Positions 1-64,000 of a stretch of DNA of 64,000 nucleotides are shown here, one piece after another (the first letter of the stretch is position 1; each line of letters begins with the position of its first letter). Under the pieces are notes generated by a model. That model had not been told where the DNA came from. It saw only the letters and a program-made list of their open reading frames with translations, and ran no database searches. Location of the stretch: NCBI GenBank assembly GCA_051294905.1, contig CM119372.1:25484001-25548000 (forward strand). The letters run 5' to 3'. The position numbers and the translations under genes are program-made. This DNA is from Botryllus schlosseri. Its lineage: Eukaryota.

Positions 1-335
1 AATGTGCACAGTGCCCAATAATGTGATCTTTTGGATCATGTCGAATCGAACGTTACCCGGAATTTGTTGGATATGTCTCATGAGTTTTTTGCTCACGACC
101 CCTGTAGCGCCAATGACTATCGGTACAATGTTTATTTTGCATCGCCACATTTTCTCACATTCCATTTTGAGGTCTGCGTATTTGGAGTGTTTTTCTGATT
201 CTTTTTGCAGTAGGTTGTGATCAGCTGGGACAGCCAGTTCAATGAGTAAGCATTCTCTTTTCTTTTTTAGTTTGACGATTATATCCGGGCGGTTGCTTCT
301 GATTTTGCGGTCAGTTATATCTGGTACATCCCACA
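1..335 (-). mobile_element. Non-LTR retrotransposon remnant, C-terminal REL-endonuclease region (R4/Dong/NeSL-like)
   Basis: Minus-strand translation gives [61 protein letters not shown], typical of the C-terminus of restriction-like-endonuclease LINEs. Related copies lie at 9953-10100 and 12350-12520. Confidence 0.7.
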
Positions 336-339
336 GAAT

Positions 340-685
340 TTTTTATTATTATTTTTTCTTTATTCACAGTAAGAAACTGGTCAATACACACATAATCCGG
401 GGAGCAACCTGCACCCAAAGGAAAATGGCGAGATTGGAGTAAATTTTTTAAAATTTCAGTAATGCAGTCAAATTGTTATTGTTATTCCTATGCAATACAT
501 GGAGTCTAAGTCAGATTACAGAATTGCAGTAGATGAAGAATTGGCAAGGGTTACAGAGCAGAGGTAGAGATGATTGAAAATGAAGAATTGAAATTACAGA
601 AATGATGCTGTGATTCACTAGTATAATTTTAGTCCAGTGGTGCAGTCAACGCCTTCCGAAGAATATGCACAGTGCCAAACACAGT
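340..685 (-). mobile_element. 3' end (GTVHILRK, 3'UTR, (AAT)n tail) of the same non-LTR family
   Basis: Minus strand reads GGCACTGTGCATATTCTTCGGAAG (GTVHILRK) and ends AATAAAG...(AAT)n. Near-identical copies at about 8965-9288 and 12110-12350. Confidence 0.65.
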
Positions 686-829
686 GGCGCTTATCGTCTT
701 ATTCAGGCTATGTGCGCCGCGACACGAATTTATTGTAATGTCCACTTCTTTGACTACGTATTCTTTGGGGACGACTTTTTATTCTTGCTCCCTATCGATT
801 TCAGTCTCTGTCGCTCCCATGCGTCCCCA

Positions 830-1200
830 TCATAGTCTCTGCTTCCGACTTGTAGCACGCGGCTCACTTTTAGTCTGGGCTTCTCAATGCACTACCGTAG
901 TAGTGAGGTCGACGATGAGGAACCTAGAGAAACCTCCGACACGTAGAAGCTGGTCAGAACCGGAATTCGAACCCACGTGCATTGGTGTCGTGACTGCAAT
1001 GTTTTGATTTCGTTATGATTCCGTAGCACTGCCTACTTCTAGGCTTTTTAAGATACCGCTTACGCGGATCAGGTAGCGAGGAGAAGCCTAGATAAACCTG
1101 CAGCACTTGAGAAGAGATTCTGCAGTCGATCTCGGTCGCACTGGAATCGCACCTATCGGTGTTGCAGCTGGGGATCACACCACCACGCTACCAATCGCTA
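830..1200 (-). mobile_element. tRNA-derived SINE family copies
   Basis: Minus strand has A/B-box-like heads (TAGCGTGGTGG; GGGTTCGAATTCC). The body CCGACTTGTAGCACG...GAGGAGCCTAGATAAAC recurs at about 7745-7855 and 12675-12860. Confidence 0.5.
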
Positions 1201-1898
1201 CAAAGGTATTATCTTGGCAATATTTGACTGGTCCGGTCCGCATGCGATTAAAAGGTTTGAATTCGGACTGTGACAGAAATTGAGTTTGATACCCCTACTA
1301 TAAAGAGAATGAACCCCGAACTCGGGGAAATTTCGCGGTCAGTCGGGTACCATTACCATATAGGAGTATTTCCAATCGGGTTCACTCATCCCAATAGAAT
1401 GCTTTGCATTTGAAAGACACGAAACTTATGCGAAGATTGTATTTCGACATCACTCTATAGGACTACGCTTTTCAACCATTGTGTTTTGGAAGAAGTTCGT
1501 TTGATATTCATTTTAAGGATCAAGATAACTACTATGTACCGCCAAGCTTGTGAAATACAGGTCATTTCGCTCCAAAGTAGCTCAGTTATTCAATTTTCAG
1601 TTTTAGAGCCGATGACGTTGTCCGTGACACGATGTCGCAAAAGTACATAAAATTTGTATAAATATATTGGTATAAATTTTCCAACAAAATGAATTTGACT
1701 TATATTGATGATCCATAATCAATTTATTTACATTAGACTTGTATATAACGTCAAATAAATTGCCAGATATTTAACGACGTGCTATATTTGTGACTATTTT
1801 GTGACTATTTGTCACTCCATTGCCTCTCTTGGCAGTGAGAATTAATTTAACTCGGGTAATCATCATTTTAGTTTCAGCGTGAATATTAAGGTATTAAG

Positions 1899-2567
1899 CA
1901 GCTTGTAATGACTCGAGTCGCAAGTTTTTGGTGACTTGACTTGACTCGAGTGATTTCCCGTGACTCGACCAAGTCATATGACTCGAGACTCGGGCGGCCA
2001 AGACAGGCAGTTTGTTGTATAACTTCGAAGAATAGGACGCTAACACATTATTGGTATTTCGTTTATCAGTGCTCGAATATGTGAAATACGGCGGGAAACT
2101 GCGTAAAGTGAACAATATTTCAATATTTTGATTGTGAGGCATTCAATATCACTCGAACAGAGTTGTTAAAAGTGAGTTAAACAGGATTGAACTCGAAAAT
2201 GAACAGTGAACACAATGACTTGAAAGTGGACTCGAGTGTCAACTCAACAGTGTGACTCGAAGTTGGAACTTTGAACCCTGACTTGGATTTGGACTTTACT
2301 AGTGAATTGAAAATGACTTGACTTGACTCGAGTCAAAACTATAAAAAGTAGAAGTGACTTGTGACTGAGGAACTTATAACAGCTGAAATGCAATAATTTT
2401 CATACAAAGATGTTATAATGAAGTAAAATTTGTTATATATGAAAAAGCTTCTCAGAACAGAGCCAACCAAAGGTTCGTTTGTGAACGTGAACCTCTAAAT
2501 TTCTGAGGTTCACACATAGAACGCGAACGTGAACCTCACGTTCACACCATCCCTAGTTACAACCCTG
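1899..2567. mobile_element. hAT-type MITE (GACTC/GAGTC-rich family) with a nested fragment of the GTGAAC MITE family
   Basis: Ends are CAGCTTGTAA...TTACAACCCTG and the flanks GTATTAAG/GTATTAAA give a 7/8 TSD. Same family as 52958-53474. Confidence 0.65.
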
Positions 2568-4802
2568 GTATTAAACTCAAGGTCAGCAGTTTTTTATGTT
2601 GTTATTTAAAATCGAGTCATCGATTTCATCATCTGGGCGAATATGAAGATAGTTGTGGCACGAGTAAACAAGAACAACTACAATTTTCATGTCGAAATAG
2701 ATTATGAACGTGTGCCATAGACTAGGGTTACCCTATTTTTGTGGCACAAATTCCGGGCGCTCTTTAGCGCCCACTAGCGGATTTCAAAATGAGTTATGAG
2801 CACATTGTCCATCAATATGACGTCACACCAGCACTAGAGGTGGTCACGATCCGGTCCGAGAGTATGTGGTTGTGTGTTTTAAATTTTAACCAGGCCCGAA
2901 GCCACATTTTTAGCCCCCTCCCGCCCAAATAAACATTAATCTTGGGTCCACTGCAAGGTAATCGATGCAACTTCTGGGGGCTTACTATATGCATCTGGTC
3001 GTTAAATGATTTGAATGAATTCTCTCAATAATATTGGTTCTTCCATACATTACTAAATAATTTTTATCCTCTCTCCACCCACATGATCGGAGTTACCGGT
3101 AGAGCTGGTGGGGGGTGATGACTTCGAAAATACAGGGAGCGTAATTGTACATCGTTAAGTCATGTTCATGTCACACCGATAAGATTATTTATCAGCCCGA
3201 TGCCGGTGTGCACTGCGCACCACTGAGCTATATAACCACCGCACACCCGGTGGTTTCAATTTTTTATGGTCGCGACTCCATTTCCAGTTTGGAAATGTTT
3301 CGTGACCGAGCTCAAAATTTGTTAAGTTGATTACTAATTAAAGGTCAAAGACAATTGCCATCCCACAGGGAAAATTATTTGCCAGTGAAGAAATACCAAT
3401 TTGAAATCGTGGGCGTCTTTTAGTTCAGTACGTTTGGGCGATTTCAATATCTTTTGACATGGCAGGCAAGAAGTCACGAAATAACACTATGTCGTTTCGA
3501 CACTCTCCTATCGGGGCCTACGTCGGCACATTTGCCCAGACTTACGCACGGCCTATTTGGGAAGCTGATTACGTTCAACATCTTCGCGAAAACCAGAATT
3601 AAGGCAAACTACCCCCAGGTCCAGAACCACTATCTTTTAATAAAGAATCTAAACGGCCTAAACTAACTCTAGAAATACACCGTTCTCCTGTAATTGCGAT
3701 TACAATTAGACTTATTATTAGACTCTGTAAATGAATGTTATTTTTATTTATTTTTGATCGCAGTTTTTGCGGGGGTGGTATTCCCCACATTAAAATTAAC
3801 ATATGCGATACTAAATCGCGCGCAGCGCGAAGAAAAATTTCATGCAGCATAAATATAGCCAAAAATAATATTGTTTACGTTGATTTACGAAAAAATTATG
3901 AGGTTACTTCAAGCCTTCAAAATTCCGGACATAGGCATATTTTAGAAATTTCTCCCGCACGCAGTTTCATCAGCGAAATTCCGGACGTATGGCTACCCTA
4001 CCATAGACCCACTCCGGAAGCAGATACCGTCGATCTGTTTCCAAATTCTGTCGCCGATATTTCTATACAAAGTCGGTTCCGACTCGGCCGAGCCGGTGTC
4101 GCGCCTGACGTTGAAAAGATTTCCGGGCTTAAATCGGATCTATCTTCCATTCATACGATCACTCCACGATAAAACTTTCTACTATAGGTTATGGAGTCTG
4201 ATCCGGTTGAAACACGACTACAATCAACATTCGGGTTCAGGTTCAATGTGCGCGTCACGATTCCACGTCTGCAGCTGCATCGGTTCCTTCGCCCTATACA
4301 GATTACTGCACACTAACTGATTGCAAAGTTGAACTGAAAATTGCGAATAGCAGCAATAAAACGGATCATTCAATCACGCTCGTTTGAGTTCTTTCTGCTT
4401 GTACCAAACCCAATGAAAACTTTTCTTGCATATCACTATATAGCTTGCTATGTAACTATATATTACTACCAAACAAAAGCGTAGTTTTTCATACTGTATT
4501 TGACGAAATGAACATATATGAATACATCAATTTGCGTTGCAATAAGGATAGTTGATAATCGCGTCAAAAGATCTTTAATGTAAGCAGTCAGCCATTAATC
4601 ATCATCGCCCAGCATTTTGATGCCGATATGAAGTAACTCTCTTGTCGATGGTGAGGATAAATCATATCACAGAGATGTAACATCGTCTTGATTGTCGTCC
4701 TAAGTCGTTTCCGTATGTCACGTTACATATGAAACAGAAATGTCAATATCAAACGTGTCAGAAGAACTTGGACTGAAAAACGTCAAAGTAGTTCACTTTA
4801 GT

Positions 4803-6015
4803 CAGTGGTTCTCAACCTCTTTGTCTTCGCGGACCCCGTTTGGACCGTCACGGACCCGCGGACCCTCTCAAGTTTTCGTTCAAAATTAGCTCAATTATCG
4901 TGCAACAGTCATCTGTCTTGTGCAAATATTAACTGTAGGCTAGTGATAAACAGTCACAAAATGACTTTTCTTGGAAATAACATCACACGATATGCATAGA
5001 AATCGGGTAGACTTTTATTATTTCGAAGCAAATTTTGCAGCTGTACTTATTGTCTTGAAAATCCACGTATTCGATTTGAGATGAACGAGTGTCGATCGAA
5101 AATCCATTTCCACAAATATATATTGGCGGAGAATGTAATATTAATGCGTAACGCTTCTGACGACAGCTTTTGGTGAGAGTTTTTAATGAACATATCACTC
5201 CAGCCTAGTCATTTCTATCTAGCATCTCATCTTGAAGTTATTTAGTGGATATGTCACAGGAGAAAATAGATTTCGTGGCGAGGTTACAATTCCATCACTG
5301 GAACAGATTAGGAAAATATTTATATTTCAAACGACGTTTACAGGGGCGGGGGATAGCGTAGTGGTAACAGTAAGCGCACACCAATCTGGCGGACCTATAT
5401 CGATTCCCGTCGGAAAAAGCCCAGAAAAAGACCCGCCGAAAGAAAGCACTCACAAGGAATGGAAAGAACTAATAGAAAGGGCCGCGGCTTCAAAAAGATC
5501 AACATCGAAAAGAACTGTGACATCGGGCACTCTAGGTCGAGGTGGATGTTAGAGTAAAGGATCGCTACTGATGCGTGTCGTTCGACATCCTTCTATCTGT
5601 TCATGACATCGCATTGTGTCTTATCGCATTGTACATTGTGTGTAACTTGTTCAGATGAAAAATATAACCCAACGATATTGACAACTCCAAATCCGAAATG
5701 TTTTGCAAGACCTTGCTATCTCCAACATTTCATTTTTTCACAAACCCCAACAAGACATCTCTAAACAGCAAATGTTTGCGTCGGCAGGCTATAGGTAATT
5801 TGACAATTAAAATTAGTTTTCAATGACGTATATTTCATCTCAGACGACCATTTTAATGAAGTGAGTGCTAAAGTTTTAGCAATTATGAAGCGAAACTGTC
5901 TCATGCTCTTCCTAATAGAAAATAAAATAAAAGTTAGGTTATCAATCATCTTACAAATTTAGAGGTTTTGTGGACCCCCTGAAAATGCTTCGCGGTCCCC
6001 GGTTGAGAACCAACT
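4803..6015. mobile_element. Non-autonomous hAT element (CAGTGGTTCTCAAC TIR)
   Basis: TIRs CAGTGGTTCTCAACC / GGTTGAGAACCAACT, with flanks ACTTTAGT/ACTTCAGT (7/8 TSD) and GGACCC subterminal repeats. A related copy lies at 46834-47708. Confidence 0.7.
5343..5670 (+). mobile_element. tRNA-derived SINE
   Basis: The head GGGGCGGGGGATAGCGTAGTGGTAA...ATCGATTCCCGTC carries A and B boxes. The 3' body (GTCGTTCGACATCC...CATTGTACATTGTGTG...GATGAAAAATATAA) recurs at about 8750-8955, 21235-21340 and 21610-21700. Confidence 0.6.
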
Positions 6016-6323
6016 ACTTCAGTGGTAGTAATAGTCAGTGTAAGGTGACCAGACTATATAGGTGTGAAATCACTTATAAATTCCAAATCGTTGGAATTAC
6101 ATTACTCCATTATGGACACTTGGACAGCCATTGCTACTATATTCATCAAATTGATATTCAAATATGTCAGTGAAGTCAAATTGAAGTCAAATGTAGACTA
6201 AAAGACATAGTACAGAATACCTAGTACAGAATGGAAGGAACTTCTTGAATTGATACATGAGGCGAATGAGAAGAAATGGCATTATCATCGATCCATCCCA
6301 ACAAATTTCAGACTAGCTGCGTT

Positions 6324-9300
6324 TCAGACGCTTATACTTACGTCATTAAATAGCATCTGAACCATCTCGTTTCCCTTGTACTCAGGTCCGCTTCCTCCAA
6401 GTTCTTTGGGGAGATATTCTTTTGGAAAATGATTGTAGAAGTCGTCAAGCTCTTCTCCGTAGATATAGATCTAAGTAATGCATAGTGATGACTGATGATT
6501 AACGTAGAAACAGTGCATTTCTAAACTCGTATTATGATCTGTTTGCGCCCGGTTAACCATGTTCAAGCTTCTATTGCCGCCGAATCGACAGTCAAGATGT
6601 AAATCATAGAGCCAGCAATTAAGCAAGTACTCTTCTATTTGATGGGATGTATTACTTTTATTTAATTTCGGACGTAATCCCTAATTTAACACCCTCGATA
6701 CGTTCATTGCTTGCATTGAGAACTACGATAACTTATCGTAGGCCTCGCTTACACTTATGTCCTTGGGGTTGGCACTCGCAGTCAGAGTTGAGAGCAGGCC
6801 TACGAGAGTACGAGAGGGGGCATTTTTGGTGAGTTGCAAGTCGAAGTGAGAGTCGCACTTTTCAAACTGTTGGTGTCGGGAGTCAGAGATCGAGACGCAA
6901 TTCTCAATCGTAGGTAGTTCTTAGCTAGAGTCAGACTCGTTGACATAATTTGGCGAGAGTCTGGATTCGACGTACAGCAATACTTTCCCGATTTGGAATT
7001 GATGATAATTCCCGCGTACAGCTTGTATTCATGTATTGAAACTACGGCAGTTTCCATTACCAGTATACTATAGGGTGGCAACTTTTAGCTGACTAAGTCT
7101 TGATTCGGACTTACATAGCGAAGTCGGAAGCAGAGTCAGAGTCGCAATTCCAAATTACATAGGTCGTGCGTCGGAGTCAGGGTGTCGAGTTGGAATTTTA
7201 TGAATGTCGGGAGCGGAGTCGCATAGTTTTTTTTGCGACTATCCAGCCCTGCCTATACCCCATTATTATCGGTTATGGTCGGCAACGCATTATACCTGTA
7301 CAAGTGTAAAGTGTAAGTAAACCCGGGGGTCGGGTGAAAGTAATGGAATCGCTGATTATAATTTATGTTTATTTACGAAATATCTTTTGGCCCCGTGGAG
7401 CTCGTTCCTTCCCCCGAATGGATGTCGAATCGACCATCATTACGCGACGATATACTTGATCGGGCTGGAAAAGGTAGCCTGTACGACGTGGACATGGACA
7501 TGTACATGTACATTGTAGCCTACAACAATGTAGTAGACTCTTTCAGAGTAAAATTATGAGCAATAAATAAAGTCCAAAATAAAAACTTCGAAGCTGAAAC
7601 TATGGGACAGTAAGTGGGATTTTTAATTGAAGATTCGAATCTGTCATGAGTATCTGGAGTATTTGTTTGTTTTGGGGTATTCATGGTGTTTGTCGACTAC
7701 TATGGTCATTTACACCAGGCCGATATTTTTCTTATTTTTCCGTAACTGCCGACTTATAGCACGGCCCACCTCTAGGCTTTTGGAAGACACCGCTGCCGCG
7801 GATGAGATGGCGAGGAGGAGCCTAGGTAAACCTCCAACACTTAGGTATCTGGAGTACAATTATATAACTATCAAACAATAACGCGAACGCACAAACCATT
7901 GCTGTGAGTGACAGCTGCATAGTGCATATGCATTAAGCAACACACCACCATACTGCGCTTTCTCGTCGCAATAGATCAAAACTACAGGTGGATTGATTTG
8001 AAATATCCCGAAAGCTGTGATGCTCATCAGATCGATTCAAATGCAAATGTTAACGCAAATTTACCGAACTATGCCAGCAGTAGAATATGCATATAGGCCT
8101 ACAGCAAAATATTCTGCTTTACCCTTTCAAAGAGTTTCGCTTTCAACAAAGGCTTGATTAAATTGTAACTCTTCGTGAAAAACCATGGCTGTCTAATGCA
8201 ATGAATTCCTTTGAATCTGCACGGAAAAGATCCCTGAAAAGAAGAAGATATGGAATAGAGATTGACCTATACCGTACAAGAATTTGAAATCGATCGGACG
8301 AGGCGTCGCATATGATACACGAGTGATCTGTAATCCATCGTATTCATGCCTCGTGATTGGTTCTTTAATCAATGATGTTGTACCGAATACTGACGATCAC
8401 GGATCATATCGTACGAAAATAGCATGGATCAGGGATATCTAGAACTCTAGCTAGAGCGTAGTCCAGTTATAGATAGCATTGGTATGGAGTATGGCTTTGA
8501 GCAACTTGACGTTCTGACTGGCTTTCGGCTGGCGCAAGTCAGCTATTTGGATATTCCCGCTCAAACACGGACATGTTTTATAATAGCGTTTGTTTTAAAT
8601 GCAACCCTAGCTGTACGACGCGCTTTAGGTCTCGAAGTGAAGTATAGTGAATTTTGCGGGACAGTGACCAGCAGTAATGACAATCATTGTTACGAATTCT
8701 AAATGTGCCTTGCTACTACTAAAAGAAATCATGTTGGGTCAGCGTTGAAAGAGCGCAGTCATAAGTAAATGAAAAGAGCAAGAAAGAGCCGCGGGATAGG
8801 TACTAACATCGAAAAAGAACTGTGGCATCAGGCTCGCGATGGATGTCAAGAGACCGCAACTGGTCGTTCGGCATACTCGTATTTGTTCGTTACATCGCGT
8901 TGTGTGTTATCTCATTGAACATTGTGTGTGTGTTGTTCAGATGAAAATATAATCGGAAGATTATTGATTATTATTACACTGTATTCTTTATTCACAGTAA
9001 AACTAGTAAATACACACATAATCCGGGGAGCAACCTGCCCCCAAAGGAAAATGGCGAGATTGTAGTAAATTTTTAAAATTTCAGTTATACAGTCAAATTG
9101 TTATTACTATGCAATACATGAAGAGGTCAGATTACAGAATTGCAGTAGATGAAGAATCGGCAAGGGTTACAGAGCAGAGGTAGAGATGATCGAAAATAAA
9201 GAATCGAAAGTACAGAAATATGCTGTGATTCACACGTGTAATTTTAGTCCAGTGGTGCATTGAAGGCCTTCCGAAGAATATGCACAGTGGGGCTCTGCAA

Positions 9301-12300
9301 AAATGACTTTTTTTTCTCAAATCGTACTGGCTTCTTGATAAAATTGTTAGGTTACCTAATTTAAGCCTACACACCAAATTTGGTTCAATTCCAACCAGTA
9401 GCCGCATTGCTACAGGAGAAGAAAGTTTCTATTTATTATATAAAAATAAATAACCAAAAATTTGAAAATTTTCTGTTCACCCCATGAAAGCGTTAGGTTG
9501 TCTATAGAAAGGTTTTTCACCAAATTTGGTTCAATTTCAACCAGTGGCAGCGAAATTATCGCCGTCGAAAAATTTGGATTATGAATAAAATAGTATTTAC
9601 GGTGACTAATTCTTTACTTATTTATTATAGTGGTGCCCACCGTAAATACTATTTTATTCAAATCCAAATTTTTGGACGGCAATAACTCCGCTTCCACTGT
9701 TTGGAATTGAACCAAATTTGGTGAACATCGTTTCTATAGACAACCTATCACTTTCATGAGGTGAACAGAAAATTTTCAATTTTTTTGTAATTTATTTTTA
9801 TATAATAACTAGAAACTTTCTTCTCCTGTAGCAATGCGGCTACTGGTTGCAATTGAACCAAATTTGTTGAGTAGGCTTAAATTAGGTAACCTAACAATTT
9901 TATCAAGTAGCCCGTACGATTTGTGAAAAAAAGTCATTTTTGAAGAGCCCTAATGCACAGTGCCCAATAGCGTGATCTTTTGCATCATGTCGAATCGAAC
10001 GTTACCCGGAATCTGTTAGATGAGTTTTTTGCTTACGACTCCTGTAGCGCCAATGACTATCGGTACAATGTTTATTTTGCATCGCAACATTTTCTCATTA
10101 TGATTATCAGTATTATTATTATTGGCTCCTGAAACACAGCGTCACAATAATTATATTAAGACTTAGCAGGACATATCATCAGTTTGTAGCCCAATACATG
10201 CGCCAATATGATGTTTATGAATAAGGGCTAGTTTATTAAAATTTCATTAAACTTTCATTCAAGAGTGATTCTATATTAACTGTGCCTCCATCTTTGTCGG
10301 TTAGTCTCCCTCGAGTGTGTGCAATAAATTCTCGGTATGGCAGGGACAAAGAGATATTCATTCTTATTCAATTCACTAATTGTTAATGATGGTGACTAGA
10401 TGCCGTTCTATTGAATGTTATTTAATATTTAAATATACCGTCTTGAATTCATAGACCCTAAAACCAACGATCAGAAGTCCAATGTAATGCAAAGCGATAA
10501 TATAATTAGTAATTACTTAACAATGATTATAAACATCCGTAGTTCACAGATATTGCAAGCCCTACATTAGATATGTGTCTTTGAAGCAATGGTATAGCAT
10601 ACCATCCAAAATACTGCACGGTGTAAACAAGTACCTGTAACATGTCCACCATCGTTTTATAGTCATTTAGTCCAACAGAAGCGACGTGGGTCATTGAGTA
10701 ACCTTCAAAATCTTCGACCAGACACAATCCGTTGATTTGCGTCACCTCGCTCGACAGAAGCTTTTCCAAAACGTAGACAAGCGTCTGCACAGCCTGCGAG
10801 TAGCATGGTATCATTACAGTATGGATTTCAGATAGACATCGAAAATTGAATTGATACTGATACTGACTTCGATGAAAGGATACTCGACCGGGTCCCAATC
10901 TTCAAATCGGAAAAACATTACGACACGACCCTGAAAAAGCAATTTCACAAAAGCTGAATTTGCATCTGGCATGGAATGACACCATGCAAGCGAAATATAC
11001 ACAACATATAAATTGGGCATCCATAATACGAAAAACCTGAACACGTAATTCGGAATAGGACAGATGAGAAATGGTCGATATGATCCTCCATTTCAGTAAC
11101 TTTCGATATGAACTAGTTAAAAACAGATCTTGTTCAATGACCATACCCACTATACTCCGACCTGACGGTTTCATCCATTTTCGCTTGCGAACTTGTAAAA
11201 TTTCTAAGCAAATTTTGCGGACCGGTAGACCTTCAATAACTTTAACTATCTGTAGGCGTCGATTTCGTATCATGCTTGACTTGTTTTTTTTATTATAGGC
11301 CTATACGCGTGCGTGTGCACTGTGCATTGTACGATTGTACATCGTAACAGTCTCACATCAAATACATGTATAATCCTGACAACATTAAAATTCACAATGA
11401 GATATTGAAGCACTGGGCTGGGCCTGGCCAATGTAGTCTTCTACTGCGAAAATCAGCAATTGGAGTTTGACGTAGCTCAATACTCACTTCATTATCTCTT
11501 TGAGGAAGAACACCAGGCTGGCCCCGAGCCACTCGCTGTTTCAATTTCTCCAGGTTCACTCCAGTAAATACATGAGGATAAGTCAATCTGTACTTGACGT
11601 AACCTAGGGAAACGCCGTGTGATTATCTCAGAAGTTGTTTCATGAGAATGGATTCAATAACTTATTCACCCTTCATGAGTTCCAATGTTCTCGGAACGTC
11701 GAATTTTCTAGCCCGCAGAAATTTTACAAGTTCTTGATCGCTAGCATTTTCGAATTGCTCTTTCAATCTTTTACTCGCTTCGTCCTCCTGATCCAATCTG
11801 AATGTTGATGAAGTATTATGGACACGTTAGCATCTCGGATACATGCTTCAGTTTTAAACATTGGCGTCACAGTTGATTACAGTATAGCAAGGAAACAATG
11901 AAGAATAATAAACCTAATATGTATAACTTGCCAACTTGGCGAAGGCTATTTTCCCCATCGATAGTTAAATTTGTGGCACATTTGGCAAAATATACTCTGT
12001 TTTTGTTGTCTCGTAATATATTTCGATGGATTGATGTGATGTATAATAACTAACTACATTGAGATTTTCATTCAACATTTCCACGGCAATAGTAGCATAT
12101 CATTAATATGATTATATTCTTTATTCACAGTAAATGCACATAAATTGTGGGAGGTAACCTGGCAACCCTTGAAAAAAGGGCGAGATTGAAGTAAATTTTA
12201 AAAATGTTGGTAATACAGGCTAATCGTTTTTCCTGTGCAATACATGAAGATATCAGATTACATAATTGCGGTAGATGAAGAATTGGCAAGGGTTGCAGAG

Positions 12301-15300
12301 GTAGAGGTGATTGAAAATGAAGAATTGAAATTACGGAAATTATGCTGCAATTATCGAGTGATCTTCTGGATCATGTGGAATCGAACGCTTTCCGGCATCT
12401 TTTGGATATGTCTCACAAGTCTGTTGCTTACGACTCCTGTATCGCCAATGACTATGGGAACAGTGTTTGTTTTTCATCGGCACATTTTCTCACACTCCAT
12501 TTTGAGATCAGCGTATTTTATTTTTTTGTTTTCTGCTTCCTTTTATTACGATCATTAACATTGAATACAACACATTTGACACTTATCACCTTTTTGTTGT
12601 TTGTGGTATTTATGGTGATTGTCTACTACTATGGTCATATACACCAGACCAACATTTTTTATGTTTGATTCCGTATCTGCCGACTTGTAGCACGACCCAC
12701 TTTTTAAAAGACACCGCTTACGCGGATGAGATGGCGAGGAGGAGCCTATAGATAAAACTCCAATACTTAGGCAGGAATTCTGGAGTCGACCTCGGTCGGA
12801 CTCGAACCCACAATCCATTGGTGTTGTAGCTGTGGATTATACCATTACGTTACCTTGCCGGACTGATGCGGCAGGGCCAGTTTAATACGCAATCCAGTAA
12901 GTGACGTTGCTACCGGCAAGCATTACTAATACATAGTGATACTGGCGACATTTCCAAATCTGCAACATGAAGTACGAAAAACGTACGGTACGATAAAAAT
13001 ATAGGAATTTTTTACTGTACCATAGTTGGCAAAAATATCGCACCGAAACTTCATAACGTACTTTTCGGTCCAATCCAATCGTACCGTATACCCAACCAAT
13101 TCGTCGGAGGTCAATATTTTCGCAATTATCAAACACGTATAGTAGGGACGAACTTACTCTTGGAACAGTCGTCTTAGATTCTTCAAGCTAGATTCCGTTG
13201 TTTCCTTTGACTCACCCAGTTCTTTTGTAGCCTGAATTTCAACGCAAGAGTTATTTTAATTTTTCCCGTGACAGCGAACAAGGATGCGCATCGAGCACAT
13301 ACTCTTCCCGTGCCTTATGGATAGTTTGCCGGGCTACTTTATCGAAATTGGGTGATAGCAACACACTCTTCTCGATCGACAATAGATCGATTTCTCCTTA
13401 TGCTGCCATAGCGACAATGTAACTACTAGGGATGGTGTGAACGCAAGGTTCACGTTCGCGTTCTGTGTGTGTGAACCTCGGTAATTTAGAGGTTCACGTT
13501 CACAAACGAACCTTGGTAGGTTTTGCACTGTGAACCTTTTTCATACACAACAATTTCCAGCATAAAGAATAATCATGAAACGAACAGGCACCTTGACAAT
13601 CACAAAAATTTGCCCTGCTTTGTTACAAAAGTTTGCTCGAATTATCCAGCTTTCTGTTTGTGAATATTCAGAGACTCTCTGCTGTGTGACCCGCAAAAGA
13701 GCGAAATACTCTACATGTAGGTAGTCAGCGAATGATGCCTATTCAATCAACCAATGAAATTGATATCGTGCTGTCTCATGCAAAAAAAAATCCAACAAGC
13801 GTATGGGGTCCATCTCGATGTCATATGTTTGTTAAATCATAAAAACCAAATCCGTGCGATTGAGGTGTTGGCTACTGGTGTATAACTTGTTAATGGGGTA
13901 AAATCCGTTTTACACTCTGCTCAATATTACCGTAGAAACACTCAGACGCCGAATACATTGTCCGGTCTTGCCTAGACCGCCGAGGCGTAAGCCTAATCTT
14001 ATATTCCTTTGCAAGTCCTCGTCGAAATTGTTGGAAAAGCGACGGAAGATATTGATTTTATGGGAGTATTATATCATTTGATTGCTCCAGTTTATACATT
14101 TGGCGACGTTTAAAAAGTCAATATACTTCAGCATTGTGGCATTATGTGGCTCGAGTCGTCGGTAGGTATCGTGTACTACTGTACATTAATCTATATCACG
14201 TCACTGAGATGTAGGGTTGGAATTAGCAATGTGACGTCACGTGACGTCATGAGGTTCACGTTCGCGTTCACACAGAACCTTTCAAAAAGGTTCGCGTTCA
14301 CACGAACCTGAACCTTTCAGAGGTTCACACCGTCCCTAGAAACTATATTGCATTTGGAATGACGTTATCGATCAGTTCAGATCGGTTCTATACCAATACC
14401 GAGAAAACCGTTACCGAGAATAGACATTACCGAGAATGGACATTACCGAGAATGGACATTACCGAGGATGGCCAACTCCGAGAATCTATCTTTCTGAGAG
14501 GGACGTTGTCAAGAAATTTTTACCTGAGAATCGACACCGAATGTGGCAACGCCGGGAAGCATTGTCTTTACTCGGTAATGTTTATTCTCGGTGGTGTCCA
14601 TTCTCGCTAATGGCATTCTCAGTAATGGTTTTCTCGGTATTGACCGGACACCGTTCAGATCAGATCAGTTATGTAACGATTCGTAACGAGAGAGAGAGAG
14701 AGGGAGAGAGAAAGAGAGGGAGAAAGAGAGAGAGTGTGTGAGAGAGAGAGGGGGGGTGAGAGAGCGAGAGCGAGAGAGATATTTCGTCAACCGATGACAC
14801 CAAAATAAATAGAACTCACATAAATATGCAATATTTAACAAACCCAAACGGTGGTTTATCGGTATTGACTGCTATCGGCGATATCCCGATATGATCATGA
14901 CGATCTTCGTGTCAACCGGAACCAGGGTAAATGGTTATTTAAATGAGATAACCTCATAACGTAATAACGACTCCAACACTTTTACGGCAATTAGTAGAGA
15001 TACGTAGATATCTTATAGCTTTGTGTAGTGTCGCTGTCTTAACCTTAATTTTTCGGCGTGCCCTATCATCTGCATCGCGTGAAACGCTTTAAGTTTCGCT
15101 TTGACACTTTTTCGTAACCGGACAACGTATATTCTCATGCTAATATAAACGAATTCCCGCTGGTTTGTTACGCTACGTTAGATTGGGTCAGCCAAACTGC
15201 ATGCGATGAGTTTCATGCCCGAAGACTGCTGGATGCTTTATAGTTTAGCTACTTGTACAATGTACATACATGGTCGTAGGGATCCTACGAATCCACAATT

Positions 15301-16710
15301 ATCAAGCCTATAATGTCTTCATACCTTAGATTTTGTATGGCTCGCTAACTGGCTTCCCATGATCGGTTCGTGGTCCTTCCAGGTAAGGTTTGAATTTTCG
15401 ATTTCGTCGGAATCGAGAGTTCTGAAAGATCCAGTCTAAAATTCAAAGTAAGATATGAAGTTAACTTGATTAAAACGTCCTGAAAAGAAAGGTCGCATCT
15501 CATCCCGACATTCTTCTTCCTTGTTATATATTATATATAGATCAATATGACGAATTGACTACTATATGAATGCAATAGAAACTGCGTCTTCGCTATGCCT
15601 TTAGATTTGCCTTAGCAATTGTCGGCGTCATAATAACATGAAGATATATTATATATTATTTTCAGAAACTGTAAAAGATGAGTGGTCCTGTCACTCTCGG
15701 CAAGACAGGTGAGCCCCGCGCAAGTAGAAAATTAAAATTAAATTAAAGGATTTCGCTGTCGAATATCATCAGATCATAGATGTAGATGAATAAAAAAATA
15801 ACTAAAGAAATATGTCTCATATATGCAGGAATAGTTACCAAAGAAGACAGCTTCGCTGCTCAAGTAGAAGGAGTAGCGCTACTCAACTATAAGTAGAATA
15901 AATTACAATAATTTCTAATCAATTGCAGGTATCAATGATGATTTCCAAGATATCCCCAAAACTGATTGGAAGTAGAAAACGACAAATTTCTTATTTACTC
16001 AATCATTTTTACAAAGCATATTTCATTGCGACCAACGCGAAATGACTATAATCACACAGCATATAGGTGCAACTGTCGGAAATACATTCCGTTCCCGCGA
16101 AGCGAGGGCTTGTCCACAGTGGAATCAGATAGAACTGACTTGAATAAATCCGTTAAAATAGTATTATTGTATTACTTGGACACCTCTGATACTACTGCAG
16201 AAAGTAGTCTAATCACCTGACGACTACAAACCCTAGAGCACGACTCACTCTATGTCTATACTCCGATGGCCGTATGGACTATGCGTACAACAAAATACAA
16301 AACAATATGTGCCTACTTTATGCATAGTATACTGAAGTAATCAATTATAAACCCATAATAAATATGTATAGTGAATGGTTTTCACCTTAGGACCTTATCT
16401 ATACCCTAGTGATGCATCCTATAAAAGACCGGTTCACAATGTCCTGTATGAACAATAAAATAATTAGTATTGCGAACAATCTAATTCGATATATTTGTTA
16501 TGATATCATATCTACCAAAACATTGTCCACAGCCTATTGTGAGTGTATGATTGGTCACTTACCGCTGCCATCTTCTTCCCTAAAAATTCCGTTCTGCTCT
16601 ACACTGCGATCAGCTTACCATTTCACGAAAAGGCCTCGCTGCATTGCTTATATGCAGTCGCTAATCCGTATCGAACATCCATGACATACTTGTTGATCCT
16701 GATGAATCAT
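6324..16710 (-). CDS. RLBP1: Cellular retinaldehyde-binding protein (CRALBP/RLBP1)-like CRAL-TRIO protein, 9 coding exons
   Basis: Phase-consistent GT-AG exons: 16710-16690, 15435-15325, 13231-13158, 11797-11670, 11603-11488, 10930-10868, 10793-10635, 8233-8123, 6470-6324. The peptides [90 protein letters not shown] and LPKELGG follow vertebrate CRALBP in order. A non-coding 5' exon ends at 16959. Confidence 0.9.
9289..9952. mobile_element. Foldback / MULE-like MITE (almost wholly palindromic) inserted into a LINE remnant
   Basis: ~320-bp inverted arms GGGCTCT(G)CAAAAATGAC...GTCATTTTTGAAGAGCCC. The 9-bp flanking duplication ATGCACAGT is at 9280-9288 and 9953-9961, and the LINE sequence resumes on both sides. 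Confidence 0.75.
13427..14338. mobile_element. hAT-like MITE (TAGGGATGGTGTGAAC TIR, GTTCAC repeats) in an RLBP1 intron
   Basis: TIRs TAGGGATGGTGTGAAC / GTTCACACCGTCCCTA, with a degenerate 8-bp TSD (GTAACTAC/GAAACTAT). Confidence 0.65.
14383..14653. mobile_element. MITE with inverted 15-bp subterminal tandem repeats (CATTACCGAGAATGG)
   Basis: The left arm has 5-6 direct ACCGAGAATGGACATT units and the right arm has the inverted units. TTCAGAT is duplicated on the flanks. Confidence 0.6.
14688..14780. repeat. (GA)n microsatellite
   Basis: Imperfect GA dinucleotide run. Confidence 0.9.
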
Positions 16711-18823
16711 GCGATTATCCAGTTGCAATCATCCGAAATGCGAGAGCTTCCATGAGGACCGCCATGTTCGATTGATGAACGCATCACCCTTGTCCTGGAA
16801 AAGAAAAAAGATAGAAGAGTATATGCGAGTTCGAACGTATTGTAACTCACATATAGCTCATCCGATCACCCAAGTAATCCCATTGCATTATTCGCATACG
16901 CTTCAGTAGCCCTGAAAATAAATCCATACCAATGAGCACTTGAGCAGCTCTTACTCACCCTGCAAAATCCTAATGTTCTCTGAATTCCAAATTGCGGATA
17001 TGTCTGACTTATTTTAATTTCCTAGCGATGATGTCACATAACTTAAAATGCTCTTTTTTATAGTTTTTGGACTTAACATAATATAGTGCTGCAAAAGCTG
17101 GTTCATTTGAGAAACTATTCAAAGGACTTCTATCCAGCAATTTAACAGTGAGATATCTCACCAATCACATATCGTGAGACGTTTCGTGCAAGAAGTACAA
17201 AATTGAATTGACAATGTTATGTAGCTTATGCGTAGCATTCGAAATCGACCCGACTCGTATAGTCAAACTAGAAACTCAAAGCCGAATCAGTCAGGAGGGA
17301 CTACCAGAATTAGCCCGACCCTTGCGTACAGTACCAAACATGGGAACCATTCGATATAGCGACGCCTCGATTAAACAAAGACTTTGCAGTCTTGTGACTG
17401 TAATTGGGATAAGGCATATTTATGCCGAAAGGTCCATTGCTCATTAATTTTCCCAACATTCGTAATCCACTCACCTTCAACAGACCAGATCATTCAATTC
17501 ACGACTCATTGGATTGTCAGCTATGCTTGTGTGCTCGGAATCCAACGGCTTTTAGCAGACTGGATTGTATAACTTTTATATGGATGGCGACCTCTCGAAA
17601 TGTTCACTTACACTGACTATTTTACTTTGGTCACCGTATGCTATCCGCGGCCTACTGAATGTTGTTGGCCATCTGATTCTAATAGTGCCCCTGTTGCTCA
17701 ACAAAAAGGAAATCATGTATTACCACTGCTTCACTCACAAACTGGACACTATACTGAAACTCGAACAATCATCCGAGAATCTTTACTGTTACTCAATTTT
17801 TCGCTAGTGGTGTTGGGATCAAGATCTATATATACTCGAGTCACAAAGTCACTTCGAGTCAATGCATATTTTGATTTGAGTCAAGTCAACTCAATTCGAA
17901 TCTTTTCTGGTGAAGTCAAGTGTCAAGTGCCGGAAATCCAAGTCAAATCGGAAGCCAGTCGTGATTTTAATCAAATGTGAAATTTCTCGAACACGAACAG
18001 GAACCGAATGCTCATACCTAGGGCTGCATTTAAAACAAAAATCAATTTAAAAGAAACATGCGTTTAAAACAAGGCCCTTGTTTAAAACATGTTTTTATTT
18101 TTTTAAGCCATGACGTCACGAATATCCAGGTGTGACGTCATATTGGATTGATATTGACAATTGAAAATACAGGGTAAATATAGATCCCTTGCCGAAAGAT
18201 CTGCGTACTGTACTGTGCTATTGAACCGACTATTTTGAGGGTTCCAACCATCCCATATCGTATACGTCGGCGTTATCGCGTGGTATTTGAATATTTGAGC
18301 TGGTTACAGCGACTCCTGCCCGCGTATTCATTGTATGGGGCCATCCGTCTTAAAAGAGAGTGACTGGGAAAAAGAGAGTGACACGTTTCGCTTGTAAGTC
18401 CATGTTGCGTCACGAACTTGGAAGTGCGGGTGTTATACCAAATTACAGACACCGTATTTGCGGAAAAATATCGTACCGCAATTTCTGACCGCCAGTCGTG
18501 GCGTACCAATTTGTTGAATACAACTCATCCATCTCAATGCTGAGCAGCATCAAAACCAAAAATCCAATTGAAAAGGTTTGACCTTTGACCTCTTACGTAC
18601 ACCTGTATCAATCGAGCTCTCGAGTCACCTGTTCTGTATGGGTTGAAACCAATGATATAATTAGCCGGTCTATTTTTCCGCTCAATGCGATACGCACCAG
18701 GGTCCCTCGTGCGTGGATCTGCCTATATACGCCGACTCTCCCACATAATATGACGCTGTCGCTGTCAGCCCGAGTGACAGTAGCATGTCTGAACAATTCC
18801 CAAACGACAGCAGTACAAGAAAC

Positions 18824-18896
18824 TGCCCCGAGTCAGGATCGAATTCACGACCTTGACATTACGAGACTCACGCGCTGCCTACTGCGCCATCGACGC
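18824..18896 (-). pseudogene. Elongator tRNA-Met-derived pseudogene (anticodon now CGT)
   Basis: 73 nt: GCGTCGATGGCGCAGTAGGCAGCGCGTGAGTCTCGTAATGTCAAGGTCGTGAATTCGATCCTGACTCGGGGCA. The backbone matches eukaryotic tRNA-Met(e), but there are mismatches in the acceptor, anticodon and T stems. Confidence 0.7.
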
Positions 18897-20460
18897 CACC
18901 GAGTCTTGGCAGCGACCTTATCAAGCCATTATGCTTCAGCTCTAGATTTCTAGCTATGATCCGACATTGAAGGCGAATTCAATCGGCCTCCATTGATGAA
19001 ATATGAGTTAACCAGAGGTGGTCAAAGTAGTCAAGTAAGCTACTCAAGTACGAGTAGAAGAACTTCTTCCGTAAGTAACCTAAAACTACTTGAAGTACAA
19101 TTGACTAACTTTACATCTACTCAAGTAAGTAAGTAGTTGTGAAAACGATCGTGATTAGGTCGCATGGATTGTCAAAAGCTGCAAATCGAGCTATGCGAAA
19201 GGTGCAGAGCGTTGATTCATATTGATGCATACCAGGAGGTATCCAATTTTCAACAGCATAAGCATTTGTCCGTATGATGGGATGAAAATGATAGTATTGA
19301 TATGGAAATGCGAAACTGGTCCTCTGTTTACTCGAACAGCCCGTTTTAGACAATATCATGGCATGGCGTCCTCCCCCATATTATAAGGCCCGTAGTTAGG
19401 TCGAAAAGCAATACGGATAAGTGGTCTATTTCTGTCCTAAAGAAATAGAATACACTATGCCCTATTATGACATAAATCTCCTCACTGGACATCTTCCGTT
19501 GAACGCGGTATCTAAACCACCTTGGATTATCAATGAAATAATATTTACGGTGACCAATTCTTTAATTATTTATTATAGGTGTGCCCACCGTAAATACTAT
19601 TTTATTCCAATCCAAATTTTTCGACGGCAATAACTGATAGAGTGATGATCTTTCATTTGATAGTTGGACGTCGAGGACGCTCATGGGTTGTACGTGTATG
19701 CGCTGTTATAATTACGAGGTAAAGAAGGCATACAGATTGTTGAACTGATACGTAAAGTTGGCAATTTATAGTTTTCGCATATCTTTTATGTTTAGGACAC
19801 CAAATCTTTTGAGCGGCGATTTGTTGGACACTCAACCCGCTCCTTGGTACCTTGGCAATGAATGGAGTACGTAATGTCGTGGTTTTTGCAGTGGATTGAG
19901 TATGCTATACTGACTGCCCCCCAGTATGCGGCCATATCGTAACTTCATTTGAATGGAATTATTGAGTCATTAGTCTACCGAATTTGAAGAGTATGATACC
20001 AAATCAATTTAGGATTTGAAATGTCGCTTGGTTACGAATCTCAAATCCATAACAGAATTTGGATATGAAAATAACTATAATTGATTATAATCAATCAACA
20101 ATGAGTGCGGAACTGCCCTCAGCCTTAGTCGGTTATACTGGGAATCACTTCTATTGGTAGCATAAAAATATATATTTTAGGGAGGTATTCTTATTTCTCT
20201 CAAAATATTTGAAAAACTGAAATATATATAAAAAAAGTCAGAACTGTTCTCACCAGCCATCAATATCAAATAATCAATAATCGTCGGATTATATTCGCAG
20301 TTTTTCATTTTCTCTTCCCTGATACGATAGGATAGTTCATCGCATCAATAGGTTTCGCATCCATCGCGGACAACTTCGGATACGCATGTTTTCTCGGCTA
20401 CTGTGTCATTATGACTCTCACTTTATTTCGAGCATATTGCCCATGAAGTTGGGTCGTGAC

Positions 20461-20726
20461 CAGAGGTGGTCAAAGTAGTCACCGTCCCTACTCAAGTAGA
20501 AGTAAAAGTAATGCCAAAATTTCTACTCAAGTAGAAGTAGGAGTGGCGGTTCACAAGTAAGTAAGTAAGTAGGTATTCTACGCTTATTTTTGCCTAAAAA
20601 ACTGAAAACTGTCAAGTAGAAGTAGAAGTAGTCTAAAATAATAACTACTTACTAAGTAGTGCAAGTAGGCAAAATCTACTTCAAGTATTACAAAAACTAG
20701 AAGTAATTCGTTACTGACCCCCTCTG
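20461..20726. mobile_element. hAT-like MITE (CAGAGG TIR, AAGTA-rich)
   Basis: Ends CAGAGGTGGTCA...TGACCCCCTCTG, with TSD GTCGTGAC/GTCGGGAC (7/8). A partial copy starts at about 19013. Confidence 0.65.
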
Positions 20727-22264
20727 GTCGGGACTGATGATATTACACATGATGGCAATCATCGTAGGATGCCAGTAGTTGGTGTCGGCGAGCCATTCAT
20801 TTCAGCTGCTGAATGGATCTCGTCTCTGATCGCGCCTGCCGACAAGAGCGGGACGTGGTCTAGGATGGAGGAGTAGGTAAAGTGATGAAATCCACCGCCC
20901 GCTACGCACGCGAGCCTGTTCGATTCTTGCTAGTACAAAGCGTCGGAGGTTTGTCTAGGCGCCTCCACCCCTATGTTGCTCGTTCTTACAGCGTCAACAG
21001 TCCAAAGGACCGATGAAGTATGTACGCATGGAATCGAACGAAAATAAGCCGAAAATATCAAGATCTGGCGGAATTATTCTGAGGTAGGTATCAGATTGAT
21101 ACAGCGTGAGTGTCTGATTAAAACACTACTCCGAGTCGTTTCGGCACCCTCCTATCTTTTCATTTAATCGCAATCTTGTGGTGTATTGATTTGATAAAAA
21201 AAATAATAATAAAATGATGATGAAGATGAACGTAATTGGTCGTTTCAACATCTTCCTACCAGTTCATTACATCGCTTTGTCTTGTGTAGGCCGATCGAAT
21301 TGTACATTGTATGTTTTGAGTAGAGTAAAATATATAAATGCCTACGATTATTCCCATCTCTCGCCATCGACGCTAGGGAATCCGATTTGATTCTCGGCGG
21401 TATAGCGCGTTCCGAAACGTCAGCGAGCTCCTCCTTCCCCGCGACGCTCGTTTTTACCTTTACAAAATATAGCCCAGAAAAATAGCCGATAAAGGACGTA
21501 CGAAAGGAAAAAATGAAAAGAGAAACGAAAAGCGCCCGAATAAAGACTATTGGCCTACTAAAATGCTGTTACATTGAGCAAAAGTCCGAGACTGGGATAC
21601 CAAAATTGGACGTTTCGACAGCCTCCTCTCTGTTCATTAGATTGCATTTCTGTCGTGCAAGCTATCGCAATATACATTGTGTGTCTTGAACGGACGAAAT
21701 TATTATAAAGACTACGATAATTACGATTAGCCTACTATTAAAACTGCTGATTATAATCAGATGATGATTTGATTAAAAAAATTTATAAAATGACGATGAT
21801 GAGAACCGAAAAAGCACTTCGTCAGCCCCCCGTTGGTCCTAGTCCACATAGGGTGATGATAGACCAAACTTTAATACATGTAGCAAAACCGGTCCGGTAT
21901 GCACTACGCCATTCACGGACGAGCCGGAATAGAAACGGCGAACTCCCGAATGATCTATTTATTTATAACGGCTTATTATTACGCTCCTAAATCGAGAGTA
22001 TTATTGTTAATGTTATGAAAAATTACTGTGTATTTGCTGCCAAATATTTCAAATTCCTGAATGATTTTTTCAATAATATTGATATAGTTGCAATGCATAT
22101 TAGAGAGATATGATGATGTTCTTTTTCGCCTGCACCATCGAGATGCTTTGACGACGGAGTTGCGATACGGCCGTGAGGTCATCTAGTCTGCGCTCCCGTT
22201 TCTCTCTCCTCCGGATGCTATCCGTGATTGCTGATCGCCTAGCAGGATAGCGGCGGATAACAAT

Positions 22265-22340
22265 TTTCGAGTCTTCGGTATGACCCGGCCGGGGATCGAA
22301 CCCCTACCGATCGAGAAGCCGTACGCATAACCATTACACT
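22265..22340 (-). mobile_element. tRNA-like SINE head
   Basis: Minus strand TAGTGTAATGGTTA...GGGGTTCGATCCCCGGCCGGGTCATACCGAAGACT carries A and B boxes. Confidence 0.45.
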
Positions 22341-22505
22341 ATTTCTTTTTACCCTCTCTCAGCACTCGTGAATAAGTCAAAGTCAAATGACCATAAATTA
22401 ATTAGTCATGTAGAGAGAGAATCATCATCATCATCATTTATTAATATTTTTACCCAATCAATACACCACACGATTGCGAATAATTATTTGTCAATCGTGC
22501 AGATC

Positions 22506-22799
22506 AGTAGTTTGATAAATGGGCGGAATGTGCCAAATCACGATTTAACTTAAACAAACAAGAATTATGAATATGAAAGATAGTGAAAGAATTAGCTCAT
22601 TCTCAATTCTGCAGCAATACTCGAGGGGATTTCCCTTCTGACTGTGCGGCAATTAAAAAAGGGGAATAATTAGAGAGAAAACGAACAAAGAATCTGGATT
22701 GACCTTTGTACTCAGACATGAGACTTGAGTACTTCTACTTGTACTTTTCCACTCCTGATTCTACCTCGCCTGACCTCTGGTACACGAGACTTGTGTATT
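22506..22799 (+). repeat. Left terminal inverted repeat of the Polinton
   Basis: Reverse complement of 38638-38930. The first 269 bp have a single mismatch (22632). Confidence 0.97.
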
Positions 22800-23204
22800 T
22801 AGTAATTTTTTTTTATATTTTCCCTCGAATAACAATGGATTGACATTTAATTTCAATGGTATGCACGCCGACGAATCGGTATAGTTCTCCTGGCTTGACT
22901 TGTCGTTCCGCGGTGGATTGATTAATCCAGCTACGTGTAAACACGATGGGATTTGGGAATATTTGTCCGTCAAACATGACGTCAGTATAGTATTTGTTCC
23001 TTCGGATCCGTATGTGAGATCCCGGTTCGTGTTTTAGGTGGATTGTCAACGCGTTCGGCCAGACGAAACGATGCAAGGTAACGATTCTGGTCTGCGTCAT
23101 ACTGTTGACCTCTTTTTGCTCCCTGGATAGTAGCGAGTATGATCTTTATGATGCCAACGACTCCCGAACGCTCGTAAAAAGACTATAACGTATGCTGTAC
23201 AAGG

Positions 23205-23210
23205 TTTATT
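23205..23210 (-). terminator. Polyadenylation signal AATAAA at the end of the structural gene block
   Basis: TTTATT on the plus strand, 37 nt beyond the protease stop, at the end of the co-oriented gene array. Confidence 0.55.
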
Positions 23211-23246
23211 GAACATACACAATCTGAAAATACAAGTCACGAGCGT

Positions 23247-23693
23247 TCATAAAGTAGATTTTTCTTTGTTTACAAAATCAAAAACGAGGCGATCATTCAC
23301 ACGTTTATCAGAACCAAAAGCATCTAAATAATCGAGGGTACCTACACCTTGACCCCTTCTAATTAGGAAAGCGGTACAATGTTCGCCGCACACAAACGAA
23401 CGTAAAGACTGTAATTGCACACTAGTGAAGGTATAATCGTCCGCGCCCAATAACCTATAGATCTCCTTCTTCAGAGGCGGAATCCCGAAAGAGTCGTGAA
23501 AGTGCGTGCCATCTTGATCGGCGAAGATACAGATCCAATGCGAGCCGCCCTTCGCGTTAGGGTCGTAATTGATAACGACTGCGTACGGCTTAGGTAGCTT
23601 TGCTGGCAATAAATCGATCGCAAAAGTACCGGCAAATAAATCTCGCGTGTCGCGGTGATTGAATAAAATATGATTAATTTGATCGGTATTCAT
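23247..23693 (-). CDS. Adenain-like cysteine maturation protease (148 aa)
   Basis: Catalytic motifs GGSHW (His), FHDSFG (Asp) and QLQSLRSFVCGEHC (Gln/Cys). The likely ATG at 23693 overlaps the MCP stop (ATGA). Confidence 0.93.
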   Translation of the reverse strand: MNTDQINHILFNHRDTRDLFAGTFAIDLLPAKLPKPYAVVINYDPNAKGGSHWICIFADQDGTHFHDSFGIPPLKKEIYRLLGADDYTFTSVQLQSLRSFVCGEHCTAFLIRRGQGVGTLDYLDAFGSDKRVNDRLVFDFVNKEKSTL

Positions 23694-24964
23694 ACGGACA
23701 CTACTTCGCGCTTCTCTGAGATCTCCAAAAGTTGTTGGTATTCTTTGAGACACAGTAGAGTCGCACCTTCAGGCAACCCCGCGGTAAGGGTCATGTGAAG
23801 CTTCACGGACCCGGTCTTCTCTAGTTGAAAGCAGCCTTGATGCGTACGGTCTGGGGTCAAATCGAAGGCAAACAGAGTGTATCCCGCCTTATAATTCTCA
23901 GAGTCGATAAAAAGATCTTCCTGAGCATCCCACTTCCCGGTGGATTGGTAGACGCTGAAAAACCCCTCGAGGTTTGTGTTTTTATCAAAGTCGAATCTGA
24001 AATTACGCCCGTACAAAAGCTTCCCGTTCACGTTGATAGCCAGATTTCCGACGTGATAGTGACAGAAATTAAAGGGGTTTCGAGTCTTACTACCGTTATA
24101 GGCAGCGGTCGGGACCAGACCAATCACGATTCGTCGAGGCATGACCCCGGAAATCAGCGTTTTCTCAATGGAGGTATCACCCGCTCCAAAAGAGTGATTA
24201 CTCATTTCGAGCTTTATAATAGGGTATTTCGCCGTGTGCGTACGAAGCATCGTTTTGTGTGCCAAACTGACAGAGTCTGAAACTTGAATTTGCTTGACGT
24301 GCAATTCCACTTTTTTCAGTATGATTTTAGAGTCGGCAGACCCGAGGAGACAGAAATCGTCATCGTTACGGATTAATCGCAACGACAGATCCACGTTATC
24401 CAGTAAATATCTGTCCTGGTCGAATAAACCGAGCGGTATCTTGCCGATGACCTCGAGCGTTGCACTGTCAGCGGTCAGGGCTTTTCGTGCCGTGAAGCCG
24501 ACGTTGTCTGCCGTGAAAGCATCCTGCTGTTTCATCGTATCCGGGATCCAGCCGATACATTTCAGATAGGTTTCGCCGGCCGCGCGAGAGCTATTTAGTA
24601 GATGGAAAATGAAGCTTTTGTAGGCGTGATTGTTGTCCGATGTGGTGATCAGCTTCGAGCCCAGATACAGATCGATCTGCTTGAATAAGGCGTCAAATAT
24701 ATCCGATACGACAGCGACGTTGTCTCCCCCGATCGTGGTGCAATCTTTTTTGGTGACTTGCAGTTGTATTTTCATAAACGAGCTGGACAAATCCAAGTAA
24801 TGATCGCTACCTTTCACGTTAATCTCAATGACATCGCCCAATTTATCCGGTGTAGCGATCAACGTGCTGGTGTCGGCGACCGCCGTTTGCGTCGGTGGTA
24901 CCGTGAAAATATCTAATCCGCTGTTGAGGCACTCGGCCGAATTTTCGTGCATCAATTTAGCCAT
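23690..24964 (-). CDS. Major capsid protein (double jelly-roll), 424 aa
   Basis: Polinton MCP motifs LDIFTVPPTQ, LFKQIDLYL, LFDQDRYLLDNVDL, PRRIVIGLV..AYNGS..NPFNF and GYTLFAFDLTPD. Confidence 0.93.
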   Translation of the reverse strand: MAKLMHENSAECLNSGLDIFTVPPTQTAVADTSTLIATPDKLGDVIEINVKGSDHYLDLSSSFMKIQLQVTKKDCTTIGGDNVAVVSDIFDALFKQIDLYLGSKLITTSDNNHAYKSFIFHLLNSSRAAGETYLKCIGWIPDTMKQQDAFTADNVGFTARKALTADSATLEVIGKIPLGLFDQDRYLLDNVDLSLRLIRNDDDFCLLGSADSKIILKKVELHVKQIQVSDSVSLAHKTMLRTHTAKYPIIKLEMSNHSFGAGDTSIEKTLISGVMPRRIVIGLVPTAAYNGSKTRNPFNFCHYHVGNLAINVNGKLLYGRNFRFDFDKNTNLEGFFSVYQSTGKWDAQEDLFIDSENYKAGYTLFAFDLTPDRTHQGCFQLEKTGSVKLHMTLTAGLPEGATLLCLKEYQQLLEISEKREVVSV

Positions 24965-25355
24965 CGAATATATCTCTACGTCTACGTTTCTTGTTTGACG
25001 TAGTACCTCCCCGCGCGCCCTTTTTAAGCTTTTTCGTGGCTTTTCGTTTACGACCCCCGATCGCGGTATCGAGAAGCTGTAGACCTCCTTCTTTACTCCG
25101 TGATATAGCGGATTGCTTGAACGAGCGCCCGGCCACCAAATCTTTTGCGATATTTGACCCGGTACGGAGGATTTGTTTCCCCAGTATCTTGGAGCCTTTT
25201 GACACTAGAGGTAAGACCGCCCGGCCTATGGTTCGAAAAATCGACGCGAGTCCGCTACCGCTTTGCCTGGACCCCCGGTAAAACCCGTAATTCCCAGCTC
25301 CGGTCTGATAGTGGTGCAACACGGCTTCTCGGTCACAACAATAGTGCACTTTCAT
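24957..25355 (-). CDS. Basic core/membrane-lytic virion protein (pVII/pVI-like), 132 aa
   Basis: QxGxG candidate protease sites (QTGAG, QSGSG) are followed by the amphipathic LASIFRTIGRAVLPLV and a K/R-rich C-terminus. It sits just upstream of MCP, as in other Polintons. Confidence 0.8.
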   Translation of the reverse strand: MKVHYCCDREAVLHHYQTGAGNYGFYRGSRQSGSGLASIFRTIGRAVLPLVSKGSKILGKQILRTGSNIAKDLVAGRSFKQSAISRSKEGGLQLLDTAIGGRKRKATKKLKKGARGGTTSNKKRRRRDIFDG

Positions 25356-25717
25356 AACGACACCCTGAGATGTATCGTGAGGTCCAAACCCGAGATGTCC
25401 AATAATTCACCATACTCGTCCCTTATATAGATGCAGAAATACTCGAAACGGTCGAGTCTGACTTTGGCGTAGTATCGATTTTGAAATATATGGTTTTGTC
25501 GCTCCCCCTCGTGTAGCGCAACGACTCTTAGCAACGGGACCAAAGCGTCACCCACCGGCGTCGACTCGATGTCATTGCAGTAGATAAAAGCGTAGAGGCT
25601 TTCACGCGACTCACGAACAAAGTTTATCTCCATAAGAGCAATCTCAAGACCTTTACAATCCATTCCGTGGGGTAGGGTAAATACGGGCCCGTCACCGGTC
25701 AGTGTTTGGAACGTCAT
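25352..25717 (-). CDS. Minor capsid (penton) paralog 3, minimal 121-aa single jelly-roll
   Basis: Motifs EIALMEINF and FIYCNDIE..VGDALVPLLRVV...IYIRDEYG..LTIHLR are shared with the two upstream paralogs. Confidence 0.8.
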   Translation of the reverse strand: MTFQTLTGDGPVFTLPHGMDCKGLEIALMEINFVRESRESLYAFIYCNDIESTPVGDALVPLLRVVALHEGERQNHIFQNRYYAKVRLDRFEYFCIYIRDEYGELLDISGLDLTIHLRVSL

Positions 25718-26471
25718 CTCGTAAGTGAAGGGTCAATTCAATGTCACCACATTTAAGTTCTTTTCCAAGAGAATCTCTTATGCTGATGCGTACGCTACGA
25801 AAGCTGTTGGCATCGGCGGGTAGGTAAAACGGTTTCCTGAATGATACGTGCTGTCGTTTCATTTCCGGTACCGTAACGGGGATGATTCGCAGCAGTCTGG
25901 ACATATAATCACCGACCGGGAGATGGCGCACGCAATCGCAATATATAAATAAATACTGAGATTTTACTATCGACGAGGTATACCACGCATCGAATTCAAT
26001 GTGCTCAACCTCGCGTAATGAGATCGGAACCTCTCCTTCCTCCGCGATGATGTCGTCAATATCGTATCTCTGATGCTCGTGTATGATACGGTAGTTACCG
26101 AAATTCGCGTAAGGCCCGAGCGTAGATGTGAGCAGAGAAGAATTCGGTGGGAATCCCTCGCATACCAATCGATTCTGGCTGGGCGTAAAGTACCAGTGAT
26201 AGCCGTTCACGAGTTCCTCGCTAATTCTTTGCATTAATTGATCGACATTATCGAAATCTCCGGTGGGTAACTCATAGACTTCGGTGACGTCTTTGACAAT
26301 CGTATTCCAGAAGCTCAAGGTCGTGGTGGGTTCTGTGATCACAATTCTATCTTGAAAATCATGGCTGAAGCTAATTTCTTGAAGAGCGATCTGTTTACCC
26401 TCCGATTCGATTTCAATCGGTAATTCAACCGTGAAATCGGGTCCGCTCCCGAATATCGTGATATAGCTCAT
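25692..26471 (-). CDS. Minor capsid (penton) paralog 2, 259 aa
   Basis: Motifs QIALQEISF and LFIYCDCV..VGDYMSRLLRIIPV...FYLP...ISIRDSLG..LTLHLR. Confidence 0.82.
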   Translation of the reverse strand: MSYITIFGSGPDFTVELPIEIESEGKQIALQEISFSHDFQDRIVITEPTTTLSFWNTIVKDVTEVYELPTGDFDNVDQLMQRISEELVNGYHWYFTPSQNRLVCEGFPPNSSLLTSTLGPYANFGNYRIIHEHQRYDIDDIIAEEGEVPISLREVEHIEFDAWYTSSIVKSQYLFIYCDCVRHLPVGDYMSRLLRIIPVTVPEMKRQHVSFRKPFYLPADANSFRSVRISIRDSLGKELKCGDIELTLHLRDDVPNTDR

Positions 26472-27271
26472 AACGCTTTGACGGCTCCTCGACGGATCAG
26501 TAGGGTCACTGTAACCGGAGCTGTTTTAAACGCGATAGGGTTATTGTTCTTGTCACGAAGATATACTCGTATATTTCGAATATTACTCTTGGCCAGGGGA
26601 AAGAAGTAAGGCTTATCATACACGCAGTGCTGTATTTTTCCTTCTTGCGCGGTCACCGGAACGCTTCGAAGGAGAGGTACTAGCTCGCTGCCGAATACAC
26701 GAGGTCTGATCAGATCGGTGTATATATAAATGGTGTCTACATCTTTCACGATGGTTTTCGGTCTGATTAAGAACTCTATTGGTTTTTGTTTCTTCAAAAC
26801 ATGATGTTCCACTGTAAAATAACGCGGAAACGTGTCCTCGATGCTGGTGAGACGCGGACCCGCACCACTGATTTTTTTGACCCGTATCAAGGGCTCGTCG
26901 GCCTGTGGAAATCGACTCTTGAGATACCTAAAGCTCAAGCCGAACACGCCACCGGTATATTGCTTGATTGTAATTTCTTTCTCGTATCGCAAGCGAAACT
27001 GTTCCAACAGATCCGGGACACTGCGATACTTGCCGGGCGGTATGTAATACACGTGACGATGCCCGCTGTCAGAAAATTCGATACCCGCACGCTTGTGGTC
27101 TACCGTGAACGTGGGCTGGAAGCTTACTGGGAACATGATCTCAGCAAGCGATGCCTCATATCTTTCTGTATCATATTTTAACTCGGAGAATAGTTGGGTT
27201 ACAAAATCGTTCGCGGTGTTAGCCTTAAAAACGCTCATTGAAGAATTACTCGGTAAAACCAGAAGAGTCAT
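26468..27271 (-). CDS. Minor capsid (penton) protein 1, 267 aa
   Basis: Canonical Polinton mCP N-terminus LVLPSNSS...NTANDFVTQL...EASLAEIMFP, and C-terminal YIYTDLI...PLLRSVPV...YFFPL...YLRD. Confidence 0.88.
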   Translation of the reverse strand: MTLLVLPSNSSMSVFKANTANDFVTQLFSELKYDTERYEASLAEIMFPVSFQPTFTVDHKRAGIEFSDSGHRHVYYIPPGKYRSVPDLLEQFRLRYEKEITIKQYTGGVFGLSFRYLKSRFPQADEPLIRVKKISGAGPRLTSIEDTFPRYFTVEHHVLKKQKPIEFLIRPKTIVKDVDTIYIYTDLIRPRVFGSELVPLLRSVPVTAQEGKIQHCVYDKPYFFPLAKSNIRNIRVYLRDKNNNPIAFKTAPVTVTLLIRRGAVKAL

Positions 27272-27434
27272 CCTCGTCGGCGGTTTGGAGAGACAGTACC
27301 CTAGTTAACGAAGATATATCCGTCTGGGTTTCGGTGAATAAGTTATACACAGTTACCCCCACGATAAAAAGCAGTATCGCGAGCTGTAGAACCACCAAAG
27401 GTATCCGTAACGTACCCCGCTGCGATAAATCCAT
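27246..27434 (-). CDS. Small single-pass membrane protein (62 aa), unknown function
   Basis: It fills the gap between integrase and penton 1 in the same orientation. It has a hydrophobic span IPLVVLQLAILLFIVGVTVYNLF and an acidic tail. Confidence 0.5.
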   Translation of the reverse strand: MDLSQRGTLRIPLVVLQLAILLFIVGVTVYNLFTETQTDISSLTRVLSLQTADEDDSSGFTE

Positions 27435-27464
27435 GATTACCACGGTCGAGTCACCGTCTCTGTT

Positions 27465-28466
27465 TTATACAAAACTGTCAACGTAAGAGTCCATCGATTT
27501 TGGATAACCCTCCCAGCGCACTAGATATCTCCGCTTGCGCCCTCTACCGATCACTCTCTGTATCGATTCTACGCGATAGACATCGTCTTTTTTATCGATG
27601 GCTTGTAATTCACTTTCGTAGAACGTTCCACTAATCACGTCCCCGTTATAATCTCGGATGGTGTACGTAGCGGGGCTCCCCAATTTCCGTGTGTGTACGT
27701 AAAATATCTCGCGAGTCCAAGATCCCGCAGTCCCTTTCGCAAACGTGGCACGTCGGGTGGTAATTCTCACTGGTTGATCGACGGGTAGCTTGGGTGACAC
27801 CGGAGGTCCGGTTCCGTTGTATAGTCTATCGAACACCAGAGACGCGTTGCTATTGGTAACCTCCGACGGTCGCATTAAAATCGCGGTGTGATACGTTTGG
27901 TTATAGCTCTCTGCGATATCACACAACACGTCGATGTAGCGATGTGTGCGGTTCTTGACAAAGTAGCGATTCAATATATTGCGGGTCGTACGAATTACCC
28001 GCTCTACGACGCTAGCCTTAGTATCAATGTTGGTAAAAAAGTGCTTGACGTGGTTGTCTCTAAAAAACCTCTGTATAACCGACCCCGTGAATTCTTTCCC
28101 GGCATCAGTCTGAACGACGTGTGGTCTCTTATGAGCGAATACCTGGTTGAAGCCCTCGATCATATCTATAGGACGCTTTCGTTTCGTGGCGTATAAAAAC
28201 ATATATTTCGAAAAACAACAAATTGACACCAACACATAACGATAGCCATCATTGCTACTAGAAATATTAGACAAGTCCATGAGGTCACTCTGGATCTGAA
28301 TAAATGGCCCGCCGACGATCGTCTTTTGTCGTTGAAATTTGCCTGTATACGGATAGAATAGGGTGTAGCTATCCTCTTGTTTCAAATCCTTCTTGTCGGG
28401 GTGCAAGTATTTACCGCGATAGCTCGCCGGGGCTTTGATATCAAAATATTTATCCTTACTCGTCAT
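27465..28466 (-). CDS. Retroviral-type (RVE) integrase with C-terminal chromodomain, 333 aa
   Basis: DDE motifs QSDLMD, QTDAGKEF and KASVVERVIRT, plus YNQTYH. The chromodomain reads YRVESI...YLVRWEGYPKSMDSYV. Confidence 0.95.
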   Translation of the reverse strand: MTSKDKYFDIKAPASYRGKYLHPDKKDLKQEDSYTLFYPYTGKFQRQKTIVGGPFIQIQSDLMDLSNISSSNDGYRYVLVSICCFSKYMFLYATKRKRPIDMIEGFNQVFAHKRPHVVQTDAGKEFTGSVIQRFFRDNHVKHFFTNIDTKASVVERVIRTTRNILNRYFVKNRTHRYIDVLCDIAESYNQTYHTAILMRPSEVTNSNASLVFDRLYNGTGPPVSPKLPVDQPVRITTRRATFAKGTAGSWTREIFYVHTRKLGSPATYTIRDYNGDVISGTFYESELQAIDKKDDVYRVESIQRVIGRGRKRRYLVRWEGYPKSMDSYVDSFV

Positions 28467-28908
28467 CGTCGTAGGCCGTCCACGACCCGTAGAGCTGGGG
28501 CGGCTTCCTGTTAGCTCGACGGCTACGTTTGATGATCTCTTGCAGTGGCGGTGATCTTTTGGCTATCTTGCTTGTGGTGGGGGTACTTGGAGACGACGGG
28601 GCTTTCGGTGTTACTTTCGAGGTGACCCGACCCGGCTTCACTTCGTGCAGTAATTCACGGAGAGTGGCTATCTGATCGTTCGTGAACCCGTTGGAGGTGT
28701 CGGTCATCTTCATCTGAAGAGGCTTGTCGATCTGACCCCGTTGACTTTTATACTTTGAGATGGCAGAGTTATACAAGGACAATTTCTTGTCGGCCGAAAC
28801 GTCCATAGTCAAAATCGCGCTGATCGATCGGTCCAACTCGGAGTTCAAATCAGTCGCGTTAGAGGGAGCTAGAGGGTTAGGCGATATGATCACTTTTTTG
28901 AAATTCAT
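28456..28908 (-). CDS. Conserved Polinton hypothetical protein, 150 aa
   Basis: LDRSISAIL..VSADKKLSLYNSAISKY resembles the helical motif of the small ORF usually found upstream of Polinton integrase. It overlaps both neighbouring genes. Confidence 0.7.
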   Translation of the reverse strand: MNFKKVIISPNPLAPSNATDLNSELDRSISAILTMDVSADKKLSLYNSAISKYKSQRGQIDKPLQMKMTDTSNGFTNDQIATLRELLHEVKPGRVTSKVTPKAPSSPSTPTTSKIAKRSPPLQEIIKRSRRANRKPPQLYGSWTAYDDDE

Positions 28909-29279
28909 TTTTTGCCAAAAACAGATTTCAACAACGATGCCGCCAAGGGGAGGATTGACAAGATACCGCTAATAAAACCTCCTCGTTGGGTGTTGGCGTG
29001 TAATACACGTCTCTTGGTCTTCAAGCTCAACTTTTTACTTGTCAGCTTTCGAATTTTGTCTTTATGCGGGTGTAAATTTTGTATATGGCGTTTTGACAGT
29101 CGCAGATTGCCGTTCAAAACATTCACACAGACTTCACAAAATGCCTTCACCAAACCGGGCGAGCTCCCCAATAATATATCCTTCCTTACCGCGGGCGACG
29201 CCTTGGACAGAAATTTCAAAGTCTCGCCGTGCTTCTTAATATAACAGTGACGTTTCGGCAGCGATTTGGTCCGAGCCAT
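28905..29279 (-). CDS. Basic Polinton virion protein with QRGG/F site and C-terminal amphipathic helix (pX/pVI-like), 124 aa
   Basis: Motif LVKAFCEVCVNVLNGN...IRKL...KRRVL..QRGGFISGILSILPLAASLL. Confidence 0.8.
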   Translation of the reverse strand: MARTKSLPKRHCYIKKHGETLKFLSKASPAVRKDILLGSSPGLVKAFCEVCVNVLNGNLRLSKRHIQNLHPHKDKIRKLTSKKLSLKTKRRVLHANTQRGGFISGILSILPLAASLLKSVFGKK

Positions 29280-29316
29280 TATGAATATAGTGTCAAAGTG
29301 CCGGCACTTTCGCTAT

Positions 29317-29958
29317 TTATAGTGGCGTGTACAACACGAGTTCATCCCCAGGAAACACCCCTGTTTTAACACGACTAGAATCGGGTGTGGCTTGCGTCAA
29401 ATCTATAAAAAGGTACCCGTGAGCGTTCTTTGTCGCATCGGCATACGCATCAACTAGAAACTTGGAGTTACCAGGGTACATTTGCTTGCCAAGCACTCGA
29501 ATCTGAGATCGATCTCTAGGATTACGCATGATAATCAAATACTGGGTGCTGAGACTGAGGTCCCTCGATCTTTTGGACTGGAAATATAAATTTTGGACCG
29601 CGAATATTGTGGTCACCGATTTATGATTCGCGTAGACTGTAAAAAAGGGGGTCACCCTGTCCGAAAATTCCATTTTATCGTCAATAATTAATAGAGTAGG
29701 ACAGGGGCGGCTTGTCGCCAACTCATCCAAAATGGAGAGATCCGAGTAAAACTCAACACCTTGCAGCTCGTCAAAGGAGTCTTGGTAAGCCGTATAGCAA
29801 TAGATAATTCTTTTAATTCGCCCCTTTGAAAGCTGATCGATATTTTTTATGACTTTAAATATAAAAGTACTCTTCCCCGAAAACGACGGTCCTGCCAAAA
29901 GACACGCCCTCCCTGTCGAGAAATCCATCACCAAGGCTGTTTTGACACGACGAGACAT
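29317..29958 (-). CDS. A32/FtsK-HerA-family genome packaging ATPase, 213 aa
   Basis: Walker A GPSFSGKS, Walker B LLIIDD, plus VQNLY, NPRDRSQI and GYLFIDL. Confidence 0.93.
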   Translation of the reverse strand: MSRRVKTALVMDFSTGRACLLAGPSFSGKSTFIFKVIKNIDQLSKGRIKRIIYCYTAYQDSFDELQGVEFYSDLSILDELATSRPCPTLLIIDDKMEFSDRVTPFFTVYANHKSVTTIFAVQNLYFQSKRSRDLSLSTQYLIIMRNPRDRSQIRVLGKQMYPGNSKFLVDAYADATKNAHGYLFIDLTQATPDSSRVKTGVFPGDELVLYTPL

Positions 29959-29976
29959 GTATTCACAAACACACTT

Positions 29977-29986
29977 CTATATATAA
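29977..29986 (-). promoter_or_regulatory. TATA-like box of the structural/integration gene block
   Basis: TTATATATAG lies about 20 nt upstream of the ATPase ATG, the first gene of the overlapping array. Confidence 0.4.
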
Positions 29987-30077
29987 CAAGGACAGGTACA
30001 CGAAAAAATATGGCGATTCAGAGCGTCACGCAAACCGTCCACACAGCGAATCTTACAATGTCCACGAGGCCGTCTTT

Positions 30078-30950
30078 TTACACCAGAAGCGAGGTGTCAT
30101 AATCGACACGAGAAGACGAGGCATCATCAGGGCTCAGCGGTGTCCTGGCCAAGGCTCGAGGTCTACGAGGGGGAGGGTAAGGTGATACCCGGCCGGGTGA
30201 CTTTTTTGTTATGATTTTAGTCAGATTCGGTCTTGGTAGCACTGGCGACTGATGTATGTCTCTGGCACGCTGTGGTGTCGCCACGACAAACGGGGCAGTC
30301 AGATTCGGTCTTGGTATCACTGGCGACTGATGTATGATGTCTCTGGCACGCTGTGGCATCGCAACGACAAACGGGGCGTCAACCACGGTAGGTGATGTGT
30401 CGACGGATTTAGGGGCGCGACGATCTTCTCCCGCTCGGAGATAACCCTGGTTCATGAAGCGGTATCGGTTAATGTCGTTTCCTTCATGAGTCAAGCGCTG
30501 ATCGCGGCTCTGTACGCTGCAGGCGGCACGATCGGTTGGGTCTGTGAAGCCAACTTGACGACGATTCAAGATACGGGCATCAGTCAGCAGTCGGCTCGTC
30601 ACACCATCGCCTTCATACGTGAACACAGGTAGAAACTGCAGCTCCGTCACACACCGCAACAGGTCGTTTCGAAAGCTCATCCATTCTAGAAGACAAAAGA
30701 TAGTTACACATGTGCCGGGTAATGACTATTACCGCTTGTTACCTGGTCTCAAGGTGGTGGCAATGTGTAGACGATCCTGCAACTCTTTCTTGAAGTGAGT
30801 AGTTTGCTGATCGGTCAGATTGTCTTCCAGCAGAATATCTTTCAGCACAGAGACACGATGCCAGTTGGCTTGGGTGTCGCGGTGAAGTCTATTGAGTGAA
30901 AGCTGGCCACAAACATGACTAATGAAATCGCTAGCTGAGTTGTGAGTCAT
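30078..30950 (-). CDS. Spliced Polinton gene of unknown function (exons 30950-30743 and 30685-30078, ~271 aa) with a Pro-rich repeat
   Basis: Donor CCAG|gtaaca (phase 1) and acceptor tcttctag|AA TGG ATG join two ORFs in frame across a 57-nt intron. A strong acceptor tttttcccag directly precedes ATG 30950. Confidence 0.55.
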
Positions 30951-31328
30951 CTGGGAAAAAACAAAAATAACACACATATTACAAACTGAAACGCCGCCTT
31001 CGAAAACTAGTCGCAAGCGACAGGCGTTGATGATAGAAAAAGCGTTCAATATGGAACAAAATTTCACAGTGAGCACCAAAAGATAAACAATGTATCCCAA
31101 CAAAATAGTGTCTTCGTTTTAACATGTCTTTGACGTGCCGCCGAAACACTATAAAATAAAATAATAGTAAGACTCCATACTTGTGTCACAATATACAACC
31201 CCACCTGTTTTTAGGAATTCCATGCGACTCGACAGGTCTTGTAGCTGAGACGGGCGAGGAGGACGCCAGCAGATTCTTGTGTCTATGAATAAACGTGCCT
31301 TAGCAACGACAGAGAGCTAAGAGCATAT

Positions 31329-31571
31329 TTACACACCCCCAATCTCCTCCAAGATGTTTCTGAGTCTTCTCACGTCCATGTTCAAAGCCTCTATCTTCAA
31401 GACCTCAGCCAAAAGTTCCACCCGGTCTGCCCCACATTCGTGTCGTATGATCAGGCCAAACAGAACGCCAATCTCAAACTTGTCTTTCTGCTCGCACGGA
31501 GGTAAATGATCGTACCCAGACATGTACTCCCGCAGCGGGAAGAATTCTGCATGATCAATGTATTGATCCAT
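31329..31571 (-). CDS. Polinton ORF/exon of unknown function (80 aa)
   Basis: The ATG is immediately preceded by acceptor ttctcag. An upstream mini-exon 31658-31631 has a perfect gtgagt donor. Confidence 0.45.
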   Translation of the reverse strand: MDQYIDHAEFFPLREYMSGYDHLPPCEQKDKFEIGVLFGLIIRHECGADRVELLAEVLKIEALNMDVRRLRNILEEIGGV

Positions 31572-31886
31572 CTGAGAATTGCGACAATTATGATTTCAAT
31601 TTATGATGAATCATAACAGTTTCAACTCACCACGATTCCTTCTATACGCTGATAAAATCTGAAAAGAAAAAACTCATTGTATTATACAATCATGAAACAC
31701 AATACGCTTTTCCCCACCTGCTGTAAACTATTGCGATGTTAATGCTATCGTCTGTAAACAACACGAGAAAACGAGCACTATTGTGAAAGGTTCAAGATGC
31801 ATAGAATAATTCGAGTCAACATGAGAGCATAATGTGAAAACAGATATAAAAAAGCAGAGAACATGAACAGTGCACATTTGAAAAAA

Positions 31887-34800
31887 TCATAGTTCCAAGG
31901 GTCTCGTATGAATACCATCTGATTCGACTATTCGCTTACAGTAGAAGTGAGACAAGGCCGATCGAAATTGCTCATAGGTAAAAATGGAAGCATTTTTTCG
32001 CACAAATCCAGAATTAATATCCCCATGTGGTTTTTTCTCAAACAACACTTTCCGGTAGATGTCAGCAGTCAGTTTGTTTACTTTCGAGAGCCCTTTGCAT
32101 GAGTACTTATCCTCATTACAATAATAAGTCTTTGCGGACAGACCAACAAAAATATTCGATTGTGCCTCAATTTTGAAAAGACCACTGGTCCGTTGATCAT
32201 ATCGATTACGAGCTTTACAACAGGCACGTTTATCATTGAACGAGAGAGGATTGGCCAAAAATTCATCACGGTGCTCGTCACAGGCGATTGCTGGAAAATA
32301 TTTGTGAAAATTTTCAAAAAATTCTGCTTGTTTTTCGGGTCGTACAACTTTTAGCAGGCTGTCAGAGGAGATTGCGCCGTACCAGGAATCAGTGTCCGAA
32401 TATGCTAGTGCGATGGACCGTGGCAGGAGGTAGGTGGACAGATACGAATGGAACCGTAATAAGGCCAATTTCGCATACCCATACACAAAGTACCCAATGT
32501 GGTTAGGTTGGTTCCAAACATGTTTTCTCAATTTCATGGACACCTCAAAAATATCTGGTGACAACTCAATCATTGATTTAAATCTGGAGTCATTTACCAA
32601 GACCATAGCTTTTTGGCGGTTAACAATCTTGACATCAGAATATTTTGTACAATTCGAGATAGTTTTACCTATACAGGAATTTGCAATGTCTTTATAGAAC
32701 TGCCCCAGTGGCTTCTGGGACGGGTCATCGTCAGCCCGTCTTCTAGCCTCGGTTATCGTATCTACAAGAGAATTGAAACATTCAATGGGTTCAAACTCGA
32801 TAGCTTGAAATACCTTAGTAACGATTAACCCGTTCTCGAGATACCACTTCAATAGTGGTGTTATTAACAATGTTTTTGTGGCCTGCAGAGTAGCGATCAA
32901 GAATTTCCGTGGCCGTTTCAAAAAACCATGTTGTTCAGCAAATGCTTTCATGTACGGGCCTATATCATCACGACTTACGTAAGCATGTTTGAACAGGGGA
33001 CAGAACTCACTAAAATGCTCCTTGAGGTGACTAGGCACATGAATATCGACCTCAACGGCCCCAAAAAATTGATCTTTTGACACCAACTCTAAGAGTTTCG
33101 AACTTGAAAGGACCCGACATTTCACCATTTTACTGGATTCGAGAGTTTGAATAAAGGCAGCTATATCACTTCGTTGGCGCATAATGACCCATTGACATTC
33201 TGTGATGTACTCCAATTTATACCCCACTTTTTGAATATACTGGATTTTACGCTGCGTCGCGGCCCAGCGGGCTTGACGATCCGGGCTGGCTCCCAACTCG
33301 CAGCCGTGACCGTGGTGAAAACATCCAAACAGCTCAAGTGCAACAGGCCCTTGTGGGGTCCTATAATACCCATCAATACAAATCTGGAGCAGGCCGATAC
33401 GATGCTCAGGACCATTGAATTGATGTTGGATTTTGACCCCCCGACAGTGCGCAATGTAGCTTAGCCATTGGTGAGCCATTTTTCCATAGAGCGGTGCCGT
33501 TTTTGTCCTGGAGAATAGAGTAAAATCTTCATTAGGTGACCACAGACAAGGATAGCCCCCCGGTAATCGTGAACGAAGAGTATCCAAATAGAGACAGTTG
33601 GCGTCGACCCCTAGCACCTGTTCTACAGGTAGAGCGTTATCACCATAGATTTGGGGTTTGATTTTTGTGACTTTAGCCTCTGCATATCGCAATGAAACAA
33701 CAGAAAGCCCGCCACGTAGATTTTCCCGTATCAAGGTGTGTATATGGCTATACTTTTGATTCAACAAGGTAAATACAGGTGGTATGCTATTAAACATAAA
33801 CCGTGATGCCAGAGACGGCAATGATATACCGTCTTTACTCATGTCAATTGAGTAACGAGCAAAGAGTTGCTTGTGCTTTGTGAGGGCCTCCAGTAACGGC
33901 CCGACATCTAAACTGACATAGAAAGATAGATAGTCACGAAAAGTAGTCATTTTATGTTCTGCCCACTTTGATTGACACCAAAGATATTGCTCATCTGTTA
34001 TATTAGACCGTTTCAGTTTGTTATAGAAATGTATGTGGTCTGGGAGAGATTTTTCATCCAATACCGATAAATCAGTGAAATAGTTATACGGAAAAAAGGC
34101 CTTCGTTGAAGCACAGTTATGACAACGTGTGTACGCATCATAACTTGTACCGGCGCCAAGATACAAGGTCACATCCAAAAATCGAAATCGATTAGTCGAC
34201 AAGGACATATACGACGTACCCCTCTTAACAATACTGATAGGGTCTGATAAGTACTCCACCAGATATGGGATAATCAAAGGTATATCATAGCGAGACCCAT
34301 TGAAAGAGAATACAGGTAATTGACTCAAATAATTCAAAAAACGATGTTTCAATAAGGTTGCCGGGCTCATACGCTTGACATCCGGCTCAGCGGTATGCAT
34401 TTCTTGAGCAATACAATCTAATCGCTCCAACACGTCATGAAATTGTTGACATAATGACTCAAAACAATCACTTTGGATCAATTCAAAACGTGACATCATT
34501 CTAGCAACCAGCGCCCCAGGGTCGCCATCACTAATCAGTACTTCTGGGGTCTCGTACCCTGGGTAATTACATGCGAAGGCCACCGCGGCCGGGATATGAT
34601 GATCTACATAGTGCACATTAGCAGTGTCGTTTGGGGTCGAGCCTTTTTGTAATATACTCTCATAGTCAAAAACCAAGTTATACGGGTAGAAACGAGATGG
34701 TTTGGGCACGATTATACCCAACTCGTCCAACGCTTCAAATATAGTAGGCTCAGGCTTGAACATACCCCCACGGTAGTGGTTAGGAATGCCTTTAAAACAA

Positions 34801-35765
34801 TTATGACGTTTGAGATAATATTTTGAACTGAACAGGCGATGACAGGTCTCACAGCTATAATTCTTACAATATAAGTTCAAATTTTTAATATAACATGAAT
34901 GTCTTCCTCCCTCTAAATGAACGTGAATTTTCAACCCCTCCCGAGCACCGTGCCGTAGTATATAACCGACCCCATCTTTCAATGTATATACACAGATGGA
35001 TACTTTAAGACATGACTCGACTTTATCTAGGTCGTTCATACACACACCAGAATCAGGGTCCCCATATAAAGCGGAATATTGTGCCACCAGAGAGAGTGTT
35101 TTAGATTGTAAGTCATCACCACGATAATTACCACCACAAAGCATAACAGCGACACAGCGAAATATACAATAATGATCGTCATAGGGTACACCATGTCGAT
35201 TTTTCATTAAATCCAAAACACTATGTGAATTCACAATAGACTTTGGGATTTCGATTGTACTACACCCAATTAATCTGAAGTCAGATTTGTACACGTAAAA
35301 GGTCACGTTTGTGACCGCCAAGACCGCAAATTTAGTATCGTCTCTTTGAAAGCGAGCACTCTCGAAGCCCGCGTCCAGGTCTATATCGCTTACAAATTGG
35401 TCAAAGTCACTACGATTGGCAATCATTTTAGGTGTATCCAACATAACACCAGCGTTCTCGGACGCATGATAGTATCTCAATTCGCTTGTCTCAACATTAT
35501 CAAGTATGTGGGCAAAGGCGTAATTGATTCTAAAACCATACTGCTGTGAGACGAAGATGTCCTGTAGATCGTTGATGACGTCACTGGGGTTGCGGCCGAG
35601 TATACGGAAATTGTGTAGGCTGCGTATACTGTGCGGTGCGAGTGTTGAGCTGCGAATGGAGTGCCAGTTTTCTTCCACGATCTCGATCAGATTTTCAGGT
35701 ATACCCAAGCTGCTTGGTTGTGCGAAATCAGACACAATTCTAACAAGGTGTCGTCGCCTAGACAT
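31887..35765 (-). CDS. Protein-primed family B DNA polymerase (pPolB) with N-terminal TP/OTU-like and Zn-finger regions and an inserted nuclease-like domain
   Basis: Exo motifs VFDYES, FNGSRYD and YVSLDV. Pol motifs GVDANCLY, KDIANSCIGK, YSDTDS and GLFKIE..AKTY. It is 1292 aa from MSRRRH (35765), which follows a tttccag acceptor. Confidence 0.96.
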   Translation of the reverse strand: MSRRRHLVRIVSDFAQPSSLGIPENLIEIVEENWHSIRSSTLAPHSIRSLHNFRILGRNPSDVINDLQDIFVSQQYGFRINYAFAHILDNVETSELRYYHASENAGVMLDTPKMIANRSDFDQFVSDIDLDAGFESARFQRDDTKFAVLAVTNVTFYVYKSDFRLIGCSTIEIPKSIVNSHSVLDLMKNRHGVPYDDHYCIFRCVAVMLCGGNYRGDDLQSKTLSLVAQYSALYGDPDSGVCMNDLDKVESCLKVSICVYTLKDGVGYILRHGAREGLKIHVHLEGGRHSCYIKNLNLYCKNYSCETCHRLFSSKYYLKRHNCFKGIPNHYRGGMFKPEPTIFEALDELGIIVPKPSRFYPYNLVFDYESILQKGSTPNDTANVHYVDHHIPAAVAFACNYPGYETPEVLISDGDPGALVARMMSRFELIQSDCFESLCQQFHDVLERLDCIAQEMHTAEPDVKRMSPATLLKHRFLNYLSQLPVFSFNGSRYDIPLIIPYLVEYLSDPISIVKRGTSYMSLSTNRFRFLDVTLYLGAGTSYDAYTRCHNCASTKAFFPYNYFTDLSVLDEKSLPDHIHFYNKLKRSNITDEQYLWCQSKWAEHKMTTFRDYLSFYVSLDVGPLLEALTKHKQLFARYSIDMSKDGISLPSLASRFMFNSIPPVFTLLNQKYSHIHTLIRENLRGGLSVVSLRYAEAKVTKIKPQIYGDNALPVEQVLGVDANCLYLDTLRSRLPGGYPCLWSPNEDFTLFSRTKTAPLYGKMAHQWLSYIAHCRGVKIQHQFNGPEHRIGLLQICIDGYYRTPQGPVALELFGCFHHGHGCELGASPDRQARWAATQRKIQYIQKVGYKLEYITECQWVIMRQRSDIAAFIQTLESSKMVKCRVLSSSKLLELVSKDQFFGAVEVDIHVPSHLKEHFSEFCPLFKHAYVSRDDIGPYMKAFAEQHGFLKRPRKFLIATLQATKTLLITPLLKWYLENGLIVTKVFQAIEFEPIECFNSLVDTITEARRRADDDPSQKPLGQFYKDIANSCIGKTISNCTKYSDVKIVNRQKAMVLVNDSRFKSMIELSPDIFEVSMKLRKHVWNQPNHIGYFVYGYAKLALLRFHSYLSTYLLPRSIALAYSDTDSWYGAISSDSLLKVVRPEKQAEFFENFHKYFPAIACDEHRDEFLANPLSFNDKRACCKARNRYDQRTSGLFKIEAQSNIFVGLSAKTYYCNEDKYSCKGLSKVNKLTADIYRKVLFEKKPHGDINSGFVRKNASIFTYEQFRSALSHFYCKRIVESDGIHTRPLEL

Positions 35766-35875
35766 TCTGGAAACAAAAAACACAGAATCAATAACAGCTA
35801 GCACAAAACACACATTAATACATATGATATTACAGCATAAGCATGCAATAAAAACATGATAGCACACCAAAACAG

Positions 35876-36355
35876 TTACACATTCGTATAAAATTTCATG
35901 GTGGCTCTGGCAGCTGACATCTCTTTGAGAAAGGCAACTTTCGCACGCATGATGCGTTCCAAGGGTAATTGCATACGCAAATCCTGCCCGTTCGACTGAG
36001 ATAGTATTTGCGAAATTTCTTGCTCTATCCGGTTATAATCTTGAGTGAATGTTTCATGAGAAGGAAAACTAGATCTCGAAAGTATATCATCCACTTCCCC
36101 CAAAATAGTGAACATCGCTTCCGATGGGGCGATTGAGATAGCCTCAACAATGGTCGCCTTGAGGTGCTCCATCATTCGTCTACTGTATTTACCAAACCTC
36201 TCACCCCCAGGTCTACGTCTGGATGGGAATACAGGAGGTTGGGCTGGATTTTCTACATTTTCTGGAATATCATTTGCAGGGCTAATCGCATCGAGCAGGT
36301 CTACCGGATAACCACCTTCCATCAATTCTGGTATCCCGTTATCAGCCATAGTCAT
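35876..36355 (-). CDS. Helical ORF (159 aa), possible 5' exon of pPolB or a separate protein
   Basis: Open frame from ATG 36355. The donor GT|gtaact at 35880/35879 joins in frame to the pPolB acceptor at 35766. Confidence 0.55.
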   Translation of the reverse strand: MTMADNGIPELMEGGYPVDLLDAISPANDIPENVENPAQPPVFPSRRRPGGERFGKYSRRMMEHLKATIVEAISIAPSEAMFTILGEVDDILSRSSFPSHETFTQDYNRIEQEISQILSQSNGQDLRMQLPLERIMRAKVAFLKEMSAARATMKFYTNV

Positions 36356-36380
36356 GAGCAAAGATTTGTGATTGTAAGCT

Positions 36381-36750
36381 CAATTTACACTTACTTATAG
36401 ACACTGTAGCCACATGACAAGCAGAAGAAGGGACTCAACACAGTTTAACAGTGCCAGCAAAACGCGGGAAGGAATTTTATGACCCTCCACTCGCCTTTTC
36501 CCCCAACCATTTGAATATACATACAAGCCTCTTTTTTCTCTCGTGTCATACTCGCATACCCAATTTACACTTACTTATCGACACTGTGAGCCACATGACA
36601 ATTGGAAGAAAGTACTTAAAACAGGTAAACAGAGCCGGCAAAATTCGGCAAGAAATTTTATGACACTCTACTTGGCTACCACCCTTTTTTCTCCAAAGCA
36701 TTTGAATATAAATACAAGACTCTTTTTCTCTAGTGACATACTTACAGGCA
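36381..36750. promoter_or_regulatory. Bidirectional promoter region made of two ~180-190-bp tandem units
   Basis: CAATTTACACTTACTTAT..ACACTGT..GCCACATGACAA occurs at 36381 and 36561, and CATTTGAATATA.ATACAAG.CTCTTTTT occurs twice. The region lies between the divergent pPolB and OB-fold genes. Confidence 0.6.
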
Positions 36751-36760
36751 TAATTACATC

Positions 36761-37468
36761 ATGGCATGTAAATACAACCCGTACGAAAATACTGCAACGA
36801 AGCGCAAGCTAGATATTGACTTGAAACGGGCTGCCCCATCTCATATTCCAAATTTCGACAATGCCACCAGTTTCTATGGCACGCAAGTCAGCTTCGACGG
36901 GCGTGTGCAATTGGCGTCGACCAGACGACATGGACCCAAGATGACTTATATGAAAGTCTTGATCACAGATGGTAAAAAATCTCTACCAGGGGTGATATTC
37001 AATGACAAATTACTGGACTGCATCGAAACTGCATACAGACAAGGTCATACTATGACATTCTGTAACATCAAGATCACTGCTGACGCAAGAACTGATGCCC
37101 CGTCATTAATCATTGGTCACAATTCTACTGCTACGAAGAGCAAAGCACGCTTACCCTGTCCAGAGATGGTTGAATTCCGGTACGTGTCCGCAGAAGATAT
37201 CCAAAAAGGCTTGTACGATGACAAGATTGTTAATTACAGAGGTCTCTGTATTGCCACGGATTCTGAATCCATTGGCACAAACTCGGAGAGACAGCTACAT
37301 TCATATGCACTAGTGAATGGTGACATTTCTGTTGATCTGAAAAATTGGGGTATTATACCGTTATTCACTGCTGACAAATACTATGATGTCACCCATCTAC
37401 GTGTACAAGTCCGATCTGGCAAACGTGAGCTGTTCTTACAAGACTATTCGCGTATTTGTAAAGAGTGA
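36761..37468 (+). CDS. Putative tandem OB-fold (RPA/SSB-like) ssDNA-binding protein, 235 aa
   Basis: Two beta-rich repeats with an OB-like pattern: VLITDGKKSLPGVIFND...TFCNIKI...LIIGHNS and VNYRGLC...ALVNGDISVDLKNWG...YDVTHLRV...LFLQDYSRI. AATAAA follows at 37485-37490. The fold call is by eye. Confidence 0.65.
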   Translation: MACKYNPYENTATKRKLDIDLKRAAPSHIPNFDNATSFYGTQVSFDGRVQLASTRRHGPKMTYMKVLITDGKKSLPGVIFNDKLLDCIETAYRQGHTMTFCNIKITADARTDAPSLIIGHNSTATKSKARLPCPEMVEFRYVSAEDIQKGLYDDKIVNYRGLCIATDSESIGTNSERQLHSYALVNGDISVDLKNWGIIPLFTADKYYDVTHLRVQVRSGKRELFLQDYSRICKE

Positions 37469-38637
37469 ACTGTTTCATGTATGAAATAAAAGAAACATGT
37501 GATTATTTTGTTTACACTATCAGAGATTAGGGTTGGTAAACTTTCTAACCTGCCAGAATACATCATCTTTCAATATCATACTACTAGCTATCGTCTCGAT
37601 TCGGCAATCTCACACGAGCGGTATGGAAAAGAGGTTATCAGATTGTAAAACCGCGTGTTTGTGAGAGCACTATACGGAGTGATAATTAAAACAGAGCGGG
37701 ACAGTACCACAGTACATTAACAGGGGGGAAAATCGGCGTGATACTTAATCAATACTCAACTCTCGCTTCCAGTATAGTGACCAAGCGACGGCCGAGACCA
37801 ATGTCCAACGTTTTCGAACAAAGAGAATAATTCCTCGACCCAGCGGGGTGTATTGCAGGACAAAGGCGCTGTGCATGTCTACGAGGCGACATGACTGATT
37901 TCGAAAGCGAGATTGTCGCTCCTCGGCACAGCAGGGTGGATCACAAAACAAAAGGCGCTATGCAGTCTACGCGGCCGCATGTCTATTTTCGAAAGCGAGA
38001 TTGATCATCGTTAAATGGGTCTTGGACAAAAGCAACGATAGCAGCGCGTCGTATAATACCCGAGCTGAGTAGTTATAGTATACTATAAACCTGATCCTCA
38101 CACCACCGACGAGCCGTAACCACAATTCTAATACCGCGACAATCCATACACAATTATACACCATACCGAGAGCTTTCAAGGTATCTGTCGGCGGGCTTCG
38201 ATCGATTGTCGACACGTGATCCGTGCTCTGTGACCCGTAACAATAGCGGGGTTTATTTACATGGATATTCTTTCCTGTCCTCGAGAACTCGAGTTGACAC
38301 GTATATTTATAGACATAACAGATCATTTCTCCCGTTACATCTTCGATCAATAACAAAGTAGAGTACGATTCCAGTATGACACAGCCCGTAGGCGTCACTC
38401 TGCACAGACAAACGTAAGTAATCGATACTCCACTTTGGCGTATCATCTGGCCGGACGCGCGTTGACAATCCACCTAAAACACGAGCCGGGATCTCACACT
38501 CGGACCCGAAGGAACAAATACTATACTGTTGTTGTTCACGGGGAGATATAAAAATTATTAGTAAGTGTATACCAATGAAATTAAAAGACAATCCATTGAT
38601 GTTCGTGGGAAAATGTAATAAATACTATCAAATACAT

Positions 38638-38930
38638 AATACACAAGTCTCGTGTCCAGAAGTCAGGCGAGGTAGAATCAGGAGTGGAAAAGTACAAGTA
38701 GAAGTACTCAAGTCTCATGTCTGAGTACAAAGGTCAATCCAGATTCTTTGTTCGTTTTCTCTCTAATTATTCCCCTTTTTTAATTGCCGCACAGTCAGAA
38801 GGGGAATCCCCTCGAGTATTGCTGCAGAATTGAGAATGAGCTAATTCTTTCACTATCTTTCATATTCATAATTCTTGTTTGTTTAAGTTAAATCGTGATT
38901 TGGCACATTCCGCCCATTTATCAAACTACT
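38638..38930 (-). repeat. Right terminal inverted repeat of the Polinton
   Basis: Reverse complement of 22506-22799. It ends ACTACT followed by TSD CAGATC. Confidence 0.97.
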
Positions 38931-38946
38931 CAGATCATAAGAAATA

Positions 38947-41331
38947 ACACTGGTCAACGCATATTTTTAGGCAGACAAAGTAAGAGTGGTTTTGGGGGTT
39001 CCGAAGGGCATAATTCCGAATATGACCTTCGTTTTTTTCAAATTGGCTCTATAATCCATGGATAATCCATGGGGCTATTTTGACTAAAATCTCATATTTT
39101 CGATGTATATGTATGGGATAGATAAAAAATCGGCTCAGTCGTACTAAAAAGTTCAGAAATTCAATCTGCTTGTTATTTTAACACGCTCAAGACTGTTTTA
39201 AATCAAAATACATCAACAGAATTATATTTCGGGGTATTAGATTCATCATAATTGGAGACTTTCACTGATATCATGTACATAAATAAACAAAAATTATTTA
39301 CCTAAATACTCAAATAACGTTGCATTAATTGAATCAGTTTTATGTCAACCACCTATTTTAAATTCAAAATAATCAGTTGGAATTAATAACTTATCTTAAA
39401 GCAAAATTGGTTATTGTGCTATTTTCGGTTGTAAGCAATTTAGCGCAGTTTTTCGAAAGGTTCCAGCAATAGTCTACCATAATACGTTCGTTGCATCTGC
39501 ACTGATATCTTTCTTTTGTTGTTTTGATGTTTTGGTGGAACCTTTCCCCTTTCTATTCCCTCTAATCAACAATATTATCAGAAAATATATCAAGATGACT
39601 GAACAGGAAGTGAGTTTTAATGCTCATGTTTGCTCCAATGTTTCCATATGCAGATGCCAATTATCGGACCAACTGTTTGTAGTTAGGCGCTTTGTGATCT
39701 TCCAAAAAGTTTTCTTTACTACATAGGGTTACCATATACGTCCTCTTTTAAGAGGATTTGTCCTCTTTTTTGACTTTTTTGAAAGTGTCCTTGGAGGACG
39801 CCCTTTTGTCCTCTTTTTTGAGATTTTGTCCTTTTTTTGATAATTTTGGTCATATTTATAGCAAAATCCAACTGAGATGCCGTAAATCAGCACCGAAGTG
39901 ACGCTCCGGCGGGTATTCCGGGAGCTGAGCGGAAAGTTGACCTTTGTTTTTAGTCAACCACCCGACAATGTGAAGGGGAAAACTGTATTGTGGGCACCGA
40001 GCCATGATCACCTTTTTTTTAGTCAACCAACCACGAAGTGGGTAAAATTTACAATTTTTTGAGGAGTCTCTTTCGGTTATGCAAGTCTGAAAATTCTGAT
40101 AGTGTCCTCTTTTTAGATTTCCAAAATATGGTAACTCTATTACTACATCCTAGAAGGGATTCCATACAGTGAGCACCTTTCTTGATATGAAATTGTAATC
40201 CTTAGTCCGTATTCGAATCTAAGATCCCTCAAAGATTCCAGATTTAAGCTTCTCGTTTGATATGGTCAATGAAATGCGGTCAATGTCCCTCAAATTTCAG
40301 CGACTACTTTATCTCCGAGTCAAAAGCGCACAAGTACAGCTCACGCGCGTCAACGAAGAACAAATATGATCAGGCCGGAATACAAAAAAACGCATTGCTC
40401 TATCAAGTATGCCGGACCCCAATTGTGGAACAGCATCTCGCCGGCTATCCGACAGTCGTCGAGAATGTCCGCATTCAGGTCGAAATACAAGCAATTTCTT
40501 CTAAATGAATACTAGCCATCAGACTTCAGGATTAGAGAACCACGACCTAATATCGACCTCGCCCTCCGCCACATGCCATCTCATTTTGTCGCTTGCATCT
40601 TATATTCTCTGCATTATTTTTCATTATGTGTGCATGCCTCTTCTTTACTTCGCCTAGGCTAAGATGGGTGTCTGATCTTAGAGGCTACTCCAAGTTGTTT
40701 CGACACCTTCCTATCTTTTCATTGTATCGCAGTCTTGTGATGTTTCGAAATGATGAAAATATTAATAAACTGATTGATTGATTGATGGATGGATACTATA
40801 GGTACACCCACTTTGTTGACTTTACGGAAAATTATGCATTTACAAGTGAAAAGAGATGAGAAACATATGAGTATTTTAGTTAAGCTTTCCATGGAAAACC
40901 TTGATAGCTTTATACTCCTCTTTCATCTTGGTAAAATAACCAATGGGTACAGGAGAAAATATATACTTCCATTGTGCAAAAGTACAATTTTTAGGCTTGA
41001 CTAACTGCTTTTTTAACAAACAACGTTCTCGCATCAGGTCATATAAATATTGATGGAATAACTGACGAGGACGACATGAGTGTTCGTCATAGTCAATTAT
41101 CTATTTATGCGCAGTATAAAAGTATAAAAGTCTAAGATTACTTCCTACCAAGTGAAATATTCCAGGGTAAATACCGTGATTTTAAGCTTTTTAGGGGTAT
41201 AAATGTCTTCATTTCTAGAGCCAATATGGCAAAACTAATGTGATATTCGTAATCAGCAACCTCGAAAACACCGGAAACGGCTCTCAGATGTTCTGCCCAA
41301 AAAAAAAATTTTCTCATTTTGTAGGCCAGTG
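38947..41331. mobile_element. Degenerate TIR DNA transposon (superfamily uncertain)
   Basis: Imperfect inverted ends ACACTGGTC..TTTTTAGGCAGA / TCTGCCCAAAAA..GGCCAGTGT. It contains a MITE and a LINE tail. Confidence 0.4.
39724..40139. mobile_element. hAT-like MITE (TAGGGTTACCAT TIR, GTCCTC repeats)
   Basis: Perfect TSD TTACTACA. Family copies at 51675-51994 and 55385-55724. Confidence 0.85.
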
Positions 41332-41676
41332 TAATATTTGACAAAAATTGCATTTTCGGTGAAATGAGATATATAGTCAGGGTTGCCATCGACATGGACT
41401 TAAAAATAAGGACAGTTGAAAAATTAGATTAGGCTGCCAATAAAAGCGATTTTGCATATACTTTGTATTAATACTAGCCGTAGCATATCACATTACATAC
41501 TTTTCGCAAGAAACAACCTGTTCCTGCAACTCCTTGTTATTAGAAAGTGCTTTATGGATCTCACGACAGCTCAGGTCTAGGTATACTATTACTCAAGGCC
41601 GAAACAGCACTTCGTCAGCCCCTCCAAAAAAACACGCTGGTCCGGGGCCCTCTATAGGGTGATAAACCAAAATTCT

Positions 41677-42171
41677 TCACCTCGTTCTGATTGGAGGCGT
41701 CAACCAAGATGGAAAAAGTTTAGACAAAATCATTTTTGAGCGTATGGAGCAATAACTCCAGTAGCAATGCTTGTAGTCTTGGTCCTGACCGAAGCAGACT
41801 TCCTTGCGATGTTGGAATCGGTGAATACCGCTTTGAACAATTGCGATGTGCAATCGTTGTAGAGGAGTGATTGCTGGTGTTTGACAGTATGGAATGCTCA
41901 GGTTCCCGCAGCAGCAGCTGCCTAGTAGTCTATGCTGGTCGTTGGTGTTGATCGACTTCATTGACTGGCTCGAGACAATCATTATGACACACTTCTTGTG
42001 TTTTGGGGTATCAATGTGAGTTGAAATAGCGGTCTTTCCTATGGCCTCCAGGTTAATGTCACAATTGCAGGGATTGCAATGTGCGAAACACTCGCCCTTC
42101 ATTAAGCTTCCATTGATATCTTCGAATTCTCGCTCATAATCGTCACGAAAAACGTTTTTATGCCTATTCAT
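41677..42171 (-). pseudogene. hAT transposase N-terminal remnant (BED-like zinc finger)
   Basis: AHCNPCNCDINLEAIGKTAISTHIDTPKHKK fits a CxxC...H....H pattern. The frame is shifted downstream. Confidence 0.6.
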
Positions 42172-45030
42172 TTTAACTGAACTGATTTAGATACAATTTA
42201 GATAAATTTATCAATGATTAATAGCTTTACTACTTTTTAGCCCAAGTGTCGACTATACTTCGCCCTTTTCCGGTACGCAATAAATGCTGCCTTCCCCACA
42301 GCTTATTCCAGTGGCGGCTCGTGACAATATCGGGTGGTGGGGCAAGGGCTGCGAGCGACTTTTATCAACATGACGTCACAATGGCGTTTTCCAACGTAAA
42401 AAAGTAACTTTATGATGGTCACATGAATTTCCCGACAACAGTGATTTTAACGTAGGTGCCGCGAGAGGTTTGCCGGTGAGCCGTGACTTGAAGTGTGGTA
42501 ACAAATGTTTTATTCATTTATTTTTAATCAAAGGATTATTTTACAAAATGTACGTGAACTAAGAATCGTCCCTATGCCACGAATCAAGTATCAGGTCATC
42601 CTTAGTAGCATGCGTTTTGATTTCATGGTAGAGTTATAGATTACGCAAATCGATAGACCCTAAAATCCGACCGTCACCCCAAATTCGAAATCCGGATCCA
42701 GTCCGGCCAGGTAAAAAAACATTGAAATCCTGCTCCGGCTCCTGAACCGGACTGTGGCCATCTCTGGTTACGACCACGTGATAATAGGCAACCAAAGCGG
42801 AGGCACCCGGCGTACGATTGGATCAATAGACTGGACAACTTCTAGACCTCTCATTTTCGCTCTAAAGGCAACTGCGTAAACTACGTACGGAATAAAGATT
42901 CAATACGATTCATGTTCGCACTTGACTTGACCTGACTAATTCCAATGACTAGAACTCGAGAGATTGCGTAAGCCTAACTGGAAAGGTCAACGAGTTCGGA
43001 CACATACGCAATTGTTATCTCATAGATTGGGCCTGTTATATTGAATCCAGAAGATCAATTTGAATGGTCTTTGAAGAACTAAGGACAGCAGCCTCGGAAC
43101 TTCGGTCTCGGAACAACGTAGGACATTTTGGCCTTGAAACTGGAGACTGTGACACAACACATACGGCTTACTGTCTATAAGTCTGCTGCGAAATCGCCGT
43201 TGGAAAATATATTAATCAATAAATACATGAATAAAAGCCGTAACTTAGTATACTGTTACAAGAAATCATCGAGAAGTAGCATACGCAATCTCATAACCCA
43301 TTCCGGTATGGTACACTGTCAAAATCAATGCAAACAGACGAACACCGAACTTTGAGTAAAATAGATCGAGGCATAGGCTGATCGAATGATCAGCTGTTAG
43401 CCGACATCGAAAATGAAATAGCTATCGCAATTGACAGGGGATTGTAAGCAAATGGTTTGAAGGCCACAATTTCACAGTGAAATGGACATTGGCGAACATA
43501 AAATTATGTGAATATTTGAATGCAAACCGAGAATCTTGGTTAGCTGTTTCATGCGATCATCGAGATATACCATTGGAAATATCATCACCGATCTCGTTAT
43601 GGAACGCAGACTATAGATTAGCACAGACCGACACCGGCTTTTGCGTGAGATCCGCAATGACGTAGGTAGGCTAAGTATTAGATCAGCGCGCATCTCTACC
43701 ATACTCGACCTCGAAAACGAAATAACTGCCTCAATCATTGAGTGTCAACTTTAAGACTTGGCACCGCGTTCGATACTAAAATCAAGACATACCGTGTGAA
43801 AGCTCATGACAGATCTAGGTATGGAACATCGTTAAAATCAATAGAGACCAATAACGGCTTTTGCGTAAATTTGTTGGCGATAAATGAAGAGTCAGCTCTT
43901 ACTCGACTTTGGAAACGAAATTACCACCCACATAGTTCAGTGACAAACTTAAAACTTGTTACAGCGGTCGATACTAACACTTACCGTGCCAAATGTCATG
44001 ACCGATCTGGGTATAGAACATCGTCAAAATCAATGGAGACCAATACCGGCTTTTGAGTAAAATCTGTTTGCTGTACTATGTACAATTGTACAATGTACAT
44101 GATAGATCTAGTACTGTAGAATTTGGTCTAAAAATGGGTCAACCTAGAAAAAATTCTTATAAAGACATATGATATACCGTTGGAAAGGTAATTTTATCAG
44201 CTTTTCAATGATAGGTTTTGTCATTTTTTTCACTTTGGTGAAAAAAAGTTATGACCAAAAACGTGCGAACCGGTAGAAATTGAAATTAGGGAAAAAATTG
44301 ACATAAACATATGAACAAAAGGCTAGAAACTAATGAATTATCAACAGAAGAGCAGGATATAGATGCAGAAGCTATAAATGAAAATGACAGTAGAATGATA
44401 TATCTGTTTCAGGGAGAAAGAGTGAGCAAGACGGGGTGGGGGGGACGTTGGGGGAGGGGGGCACCAGTAGAGCTGTCGTTGTTCGTTATAACTTCATTCT
44501 GTTATTTCTTATAAAGACGTATGATATACCGTTGGAAAGGTAATTTTATCAGCTTTTCAATGATAGGTTTTGTCATTTTTTTTACGTTGAGGGAAAAAAG
44601 TTATGACCAAAAACGTGCGAAGGGGTAGAAATTGAAATTAGGGGAAAAATTGACATAAACATGAACAAAGTGCAAGAAAGTAATGAATTATCAACAGAAA
44701 AGCAGGATATAAAGCCGGATATATATGCAAAAGGAATATATGAAAATAAAATAGAATTATATATCTGTTTCAGGGAGTAAGACTGAGCAAGACAGGGGAT
44801 GGGGGGGGGGGGCGCAAGTAGAGCTGTCGTTGTCCGTTATAACTTCATTATGTTATTGTTTACTTACTATAGTCTGTTTCATTTACCTTGCTTGTTTTTC
44901 AGATAGTGCTTAGTCAAAAAATAAACCAGCAGTTTGTGTTAAGTGTAGAAAAGGCTATCGTACTGGAGATTCACTGTGTCATTCGGGAGCTCATTTCTGC
45001 GAGAGTGATAGTACCACACACTTTTTAGAC

Positions 45031-45461
45031 TAGGGTTGCATTTAAAACAAAAATCAATTAAAAATGAACATACTTAAAACAAGGCCCTAATTTAAAACAT
45101 GTTTTTCATTGGTTTTTTGTTTTTAAGCCATGGCGTCATGAATATTGAATTGTGACGTCATAATGGATATAAATTGATATAGGGTAAATATAGCCCCTTT
45201 GACAAAATATCTGTACTACAACTGTTGAACCGACTATTTTTTAGGGTTCCAACCATCCCAACGATATACGTCGGCTAAATTTGGTGGTAATTGTCCGTGT
45301 GCTCATACAACATGTTTTTGGAAAGTATTTACACAATTCACAATTATGGCATAATTTTATAACTTGAAAAAAAATACAATTTTGTTTTTTAATAAGGCTT
45401 TCGTTTAAAATATGTTTAAAAAAAGTGTTTCAAAACACCGTTTGTTTTAAATGAAACCCTA
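45031..45461. mobile_element. MITE (TAGGGTTGCATTTAAAAC TIR)
   Basis: Inverted ends. A truncated sister copy lies at about 18019-18270. Confidence 0.6.
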
Positions 45462-46833
45462 CTTTAGTTAGACACTATAATTGGTCATGCTTTGAAACTG
45501 AATTGTGAAACGCTGATCACAACTTTTCAGAAAAATTAAGAAAATGGCCATAAGACCTACAGTACATCCACACACCATGCCGTAATTTATTGAGAAACCA
45601 TGCGAGATCCAAGAAACGTTTGTGGAGGCTTTATCGAAAATTCGTATTTCTTCTCTGGCAAATATTTTCTCTCTGAGAAATGTTATTTGACCTGTTGGGT
45701 TCAGATTGCCACGATAGAATAATTAGACACGAGCCATCTAGGCAGCTATGGAAAATTAGATAGGCTTATATTTATTTCGAAGTTCCCGGTCGACATAAGG
45801 GCAATCCTTTTCGGCTAAGGTTTTATCGCAGGCGATCTATTGGCACACTTTTCAGAGTACCATATTGGCAAATACTTCGTATGTTTTCGAGCATCGCGGC
45901 GTGGTAATGGTCGACGCCAAAATGCCTATTTTTTATTTTCTATAAATCATGCTTTTTTCGTGGGGGAAGGGTACTCAATAATCAAAAATTTGGCAACATG
46001 AAATCGCGACCAGCGCGAAAAAAATTTGAAAAGAGTTGCATAAATTGTCGATAAGTGATGTATAAATAATTTATGTTCATTCACCGACATAATTTCGGGA
46101 CCCCCAATTGGACGATTTGGGGTGCGGCAGTTACGGTCCTGGTAAGAGGTCAAAGTCCGGTCGCGGTTTTCCTGTTGAGATTTTACTATTGGAAATATTT
46201 TGCGCTTCAATCGCATATATATATATATATTAATTGCATGTGGTATATTCGGGGTCAAATCAAGGTTGTTATAACAGCCATCGGGGAAGGGTTCATACCA
46301 TGTGCTTCGAACCAGATATACGCAATCCGAATTCCCATTTGTGATTGGCAATACGGGAAATTAATTGCATTGGGTTTTGTTTTAGTGCTTTGTGTGTCTA
46401 GTAAATCAACTGGGAATGTCATGGAGATATCTGCCCACATTATTAATTTTAACACGAATGTATCCCAAACAAAGCTCCGCTCCGCGACGATGTTGGCTTC
46501 AAATGATTTCATGAATGTAGTAGACTTAACAGTCCCTAAAGCGCGGTAACTGAATATATTTTCGAATGTTCTACCAATGGGTATTGTGTCATTATAAACA
46601 TTTTGCGTTGCCCGAGAAGATACATGTTGCGATTTCGTATGTAGCCACCTCCGACTAACTGTCGAAAGTATGCGACCACCCTCCCCCCGACCAAATATAC
46701 TTAGATATTTCTGCCACTTGAAGTAGTTTTCACGTGTCCTAAAAATTACTACTTATACTGTTAATTGAGTAGAAAATATAGGGAGTTACTTGTGCTACTT
46801 GAGTAGCAACGCCAATCACTACAAACTATAGTT

Positions 46834-47708
46834 CAGTGGTTCTCAACCAGGGCTCCGCGGACCCCTGACCCCTGGAGGTCCGTGAAGCATTTCCAGGGGG
46901 TTCACGAAGCGAAGCGAATTTACAAAATGGTTGATAAGCTAATTTATATTTTTCAAATTAGGAAAATCACGAGGCAGTTTTGCTTCATTACAGTAGAACT
47001 CACATCAACAGGATGGCTGTCTGAGATTGAATATCCTGCTGTGTGGACTCATTTTAGTTGCTAAATTGCCAATGGCCCACTGATACAAATATTCGACTGT
47101 ATAGAGGTGTTTTGCTGGGCATTGGGTAAAAAATAAATGGTTTGATACATAAAGTCAATCACGGAGACTTTGAAATGTTCGCAAAAATCCGTTTTCTCCT
47201 GTGATATAGGCCTACATAACCATTTCACTAATAACTTCAAGATGAGCTGCTAGATATAAATTAACAGGCTTGACGTTATATGTTCAATAAAAAAATTGTT
47301 TGTCAATTTTGGTGTCATCATTGTTGCGATCATACCCAAATGCGTCGTTGGAACCGTTATGCCTTATTATTACATTCGCCACCGTCTTTCTTTGTCTAAA
47401 TGGATTTTCAGCACTCGTTGATATGAAATCGAAGGTGCAGATTTTAAAGACACGGCCACGTATTTCAAAAAATGAATGCAGTTGAATAATTAGCTTTGAA
47501 ATAATAAAAGTCAACCCAATTTCTACATAAATAGAATGCTGTTATTTTCAAGAAAAGTAATTCTGTTGCTGTTTATCACTAGCATACAGTTATCAGTTGC
47601 ACAAGACAGATGACGATTGTACGATATTTGAGCTCAATTTGAACTAAAACTTGGGGGGCGGGGGGGTCCAAAAGGGGTCCGCGAATACAAAAAGGTTGAG
47701 AACCACTG
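46834..47708. mobile_element. Non-autonomous hAT element (CAGTGGTTCTCAAC TIR)
   Basis: Perfect TIR and a degenerate 8-bp TSD. Same family as 4803-6015. Confidence 0.75.
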
Positions 47709-50003
47709 CTCAAGTTCGTAGTAAAAATATTACGGCAAATCAGAAACCGCCGAAAATGTAAAGCTTTTTAGAACTGGCGTTTAATATTGCAAAACACAAA
47801 CAAAAAGCCTCGATACCATTTAAAAACATATCTGCCTCTATTCAAGTATGGTATTTGGTATTTGTTCACCAGTGTAAATGTATGGGTAGAAAAGAGCTTC
47901 TGATTGGACGATGATAGAGAATCACTGTATTCAAGTTCACCGAAAAACTAACTCACTCATTGTGTATTACAACAACCCAGGTTTCATGATAGATGATTTC
48001 AATACCAATATTTGATCTGTTGCTATTGTATGCTTACCGTGATGTCACTAACGAAAGCTGAAATTTGATTAATTTATGAAAATGAGAAAAATTAATACGG
48101 AAAAATCTGACGTGACCGAGAAATTAAGCACAGAATCGGAGTCAGCAACCATAAATTAGCCTAAATCAATCAATAATATTTTTGACGCTGTTTTTTTTTC
48201 AAAATTCGTAAATCAGTGTTATCTCCGTCTCGGTCAATTTTTGCCCCCTTAACTTATGATAAAACCTCTTAATAAAGTTATGTTTCATTTTTTTGCTGTT
48301 CGATTGTTAGTTTGCTTTACTGAGAGTGATATTCCAAGTTATGGTGTTGTATTCTGTTACGAAGGTGTCGTGTTTTAGTTTATAATTGTATTTTAATGTC
48401 AGACAAAATAGTGCTTTACCCCCTGGAACGTTTTTGGTCATAACTTTTTTTCCCCAAGGTAAAAAAAATGACAAAACCCATCATTGAAAAGCTGATAAAA
48501 TTATCTTTCCAACGGTATATAATACGTCTTTATAAGAATTTTTTCTAGGTTGAGCGCAAATTCTACAGGACTAATCAGCACACACTGAACTTCGGAAACG
48601 GAATTACTACCATTATCTTTAAGTAGCAAGCCTGAAACTTGGAGCAGTGTTCAATACTACCTTCACGACATATCATACCAAGTTTCAAGAATTATCATGG
48701 TGCGAAACACCGTCAAAATCGACCTATACCAGCAAAGGTCGACTCAACGCATATTACGGTAACCGAGTTCAGATATAGATACGATTGTTACATCACACCT
48801 TAGGGGCGAGTAGGCATATTTGCCCCGGTTGCTCGGCCATTTTACGAATAGGAGAGAGTAAATCACCGTTTCTTTATTGTGCGCGGCTTTGAGAGAATAG
48901 ATAGTGAAGGCTTGTTATGAGCGCTACCGGGGCAAGCCCCGGCTAGGCATTCACAAAGCGAAAACACAGAAGAGAATTCGATTTTCGCAGAGACTTCGCT
49001 ATGTATGGGCGTTTGCAAGCGAAAGCACAAGAAGAACGCGGGTTTCGCTGTGATCTCGGTATATATTGATTGCTGTGCGTCTATAAATGGTTAAATTGTT
49101 ATTGAACAGAATTTTAGGTGGGGCAATGCCCCAGTTGCCCTATAGGACGAGCCGCCACTGGCTTATTCAGCTGGCTAGACGGCAGAAACCTGGTGCTGCT
49201 GTTTACTACTAAAAGACGTCCACTGCGATAGCTTGGTAGGCCTACAGCCGAAACCACTATACCACTCGCTGCCCTAGCTATCTTACCCCTTAGAACTCAA
49301 ATCCTGTGGTGTATACGCCACAGGAGTACCTTTCACATAGGCGCCGACTTTTATTTTACATGGGGTGGCCAGATGAAAAAAGGGAGGGGTTTGAAAAAAA
49401 GGGCGGGGTTTGAAATTATTTCAAATTTACGAAGTCAGCATCAATTTATTACGGTTATCTACATGCGTAAATGCTCATAATACATGGATTGGACGAGCTT
49501 CATCGTGTTGACGAATTTACGCGTATAAGTGCGCGTAAGCTTGCCAGCGAGTCCAGAGGTTAATTAGCGATTCCTCGATCTCGCTCCAATATCTATACAA
49601 TTCACCAACACACGCACGCGAACAATTGAAAAATACGCAACCTCGGTGACGACGAACAATTTCACAAATTAATACGATTGAAGCTTGCTGTGGAATCTGT
49701 TCTGTAATGGCACCGATTACAGGTGATTCAGGCCTTTCGTATCTTTTGATAACTCGACCTCAACACATACATATCTTCTGATGTTTTAGTATTAGCGCTA
49801 ATCAATTACGTCTGATAGAACCTGTTCTTGGCCAATTGCGCAGATTCATAGTTATTCAATTTTACGCGGTCAGTCTGAAGCCAGTATTACAGTACAATCG
49901 CATAAGTAGAGAAAAGAGATAGCAGGAAAATCATGCGAGGCTTGAAGCAGTCGCTATAGTTTAGACTAGCGTAGTTATGACATGCGCCAGTCCTGCTGTA
50001 GAC

Positions 50004-51374
50004 CAGTGTTGGGATCAAGTCACTAACTTCGAGTCACGAGTCATTTCGAGTCATTGCAAATTTTGACTCGAGTCAAGTCAAGTCAATCGATTTTTGAAGG
50101 TGACTCGAGTCGAGTCAAGTCACTCGTTTTTGGAGATGACTCGAGTCAAGTCAAGTCAAGTCACGAGTCAAGTCACACGTCACAATTCAAGTCAAATTGA
50201 AATTTCGAAGTATAAGTGATCATTCGAAGTCAATACATTTTGCTAGATGCGTTAAAGACAGATTAATTGGCCGCTTTTCTTGAATAAAATAACGAATATA
50301 AAACTAAATACACATGCAAAAATGCGTTGTATCGCTCACGCACACGTAGAACTGCTAATAAAATTCGTCAATAACTGTACATGTATAGCTACATCAGGGG
50401 TATCAAACATACGGCCCGCCAAATGTTTTCATTGGGCCGCGAAACAATTCAGAGTAGACATTTAAAAAAATCTTGTATTTTATGCAGCACATTTCTCGAA
50501 TTTGTAGTAACAAATACTTCTCATAAATATTCCTTCAAAATAGCAAATGTCGAGTATGTTCATAGGCCACATTATTACCACCCGACAGCGCAGTTGTGAT
50601 TTCTATAGAAATCGTCAGGCGCAAATCGCTGACATTGATACCCAATTCCGAGAATGCGAAAAAGTGCATATATTGAGTTAAGAGTTGCTAATATTTTGGC
50701 ATCATTGGACTGGTGCGGCCCCGCGAGTGAACTTAATGTTTGAATTCGGTCCGTGACATCAGTTGAGTTTGACAACTCTGCGCTACATGCTTCATTCTGT
50801 TACTATCAGCCAAAATAGAGGATCGAATACCAAGCCTCGAGAAGTTGAAAGAAATTGATATCGTACAATGCACTACCAACATCTACACATCCGCGAAAAT
50901 ATATACGCATAAACTATATTCGTTCGATTTAAATCATACAAGAGGGTTGGTAAAGTTGGGTGCTGTGCCGTGTAAGGACAGAGCCTTAATAGATTAATCT
51001 AATACTACCGTTACGACAGCGCAGGCGGTGATCATTTCGTTTGCGGTCAGTTTATTTGTGATGTAACAATTGATGATGATTGAAATGTGCAATCAGTTAA
51101 CGACTGGTTGCTCTCACAAGTGACAGCGGCGTATCGCGAATAATAATCTGAACATGCACAAAATACAGTGATTTGATCGACGCGGTTTACTTGATGACTT
51201 GAAATTGACTCGTAGATTTTGCTCCGAGTCACGAGTCAATCTGCATTTTTGAAGCGCCGAGTCAAGTCAAGTCAAGTCATTTTTGCAACGTGACACGAGT
51301 CAAGTCAAGTCATACGAAAAAGTTGACTCGAGTCTGACTCGAGTCAAGTCATGACTCGAGTCATCCCAACACTG
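50004..51374. mobile_element. hAT-type MITE (CAGTGTTGGGAT TIR, GAGTC/AAGTC arrays) with nested MITE 50395-50780
   Basis: Perfect TSD CTGTAGAC. The inner element CAGGGGTATCAAAC...GTTTGACAACTCTG has TSD AGCTACAT/CGCTACAT. Confidence 0.85.
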
Positions 51375-51674
51375 CTGTAGACTCGACAGTTTAGGCTGGT
51401 AACGATATCAGGCCTGGCCTGGTGCACCTGATAGTTCAATAGCTCATGCCAGCGACTATAGCGTGCAGGCCTACACCTACAGGCGGACGCGCTAAATCAA
51501 ACAAGAGACGATAGCGCACATCAGATATCAATGACCCATTTCGCATACAAATGATTCCCGCTAATTTGCAGTACGCAGCATCGATAATACGAAATAGTGA
51601 ATTGGCATTTCAACAGGACGGGATTTCTAGTTTTAAATGAGAAACTCGCTGGCTACGCACCTGAGTTTTAATAC

Positions 51675-51994
51675 TAGGCTTACCATACGTCCTCTTTTAA
51701 GAGGATTTGTCCTCTTTTTTGACTTTTTTGAAAGTGTCCTCGGAGGACGCCCTTTTGTCCTCTTTTTTGAGATTTTGTCCTCTTTTTTAGGATTTAGAGC
51801 AGATTTAGAGCAAATTGCGAGTGATATGCCACATAATAGCACAGACCTTTTTTTTTTTTTTTTTTTTTTTTTTAGTCAACCGATCACAAAGGGGGTAAAA
51901 TTAACCGATTTTTGAGAATTTCACTCCGGTTTTACAAGTTGCAAATTTCTGAAAAAGTGTCCTCTTTTTTGATTTTCAAAATATGGTAAGCCTA
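51675..51994. mobile_element. hAT-like MITE (TAGGCTTACCAT TIR)
   Basis: Perfect TSD TTTAATAC. Confidence 0.85.
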
Positions 51995-52957
51995 TTTAAT
52001 ACCGACAACGCGCTGGTTAATATCAGCCCGGGTCCTACGTAGGTCCCGATCAGCCAGTCGAATTTGATCGGGAAATGGTGCGAATTTAATTATCCAGGTG
52101 TTATTGCAGCAAGAGCAATATGGGCGCATGCCGCAACCTAATCATTAGAAATACAAGTCCCGATTGTCTGAAATTCGATCCGCGATATGGTTGCGCCCTA
52201 TAGGGCCCGTCCAGCAATGAAGTCTATTGGAACATAGAAGGTTCCCGCTCAAACTAATCCAATAAATTCAGAATTTCCGCCACCGAGAATCTCTTGTTGC
52301 ATCAATATTTGACAGCGTAATTCAACGCCGTGCACTGCACAATGCGTATTGTTAATAACAAATCAAACACCGACAAGTGTCATAGAGGGAATACGAGTGT
52401 ATAAAGCAGAGAAGAACTAGTAGCCTAGAGATGTTAGAAAACGAGAAAGCGCGCATCTAATCAGTAATTCCTCAACTTGCGTACAGCACAATGGTGTTCC
52501 GAGTCCGACATCGCGACAATAGACACTTACGTGACCTTTGACACGGACCAATCAGGTTGCAGCAGGATGTAAACAAAGATCAAGCCCGGGCAAACTTACA
52601 ATGAGCTCTTATGGAGAAAGGTTGAAAAATGAAGATATTTAGCAAAATGACATTGAAATTGGGATAGCTGGCTTTGATGAATGTTAATAACGTATAGCTA
52701 GTATGTATTTACAGTGTTCTAACCCAGAATAAACATGAATGGTGGCAAGCACGCATAAGCATGGCATGTCCAAATTAATGGATTTCTAACAACGCTAGGA
52801 TGAAGCAACTATTGCTGTATTATCCTTAGTCGTATGCAATACTATAAGATTTTCGTACCGAATAGCATGTATTAGAGGAATCTTGAGACAGGATAGGTGG
52901 GGTATTCATTACGTGTGCTCGGTGTTATATGTGTTCTATTTATAGAATCGTATATGG

Positions 52958-53474
52958 CAGGGTTGTAATGACTCGACTCGAGTCAGTCTCGAGTCACGAT
53001 TTTCTGAGGACTCGAGTCATTTTCTCAAAATACGGAAATGGCTCGACTCGAGTTATTGCGCATGACTCGAACCAAAGTCATATGACTCAAGACTCAGACG
53101 GCCAAGACCGACATTTCATTGCGATTTCGAAGAATAGTAAAGGAACCAACCTATTGGGATTCGGTCGATTGGTACTATAGTACTTGAAAATGCGACCAGA
53201 AACTGTTAAAAGTGAGGAAAATTAGTATATTATAAATGGAAACCATTCGATATCACCAAACAGAGGTATAAAAGTGGGTTTAACAAGACTTTAACTGGAA
53301 ACTGAGCAGTCAGCACAATGACTTGGACTCAAGTCATAATACCATGACTCGGACTCGAACCTCTGTTCGATGACTTGGACTTGACTCGGTGGTGAATTGA
53401 AAATGACTCGAGTCAAAACTATAAAAGTGAGATTGACTTCTGACTCAGAGCCTTGTGACTTGGTTACAACCCTG
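52958..53474. mobile_element. hAT-type MITE (CAGGGTTGTAA TIR)
   Basis: Perfect TSD GTATATGG. Confidence 0.85.
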
Positions 53475-55384
53475 GTATATGGTATAGTCCAGTCTGTATC
53501 ATTATCTAGCAAATTACTGTTACACTGGGCACTTGTCTGCATATTCAATAATCAACATATTAATATAATATATGTTAGGGAACATGATCCGTTCCCAGCT
53601 GAAATCGTCATTTTCTGCTCTAGCTCGTGTATTGAATCAATCAGGTTAAATGCCGCATAAACACTGTGCTAATAGCCTGTGTAACTTGGAGATTGCTACC
53701 CAGACCGTTCCTGGTGTGCGCTTGTACCTTTCCTAGAGCCGATAACATGCACGGAAGAATGTGAAATCTGGATAAAGGCATGTGGACTTTCTATAGCCAT
53801 CTGAATTCTCATTTTATTAATAAAATGATGTATGCATTATTGTACCAAAAATATTGAATCGTCACATTTAGACACAATTTTGCGTTTCAAAATGAGTCCA
53901 AACTGAAACTAGGTGTGTGTCATATTATTCCACTCCAGTGCTTGATGGTGTGCAATGGATTGAAATTGTTGAAAGCAATATATTCAATAATGAGATGGAT
54001 AGTTGATGACATTGGTAGAGGTCGACATGAGTCGGATGAGTACGCCTTGATAGGTGCCTGCACAGCAGTGTTGCTCTGTAAAATAAACAATAAACATATT
54101 ATATATTTTGTGCAGGCTTGATGGATATCTTCTATGAAGCTGCAGAAAGAGGAAGTTGATGGATAAAACGCAAGAAAATCAAATTTCTGGAAGAAGTATA
54201 GAAGCACAAAACAGGAAACTCGTCCAAGAAAATTACAAATTGACGGACAATTATTGCTAGTGAAGTTCAGCTCTCATAGCACCATAGTGTCAAAAGATGT
54301 GGAGAAGCTGATGAAATTACATACTGGACTACATTAAATTCTTTCTGAATTGCCCGACTTATCCTACTGAAGTCAAATTTCTATCATTGTAGTAAGTATA
54401 GTGGTAAACCATTGGGTGAACTGTATGTAACTGCTTCATGAAATTTCGATTTGGCTATGTAAAGATGTGGTTCTTAAAAATGCACCATTTGCATTCATTC
54501 GTGAATTCTCAAATCTAGAATGATTATTGACTGTAATGAACTGATTAAGAAAAAAACGCCCTGCTCATTGCGATTACATTCACAATAAAATTACATACAA
54601 CTTTAAAAGGATTGATGGATTGTGGTGCACTAACTTTTGTGCGAGAACTATTCACATGGAGCTATGGTGCACCAAGAGATGCTACCATGGCAGAAAAGGG
54701 ATTTGCCATTGAGTCTGAAATCAAGAAATTAAATCTAGATTTTAATATTCCTGCACATGATTGCCACACACCGTCAAATGTCAGGGCCAAACTGTTCCAC
54801 AACAAGAAAGATGGCGAGACATCGTATTCATATTAAACAACTGATCGGAAGAATCAAGGAGTATAAAATTTTGTCCGTTGTCATATTATGCAACATTGTG
54901 TATCAACTATGGACTAATTGGCTTACTCTAATTCAAGATTAAAAATTAAAAATGAATGACGCAACATATTTGGCAATTGTGCAAATTCAGTTCCATTGCG
55001 AATATTGTAATGCCTAATAGCATGCTACAGATCCTAATTGCGCGGTTCCATGGTCATTGTGTACCAACAGTGCATGTCTATTCGTTCCAGTGGTGTGCAT
55101 TGAATCTCATTTAGATGCCCAATTTGTTGAATGAACATTTTTCCAGGTGCAGATGCTGTAGGATTATTTGCGTGGGTGAAATGTTATGAACCCGAAGACA
55201 CTAGATACACCAAAATCTACCTTGAGGCAGGAGTTGATGGGTAGCGAGTACGGTCGAGAGATGGCTTGGCAATCACGATGGAGCTCACTGATGATGATGC
55301 AAATCACAATGTATGTCTTTCAGCCCTTGTAGCTTCAGGTGTTGGAGCGTCTTAATCCATGCATATACATGAGAGCATATATCA

Positions 55385-55724
55385 TAGGGTTACCATATTT
55401 TGGAAATCTGAAAAGAGGACACTTTTTCAGACTTGCAAAACCGGATGAGAATTCTCAAAAATGGTAAATTTTTCCTACTTTGTGGGCGGTTGACCAAAAA
55501 AAATGTCAATTTTCTCGCCAGCGACCAAAATACTGTTTTTTCCTTCACTTGAGCAGGTGCATGGCATCTCAGTCGAATTTGCTATGAATATGACCAAAAT
55601 TCTCAAAAACGGGGACAAAATCTCAAAAGAAGAGGACAAAAGGGCGTCCTCCGAGGACACTTTCAAAAAAGTCAAAAGAGGACAAATCCTCTTAAAAGAG
55701 GACGTATGTCGTATGGTAACCATA
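55385..55724. mobile_element. hAT-like MITE (TAGGGTTACCAT TIR)
   Basis: Perfect TSD ATATATCA. Confidence 0.85.
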
Positions 55725-58335
55725 ATATATCAGAACCTATAATCTGAAAATAAATCATGGTTACAATATCTACTGCATCATCGCAGTCTCTGAGGAAATG
55801 TCTGTTTCCTTACTTACCCTGACTTACAAGTGCAAGGTGAATCAATACTACATTTTCTGAGATATTTCCATTGGGTGTGGTATCTCACTTTTCTGCAAAT
55901 TGTGATAACATTGGCTGTTCACAATAGAATATTGCTTCCACAATAAGAGAGGATTGTCTCCTCAATCTTTATCCCTCGTGTACGTAGCCTTCCATCAAAT
56001 ACTTCGTAGATTTCTCCGCGGAGGTAAAATAAAATACTGTTCCACTCAAATCCAAAAATCCGATAGATTCTCCATGTAGCTTTCAATCAATATCATCATC
56101 ATATCATCAATATACGCCAAAATTGTGCTGTGTGGCAGCAGCTATATTTTTCTACCATATATTTCTGAACACGAGATAAGCTTGAAAATTTTGCTCGTGA
56201 CTTGAGCCTATGAAATCGTCAAAATACGCATTACCACAATCTTGTAGTATAGTATACAACAATCGTTGCTTATAATCCGAAAAATTGTCAAAACTCCATG
56301 CATTTGGACACACCATGCTGATGCGTGCTTGCCACCATTCAAGTTTATTCTAGGTTAGAACACTGTAAAAACATACTAGCTATGCGTTATTACCATTCAT
56401 CAAAGCCAGCTATCCCCAATTCAATGTCATTTTGCTAAAAATCTTCATTTTTCACCCTTTCTCCATAAGAGCTCATTGTAAGTTTGCCCGGGCTTGATCT
56501 TTGTTTACATCCTGCTGCAACCTGATTGGTCCGTGTCAAAGGTCACGTAAGTGTCTATTGTTTCCTCATTATAAGTACGACATTTGAGCTGCATTGCTGC
56601 ATTTCCCGATAAAAGTTAGCATTGATGCCTTGTTAGAGTAATGAATATGCGCACTATGCGTATGGATGACTTTCAATTCGCAGGCATACACAAACACACT
56701 GTCCTATTTCGCGCTCCAATTAAAAAGACTATCATGAAACTAAATCAAGAATTATTTTGTAAACGAATATGCGCACAAATACAATTTAATTGAGAGAAGT
56801 GGAACGTGAATTCGCTCGTCTGGTACAGAGAGGAGATAGTGTCACGTGTGTCGAAATCGACGTCGTAAACGAGGTCGCTTCGATTTTATTCGATTACTAA
56901 TCACGGATTACAATGTATTGGGACGTTTTAAGCACTACTTTAAGCTGCGTATTCAATTATTCGCGCGCGAATCGGTTAATAGTAAATAGTTGGCACTTAC
57001 GCGATATCACGGACTCGCTAATTGACAGGGCGGACGGCGGGCGTTTAAGCATTTTGTATGGGGTGGCCGCCACCCCATAATTATGTCATTGGGTGGCTGA
57101 GCCACTCCGCCACCCCGTAACTCGGCGCCTATGACCTTTCATATATGATGTCATAACATTTTGACGCAAAAACGTATTTTGCAATATTATGCAACACAGA
57201 TACCAGAGGAAAACGATGGAAGTTCTGTAGTGGTTGAAAATAAGACAAAATAAGGACGCAAGTCGAAAATAAGGACAGTTGAGTTTTCTAAGACGTGGCC
57301 CTTAAAAATAAGGACAAATCTTAGAAATAAGGACGGTATGGCAACCCTGTATATTAGTACTATGAAAGGCAGGGTATAGTATAGACGGGAGGCTCGATAT
57401 AACAGAGTCATTATAGTTGAGCCACCCAGACAGGAAACAAATAAACCAGCGAACAAACGTTATGGAGTCTTGCACTGCTACAAAATGATCGGACTACACC
57501 GTATTAACAACGGCATTGGCGTATGGCCGTAGACGAATGAACGAAGTAGAAAGGCGGATGGTATGTGTTCGCTGTCCGTTCCGTCATTCATTCATTTCGT
57601 TCAAAGCACTACAGGATTGGGATACCACTAAAAGATAGGAAGCAGTCGAAACGACTTGGAATAGGGCTGTTTTTACATTTTTATACAGAAAACTGAGATT
57701 CCTATGAATATCCCGTTTTTTGCTCCTATCTTCGGATTCAACCAACGAAAAATTTCGAACGTTTTGCACAGTCGTCATGAACTAACTGAGTGTCAATACT
57801 TTCCACAGTTGATTGAACACGTAATACAAAAGCAAACGATCGGCATTCCGATCCTCTACGGATGGCAGCTTCTGTTATGTTTTTTTGCTCTCTTGATTTG
57901 ACGTCATATATACAGAGCATATTCTTCCGCCACCGAGATCTCGTCTGGTTGGCATCGGTCAGCGCTGCTTTACACTTGATGCTTTTCTCGAGCGATTCGT
58001 GTGCTAAATTTAGACCGCAAATAAAAATAGATGAATAGTGCGGGTATGTTTGAAGGTAGCATGCGTACTGACGAGTTATTTATTTTGGTTTGGTGGTATG
58101 TTCACATTGATTGCTGAGATGTCAAATCGGGGAATTGAAGTTCGATGAGACGTTTTGATTGATGAATTGTTTCACTTTCTACAATTGTCTCAAATTGATG
58201 ATAAATTTTTTCGCCATTGCGGTTGGTGTTACGCCGCTACGATTGTATTGTGTGAAAAGATTCATTTGTTGCATTCTTATACAAGCCGATTTGGCACTGA
58301 GATAGTTAAGTAGTGAACTGTAGCTAAACTATACG

Positions 58336-58680
58336 TTCAGTTCAGTTCAGTTTATTAAGAATTTTCATAATTTCAAAACACAAGACTGTGATACTATGAA
58401 AAGATAGGAAGGTGTCGAAACGACTTGGAGTAGTCTTTGAAATCAGACATTCACCCAGGTCTGAGGCAATGTAAAGAGGAGGCATGCACACTGAATGAAG
58501 AGTAAAAGATAATAAAAATGGACATGCAACAAAATGAGGCAGCTTGTGAGGGAAGGTAGGATCGATATGTCAGGTCGTGGTCCGTTGCTATGTTTTAGGA
58601 TGACATTAGATGTTCATACTCGATTTCAGAGAGAACTGCTAATGGCGCTTCGAAGGCTTCAGATTTTATTGTAGTTTTGT
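58336..58680 (-). mobile_element. LINE/SINE 3' tail fragment with (TGAAC)n tail
   Basis: The motif CTACTCCAAGTCGTTTCGACACCTTCCTATCTTTT is shared with about 21125, 40685 and 57625, and ends in short tandem repeats. Confidence 0.5.
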
Positions 58681-59128
58681 TTCTTTCTGGAAAATATACA
58701 CATATAATCCCTAATATATTCCGTTTTTCACTAGCTCTAGCAAATGTCATGAGTAAATGTTGTCAGCCGAATTCAATCAATAGGATTTTATCGCTATGAG
58801 TGGATGACAATTGACAATGACAGCAAGTGTGATTATTTTTTAGAATCTTTTTTACAAGCAGAATTGTCTTTGTGTCGTAGATGTTGCACTGTCTGCAAAC
58901 TCCTCATCTTACATTTTGCAGCATTAGCTTGTGCTTTTAGGTGGTAGCCTACATTGTCAACTTGCTGTGAATCATACACCATTAAGTCAAATAATTAGGT
59001 TAATACGGTGTGATAGTCAACCAAACTACACGTGGGTCCTAATTCATTTTACAATGAGGATGTGTTGGTAAACCTACCGAAAGTGCGACTATCAACCAGC
59101 CTCTCAAAAAGATGGGGAGTTCCAACAT

Positions 59129-59425
59129 ATGATTAAAGAAACTCACTCCGATATCTCAAATCTGAATCTGAAACAAATGTGCGTGGATATCGAGTCCTAT
59201 ATCAAAAACAGCAGGATGAACAAACAACTCCACGATGTAGACAACCTTGTCAGTATGAAGCAACAGAGTGTGTCACAAGCAATATGCGCTGAACTTCAGC
59301 GCTGCCAGCCAACAACTGCTACTGTTAATCGTTCTTTCTCCATTCTTTCCAAGCCACTTCTTAGGGACACACAGTTTGTATCATTTTCATTATATTGCTA
59401 TCTTGTGGTTCTTTTGAATCGTTAA
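59129..59425 (+). pseudogene. Transposase C-terminal remnant (hAT dimerisation-like)
   Basis: QPTTATVNRSFSIL resembles the hAT PxTS.xVERSFS motif. Confidence 0.4.
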
Positions 59426-62400
59426 AATTTCAATAAATGATTGGCTGAATGACCATCTGAAAATGTAGCAAAGTGTCTCTAGTTTTAGTGACGTGTGTGA
59501 ATAAATTTCGAATTTTCATACAATGTTGCATAACTCAACTGCAGGATTTTGTCATAAGTCAAAATTTTGTCAAAAAAAGTGTTTTAATGTCAAAAACTGT
59601 CAAAGTATTTAATTTTTTGGGCAAAATTTTTGTTTTTCAAGTCGAAAAATAATAGATCCGATGCCCTTAATGATGACAAATAAGCCGGCTTGGGAATGGC
59701 GTGTGACATCCCGTCATTTATGTGTACAGGAAATTATTCGTTTGCGTCTTTGACACCCACACCATATTGAGTCACACCCATGACCATGGACCAGCCACAT
59801 TTCCAGTGGCCCTAAATCAATGCATATCACTGGCTTTGGTTGATGCTAAATCAGAAGGATTATGAATATGCCATTTCACACTTTAAAGAGTGAGGGCGAG
59901 TAGTAGTGATGATCTGTGGTGTAAAACCATGGCTGGCACAATAGTAGAGTGAGTCTAGTGACTAATGATATATTTGAAGATCATTTAATTTTGCAGTTCA
60001 AAGCTATGATCACTGGCCACTATTATATCACAAACCCAATTTGATTATATTTCCAAAACTTTGAGAGGTGCACCGCTATATTTTGAAAATGAAAAGTGGG
60101 CCCCAGGACAACTATAAAAAGCCTAAAAACCGCTGTCATATAATGTCTAATGATGGCATTCTATATTATTGATGAAATTAACTAATTCATTCACAATCAC
60201 TTCATACTTGATAAATAATACCTTTTGAGACAACTATCATCATTATTTTATGTACAGGAGTATGAGCGTGCTTGCTAAATAAGTTGAAATCGCCGAAAAG
60301 TTAAGGGAAAATTATTATATTATATTACTTATATTATATAATATTACATATAAAATGCTTGCTGCTCACATTCACATCTATCAATAATACATAAAGCATA
60401 ACCGAATACCAGTATGAAATGTGTGCATTTTACAAAATTCCCAATTATTTATTGGCCCCTTTTGAACTTTTATTCATTGTGCATAAATTTACTTCTATAT
60501 ACAAAGTAAATTGACCTAGTTCTTTTTCATGTTTTCAATGGAACATTTCGTTCTCTAAGTAGCGGAATTAACAAATTTCATCAATGTAGTAATTGTAGTA
60601 TATGTGTCATTAGCAGAATATTATAAATAATATTTTCTATACTGCTATATCTCATAGTTAATGCGATAGCATTTTTGATCGCTTTTTAGCTCATATTTAT
60701 GGGAATGTCAGGTTCAAAACTTCATGTTCAGAACCAGAAGCGCTATCGTTAAGGGAGTGATTTAGCGTTTATTCTTCACTTAACCTCATATTGGATTAAG
60801 CATGGAGTCTCAGCTCTGAAATATACTCAATTGATAATTGCAAGGAATGAGAAAGCCGCCACCGTACCAGTTAATTAATCTTAATGTGTACAATACAATC
60901 TGTTTAGAATTGCTGCATGAAAAAGCTGCTTTAGAGTCTGCTTACACTAGCTATCCTTCAAGGGGAATTTTCAAATGTAGATTATCATTCCACTTCTTAA
61001 CAAGTTTCAATCTCAATGTAAATAAGTACAGTATTCAAATATGTTTCTGGAATTATGCCAGTACAATTAGGGGTTGATAGTTTTGTTTCATGCAGGCGCT
61101 GGTATGTTATGCTGGTGAAAGTATACGCAAATGCGGAATTCTAATTTCGTCAACTGTATCACCATAAATATAGGCATATATTAATATACGTTTTTCTAAA
61201 AATATCGAAAGCGTTGGTGTAGCGCATTTGAGAATAGCTGTGTGATCTTTGCATCGTTGTGTCCTTCCACAATAAAACAGCACTGCAATAGTGCATTGCG
61301 AATCGTGCACAGACGTCGACATTGTTCGTAGTACGCGTCATGTACTCACAGCTTGATCAATCGTGCGCTGAATGTATTGATAGCAGTCGTTAACCCTTTC
61401 GGCCATGGTAGTGCGCGGCTATTAATACCGACGCGCTGTTTCCGAGAACTAAATTTTTGTCAATGAATGTAAGAACGTATCACAGTACATTGCATATTGA
61501 TTCGAAGCTTGTTTGTAGCATGAGAACTTCTTCGCTAATATTTGATGTTCGAGTTTGTTTTCCCGTTCAAATGAGAATGAATCCATGACACACGAACCTC
61601 GAACACTGTTCCCGAACTGCGTCTCGTCCAGAAATTAACCAAGCTCACACTGGTAGAGTCGGAATACTACGATTGGAATCCAGCATTCCCGGGGAATTTC
61701 ATAACGTCTGTCGTCATAGTTTCGTATGTAACCGCGAGCTAGATATTTTTAAATCCCTATTTTTAGAAATCGTGATATCGTGTATGTACCGCCCGCGATT
61801 CGAGTGTGTTTCACGTTGGCGGTTTACGTCGATAACAATGGGTTAATTGATCTACACGCGCTGAATTCGATCGTGGCTCGAATTTATGCGATGACTGGTG
61901 TGACGTCACAGCGATAGAATGATTCGTGAAAAGGCTAAATGCATCCGATTGCCAACGAGTGCAATAATTTAACGTCTGTCCTGAAGCTGTAGTCGTTTTT
62001 GGAGCCTTCCGTGACGCAGCACTCCGCCAGGCACGGGTCTGCGCTCGTACATTGTGGTTAACGGGCTATTCTCCGCATCCGTACCAGTGAAGTTAATTTT
62101 AGTATCTGTAGTGACGTTGGAAATTTTCGCCTCCGGCGCTTCGCGCGGGTATAGTGATTTTGCGGTACTGTCGCGTACGCGTACACCGTATTAGGAAAGA
62201 ATATACGGAAATGTCCTAGCCAAGTACACGTCGGCAAGACAATGAAATGTTGAGAAAATACGTTTGCCTATCATACAAGTTCCAAATTCAGCACGTTTTT
62301 AGCAGCGATATTACATGAAGTGACCGTCTCATTCTCAGTATTCCGTATCATTGCTATATCTATAATTCAACGCATTCAAAGTGACGGCAAACGCGGTTGC

Positions 62401-62689
62401 AAATAATAATTGAATAATATGTTCATTGTTCATATTCATATTATTCAATTGTATATTGAAGTTCAGTACCTCCAAGATGATTTTGAACTAATCTGTTCAA
62501 CGGCACAGTATATTTAATGTTAGGTTGCATTTTGTGGCGTGTTCACTGTTCACGAACGGCAGAAGTGATTTCGTTGCCTGAGTGCGTAAGCGTAATTTCG
62601 ATCCCATGTTAATAATGTTGTCAAACCGTTGACTTTTTAGGCTTTACCAGGGCTTCCTAAATTTCATATCATAGCGCTCATATAAATAG

Positions 62690-63106
<417 letters not shown>

Positions 63107-64000
63107 TAAGCGCGTATACTTGTTCCTGACCTGAAACCCGCAATTTTGAAACGCGAAATTAGAGGCCGCGCACTGATATTTAGGACGGCGCTCGCTTGAA
63201 GGTGGTGGCGTGCTTTTCGACCAGTAATTAACGCGCGCAATTTCGTTGATCGCGTGATATGGTATATTTAGCTTGAAGCTATTCAGTAATATAAAAATAC
63301 ATCGCGTACAGAAATAAACCCGACTTGCTGTGGAGCATTTTCAGCGTCTCGATCGTCGCTGGTTTTACCCCTGCTGTGAATTTACGTTGCTGTCACATTG
63401 CGGAATCTCCAACGTTTCCGGAAATGGGTTTCGCCCAATATTAGTCAGGGATTAGGCTGGACCTTTCTAGGCTCCATTGCCCTTCCGCAAGAATCCTCGC
63501 GCGTCTTACGGGAGTTCGTGGTCGTTCGGAACTATTTACTTTCTCGCGAACGTCGCATGACGATAATGTGCCTACGCGTGCTGATGACGCACGTTATGCT
63601 TGATAGGGCGCCAGTCAGCAGGGAATAGCTGACTGTGCTTAACCATCCGACTGCGGCTTCGACGTTCTGAGTGACCACGAAAACCTGTACCTGCCTAATC
63701 GATCCCATCACACTTGCCTTTGCTTGCTAAATTATTCAATACTGTAGGCCCAATGCTGTATATGTCAGGTAGATCTACGCACTTATATGCAGCATATTAA
63801 ATTTGCAATATAGCAACAGATATTGCTAAATGTTGAAATAATCTATCACACCGTCAGACCTGGCCGATTGATGGCAATTTATGTGCTCACTTTCTGTAGG
63901 CAGCGCACCTAACTTCCAAAGCCTGTTCATCGTCTTTGGAAGCATGCTGTGCAGCTGTTTTTTTAATATTCACCCATTAATAGGAAATGTTCATTTGGCT

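Follow-up and report, generated by a model that had tools for sequence, protein, structure and literature searches.

Three predicted penton paralogs, two crowned and one bare, form a conserved ordered set in Polintons of Botryllus schlosseri

Introduction

Polintons and adintoviruses are believed to have played a central part in how many eukaryotic DNA viruses arose, and their capsids are assumed to follow a plan of one hexon and one penton; to our knowledge no Polinton or adintovirus particle has been described. Virophages are not known to encode more than one penton. As is predicted for the locus reported here, the PX protein of Polintons and the Penton of adintoviruses is a single jelly-roll vertex protein encoded beside a double jelly-roll capsid gene, and an insert in the DE loop is usual (PMC4028283; PMC8502044; PMC11071296). 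Most adintoviruses have one Penton, and the same survey lists two contigs with 'duplicate Pentons' and three with 'no DE loop insert' (PMC11071296).

Non-uniform pentons are known from two solved particles. In PBCV-1, eleven vertices are occupied by P1, and the unique vertex is taken by P1v1 with its large DE insertion (Shao 2022, PMC9617893); the two have near-identical jelly-roll bases at about 10% sequence identity, and one of them carries a far larger, crown-forming DE insertion. The penton of the tectivirus PR772 is made of three P5 subunits (N-terminal base) and two P31 subunits, the bare subunit averting steric clashes in the five-fold ring (Reddy 2019, PMC6750898).

Unlike the recorded adintovirus Pentons, the locus described here has three penton genes in a fixed order, two predicted to be crowned and one bare, which are under purifying selection and each of which is orthologous across four diverged lineages in one genome. 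The preliminary description of this locus suggested that it could encode a hetero-penton vertex, alternative receptor-binding vertices or a penton repurposed as a cement protein, any of which would be an unusual virion design. That view holds in part: duplicate and insert-less pentons are on record for a few adintoviruses (PMC11071296), and our literature search found no such conserved three-penton set in print.

Results

Host element and capsid module

The window is the whole stretch of 64,000 nucleotides analysed in this study. It contains a Polinton of 16.4 kb bounded by an inverted pair of terminal repeats, the left one on the plus strand (22506..22780, 275 nt) and its partner on the minus strand (38656..38930), with the target duplication CAGATC both before the left repeat (22500-22505) and after the right one (38931-38936). 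This adintovirus-like provirus looks intact, young and recently integrated because the complementarity of its terminal repeats is 99% and the two copies of the 6-bp target duplication are identical.

Three overlapping ORFs of 267, 259 and 121 aa were found at 25352..27271, all on the minus strand, in agreement with the preliminary description. They are referred to here as A (26468..27271), B (25692..26471) and C (25352..25717), and they overlap by 4 nt (A and B) and 26 nt (B and C). On the minus strand the genes follow one another as A, B, C, a 132-aa ORF, a 424-aa putative capsid protein and a putative protease. The penton genes immediately precede the 132-aa ORF and the putative major capsid gene and form a capsid module with them.

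The 132-aa ORF (24957..25355, minus strand) lies between C and the gene for the putative major capsid protein; its C-terminal tail is rich in Lys and Arg, and neither Pfam nor PHROGs gave a match for it. Of all genes in the module it is under the strongest constraint, with a dN/dS of 0.067 among nine full-length copies and a variant ratio of 0.09. The 424-aa ORF (23690..24964, minus strand) is a putative double jelly-roll major capsid protein on the basis of an ESM Atlas lead: its nearest clusters score 0.98 and contain PF21738 (DJR-like_dom) in 14-30% of their members, and no direct Pfam match was obtained. The 168-aa ORF (23247..23753, minus strand) gave a weak papain-fold match in Pfam (E 0.17), and it is a putative adenain-like cysteine protease, so named from its position and from the usual gene content of Polintons.

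Three further minus-strand genes were annotated on the other side of the penton genes. The integrase (27465..28466) contains an rve core (PF00665, E 5.9e-8) and a weak chromodomain (PF00385, E 0.015); the 213-aa P-loop NTPase (29317..29958), a putative packaging ATPase, has weak P-loop/AAA matches in Pfam (E 0.0035-0.16). The ORF at 31887..35870 contains the motif YSDTDS and is presumably PolB, as known in such elements, and it has no match in Pfam or among PDB sequences.

Relationship and predicted folds of the three pentons

The three proteins align with 20 invariant columns and the core motifs are kept in all of them. Both the common N-terminal (E/Q)xxLxEIxF strand and the C-terminal IY(C/T)..G..LLR..V block that had been noted earlier are visible in this alignment. 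Pairwise BLASTP matched C to B with an E-value of 3e-14 (38% identity over 82 aa of the C-terminal core) and with a second, N-terminal match of 46% over 35 aa; B matched A at 4e-13 and C matched A at 7e-7. A has the canonical N-terminus LPSNSS..F..NT, whereas B has a derived one (MSYITxxGxGxxF) that it shares with C. Judged from these similarities, the three are true paralogs, with B and C as a derived pair that are mutually closest relatives and have their own N-terminal arm in common.

Database searches by sequence returned little. Neither Pfam nor PHROGs has a family matching A, B or C, and no PDB sequence was matched significantly in a profile search, in which the best E-value was 0.056. 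A word-indexed protein search gave one match for A, three for the C-type profile and none for C itself, and a scan of IMG/VR with the query alignment A4 detected no relatives.

The structural comparisons were more informative. The AlphaFold model of A (pLDDT 84.4) has the mavirus penton 6g41 as its best Foldseek match (E 4.8e-7, prob 1.0) and also reaches a probability of 1.0 with the Sputnik and adenovirus pentons; in the VIA comparison ranks 1 to 30 are all penton proteins, with Z-scores of 7.0-13.9. With the model of C (pLDDT 95.0), VIA ranks seven pentons first (Z 7.8-12.2), ahead of an unrelated chain at 6.1. This model superposes on Sputnik 3j26_N over 121 of 121 residues (Z 12.2, rmsd 2.5), and it also matches mavirus 6g41_A (Z 12.0), PBCV-1 (6ncl_a6, Z 11.7; 8h2i_bG, Z 10.0) and the 139-aa SGIV chain 8hif_y3 (Z 7.8), which we read as VP14 from its length.

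The pentons of mavirus (6G41/6G42) and Sputnik (3J26 chain N) are the best structural matches of both models, at a sequence identity of only 7-11%. C aligns with them over 118-121 residues at Z 12.0-12.2; they have an insertion domain, which C does not. A and C are therefore predicted to have the penton fold, as their matches are the mavirus, Sputnik, PBCV-1 and adenovirus pentons and little else, and C is modelled as a bare jelly-roll without a DE-loop crown. B, which is linked to the family by BLASTP, is taken to be a penton by homology to A and C. These results agree with the earlier proposal of penton paralogs that include a core-only version. C is still admissible as a penton because insert-less pentons are on record. 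A small single jelly-roll 'with no apparent top crown', like that of C, is found in the SGIV penton VP14 (PMC10090177), which differs from C in being the sole penton of that iridovirus. A complex prediction for A, B and C with C as the partner, run without alignments or controls, gave a score of 0.02 against a mark of 0.34 and carries no weight for or against a complex.

DE-loop crowns

The alignment places the insert of A and B between residues 33 and 38 of C, which corresponds to the position between strands 3 and 4 of the C model, where both the alignment and the model show a 6-residue loop in its place. In A the insert forms a DE-loop crown of about 130 aa and is included in the roughly 230 residues aligned to the adenovirus, mavirus and Sputnik pentons; in B an insertion domain of about 135 aa is present in the DE loop by alignment. 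The two inserts had been described as unrelated. Profile-profile comparison shows that this does not apply to the first third, where about 43 columns around a P.G.Y....L motif align at 80.6% probability (E 1.3e-5), and wholly unrelated inserts are thereby ruled out. The description does apply to the remaining 85-90 or so residues, for which the same comparison detected no similarity.

Among the 19 sister copies the crowns accumulate changes at a higher ratio than the cores, both in A (0.29 versus 0.11) and in B (0.27 versus 0.16), which fits surfaces that face outward. The divergence of the A and B crowns over about two thirds of their length, and their evolution at two to three times the rate of the cores, as expected for host-facing surfaces, would suit an arrangement without fixed architecture in which A, B and C form interchangeable alternative homopentamers, the mix setting receptor use and tissue or host range with C as a non-binding filler. 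We regard this as rather improbable, since purifying selection also acts on the crowns (ratio 0.27-0.29), diversifying selection has left no sign in them, and fixed roles are suggested by the way in which all three types are present in strict order in lineages at 26-40% identity.

Sister copies and selection

The 19 sister copies have 94-99.9% DNA identity. A is full-length, gapless and open in 17 of them, B in 18 and C in all 19. The pooled dN/dS values are 0.196 for A, 0.181 for B and 0.109 for C, and the counts of synonymous and nonsynonymous variants are 53/35, 61/52 and 17/12 respectively, with nonsynonymous/synonymous ratios near 0.2 and a synonymous excess in each gene (p 6e-14, 5e-14 and 2e-5). 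Each of the three genes is under purifying selection. Chance ORFs and pseudogenes, the latter having been raised in the preliminary description, are ruled out by the open frames together with the low dN/dS.

In a sample of about 6% of each of two RNA-seq runs labelled as the same species, A, B and C had a depth of 0 in all bins but one, and positions 29783-30000 had a depth of 4-9. In the contig runs X1 and X2, which may be DNA, coverage is even over the entire window.

Other lineages and public relatives

The ordered triplet of crowned A, crowned B and bare C also occurs in three much more diverged Polinton lineages of the same genome, which contribute about 100 copies and bring the four lineages to about 120. 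Among 12 further loci picked by hand from the genome matches, the order is at least partly present in all 12 and three full-length ORFs are found in seven. A C-type match lies just downstream in 19 of the 20 first-listed B-type matches of the abundant lineages. Identity among the lineages is only 26-40%, and BLAST bit scores within a type (A-A 149-171, B-B 94-123, C-C 62-66) can be compared with 33-90 across types. By this measure each of A, B and C is shown to be orthologous across the four lineages, and the grouping of each type with its own kind rules out a recent local duplication.

Since the ordered triplet was found in all four lineages examined, the triplication is old and the rule in this genome rather than a one-off. 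The preliminary description had presented it as an oddity, to be abandoned as such if triplication proved routine; it is routine here (four of four Polinton lineages), and this recurrence raises rather than lowers the probability of a conserved, non-redundant design with three pentons. The existence of single-penton relatives is the sole support for reading B, C or both as redundant leftovers of duplication that are drifting to loss. We consider this very improbable indeed, as it is contradicted by the open frames seen in 17-19 of the 19 sister copies, by a dN/dS of 0.11-0.20 and by orthologs of each type in four lineages.

Outside this genome the penton family comprises 5006 public representatives at E <= 0.001, which are without names. 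One penton unit is present in 139 of the 150 best public representatives, and ten of the 150 have two units in one predicted protein, five of these with a bare unit followed by a crowned one; all are automatic gene calls. As most relatives seem to have one penton, the extra copies would be dispensable for basic shell closure. Clear B-type or C-type orthologs were found in only four public proteins, which are close matches to the lineages of this genome, and the design may therefore be confined to one host group.

The type A profile scores highest for 149 of 160 public proteins, and the N-terminal motif of the wider family is retained in A but in neither B nor C. Both observations would be expected if A were the sole vertex protein and the jelly-rolls of B and C had moved to a cement or peripentonal position, to a role as assembly chaperone or scaffold for the capsid protein, or to that of a regulator that caps or blocks assembly. 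The N-terminal arm that sets B and C apart could likewise point to other contact partners within the particle, a single penton is usual among related elements, and purifying selection fits any conserved function. We know of no cement protein with a penton fold in this virus group. The full-length superposition of the C model on penton bases and the retention of the core motifs in all three proteins count against B and C being non-vertex proteins, and in the solved precedents, PR772 and PBCV-1, the paralogs stay at the vertex. We therefore hold such a relocation to be unlikely, while treating it as a serious alternative.

Discussion

[quoted passage not shown] The jelly-roll base that is common to the three would form the shell and the outward DE-loop crown would be the variable part; with a common base and differing crowns, the corners could therefore vary in the number or kind of crowns they carry. 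We infer that all three proteins are present in the particle, and the same applies to the arrangement outlined below.

A would form homopentamers at the ordinary vertices. B and C might be mixed in one ring in which the bare C would ease the crowding of crowns or a mismatch in symmetry between them, comparable to P31 beside P5 in PR772; alternatively they might be placed at a special vertex, comparable to P1v1 in PBCV-1. Within the favoured reading, mixed B/C rings and vertex-specific homopentamers are given equal weight, either one taken singly is improbable, and other arrangements together take the remainder. A fixed plan in which A takes the ordinary vertices and the B/C pair takes either mixed rings or a single special vertex for packaging or entry is possible, and we put it forward tentatively.

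Both precedents resemble the present locus in part. The conserved base and differing DE insertions of A, B and C are like those of P1 and P1v1, whereas the giant virus PBCV-1 bears a spike on its unique vertex and has two paralogs, and here there are three. The penton paralogs of PBCV-1 are not known to be in tandem. The relationship in sequence between C as a bare base and B as a close paralog with an outward extension is like that of P31 and P5, although the extension of P5 is C-terminal (a collagen-like stalk and a knob) rather than a DE-loop insert and the host of PR772 is bacterial.

The three proteins provide a concrete set for expression and cryo-EM, and the small bare penton is of a kind that is missed by annotation pipelines that stop after the first penton. 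The finding connects these elements of an animal genome with PR772 and PBCV-1, the two solved examples of pentons that are not uniform. That selection has kept a three-penton set in more than 100 proviral copies speaks for real particles being made from these genes, now or until recently, and also for specialised or mixed vertices in those particles. Should the fixed plan with three subunits hold true, no earlier case of a non-uniform vertex would be known for Polintons and adintoviruses, and the fused bare and crowned units found elsewhere would represent the same partnership in one polypeptide.

Three homologous penton-type genes

The Polintons of this genome carry three homologous penton-type genes within the capsid module, one of them bare (without the crown, the outward DE-loop insertion), and each of the three is constrained and has orthologs across lineages. 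In the window they are the minus-strand ORFs A (26468-27271, 267 aa), B (25692-26471, 259 aa) and C (25352-25717, 121 aa), with overlaps of 4 nt for A/B and 26 nt for B/C. Their homology, claimed in the preliminary description, is borne out by pairwise BLASTP (C versus B, E 3e-14, with 38% identity across the C-terminal 82 residues and a separate N-terminal match of 46% over 35; B versus A, E 4e-13; C versus A, E 7e-7), and the three-way alignment has twenty invariant columns and contains both of the terminal motifs first noticed in the sequence. A retains the N-terminal motif of the family whereas B and C have another in common, and B and C are each other's closest relatives among the three. 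A six-residue loop in C joins the N-terminal strands to the C-terminal block, both common to all three proteins, and the same site holds about 130 residues in A and about 135 in B. These inserts had been described as unrelated, which is incorrect for the first 43 columns, as they align in a profile-profile comparison (80.6% probability, E 1.3e-5), and stands for the remainder, where no such alignment was found.

Predicted folds

A profile search with A, B and C retrieved 5006 representatives (E <= 0.001), mostly proteins of 240-290 aa and all unnamed. The model of A, built on a 97-sequence alignment, has a mean pLDDT of 84.4 (95-98 in the core blocks). Foldseek placed the mavirus penton at the top (E 4.8e-7, prob 1.0), followed by Sputnik and many adenovirus penton bases, and VIA-align gave penton proteins at every rank from 1 to 30 (Z 7.0-13.9). 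The superposition on the adenovirus, mavirus and Sputnik pentons spans about 230 residues, so that the insert of A is predicted to be the usual penton insertion domain.

The model of C (mean pLDDT 95.0) was compared with 48,161 chains in a Foldseek-independent search, in which the top seven chains are all pentons: Sputnik (Z 12.2, 121/121 residues, rmsd 2.5), mavirus (12.0), PBCV-1 6ncl_a6 (11.7), EhV-201, PBCV-1 8h2i_bG (10.0), fowl adenovirus (8.3) and SGIV 8hif_y3 (7.8), with the first unrelated chain below them at Z 6.1. The model of C thus has the entire jelly-roll of a penton base but no crown, and the inserts of A and B lie between its third and fourth strands, a position conventionally called the DE loop. 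B is assigned to the penton type by homology. The matches of the A and C models to solved pentons agree with the original proposal of penton paralogs with one core-only member. In BFVD, the best match of C is A0A7D4ZXD8 (E 6.5e-8, TM 0.78), listed for Drosophila-associated adintovirus 2 as an uncharacterised protein of 161 aa, and since this protein is without a name, bare pentons may be missed in the annotation of deposited adintovirus genomes.

Selection in sister copies

The host genome comprises 495 Mb in 219 contigs and contains twenty copies of the window's Polinton family (B at 84-100% identity); the nineteen sister loci have 93.6-99.9% DNA identity. The ORFs are open, gapless and full-length in 17/19 sister copies for A, 18/19 for B and 19/19 for C. 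The exceptions for A are a 5-base deletion in locus L009 and 26 unaligned first bases in L018, and the one for B consists of small gaps in L019. Pooled Nei-Gojobori dN/dS, which like the variant counts omits gapped or partly aligned copies, is 0.196 for A (18 copies; 53 synonymous and 35 nonsynonymous variants; p 6e-14 for the excess of synonymous change), 0.181 for B (19 copies; 61 and 52; p 5e-14) and 0.109 for C (20 copies; 17 and 12; p 2e-5). The ratios are about 0.2 when each variant is counted once. The inserts evolve faster than the cores yet remain constrained (0.29 versus 0.11 in A, 0.27 versus 0.16 in B). A decay of B and C is contradicted by these data and was rejected.

Age and spread of the triplet

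Twelve further loci were chosen, comprising all five at 63-65% identity, the single one at 38% and six taken from among the abundant distant ones. In all twelve, the family HMM recognized A, B and C in this order, at least in part; seven have three full-length ORFs (267+260+121 or 276/277+223/225+130/131 aa), while each of the remaining five has one truncated, split or displaced member. At L022, which belongs to the lineage with 63-65% identity, the C-type gene lies in two parts about 17.6 kb apart (G000:C7:29912300-29912533 and G000:C7:29930150-29930293), as if split by a later insertion. In the abundant lineages, a C-type match was found directly downstream on the same strand for 19 of the first 20 B-type matches, and about one hundred such C-type matches were listed, nearly all stop-free. 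In an all-against-all BLAST of twelve proteins from the four diverged lineages, same-type bit scores across lineages were 149-171 (A-A), 94-123 (B-B) and 62-66 (C-C) against 33-90 for cross-type pairs. Since A, B and C each group by type, the triplication predates the split of the four lineages, and the triplet is the norm in this genome; the unusual design proposed earlier therefore fails as a one-off and holds as a conserved three-penton design.

Clear B and C types among public predicted proteins were limited to P0007, P0156, P0161 and P0162, all close to the lineages of this genome, and for the public proteins of 276, 223 and 131 aa the recorded contig has the same length in each case, 7972 bp. 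The A profile scores highest for 149 of 160 public proteins. Two complete penton units occur in one predicted protein in ten of the best 150 representatives, so that the penton has multiplied in other elements too. In five of the ten the bare unit precedes the crowned one (P0019, P0024, P0045, P0073 and P0143), and the second unit of each opens with a Met; the others are P0008, P0009, P0011, P0032 and P0044. Provided that the fusions in these gene predictions are genuine, the proteins are single jelly-rolls in tandem. As a lead only, C lies closest in the ESM Atlas (0.98) to clusters without a name whose members are eukaryotic proteins of 115-138 aa; few of these members have a record, and those that do come most often from molluscs and nematodes.

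The element and its capsid module

Inverted repeats of 275 nt (22506-22780 and 38656-38930, 99% complementary) both begin AGTAG and are flanked by the identical six bases CAGATC, which defines an insertion of 16.4 kb whose target-site duplication is perfect. A 6-bp target duplication is a hallmark of Polintons. The gene content is that of a Polinton/Maverick and comprises, along the minus strand as encoded, an ORF of 1327 aa that contains the motif YSDTDS (no match in Pfam or PDB sequences), a P-loop NTPase as putative packaging ATPase, an rve integrase whose chromodomain match is weak, the three penton-type genes A, B and C, an ORF of 132 aa with a basic tail (24957-25355), a 424-aa putative capsid protein (nearest ESM Atlas clusters at 0.98, with a DJR-like domain in 14-30% of members) and a 168-aa putative protease with a weak papain-fold match. 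The positions of C, B and A agree with the published placement of the Polinton penton gene PX, described as directly upstream of the capsid gene or one gene off (PMC4028283). The late module (23690-27271, minus strand) is compact and operon-like with stop-start overlaps, which beyond the penton genes amount to 4 nt for C/132-aa ORF, 8 nt for 132-aa ORF/capsid gene and 64 nt for capsid gene/protease.

The 132-aa ORF is the most constrained of the module (dN/dS 0.067; 27 synonymous versus 7 nonsynonymous variants; nine copies). The middle of its product is hydrophobic/amphipathic and the tail is rich in Lys and Arg, which is reminiscent of the pX-like, membrane-active core proteins reported from adintoviruses (PMC8502044); the ORF matched no family. 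Locus L001 on another contig (G000:C14:14363800-14366500) is 99.9% identical to the window copy over 2433 bases, and this, together with the 99% terminal repeats and the intact target duplication, points to very recent movement by transposition or infection. A second pair of inverted repeats (52516-52792 and 56285-56561; 277 nt, 94% complementary, 3.5 kb apart) suggests some other transposable element.

Almost no reads fell on A, B and C in two RNA-seq runs, each of which was read to about 6%, and this counts against their being particle subunits. The only clear cover within 23200-30000 is at 29783-30000 (depth 4-9 in both runs). Non-templated poly(T) in reads before 29940 on the plus strand, with poly(A) ending at about 29940, means that a minus-strand transcript acquires its poly(A) tail slightly within the beginning of the ATPase ORF; it presumably comes from the 200-aa gene at 30078-30680.

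Possible roles of the three pentons

Two papers attribute a single penton to each element (Krupovic 2014, PMC4028283; Starrett 2021, PMC8502044), and a preprint reports mostly one clear Penton in adintoviruses, a few 'duplicate Pentons' and some with 'no DE loop insert' (Buck 2024, PMC11071296). In the literature on multiple pentons and paralogs, Polinton/Maverick included, we found no report of a conserved set of several pentons. Solved structures of other viruses provide precedents for non-uniform vertices: the PR772 penton has three P5 bases and two bare P31 (PMC6750898), PBCV-1 has P1 at eleven vertices and reserves the unique one for P1v1, whose DE insertion is large (PMC9617893), and VP14 of SGIV is a crownless penton (PMC10090177).

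We infer that A, B and C would all be particle subunits with differing roles. We favour A at the ordinary vertices and a partnership between B and C, because A keeps the family N-terminus while B and C share another and are closest to each other. The pair could be mixed in one ring, as in PR772, or occupy a special vertex, as in PBCV-1; the latter is plausible because these elements encode a putative packaging ATPase. The existence of single-penton relatives counts against this reading. In two rival readings, B and C may do a job off the vertex, or all three may be interchangeable and form alternative vertices. The observation that started this analysis was real and its core reading right, and the conserved three-penton design of this host's Polintons is a new form both of an established protein type and of an established principle.

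Follow-up and report, generated by a model that had tools for sequence, protein, structure and literature searches.

Short introns and a host spliced leader in two accessory genes of a Botryllus schlosseri Polinton

Polintons are usually annotated as sets of intron-less viral open reading frames (ORFs). Those of animals (polintoviruses, adintovirus-like elements) have long terminal inverted repeats (TIRs), a 6-bp target duplication, a protein-primed-type PolB, an rve integrase, a P-loop gene resembling a packaging ATPase and a tightly packed block of late ORFs. The element described here shares these features, its PolB and ATPase-like genes being candidates. Introns in some element genes are reportedly mentioned by Kapitonov and Jurka (2006) and Pritham et al. 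(2007), and our literature searches found no RNA-level report of spliced or leader-capped Polinton genes. A related arrangement is known from the early/E2-type units of adenoviruses, which combine linear dsDNA and a protein-primed polymerase with spliced polymerase-side RNAs whose acceptors lie just before start codons. The closest cellular counterpart is the operon of the ascidian Ciona intestinalis, which, according to Satou et al. 2006 (PMC1488885), joins genes of the same orientation at tiny or nil intercistronic distances; the unpaired AG of the downstream cistron takes the single host leader, and unresolved dicistronic RNA can be found.

The locus analyzed here differs from other Polintons in having orphan genes between polB and the ATPase gene, five introns of 54 to 59 nt and capping by a host leader. 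It differs from adenovirus E2-type units in that its downstream gene, ORF-D, takes its 5' leader from the host by trans-splicing rather than from a viral leader exon; neither sequence nor fold searches revealed any similarity to adenovirus proteins, the fold searches covering the exon-1 fragment of the upstream gene, ORF-U. The orientation, the leader-taking unpaired AG, the short intercistronic distance and the dicistronic RNA of Ciona operons are all shared. Here, however, the unit belongs to a mobile, virus-like element rather than to the host's own genes, and it has a 28-nt spacer (37 nt in a second family), whereas most Ciona operons have none (PMC1488885).

The window is a stretch of 64,000 nucleotides from Botryllus schlosseri (GCA_051294905.1, CM119372.1), in which we studied the region 30078 to 31886 on the minus strand. 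The element itself is bounded by TIRs of 275 nt with 99% complementarity and by an identical 6-bp flank, CAGATC, on both sides (target duplication). Its rve integrase (PF00665) exceeds the Pfam cut-off of 32.6 bits with a score of 33.3 (E = 5.9e-08). A 1,292-amino-acid ORF was taken as polB: its nearest Atlas clusters belong to PF03175 (0.97; 23 of 30 hits in the PF03175 set), while Pfam and PDB sequence searches with it were empty, and a YSDTDS-type motif can be read in it. The late block consists of tightly packed ORFs whose sizes and order fit capsid, protease and ATPase genes. In Pfam and PDB sequence searches, the ATPase ORF gave weak P-loop matches only, and the candidate capsid and adenain-type protease ORFs gave no match. 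The features are as follows.

22506 to 38930, no strand assigned: whole Polinton/Maverick element, 16,425 bp, with TIRs, target duplication and rve integrase
35767 to 37154, minus strand: intron upstream of polB, 1,388 nt, GT..AG; 6 X24 reads with 4 starts, plus an X8 contig
31718 to 31886, minus strand: upstream non-coding exon with its 3' end at 31718, continuous from the polB stop at 31887
31659 to 31717, minus strand: intron i0, 59 nt, GT..AG, upstream of the coding sequence in the 5' UTR; seen in contigs of X3 and X8
31631 to 31658, minus strand: non-coding mini-exon, 28 nt here; three of the 20 copies covering it have 42 nt
31572 to 31630, minus strand: intron i1, 59 nt, GT..AG, with an acceptor adjoining ATG 31571
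31337 to 31571, minus strand: ORF-U coding exon 1, 235 nt, beginning with ATG 31571
31283 to 31336, minus strand: intron i2, 54 nt, GT..AG, phase 1
31205 to 31282, minus strand: ORF-U coding exon 2, 78 nt, ending in CAG followed by GTGGGG
31149 to 31204, minus strand: intron i3, 56 nt, GT..AG, phase 1
30979 to 31148, minus strand: part of ORF-U coding exon 3, with stop TAA at 30981-30979
30951 to 30978, minus strand: spacer from ORF-U stop to ORF-D ATG, 28 nt, containing a pyrimidine tract and, at 30952-30951, the AG that serves as trans-splice acceptor
30743 to 30950, minus strand: ORF-D coding exon 1, 208 nt, beginning with ATG 30950
30686 to 30742, minus strand: intron i4, 57 nt, GT..AG, phase 1, GTAACA...TTCTAG
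29940 to 30685, minus strand: ORF-D coding exon 2, with its stop at 30080-30078, a 138-nt 3' UTR and, near 29940, the poly(A) site

Very probably, the transcription unit on the polymerase side of the Polinton has its downstream part at 29940 to 31886, which host mechanisms express with the architecture listed above; this confidence concerns the expression architecture, not protein function. The evidence comes from raw RNA-seq (X24, about 6/100 of the run read) and from three contig sets (X2, X3 and X8) whose RNA status is a guess, though spliced forms are present in them. X24 is unstranded, and the strand was taken from GT..AG ends, the leader and the poly(A) tail. All four read-backed joints show CT..AC when read on the plus strand and hence GT..AG when read on the minus. 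Intron i4 had been predicted as a 57-nt intron (30742-30686) fusing two ORFs in frame, and its joint (30685/30743) was crossed by 57 X24 reads (31 + 26, 37 starts) and by one contig each of X2, X3 and X8; its removal joins ...LRP in frame to E-W-MSFR.... The predicted 59-nt intron before ATG 31571 corresponds to i1, whose joint (31571/31631) was crossed by 9 X24 reads (3 + 6, 7 starts) and by contigs of X3 and X8. RNA junction reads thus occur at both of the junctions, 30743/30685 and 31631/31571, that the original prediction had singled out. Its candidate exon 31282-31205, with CAG|gtgggg, proved to be spliced in RNA at both ends, at joints 31282/31337 (i2; 15 + 10 X24 reads, 15 starts and one X8 contig) and 31148/31205 (i3; 9 + 11 X24 reads, 17 starts and three contigs). 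The 28-nt mini-exon, 31658-31631, agrees with the predicted acceptor and gtgagt boundaries (TTTTCTTTTCAG before it and GTGAGT after), its upstream edge being defined by two contigs. The 3' end is marked by 19 X24 reads with a T-run before 29940.

The first intron was read from a contig row, 31661/31738, that skips 76 nt and has 22 other letters between. We read this row as the 59-nt intron i0 because the 22 letters match, at all but one position, an exon end found in variant copies in the genome. All five introns have GT at the 5' end and AG at the 3' end, with a pyrimidine-rich tract before the AG, and no other short GT..AG joint was among the joints listed over 15.4 kb. No intron-less genomic copy was found among the 16 distinct copies measured, all of which keep the five introns (i0, 58 to 61 nt; i1, 59 to 60 nt; i2, 54 nt; i3, 55 to 58 nt; i4, 57 to 58 nt). 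The joined forms are therefore of RNA origin rather than processed DNA copies.

Splicing opens two genes rather than one: ORF-U, whose 160 codons are spread over three exons from ATG 31571, and ORF-D, whose 271 codons are spread over two exons from ATG 30950. Both frames are open only once spliced; in the unspliced sequence, stops cut both. A fusion of U and D through the alternative joint 31205/30950, present in an X8 contig only, was rejected, as its frame meets a stop after 6 codons. The fragmented ORFs had been predicted to be exons of spliced viral regulatory genes. The spliced-gene part is supported by junction reads, by the frames after splicing and by intron positions kept at about 50% protein identity; the "regulatory" part found no support. 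As also predicted, ORF callers miss these genes, six-frame calling splitting the exons or missing them, and accessory genes of such elements would be systematically missed or truncated in this way.

The splice sites are conserved in sister elements, as would be expected under the original prediction. Every splice site retains its GT or AG in 20 or 21 of 21 copies: the donor of the upstream exon (CAG|GTGGGG) is present in 20/20 copies covering it, the i1 donor in 20/20 and its acceptor in 21/21, the i2 donor is GT in 20/21 (AT in one), and the i3 and i4 sites are kept in 21/21. A second family (L042-L044) differs from the present one much more deeply, with exon protein identities of 48 to 58% and 66% at the polB C-terminus. 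It nevertheless has all five introns and the acceptor plus ATG at the same places, including the GT..AG of i0. Exon lengths of 235, 78, 208 and 236 nt are identical in both families, whereas every intron length differs, and the ORF-U stop aligns with the stop of family 2. A single-protein search of the genome with the family 2 query found no third family.

These comparisons bear on whether the introns might have been gained recently and neutrally, in the manner of introners, or reflect noisy splicing of a dying element, without importance to it. There is a precedent for the former, since introner-type intron gain within polinton-like elements of dinoflagellates is described in PMC12166617. Here, however, the five positions are common to two families with saturated synonymous sites, which indicates that the introns are old; both ORFs are interrupted by stops without splicing; alignments found no sequence common to the introns; and i0, i2 and i3 vary less among copies than exons do (diversity, 0.007 to 0.015 versus 0.024 to 0.049). 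We regard recent insertion or noise as extremely improbable. The RNA evidence shows that an animal Polinton lineage has taken on a host expression grammar of minimal introns, ATG-abutting acceptors and a leader-capped downstream cistron, and this host-style design has been kept across deep divergence.

The most used site of the region is the trans-splice acceptor 30952-30951, directly before ATG 30950, where 65 X24 reads run past 30952 into the host 25-nt spliced leader. The junction lies 28 nt after the ORF-U stop. The letters ahead of the leader in these reads resemble a template-switch primer tail. The 30-letter consensus of the loose ends was rejected as the leader, having one genome match with 3 mismatches and no leader gene. 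Its first 8 letters belong to the library primer, so the inner 21-mer was used as the leader query. This 21-mer had 710 genome matches, compared with 0 in a reversed control, and at 6 of the 13 leader loci read, the leader is followed by GT and then an Sm-like site, the arrangement typical of genes for leader RNA. The acceptor reads CAG|ATGACT in 21/21 copies and CAG|ATG in family 2, where the 37-nt spacer has AATAAA-type signals (read by eye) right before the acceptor. The 25-nt leader is identical to "Chordata 1" in Table 1 of PMC3795323. The earlier reading of this DNA had missed the host leader acceptor.

We infer that U and D are expressed as a leader-resolved dicistron of the ascidian type, with its 3' end at the poly(A) site at 29940. 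In ascidian operons (PMC1488885), trans-splicing is confined to unpaired acceptors and invariably affects the downstream cistrons. The RNA data show that the five short spliceosomal introns (59, 59, 54, 56 and 57 nt) are removed, that the leader is trans-spliced onto the acceptor within the fourth exon, before the ORF-D ATG, and that a poly(A) tail follows at about 29940. The cis-spliced dicistronic RNA would serve ORF-U, and leader trans-splicing would free a capped monocistronic ORF-D mRNA, as for downstream genes of ascidian operons. RNA across both ORFs is seen in an X2 contig (record 4), which, although contigs are not single molecules, covers 31150-30743 and 30685-30451 and thus the 3' part of U and the 5' part of D with i4 removed. 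No upstream mRNA polyadenylated at or near the ORF-D acceptor was among the loose ends listed.

The unit could begin upstream of polB. An X8 contig (record 18, 3,099 nt) is unbroken on 34466-31738 and then runs into the spliced exons, and the intron 35767 to 37154 links an upstream leader exon to the base preceding polB ATG 35765; an acceptor adjoining an ATG is a design common to the polB and U/D acceptors. The link of U and D to polB would come from that one contig, and a contig spanning two genes does not show a single transcript. The X24 depth fits an internal promoter just as well, given its steep drop upstream of 31283: summed depth per bin was 60 to 105 over 29742-31283, 12 over 31284-31797 and 0 to 3.8 elsewhere. 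U and D might accordingly have their own internal promoter(s), with the leader added to a monocistronic D pre-mRNA by outron removal and the dicistrons representing read-through, so that there would be no operon. The roughly 5-fold fall in depth upstream of 31283 and the roughly 30-fold fall into polB would fit, as would the fact that most trans-spliced metazoan genes are monocistronic (PMC1488885). Against this, the D acceptor follows the U stop so closely (28 nt) that a promoter would have to lie inside the U coding exon, RNAs across both ORFs exist (X2 record 4 and the 20 i3 junction reads into the shared exon), and the signals before the family 2 acceptor are placed as in ascidian operons. 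We therefore consider independent promoters unlikely and retain the leader-resolved dicistron.

Most steady-state RNA covers U and D only, and the capsid genes stay silent as U and D are transcribed (summed X24 depth of capsid-side genes, 0 to 1.7 and mostly 0). Only 507 of the 1,853 X24 reads are at least 99% alike to the present copy, so the RNA is assigned to the family and not provably to this copy. Reads with indel variants of several copies (47 of 79 lacking 3 nt at 30334, and 27 loose ends at 30430 showing a variant with a 6-nt insertion) show that many copies are transcribed. Such mixed variants at high share are difficult to reconcile with spliced RNAs from one domesticated, host-owned copy, with the Polinton copies silent and their splice sites inherited baggage. 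Good coverage of only the small U/D region in X24 would be expected of a co-opted gene, and the strong purifying selection on ORF-U would also fit. However, every U/D genome match sits in the element order polB-U-D-ATPase, no solitary U/D copy was found among the genome matches, and polB is also covered by X8 and X2 contigs. A single domesticated source is thus very unlikely, and the RNAs are better read as products of the element family.

Codon comparisons point to different constraint on the two genes. Between families, nonsynonymous versus synonymous difference is 0.26 versus 0.85 in U and 0.33 versus 0.87 in D residues 1-145. The C-terminal half of ORF-D has a dN/dS of 0.52. Within the family, diversity at the three codon positions is 0.011/0.016/0.083 in U and 0.026/0.026/0.042 in D. 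ORF-U is thus under strong purifying selection, and the constraint on ORF-D among recent copies is only mild.

Both proteins are orphans, without detectable relatives or, for the U exon-1 fragment, a recognisable fold. Pfam at E up to 5 gave no match for U or D, and word-indexed searches found no relatives of ORF-D exon 2 or, among longer proteins, of ORF-U exon 1. An exhaustive HMMER profile search with residues 1-85 of ORF-D exon 2 against 1.84 billion representatives gave 0 hits, and ORF-U exon 1 had no relative in Atlas (best score, 0.77). The AF2 model of ORF-U exon 1 (78 residues; pLDDT, 88.7) has five helices. Fold searches with it gave nothing specific: the best E in Foldseek was 2.3, and the top VIA-align matches, at Z 6.4, were designed helical bundles. 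The ORF-D exon-2 fragment was poorly folded in its model (pLDDT, 48.8).

U and D may be lineage-specific early or accessory proteins, made with the structural genes off. Our best guess at their role, a conjecture and a tentative one, is regulation of the integrated element or host interaction on its behalf; a replication helper of the polymerase is ranked behind it, as a more doubtful conjecture. It is also conceivable, if rather speculative, that polB-U-D is a host-style leader-resolved operon in which U and D are kept on from about 20 copies with the virion genes off, which would fit provirus maintenance, superinfection immunity or a host-serving function. U and D would then be a eukaryotic counterpart of the lysogeny genes of temperate phages, expressed via trans-splicing. 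As the main products of otherwise quiet proviruses, they are obvious candidates for the study of element persistence, and the dependence of element expression on host-specific machinery is a plausible barrier to host switching and a marker of long co-evolution.

Tandem Repeats Finder reported no tandem repeats, including in the ORF-D tail; two repeats of 27 to 28 residues are visible there in the translation. Two further joints in this repeat-bearing tail, 29998/30615 and 30108/30419 (2 to 4 reads), have non-GT-AG ends and were treated as copy variants or artefacts rather than introns.

RNA was placed on positions 23060-38450 of the Polinton-bearing region by mapping three contig sets (X2, X3, and X8, whose RNA status is guessed) and a raw, unstranded RNA-seq run, X24, sampled to about 6%. 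Within 23060-38450, the short CT..AC joints (plus-strand reading; GT..AG on the minus strand) all fell inside the region in which the original prediction had proposed short introns. Introns are labeled i0 to i4 in the direction of transcription:

31571/31631, minus strand: joint of i1, skips 59 nt (9 X24 reads, 7 starts; contigs in X3 and X8)
31282/31337, minus strand: joint of i2, skips 54 nt (25 X24 reads, 15 starts; contig in X8)
31148/31205, minus strand: joint of i3, skips 56 nt (20 X24 reads, 17 starts; contigs in X2, X3, and X8)
30685/30743, minus strand: joint of i4, skips 57 nt (57 X24 reads, 37 starts; contigs in X2, X3, and X8)

A fifth joint, 31661/31738, was seen in contigs alone (X3 and X8), and its two sides are separated by 22 other letters. 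It is best read as the probable removal of 31717-31659 (i0): CAG flanks the joint on both sides, and the 22 letters fit, with one mismatch, an exon end that in copies such as L007, L009, and L011 stands just before a conserved donor, CAG|GTGGGG. Read in this way, both borders of the 28-nt mini-exon are placed, the upstream one on weaker evidence. All sequence features on which the prediction was built were present where it had located them, and the two junctions that it had singled out, 30743/30685 and 31631/31571, both appeared in RNA (57 and 9 X24 reads, respectively, plus contigs). In the genome (495.5 Mb, 219 contigs), region 29959-31886 has at least 20 more copies with 90 to 100% identity, and the introns were retained in all 16 distinct genomic copies measured; since none of these 16 is without an intron, the joined forms are RNA products.

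Junction reads thus support the view that the fragmented ORFs are exons of spliced Polinton genes, and the frames join after splicing. Where the prediction had allowed for one or more genes, the frames from the read-supported joins give two. ORF-U (160 codons) opens with ATG 31571, immediately downstream of the i1 acceptor, and runs through exons 31571-31337 and 31282-31205 into the start of exon 31148-30743, ending at TAA 30981-30979. ORF-D (271 codons) starts at ATG 30950 in a different frame of the same exon, crosses the 57-nt intron to give the ...LRP-E-W-MSFR... join that had been predicted, and ends at 30080-30078. Each of the three coding introns has phase 1. A fusion of ORF-U to ORF-D through 31205/30950, an alternative joint seen in a single X8 contig, was rejected, as its frame stops after six codons.

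The strongest signal of the U/D region is not a cis joint: 65 X24 reads leave 30952 into letters that do not belong to the element. The inner 21 letters of this loose end had 710 matches in the genome, compared to none for a reversed control, and 6 of 13 loci examined have GT plus an Sm-like site after the 21-mer, the arrangement of leader RNA genes. Letters ahead of the leader in the reads resemble the tail of a template-switch primer, in which case the leader would be a true mRNA 5′ end. The sequence found at the ORF-D acceptor is the 25-nt 'Chordata 1' leader as listed in Table 1 of PMC3795323, which makes the host a chordate that trans-splices a leader. The trans-splice acceptor (pyrimidine tract plus CAG) abuts ATG 30950, 28 nt past the ORF-U stop. 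Among 15 ORF starts inspected, AG with a pyrimidine tract at the ATG occurred only for polB (the polymerase-like ORF), ORF-U, and ORF-D; starts of the late genes did not have this combination. The 710 matches are dispersed across chromosomes, and at the other 7 of the 13 loci (L029-L041) the 21-mer runs straight into unrelated sequence without a GT donor; such loci resemble retro-copies of trans-spliced RNAs, or repeats with a 5′ leader.

According to passages of PMC1488885 on ascidian operons, trans-splicing takes place only at acceptors without an upstream partner donor, downstream cistrons are always trans-spliced, and cistrons nearly touch. The U/D design matches these rules as set out there. 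The data contain spliced RNAs with both ORFs (X2 contig record 4; i3 junction reads), D RNAs capped by the leader, and a poly(A) end shared by these RNAs. The dicistronic RNA would serve as the U message, and trans-splicing would free the D message; counted as junction reads, leader joints outnumber i3 joints about three to one (65 versus 20). Two known kinds are combined here, a Polinton and an ascidian leader-resolved operon: in the U/D region, minimal introns and trans-splicing of the host type occur in a virus-like element. Introns in some element genes are reportedly mentioned in the earliest papers on Polintons and Mavericks. Among the matches listed, titles and abstracts on splicing in Polintons, Mavericks, and adintoviruses gave no case of animal Polinton genes with introns verified by RNA or with leader trans-splicing, and neither is reported in the parts consulted of PMC12166617, PMC10748475, 10.1101/2024.03.25.586562, PMC3671162, and PMC2836005. 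The finding is of use mainly for annotation and for understanding the expression and persistence of such elements.

The spliced region is enclosed by a complete Polinton/Maverick element at 22506-38930, with TIRs of 275 nt that are 99% complementary and the identical six bases CAGATC on either side. Its other genes include the following:

31887-35765, minus strand: polB, 1292-codon ORF, nearest Atlas protein clusters PF03175
29317-29958, minus strand: P-loop ATPase-like ORF
27465-28466, minus strand: rve integrase (PF00665, 33.3 bits versus a cut-off of 32.6)
reaching down to 23247, minus strand: tightly packed or overlapping ORFs

PF03175 polymerases were the closest Atlas clusters to the polB ORF (0.97; 23/30 matches), which contains a YSDTDS-type motif. 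Pfam did not recognize this 1292-aa ORF, missing PF03175 even at E 10, and a PDB sequence search returned no match. Residues 303-321 weakly resemble a C2H2 zinc finger.

In X8, a single contig extends without interruption from 34466 in polB to the spliced exons, and the polB acceptor, one base before its ATG, is joined to an upstream exon ending at 37155:

35767-37154, minus strand: GT..AG intron of 1388 nt (6 X24 reads, 4 starts, plus an X8 contig)

Both observations would fit one long polymerase-side unit. Depth in X24 is 60 to 105 over U/D and drops to 12, next to 3, and to about 0 to 3 on entering polB, which fits an internal transcription start equally well. ORF 35876-36355 sits within the 1388-nt intron, and the exon upstream of 37155 is antisense to a plus-strand ORF (36761-37468, 235 aa) with no Pfam match. 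Between these two ORFs, at 36400-36760, lies a direct duplication of ~180 nt with TATA-like and conserved 'gtcataaaatt...cttgtatgtatattcaaatg' blocks, a candidate for a promoter region that has been duplicated and is perhaps bidirectional.

At the other end, a T-run before 29940 in 19 reads indicates that the RNA ends there in a poly(A) tail, 19 nt within the ATPase ORF. Within the ORF-D 3′ UTR, at 29985-29960 and ~30 nt ahead of the ATPase ATG, lies a TATA-like TTATATATAG with TTTGTGAATA after it, which is kept in family 2 (four diverged loci, L042-L045). With the poly(A) site inside the ATPase ORF, this suggests that the end of the early unit overlaps a likely late promoter.

U/D RNAs were by far the most abundant element RNAs in X24, with capsid-side genes near zero; in X8, polB was also covered (depth 43), with almost nothing on capsid-side genes, and in X2 the whole element was covered (depth 23 to 184). 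These differences between runs (23060-29741 versus 29742-34466) may reflect early-only versus full expression, or DNA in X2. No Pfam family was found for either protein. Two word-indexed protein searches (ORF-D exon 2; ORF-U exon 1) gave no match, nor did an exhaustive HMMER search of 1.84 billion representatives with an ORF-D exon 2 profile. ORF-U exon 1 (78 residues) is predicted to fold into five helices (pLDDT, 88.7), and structure searches with this model matched generic helical bundles only. The predicted fold of an ORF-D fragment was poor (pLDDT, 48.8); the N-terminal half of ORF-D is predicted helical, and its tail is rich in proline and arginine, with two tandem units of 27 to 28 residues (30214-30378). 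An early regulatory or host-interaction role for U/D is a tentative possibility, ranked above a replication-accessory role, itself rather unlikely, because U/D are made while capsid-side genes are near zero.

Splice sites were conserved among copies: GT and AG were kept in 20 to 21 of the covering copies at every site (21 aligned), the sole exception being AT at one i2 donor, and they were also kept in family 2. Since main-family copies differ by just 0 to 10%, their conservation alone says little. Family 2, found using exon proteins, has 66% identity in the polB C terminus, 58% in U, and 41 to 48% in D. L042-L044 have all five introns, the ORF-D acceptor and ATG, and the ORF-U stop at the same positions; coding exon lengths are equal in both families (235, 78, 208, and 236 nt), and intron lengths are 59/63, 59/64, 54/58, 56/64, and 57/60 nt (main family/family 2). 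Synonymous differences between families are saturated at 0.85 (U) and 0.87 (D residues 1-145), compared to nonsynonymous differences of 0.26 and 0.33. Both ORFs are open once spliced in L042; D is broken in L043 and L044, and L044 also has a stop in U. L045 (C103:27000-33000) is without ORF-D, its ORF-U exons being followed directly by the ATPase gene, and has the polB C terminus twice.

In the main family (the 16 distinct sequences among 20, excluding truncated L021), diversity was 0.011/0.016/0.083 by codon position in U and 0.026/0.026/0.042 in the N-terminal half of D. Exon indels were absent outside the repeat-bearing D tail, whose length varies in frame (300, 369, 372, 375, and 378 nt), with one out-of-frame copy (362 nt); both families share the last ORF-D residues (S-L/M-L-V). 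Pairwise diversity of i0, i2, and i3 among main-family copies was 0.007 to 0.015, versus 0.024 to 0.049 in exons; third codon positions of ORF-U, at 0.083, were far more diverse than these introns. Comparison of the two families showed i0 and i1 to be more alike (0.66 and 0.64) than the coding exons (about 0.60). Judged from these alignments, these minimal introns may be under additional constraint.

Follow-up and report, generated by a model that had tools for sequence, protein, structure and literature searches.

An intact Polinton/Maverick with a spliced polymerase-side half

The window, a 64,000-nt stretch of Botryllus schlosseri DNA, contains an intact Polinton/Maverick, and the region flagged by the first-pass annotation is the polymerase-side half of this element (Table 1). 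The available text of PMC10748475 defines such elements by a size of 13-25 kb, terminal inverted repeats (TIRs) of 100-1500 bp and a target-site duplication of 5-8 bp. With 16,425 bp and 275-nt arms pairing at 99%, the element lies within these ranges, and the identical 6-mer that flanks it at 22500-22505 and 38931-38936 constitutes a 6-bp target-site duplication. Its retroviral-like integrase matched PF00665 (rve) above the cut-off (E 5.9e-08). Its protein-primed family B DNA polymerase aligned with P0001 (E 2.5e-71), which in turn matches PF03175 at 1.4e-08; searched directly, the window polymerase gave no Pfam match.

Eleven packed ORFs, which abut or overlap on the minus strand, make up the other half. 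Minor and major capsid proteins and a protease are presumably among them, as we judge from size, order and motifs. The P-loop matches of the ATPase ORF were weak and below the cut-off, the best match of the protease candidate was to the S273R cysteine protease at E 1.2, and the capsid candidates matched no family. Single-sequence structure models reached pLDDT values of 28.5 (capsid candidate) and 30.7, and the PDB and PHROGs searches returned nothing significant. Searches for related loci yielded 148 pattern matches among metagenome contigs, none among viral contigs and 95 in a second viral-contig search, and not one of these matches was confirmed.

Table 1. Features of the Polinton/Maverick and of its transcripts (positions are those of the window).
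Feature	Positions	Strand	Remarks
Polinton/Maverick, intact	22506..38930		16,425 bp; TIRs, AGTAGT ends, 6-bp target-site duplication on both sides, long uninterrupted ORFs
Left TIR, outer part	22506..22780		275 nt, 99% complementary to 38656-38930
Eleven packed ORFs, including P-loop ATPase (29958) and integrase (28466)	23247..29958	-	rve E 5.9e-08; weak P-loop matches
Gene C, 271 aa	29940..30950	-	SL + exon 30950-30743, intron 30742-30686, exon 30685-29940
Gene B 3' UTR, 28 nt	30951..30978	-	pyrimidine tract + AG of the SL acceptor
Gene B, 160 aa	30979..31571	-	exons 31571-31337, 31282-31205, 31148-30979
59-nt GT-AG intron closing at ATG 31571	31572..31630	-	X24, 9 reads; X1, X3
28-nt non-coding mini-exon, without ATG	31631..31658	-	
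59-nt GT-AG intron in gene B leader	31659..31717	-	deduced from sibling-copy contig
Protein-primed family B DNA polymerase, 1292 aa	31887..35765	-	33% identical to P0001 (E 2.5e-71)
1388-nt GT-AG intron	35767..37154	-	6 X24 reads (4 starts), one X1 contig, one X3 contig
159-aa ORF nested in polymerase intron	35876..36355	-	without acceptor before ATG
Two-unit repeat of ~185 bp	36370..36745		GTAAGT sites at 36394, 36574, 36745
235-aa gene, predicted RPA-like OB-fold ssDNA-binding protein	36761..37468	+	Atlas feature matches 0.95
Non-coding leader exon of polymerase mRNA	37155..37373	-	joint 35766/37155; 37373 is a depth-bin edge only
Right TIR, outer part	38656..38930		pairs with 22506-22780

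Four flagged acceptors have four different partners

Four of the 24 listed runs, all of them RNA or presumed RNA, were aligned to 23150-38360. X24 is raw bulk RNA, of which about 6 in 100 reads were sampled; X22 is raw, stranded single-cell RNA, of which about 3 in 100 reads were sampled; X1 and X3 are assembled contigs whose RNA origin is a guess. Only 507 of the 2079 X24 reads were at least 99% alike to the window, indicating an origin in sibling copies, and X22 was nearer to the window sequence (125 of 206 reads). Eleven joints were listed. Six are minus-strand GT-AG introns, with each GT-AG joint present in two to four of the four runs, and the 31204/30950 joint came from one X3 contig. 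Joints 31572/31634 and 35768/37160 look like variant-copy versions of the junctions 31630-31572 and 37154-35767, and two joints (29998/30615 and 35940/36357) are non-canonical. Rare non-canonical joints in X24, namely 29998/30615 (4 reads), 32761/35545 (3) and 30108/30419 (2), are probably library artefacts.

The first-pass annotation had pointed to strong 3' splice sites immediately before four minus-strand start codons. The acceptor AGs do lie where it placed them: the distance to the ATG is 1 nt at 35765, nil at 31571 and 30950, and 5 nt at 30680. Three of them are strong, pyrimidines making up 12, 13 and 13 of the 15 nt, and that at 31571 is weak (9 of 15). When a strong acceptor was defined as YAG preceded by at least 12 pyrimidines in 15 nt, a threshold chosen after the data had been seen, one occurred 0-5 nt before the start of 3 of the 17 element ORFs compared with 13 of the 2320 ATGs on both strands of the window (binomial P = 1e-4). 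None of the 11 capsid-side starts was preceded by a strong acceptor. The RNA data show that each flagged acceptor is in use and that the partners differ: donor 37154 is joined to 35766, 31630 to 31571 and 30742 to 30685, and the host spliced leader (SL) is joined to 30950. The suggestion that host SL trans-splicing serves these sites was confirmed at 30950, where 67 reads carry the SL, and at that site alone among the loose ends listed; the other three acceptors close cis introns. Nor does each ORF have an unspliced 5' end of its own, the arrangement that the annotation had set against its proposal, because the genes are multi-exon.

Gene C receives the host spliced leader

The 57-nt intron of gene C was removed in 57 X24 reads and in contigs of X1 and X3, leaving a spliced frame that is open over 271 aa from ATG 30950. 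This frame passes through position 30680, so that the start codon formerly assigned there is an internal Met of the spliced gene. Poly(A) at 29940 was found in 19 X24 and 4 X22 reads. The sibling indels inside gene C are 3 and 6 nt long (63 of 96 and 93 of 145 X24 reads) and preserve the frame.

At the 5' end, 67 X24 reads had loose ends at 30952, at the acceptor AG 30952-30951. In minus-strand reading, 23 of 23 letters of the tag were identical to the first 23 letters of the 25-nt 'Chordata 1' SL exon, as given in Table 1 within the available part of PMC3795323. The last two SL letters (AG) coincide with the acceptor AG at 30950, and in the window the 16-nt core of the tag had no match under three mismatches. 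Seven letters beyond the tag look like what we take to be a template-switching adapter, and the SL therefore lies at the 5' end of the RNA. Furthermore, X24 depth was 95 at 30942, 1 at 30953 and 4 at 30958, indicating that most boundary reads do not continue into the upstream DNA. These data confirmed that acceptor 30950 receives a non-templated host leader, that is, trans-splicing. A leader of this type makes a tunicate host likely. At 30942, 94 of the 95 X24 reads carry a letter other than that of the window; sibling copies or alleles, and not this exact sequence, are therefore the source of the SL reads. X24 was the one run to show the SL (with a consensus agreement of 0.82; X22 had no depth at 30942), and 30950 was its only site among the loose ends listed, so that further SL sites may exist.

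None of the 337 homologue candidates for gene C exon 2 was confirmed, and a match of its first 100 aa to P0002, a repeat protein, was set aside as a repeat artefact. Two repeat units of ~80 nt lie in the Pro/Arg-rich tail of the protein (30219-30377). The poly(A) site falls within the ATPase ORF, 18 nt from its ATG (29958), and follows closely on a TATA-like site at 29985; the 3' end of gene C and the likely promoter for the capsid-side genes thus overlap. A candidate for the gene C poly(A) signal is AATACA at 29963.

Gene B and the polymerase gene are spliced in cis

Both introns within the gene B coding region were supported by all four runs: that at 31283-31336 by 25 X24 and 4 X22 reads, that at 31149-31204 by 20 X24 and 21 X22 reads, and each by X1 and X3. 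Upstream of the mini-exon, the letters between the X3 joint 31661/31738 and the X1 loose end match window positions 31718-31733 at 15 of 16, and because of this match the X3 joint was read as the 59-nt intron 31717-31659. An SL at 31658 was considered as the main form and dropped, as X3 pairs this acceptor with donor 31717. Gene B has no credible homologues, and the best Atlas score of its exon 1 (0.77) provided no lead. Its 3' end is predicted at about 30951. Three 'ORFs' of this region are two multi-exon genes, B and C, and annotation by ORFs alone both misses and splits Polinton genes.

In the polymerase leader exon, the coding frame is interrupted by a stop at 37297 and offers no further ATG, and the coding sequence begins 1 nt past the cis acceptor. 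Short upstream ORFs are present on the minus strand of the leader region 37155-37330, with ATGs at 37326, 37304, 37300 and 37272; if they lie within the leader exon, they could damp polymerase translation. Within the 1388-nt intron lie the two-unit repeat and the 159-aa ORF, along with the 5' half of the 235-aa gene on the opposite strand. The 159-aa ORF had no Pfam match and a depth of 0 in both raw-read runs. In one X3 contig, 35941-36356 is missing between non-canonical ends, which may reflect a sibling copy that carries a deletion.

The 235-aa gene is preceded on the plus strand by TATAAA (36707, 54 nt before its ATG) and followed by AATAAA (37485). It lies in antisense orientation to the leader exon and the intron of the polymerase gene, and low plus-strand RNA was present near its 3' end in X22. 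The two-unit repeat is likely a duplication of this plus-strand promoter. PF16900 (REPA_OB_2) occurs in 56-74% of the members of the Atlas clusters that match the 235-aa protein at 0.95, a match of features with no alignment; the protein itself had no Pfam match, and 0 of 193 homologue candidates were confirmed. As a lead only, it is a candidate single-stranded-DNA-binding protein of the RPA type.

Genes B and C probably form an operon without spacer DNA

The SL join at 30950, five cis introns in raw reads and the poly(A) site at 29940 are observed. Together with the cis introns that close at 35766, 31571 and 30685, the SL at 30950 is in our judgement probably best explained if B and C are a spacer-less two-gene transcript that is split by trans-splicing. 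The mRNA of gene B would then end at the SL acceptor itself, and one primary transcript would give rise either to the B mRNA, polyadenylated near 30951, or to the SL-capped C mRNA. The polymerase mRNA has its own non-coding leader exon, joined across the 1.4-kb intron.

Several findings bear on the B/C boundary. Genes B and C have the same orientation, merely 28 nt separate the gene B stop from the SL acceptor, and the downstream gene is SL-spliced, which is the arrangement by which Ciona-type operons are recognized (same strand, less than 100 nt apart, SL on the downstream gene). In X22, the gene B pile contained 8, 32, 36, 45, 26 and 5 reads at 62, 100, 106, 145, 218 and 292 nt from 30951; the gene C pile contained 4, 31, 38, 35 and 2 reads at 7, 128, 168, 214 and 303 nt from its poly(A) site. 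The B pile resembles the C pile and so fits a 3' end at the SL acceptor, and no A-rich stretch that could be a source of false priming lies by it. One X3 contig splices the gene B donor 31204 to 30950, removing 31204-30951, and this joint needs an RNA that crosses the B/C boundary. Colinear X24 depth at the boundary was 1-4. No AATAAA was present upstream of 30951, and no poly(A) loose end at 30951 was among those listed. A long B-C fusion frame was considered and rejected, since the colinear frame stops at 30981 and the 31204/30950 form at 30933.

The strongest competitor, which we nevertheless consider quite unlikely, makes gene C a stand-alone SL gene with a promoter inside B or further upstream, where the SL removes an outron and no operon exists. 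It is favored by the depth of gene C, which in X24 exceeded that of the gene B exons 3- to 8-fold (130-160 versus 20-40) and was also far higher in X3; an internal promoter for C would explain this difference as well. Most trans-spliced genes are, moreover, monocistronic in Ciona and other trans-splicing animals, according to the available text of PMC1488885. However, the short distance between the B stop and the acceptor argues against it, as do the B 3' pile that fits an end at the acceptor and the B-to-C splice in X3. Between 33221 and 29985 the minus strand is free of TATA-like sites, and the X22 3' piles of B and C are about equal (12.8 and 14.2).

The polymerase mRNA might head the transcription unit of B and C, a possibility that we rate somewhat below even. 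Two features hint at a polymerase mRNA that ends at a boundary like that of B and C: a smaller X22 pile, with a depth of 2.2, over 31786-32293, and the acceptor at 31751, which looks unpaired. It is conceivable, although rather doubtful, that the whole replication arm (polymerase, B and C) is one polycistronic unit whose promoter lies close to the right terminus, where a TATA-like site is present at 38311, and in which mutually exclusive SL cuts at ~31751 and 30950 would set the ratio C > B > polymerase.

A shared leader from the repeat is very unlikely

The main proposal of the first-pass annotation was an adenovirus-like common leader, spliced in cis from GTAAGT donors in the repeat to several ORFs and driven by a promoter within the repeat. 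The GTAAGT sites were correctly located on the minus strand at 36394, 36574 and 36745, and a perfect GTAAGT is present in both repeat units. As donors, however, they found no support: GTAAGT is at chance frequency, with 4 on the element minus strand versus 4.9 +/- 2.2 in 200 base shuffles, and none of the 11 listed joints starts at one of these sites, at a repeat coverage so low (0.58 and 0 in X24, 0 in X22) that infrequent junctions could have gone unnoticed. Position 36394 lies within an X3 contig (35908-36464) that is unspliced there. The assignment of the repeat as a promoter for the minus-strand ORFs was not confirmed either: its TATAAA at 36707 is on the plus strand and faces the 235-aa gene at 36761. 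Finally, each of the four acceptors already has another partner.

Such a leader might be restricted to a lytic phase that is absent from the samples. The capsid-side genes, with raw reads near zero in both X24 and X22, would be in keeping with this and could possibly belong to a late programme with other junctions; in the available part of 10.1101/341131, adomavirus late genes likewise have acceptors right before their ATGs. On balance, the evidence from the joints makes a shared leader very improbable.

Least probable of all, and hardly credible, is incidental processing, in which host read-through crosses inserted copies and the spliceosome puts the SL on any unpaired strong acceptor without a role in the element: the flat X1 depth of 12-71 over the whole element, the silence of the capsid-side genes in raw reads and the available account of Cer1, in which the SL-bearing mRNA is not the capsid-making one (PMC3315495), could be read in this way, but the SL is placed precisely at the start codon of a spliced frame that is open over 271 aa, contains only indels that keep the frame, and is followed by a poly(A) site of its own, and expression is confined to B and C rather than spreading from the flanks.

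Comparison with known operons and mobile elements

The most likely reading, that B and C are a spacer-less operon of the Ciona type, has close parallels in Ciona intestinalis. In operons without intercistronic DNA, as described in the available text of PMC1488885, same-strand neighbors carry the SL on the downstream gene, AATAAA is absent from the upstream gene (in 16 of 18 operons), polyadenylation of the upstream mRNA takes place at the acceptor G, and a transcript may give either mRNA and not both; the same text leaves the mechanism of upstream 3' end formation open. The predicted coincidence of the gene B 3' end with the acceptor would match this pattern. The B/C pair differs in belonging to a mobile, virus-like element and in an SL of the 25-nt 'Chordata 1' type, compared with 16 nt in Ciona in the available sources. 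We infer that B and C are an operon of this kind.

Among mobile elements, the precedent in print for an SL on element RNA, so far as the available sources go, is a retrotransposon, and none was found for Polintons. The mRNA of the Caenorhabditis elegans LTR retrotransposon Cer1 is both cis-spliced and furnished with the host SL1 (PMC3315495, available part). Unlike the present element, Cer1 is a retroelement with SL1 on one 2.4-kb spliced RNA, which is found with and without SL1, and the available account does not describe operon resolution. At eri-6/7 of C. elegans (PMC11414722, available part), Polinton sequence and trans-splicing likewise meet at one locus; there, however, two host pre-mRNAs are joined via Polinton TIR repeats, with no SL and no Polinton gene as substrate. 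The late units of adomaviruses and adenoviruses (10.1101/341131, available part) resemble the present genes in having acceptors directly before initiator codons, but the acceptors there belong to late virion genes, which in adenovirus receive a tripartite viral leader. In the present element, by contrast, the acceptors lie on the replication side, each with a partner of its own, and no strong acceptor precedes a capsid-side start.

The element agrees with Polinton/Mavericks as the available part of PMC10748475 describes them in size, TIRs, 6-bp target-site duplication, protein-primed polymerase and integrase. Spliceosomal introns and SLs are not mentioned in the Polinton texts searched, whereas the polymerase-side half of the present element contains six introns or more, besides one SL site. 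No SL-spliced Polinton or viral operon was found among the literature listings searched. Term searches of the available text of PMC12721341, PMC10748475, PMC11161782, PMC12220804, PMC4402516 and PMC3691228 likewise found none, and the available text of PMC4402516, on the Oikopleura Tor retroelements, contains no trans-splicing terms.

Polintons are known almost only from DNA, and their gene expression has hardly been examined in the literature searched. Here, a real and expressed virus-like DNA element is subject to known mechanisms, host SL trans-splicing and probably operon resolution, and its copy family is transcribed, spliced and SL-capped as host genes are. If B and C are a spacer-less operon, they offer a compact, well-expressed mobile unit in which upstream 3' end formation in tunicate operons can be studied. 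A further question is whether dependence on a host SL confines a virus-like element to hosts that trans-splice. Should the whole replication arm prove to be one unit, it would represent a DNA virus lineage whose gene expression is built on the host SL machinery, with a virus-borne, SL-resolved operon.

Termini and flanks of the element

Inner inverted blocks that match at 73-94% lie inside the 99% TIR arms, at 22782-23104 and 38372-38655. The TIR thus seems to be longer than 275 nt, with a diverged inner part that includes a 95-aa ORF (22813-23100). Dispersed host repeat families flank the element at 18018-18157 and 45030-45177, at 43244-44862 and at 48417-48660, some of them with inverted ends.
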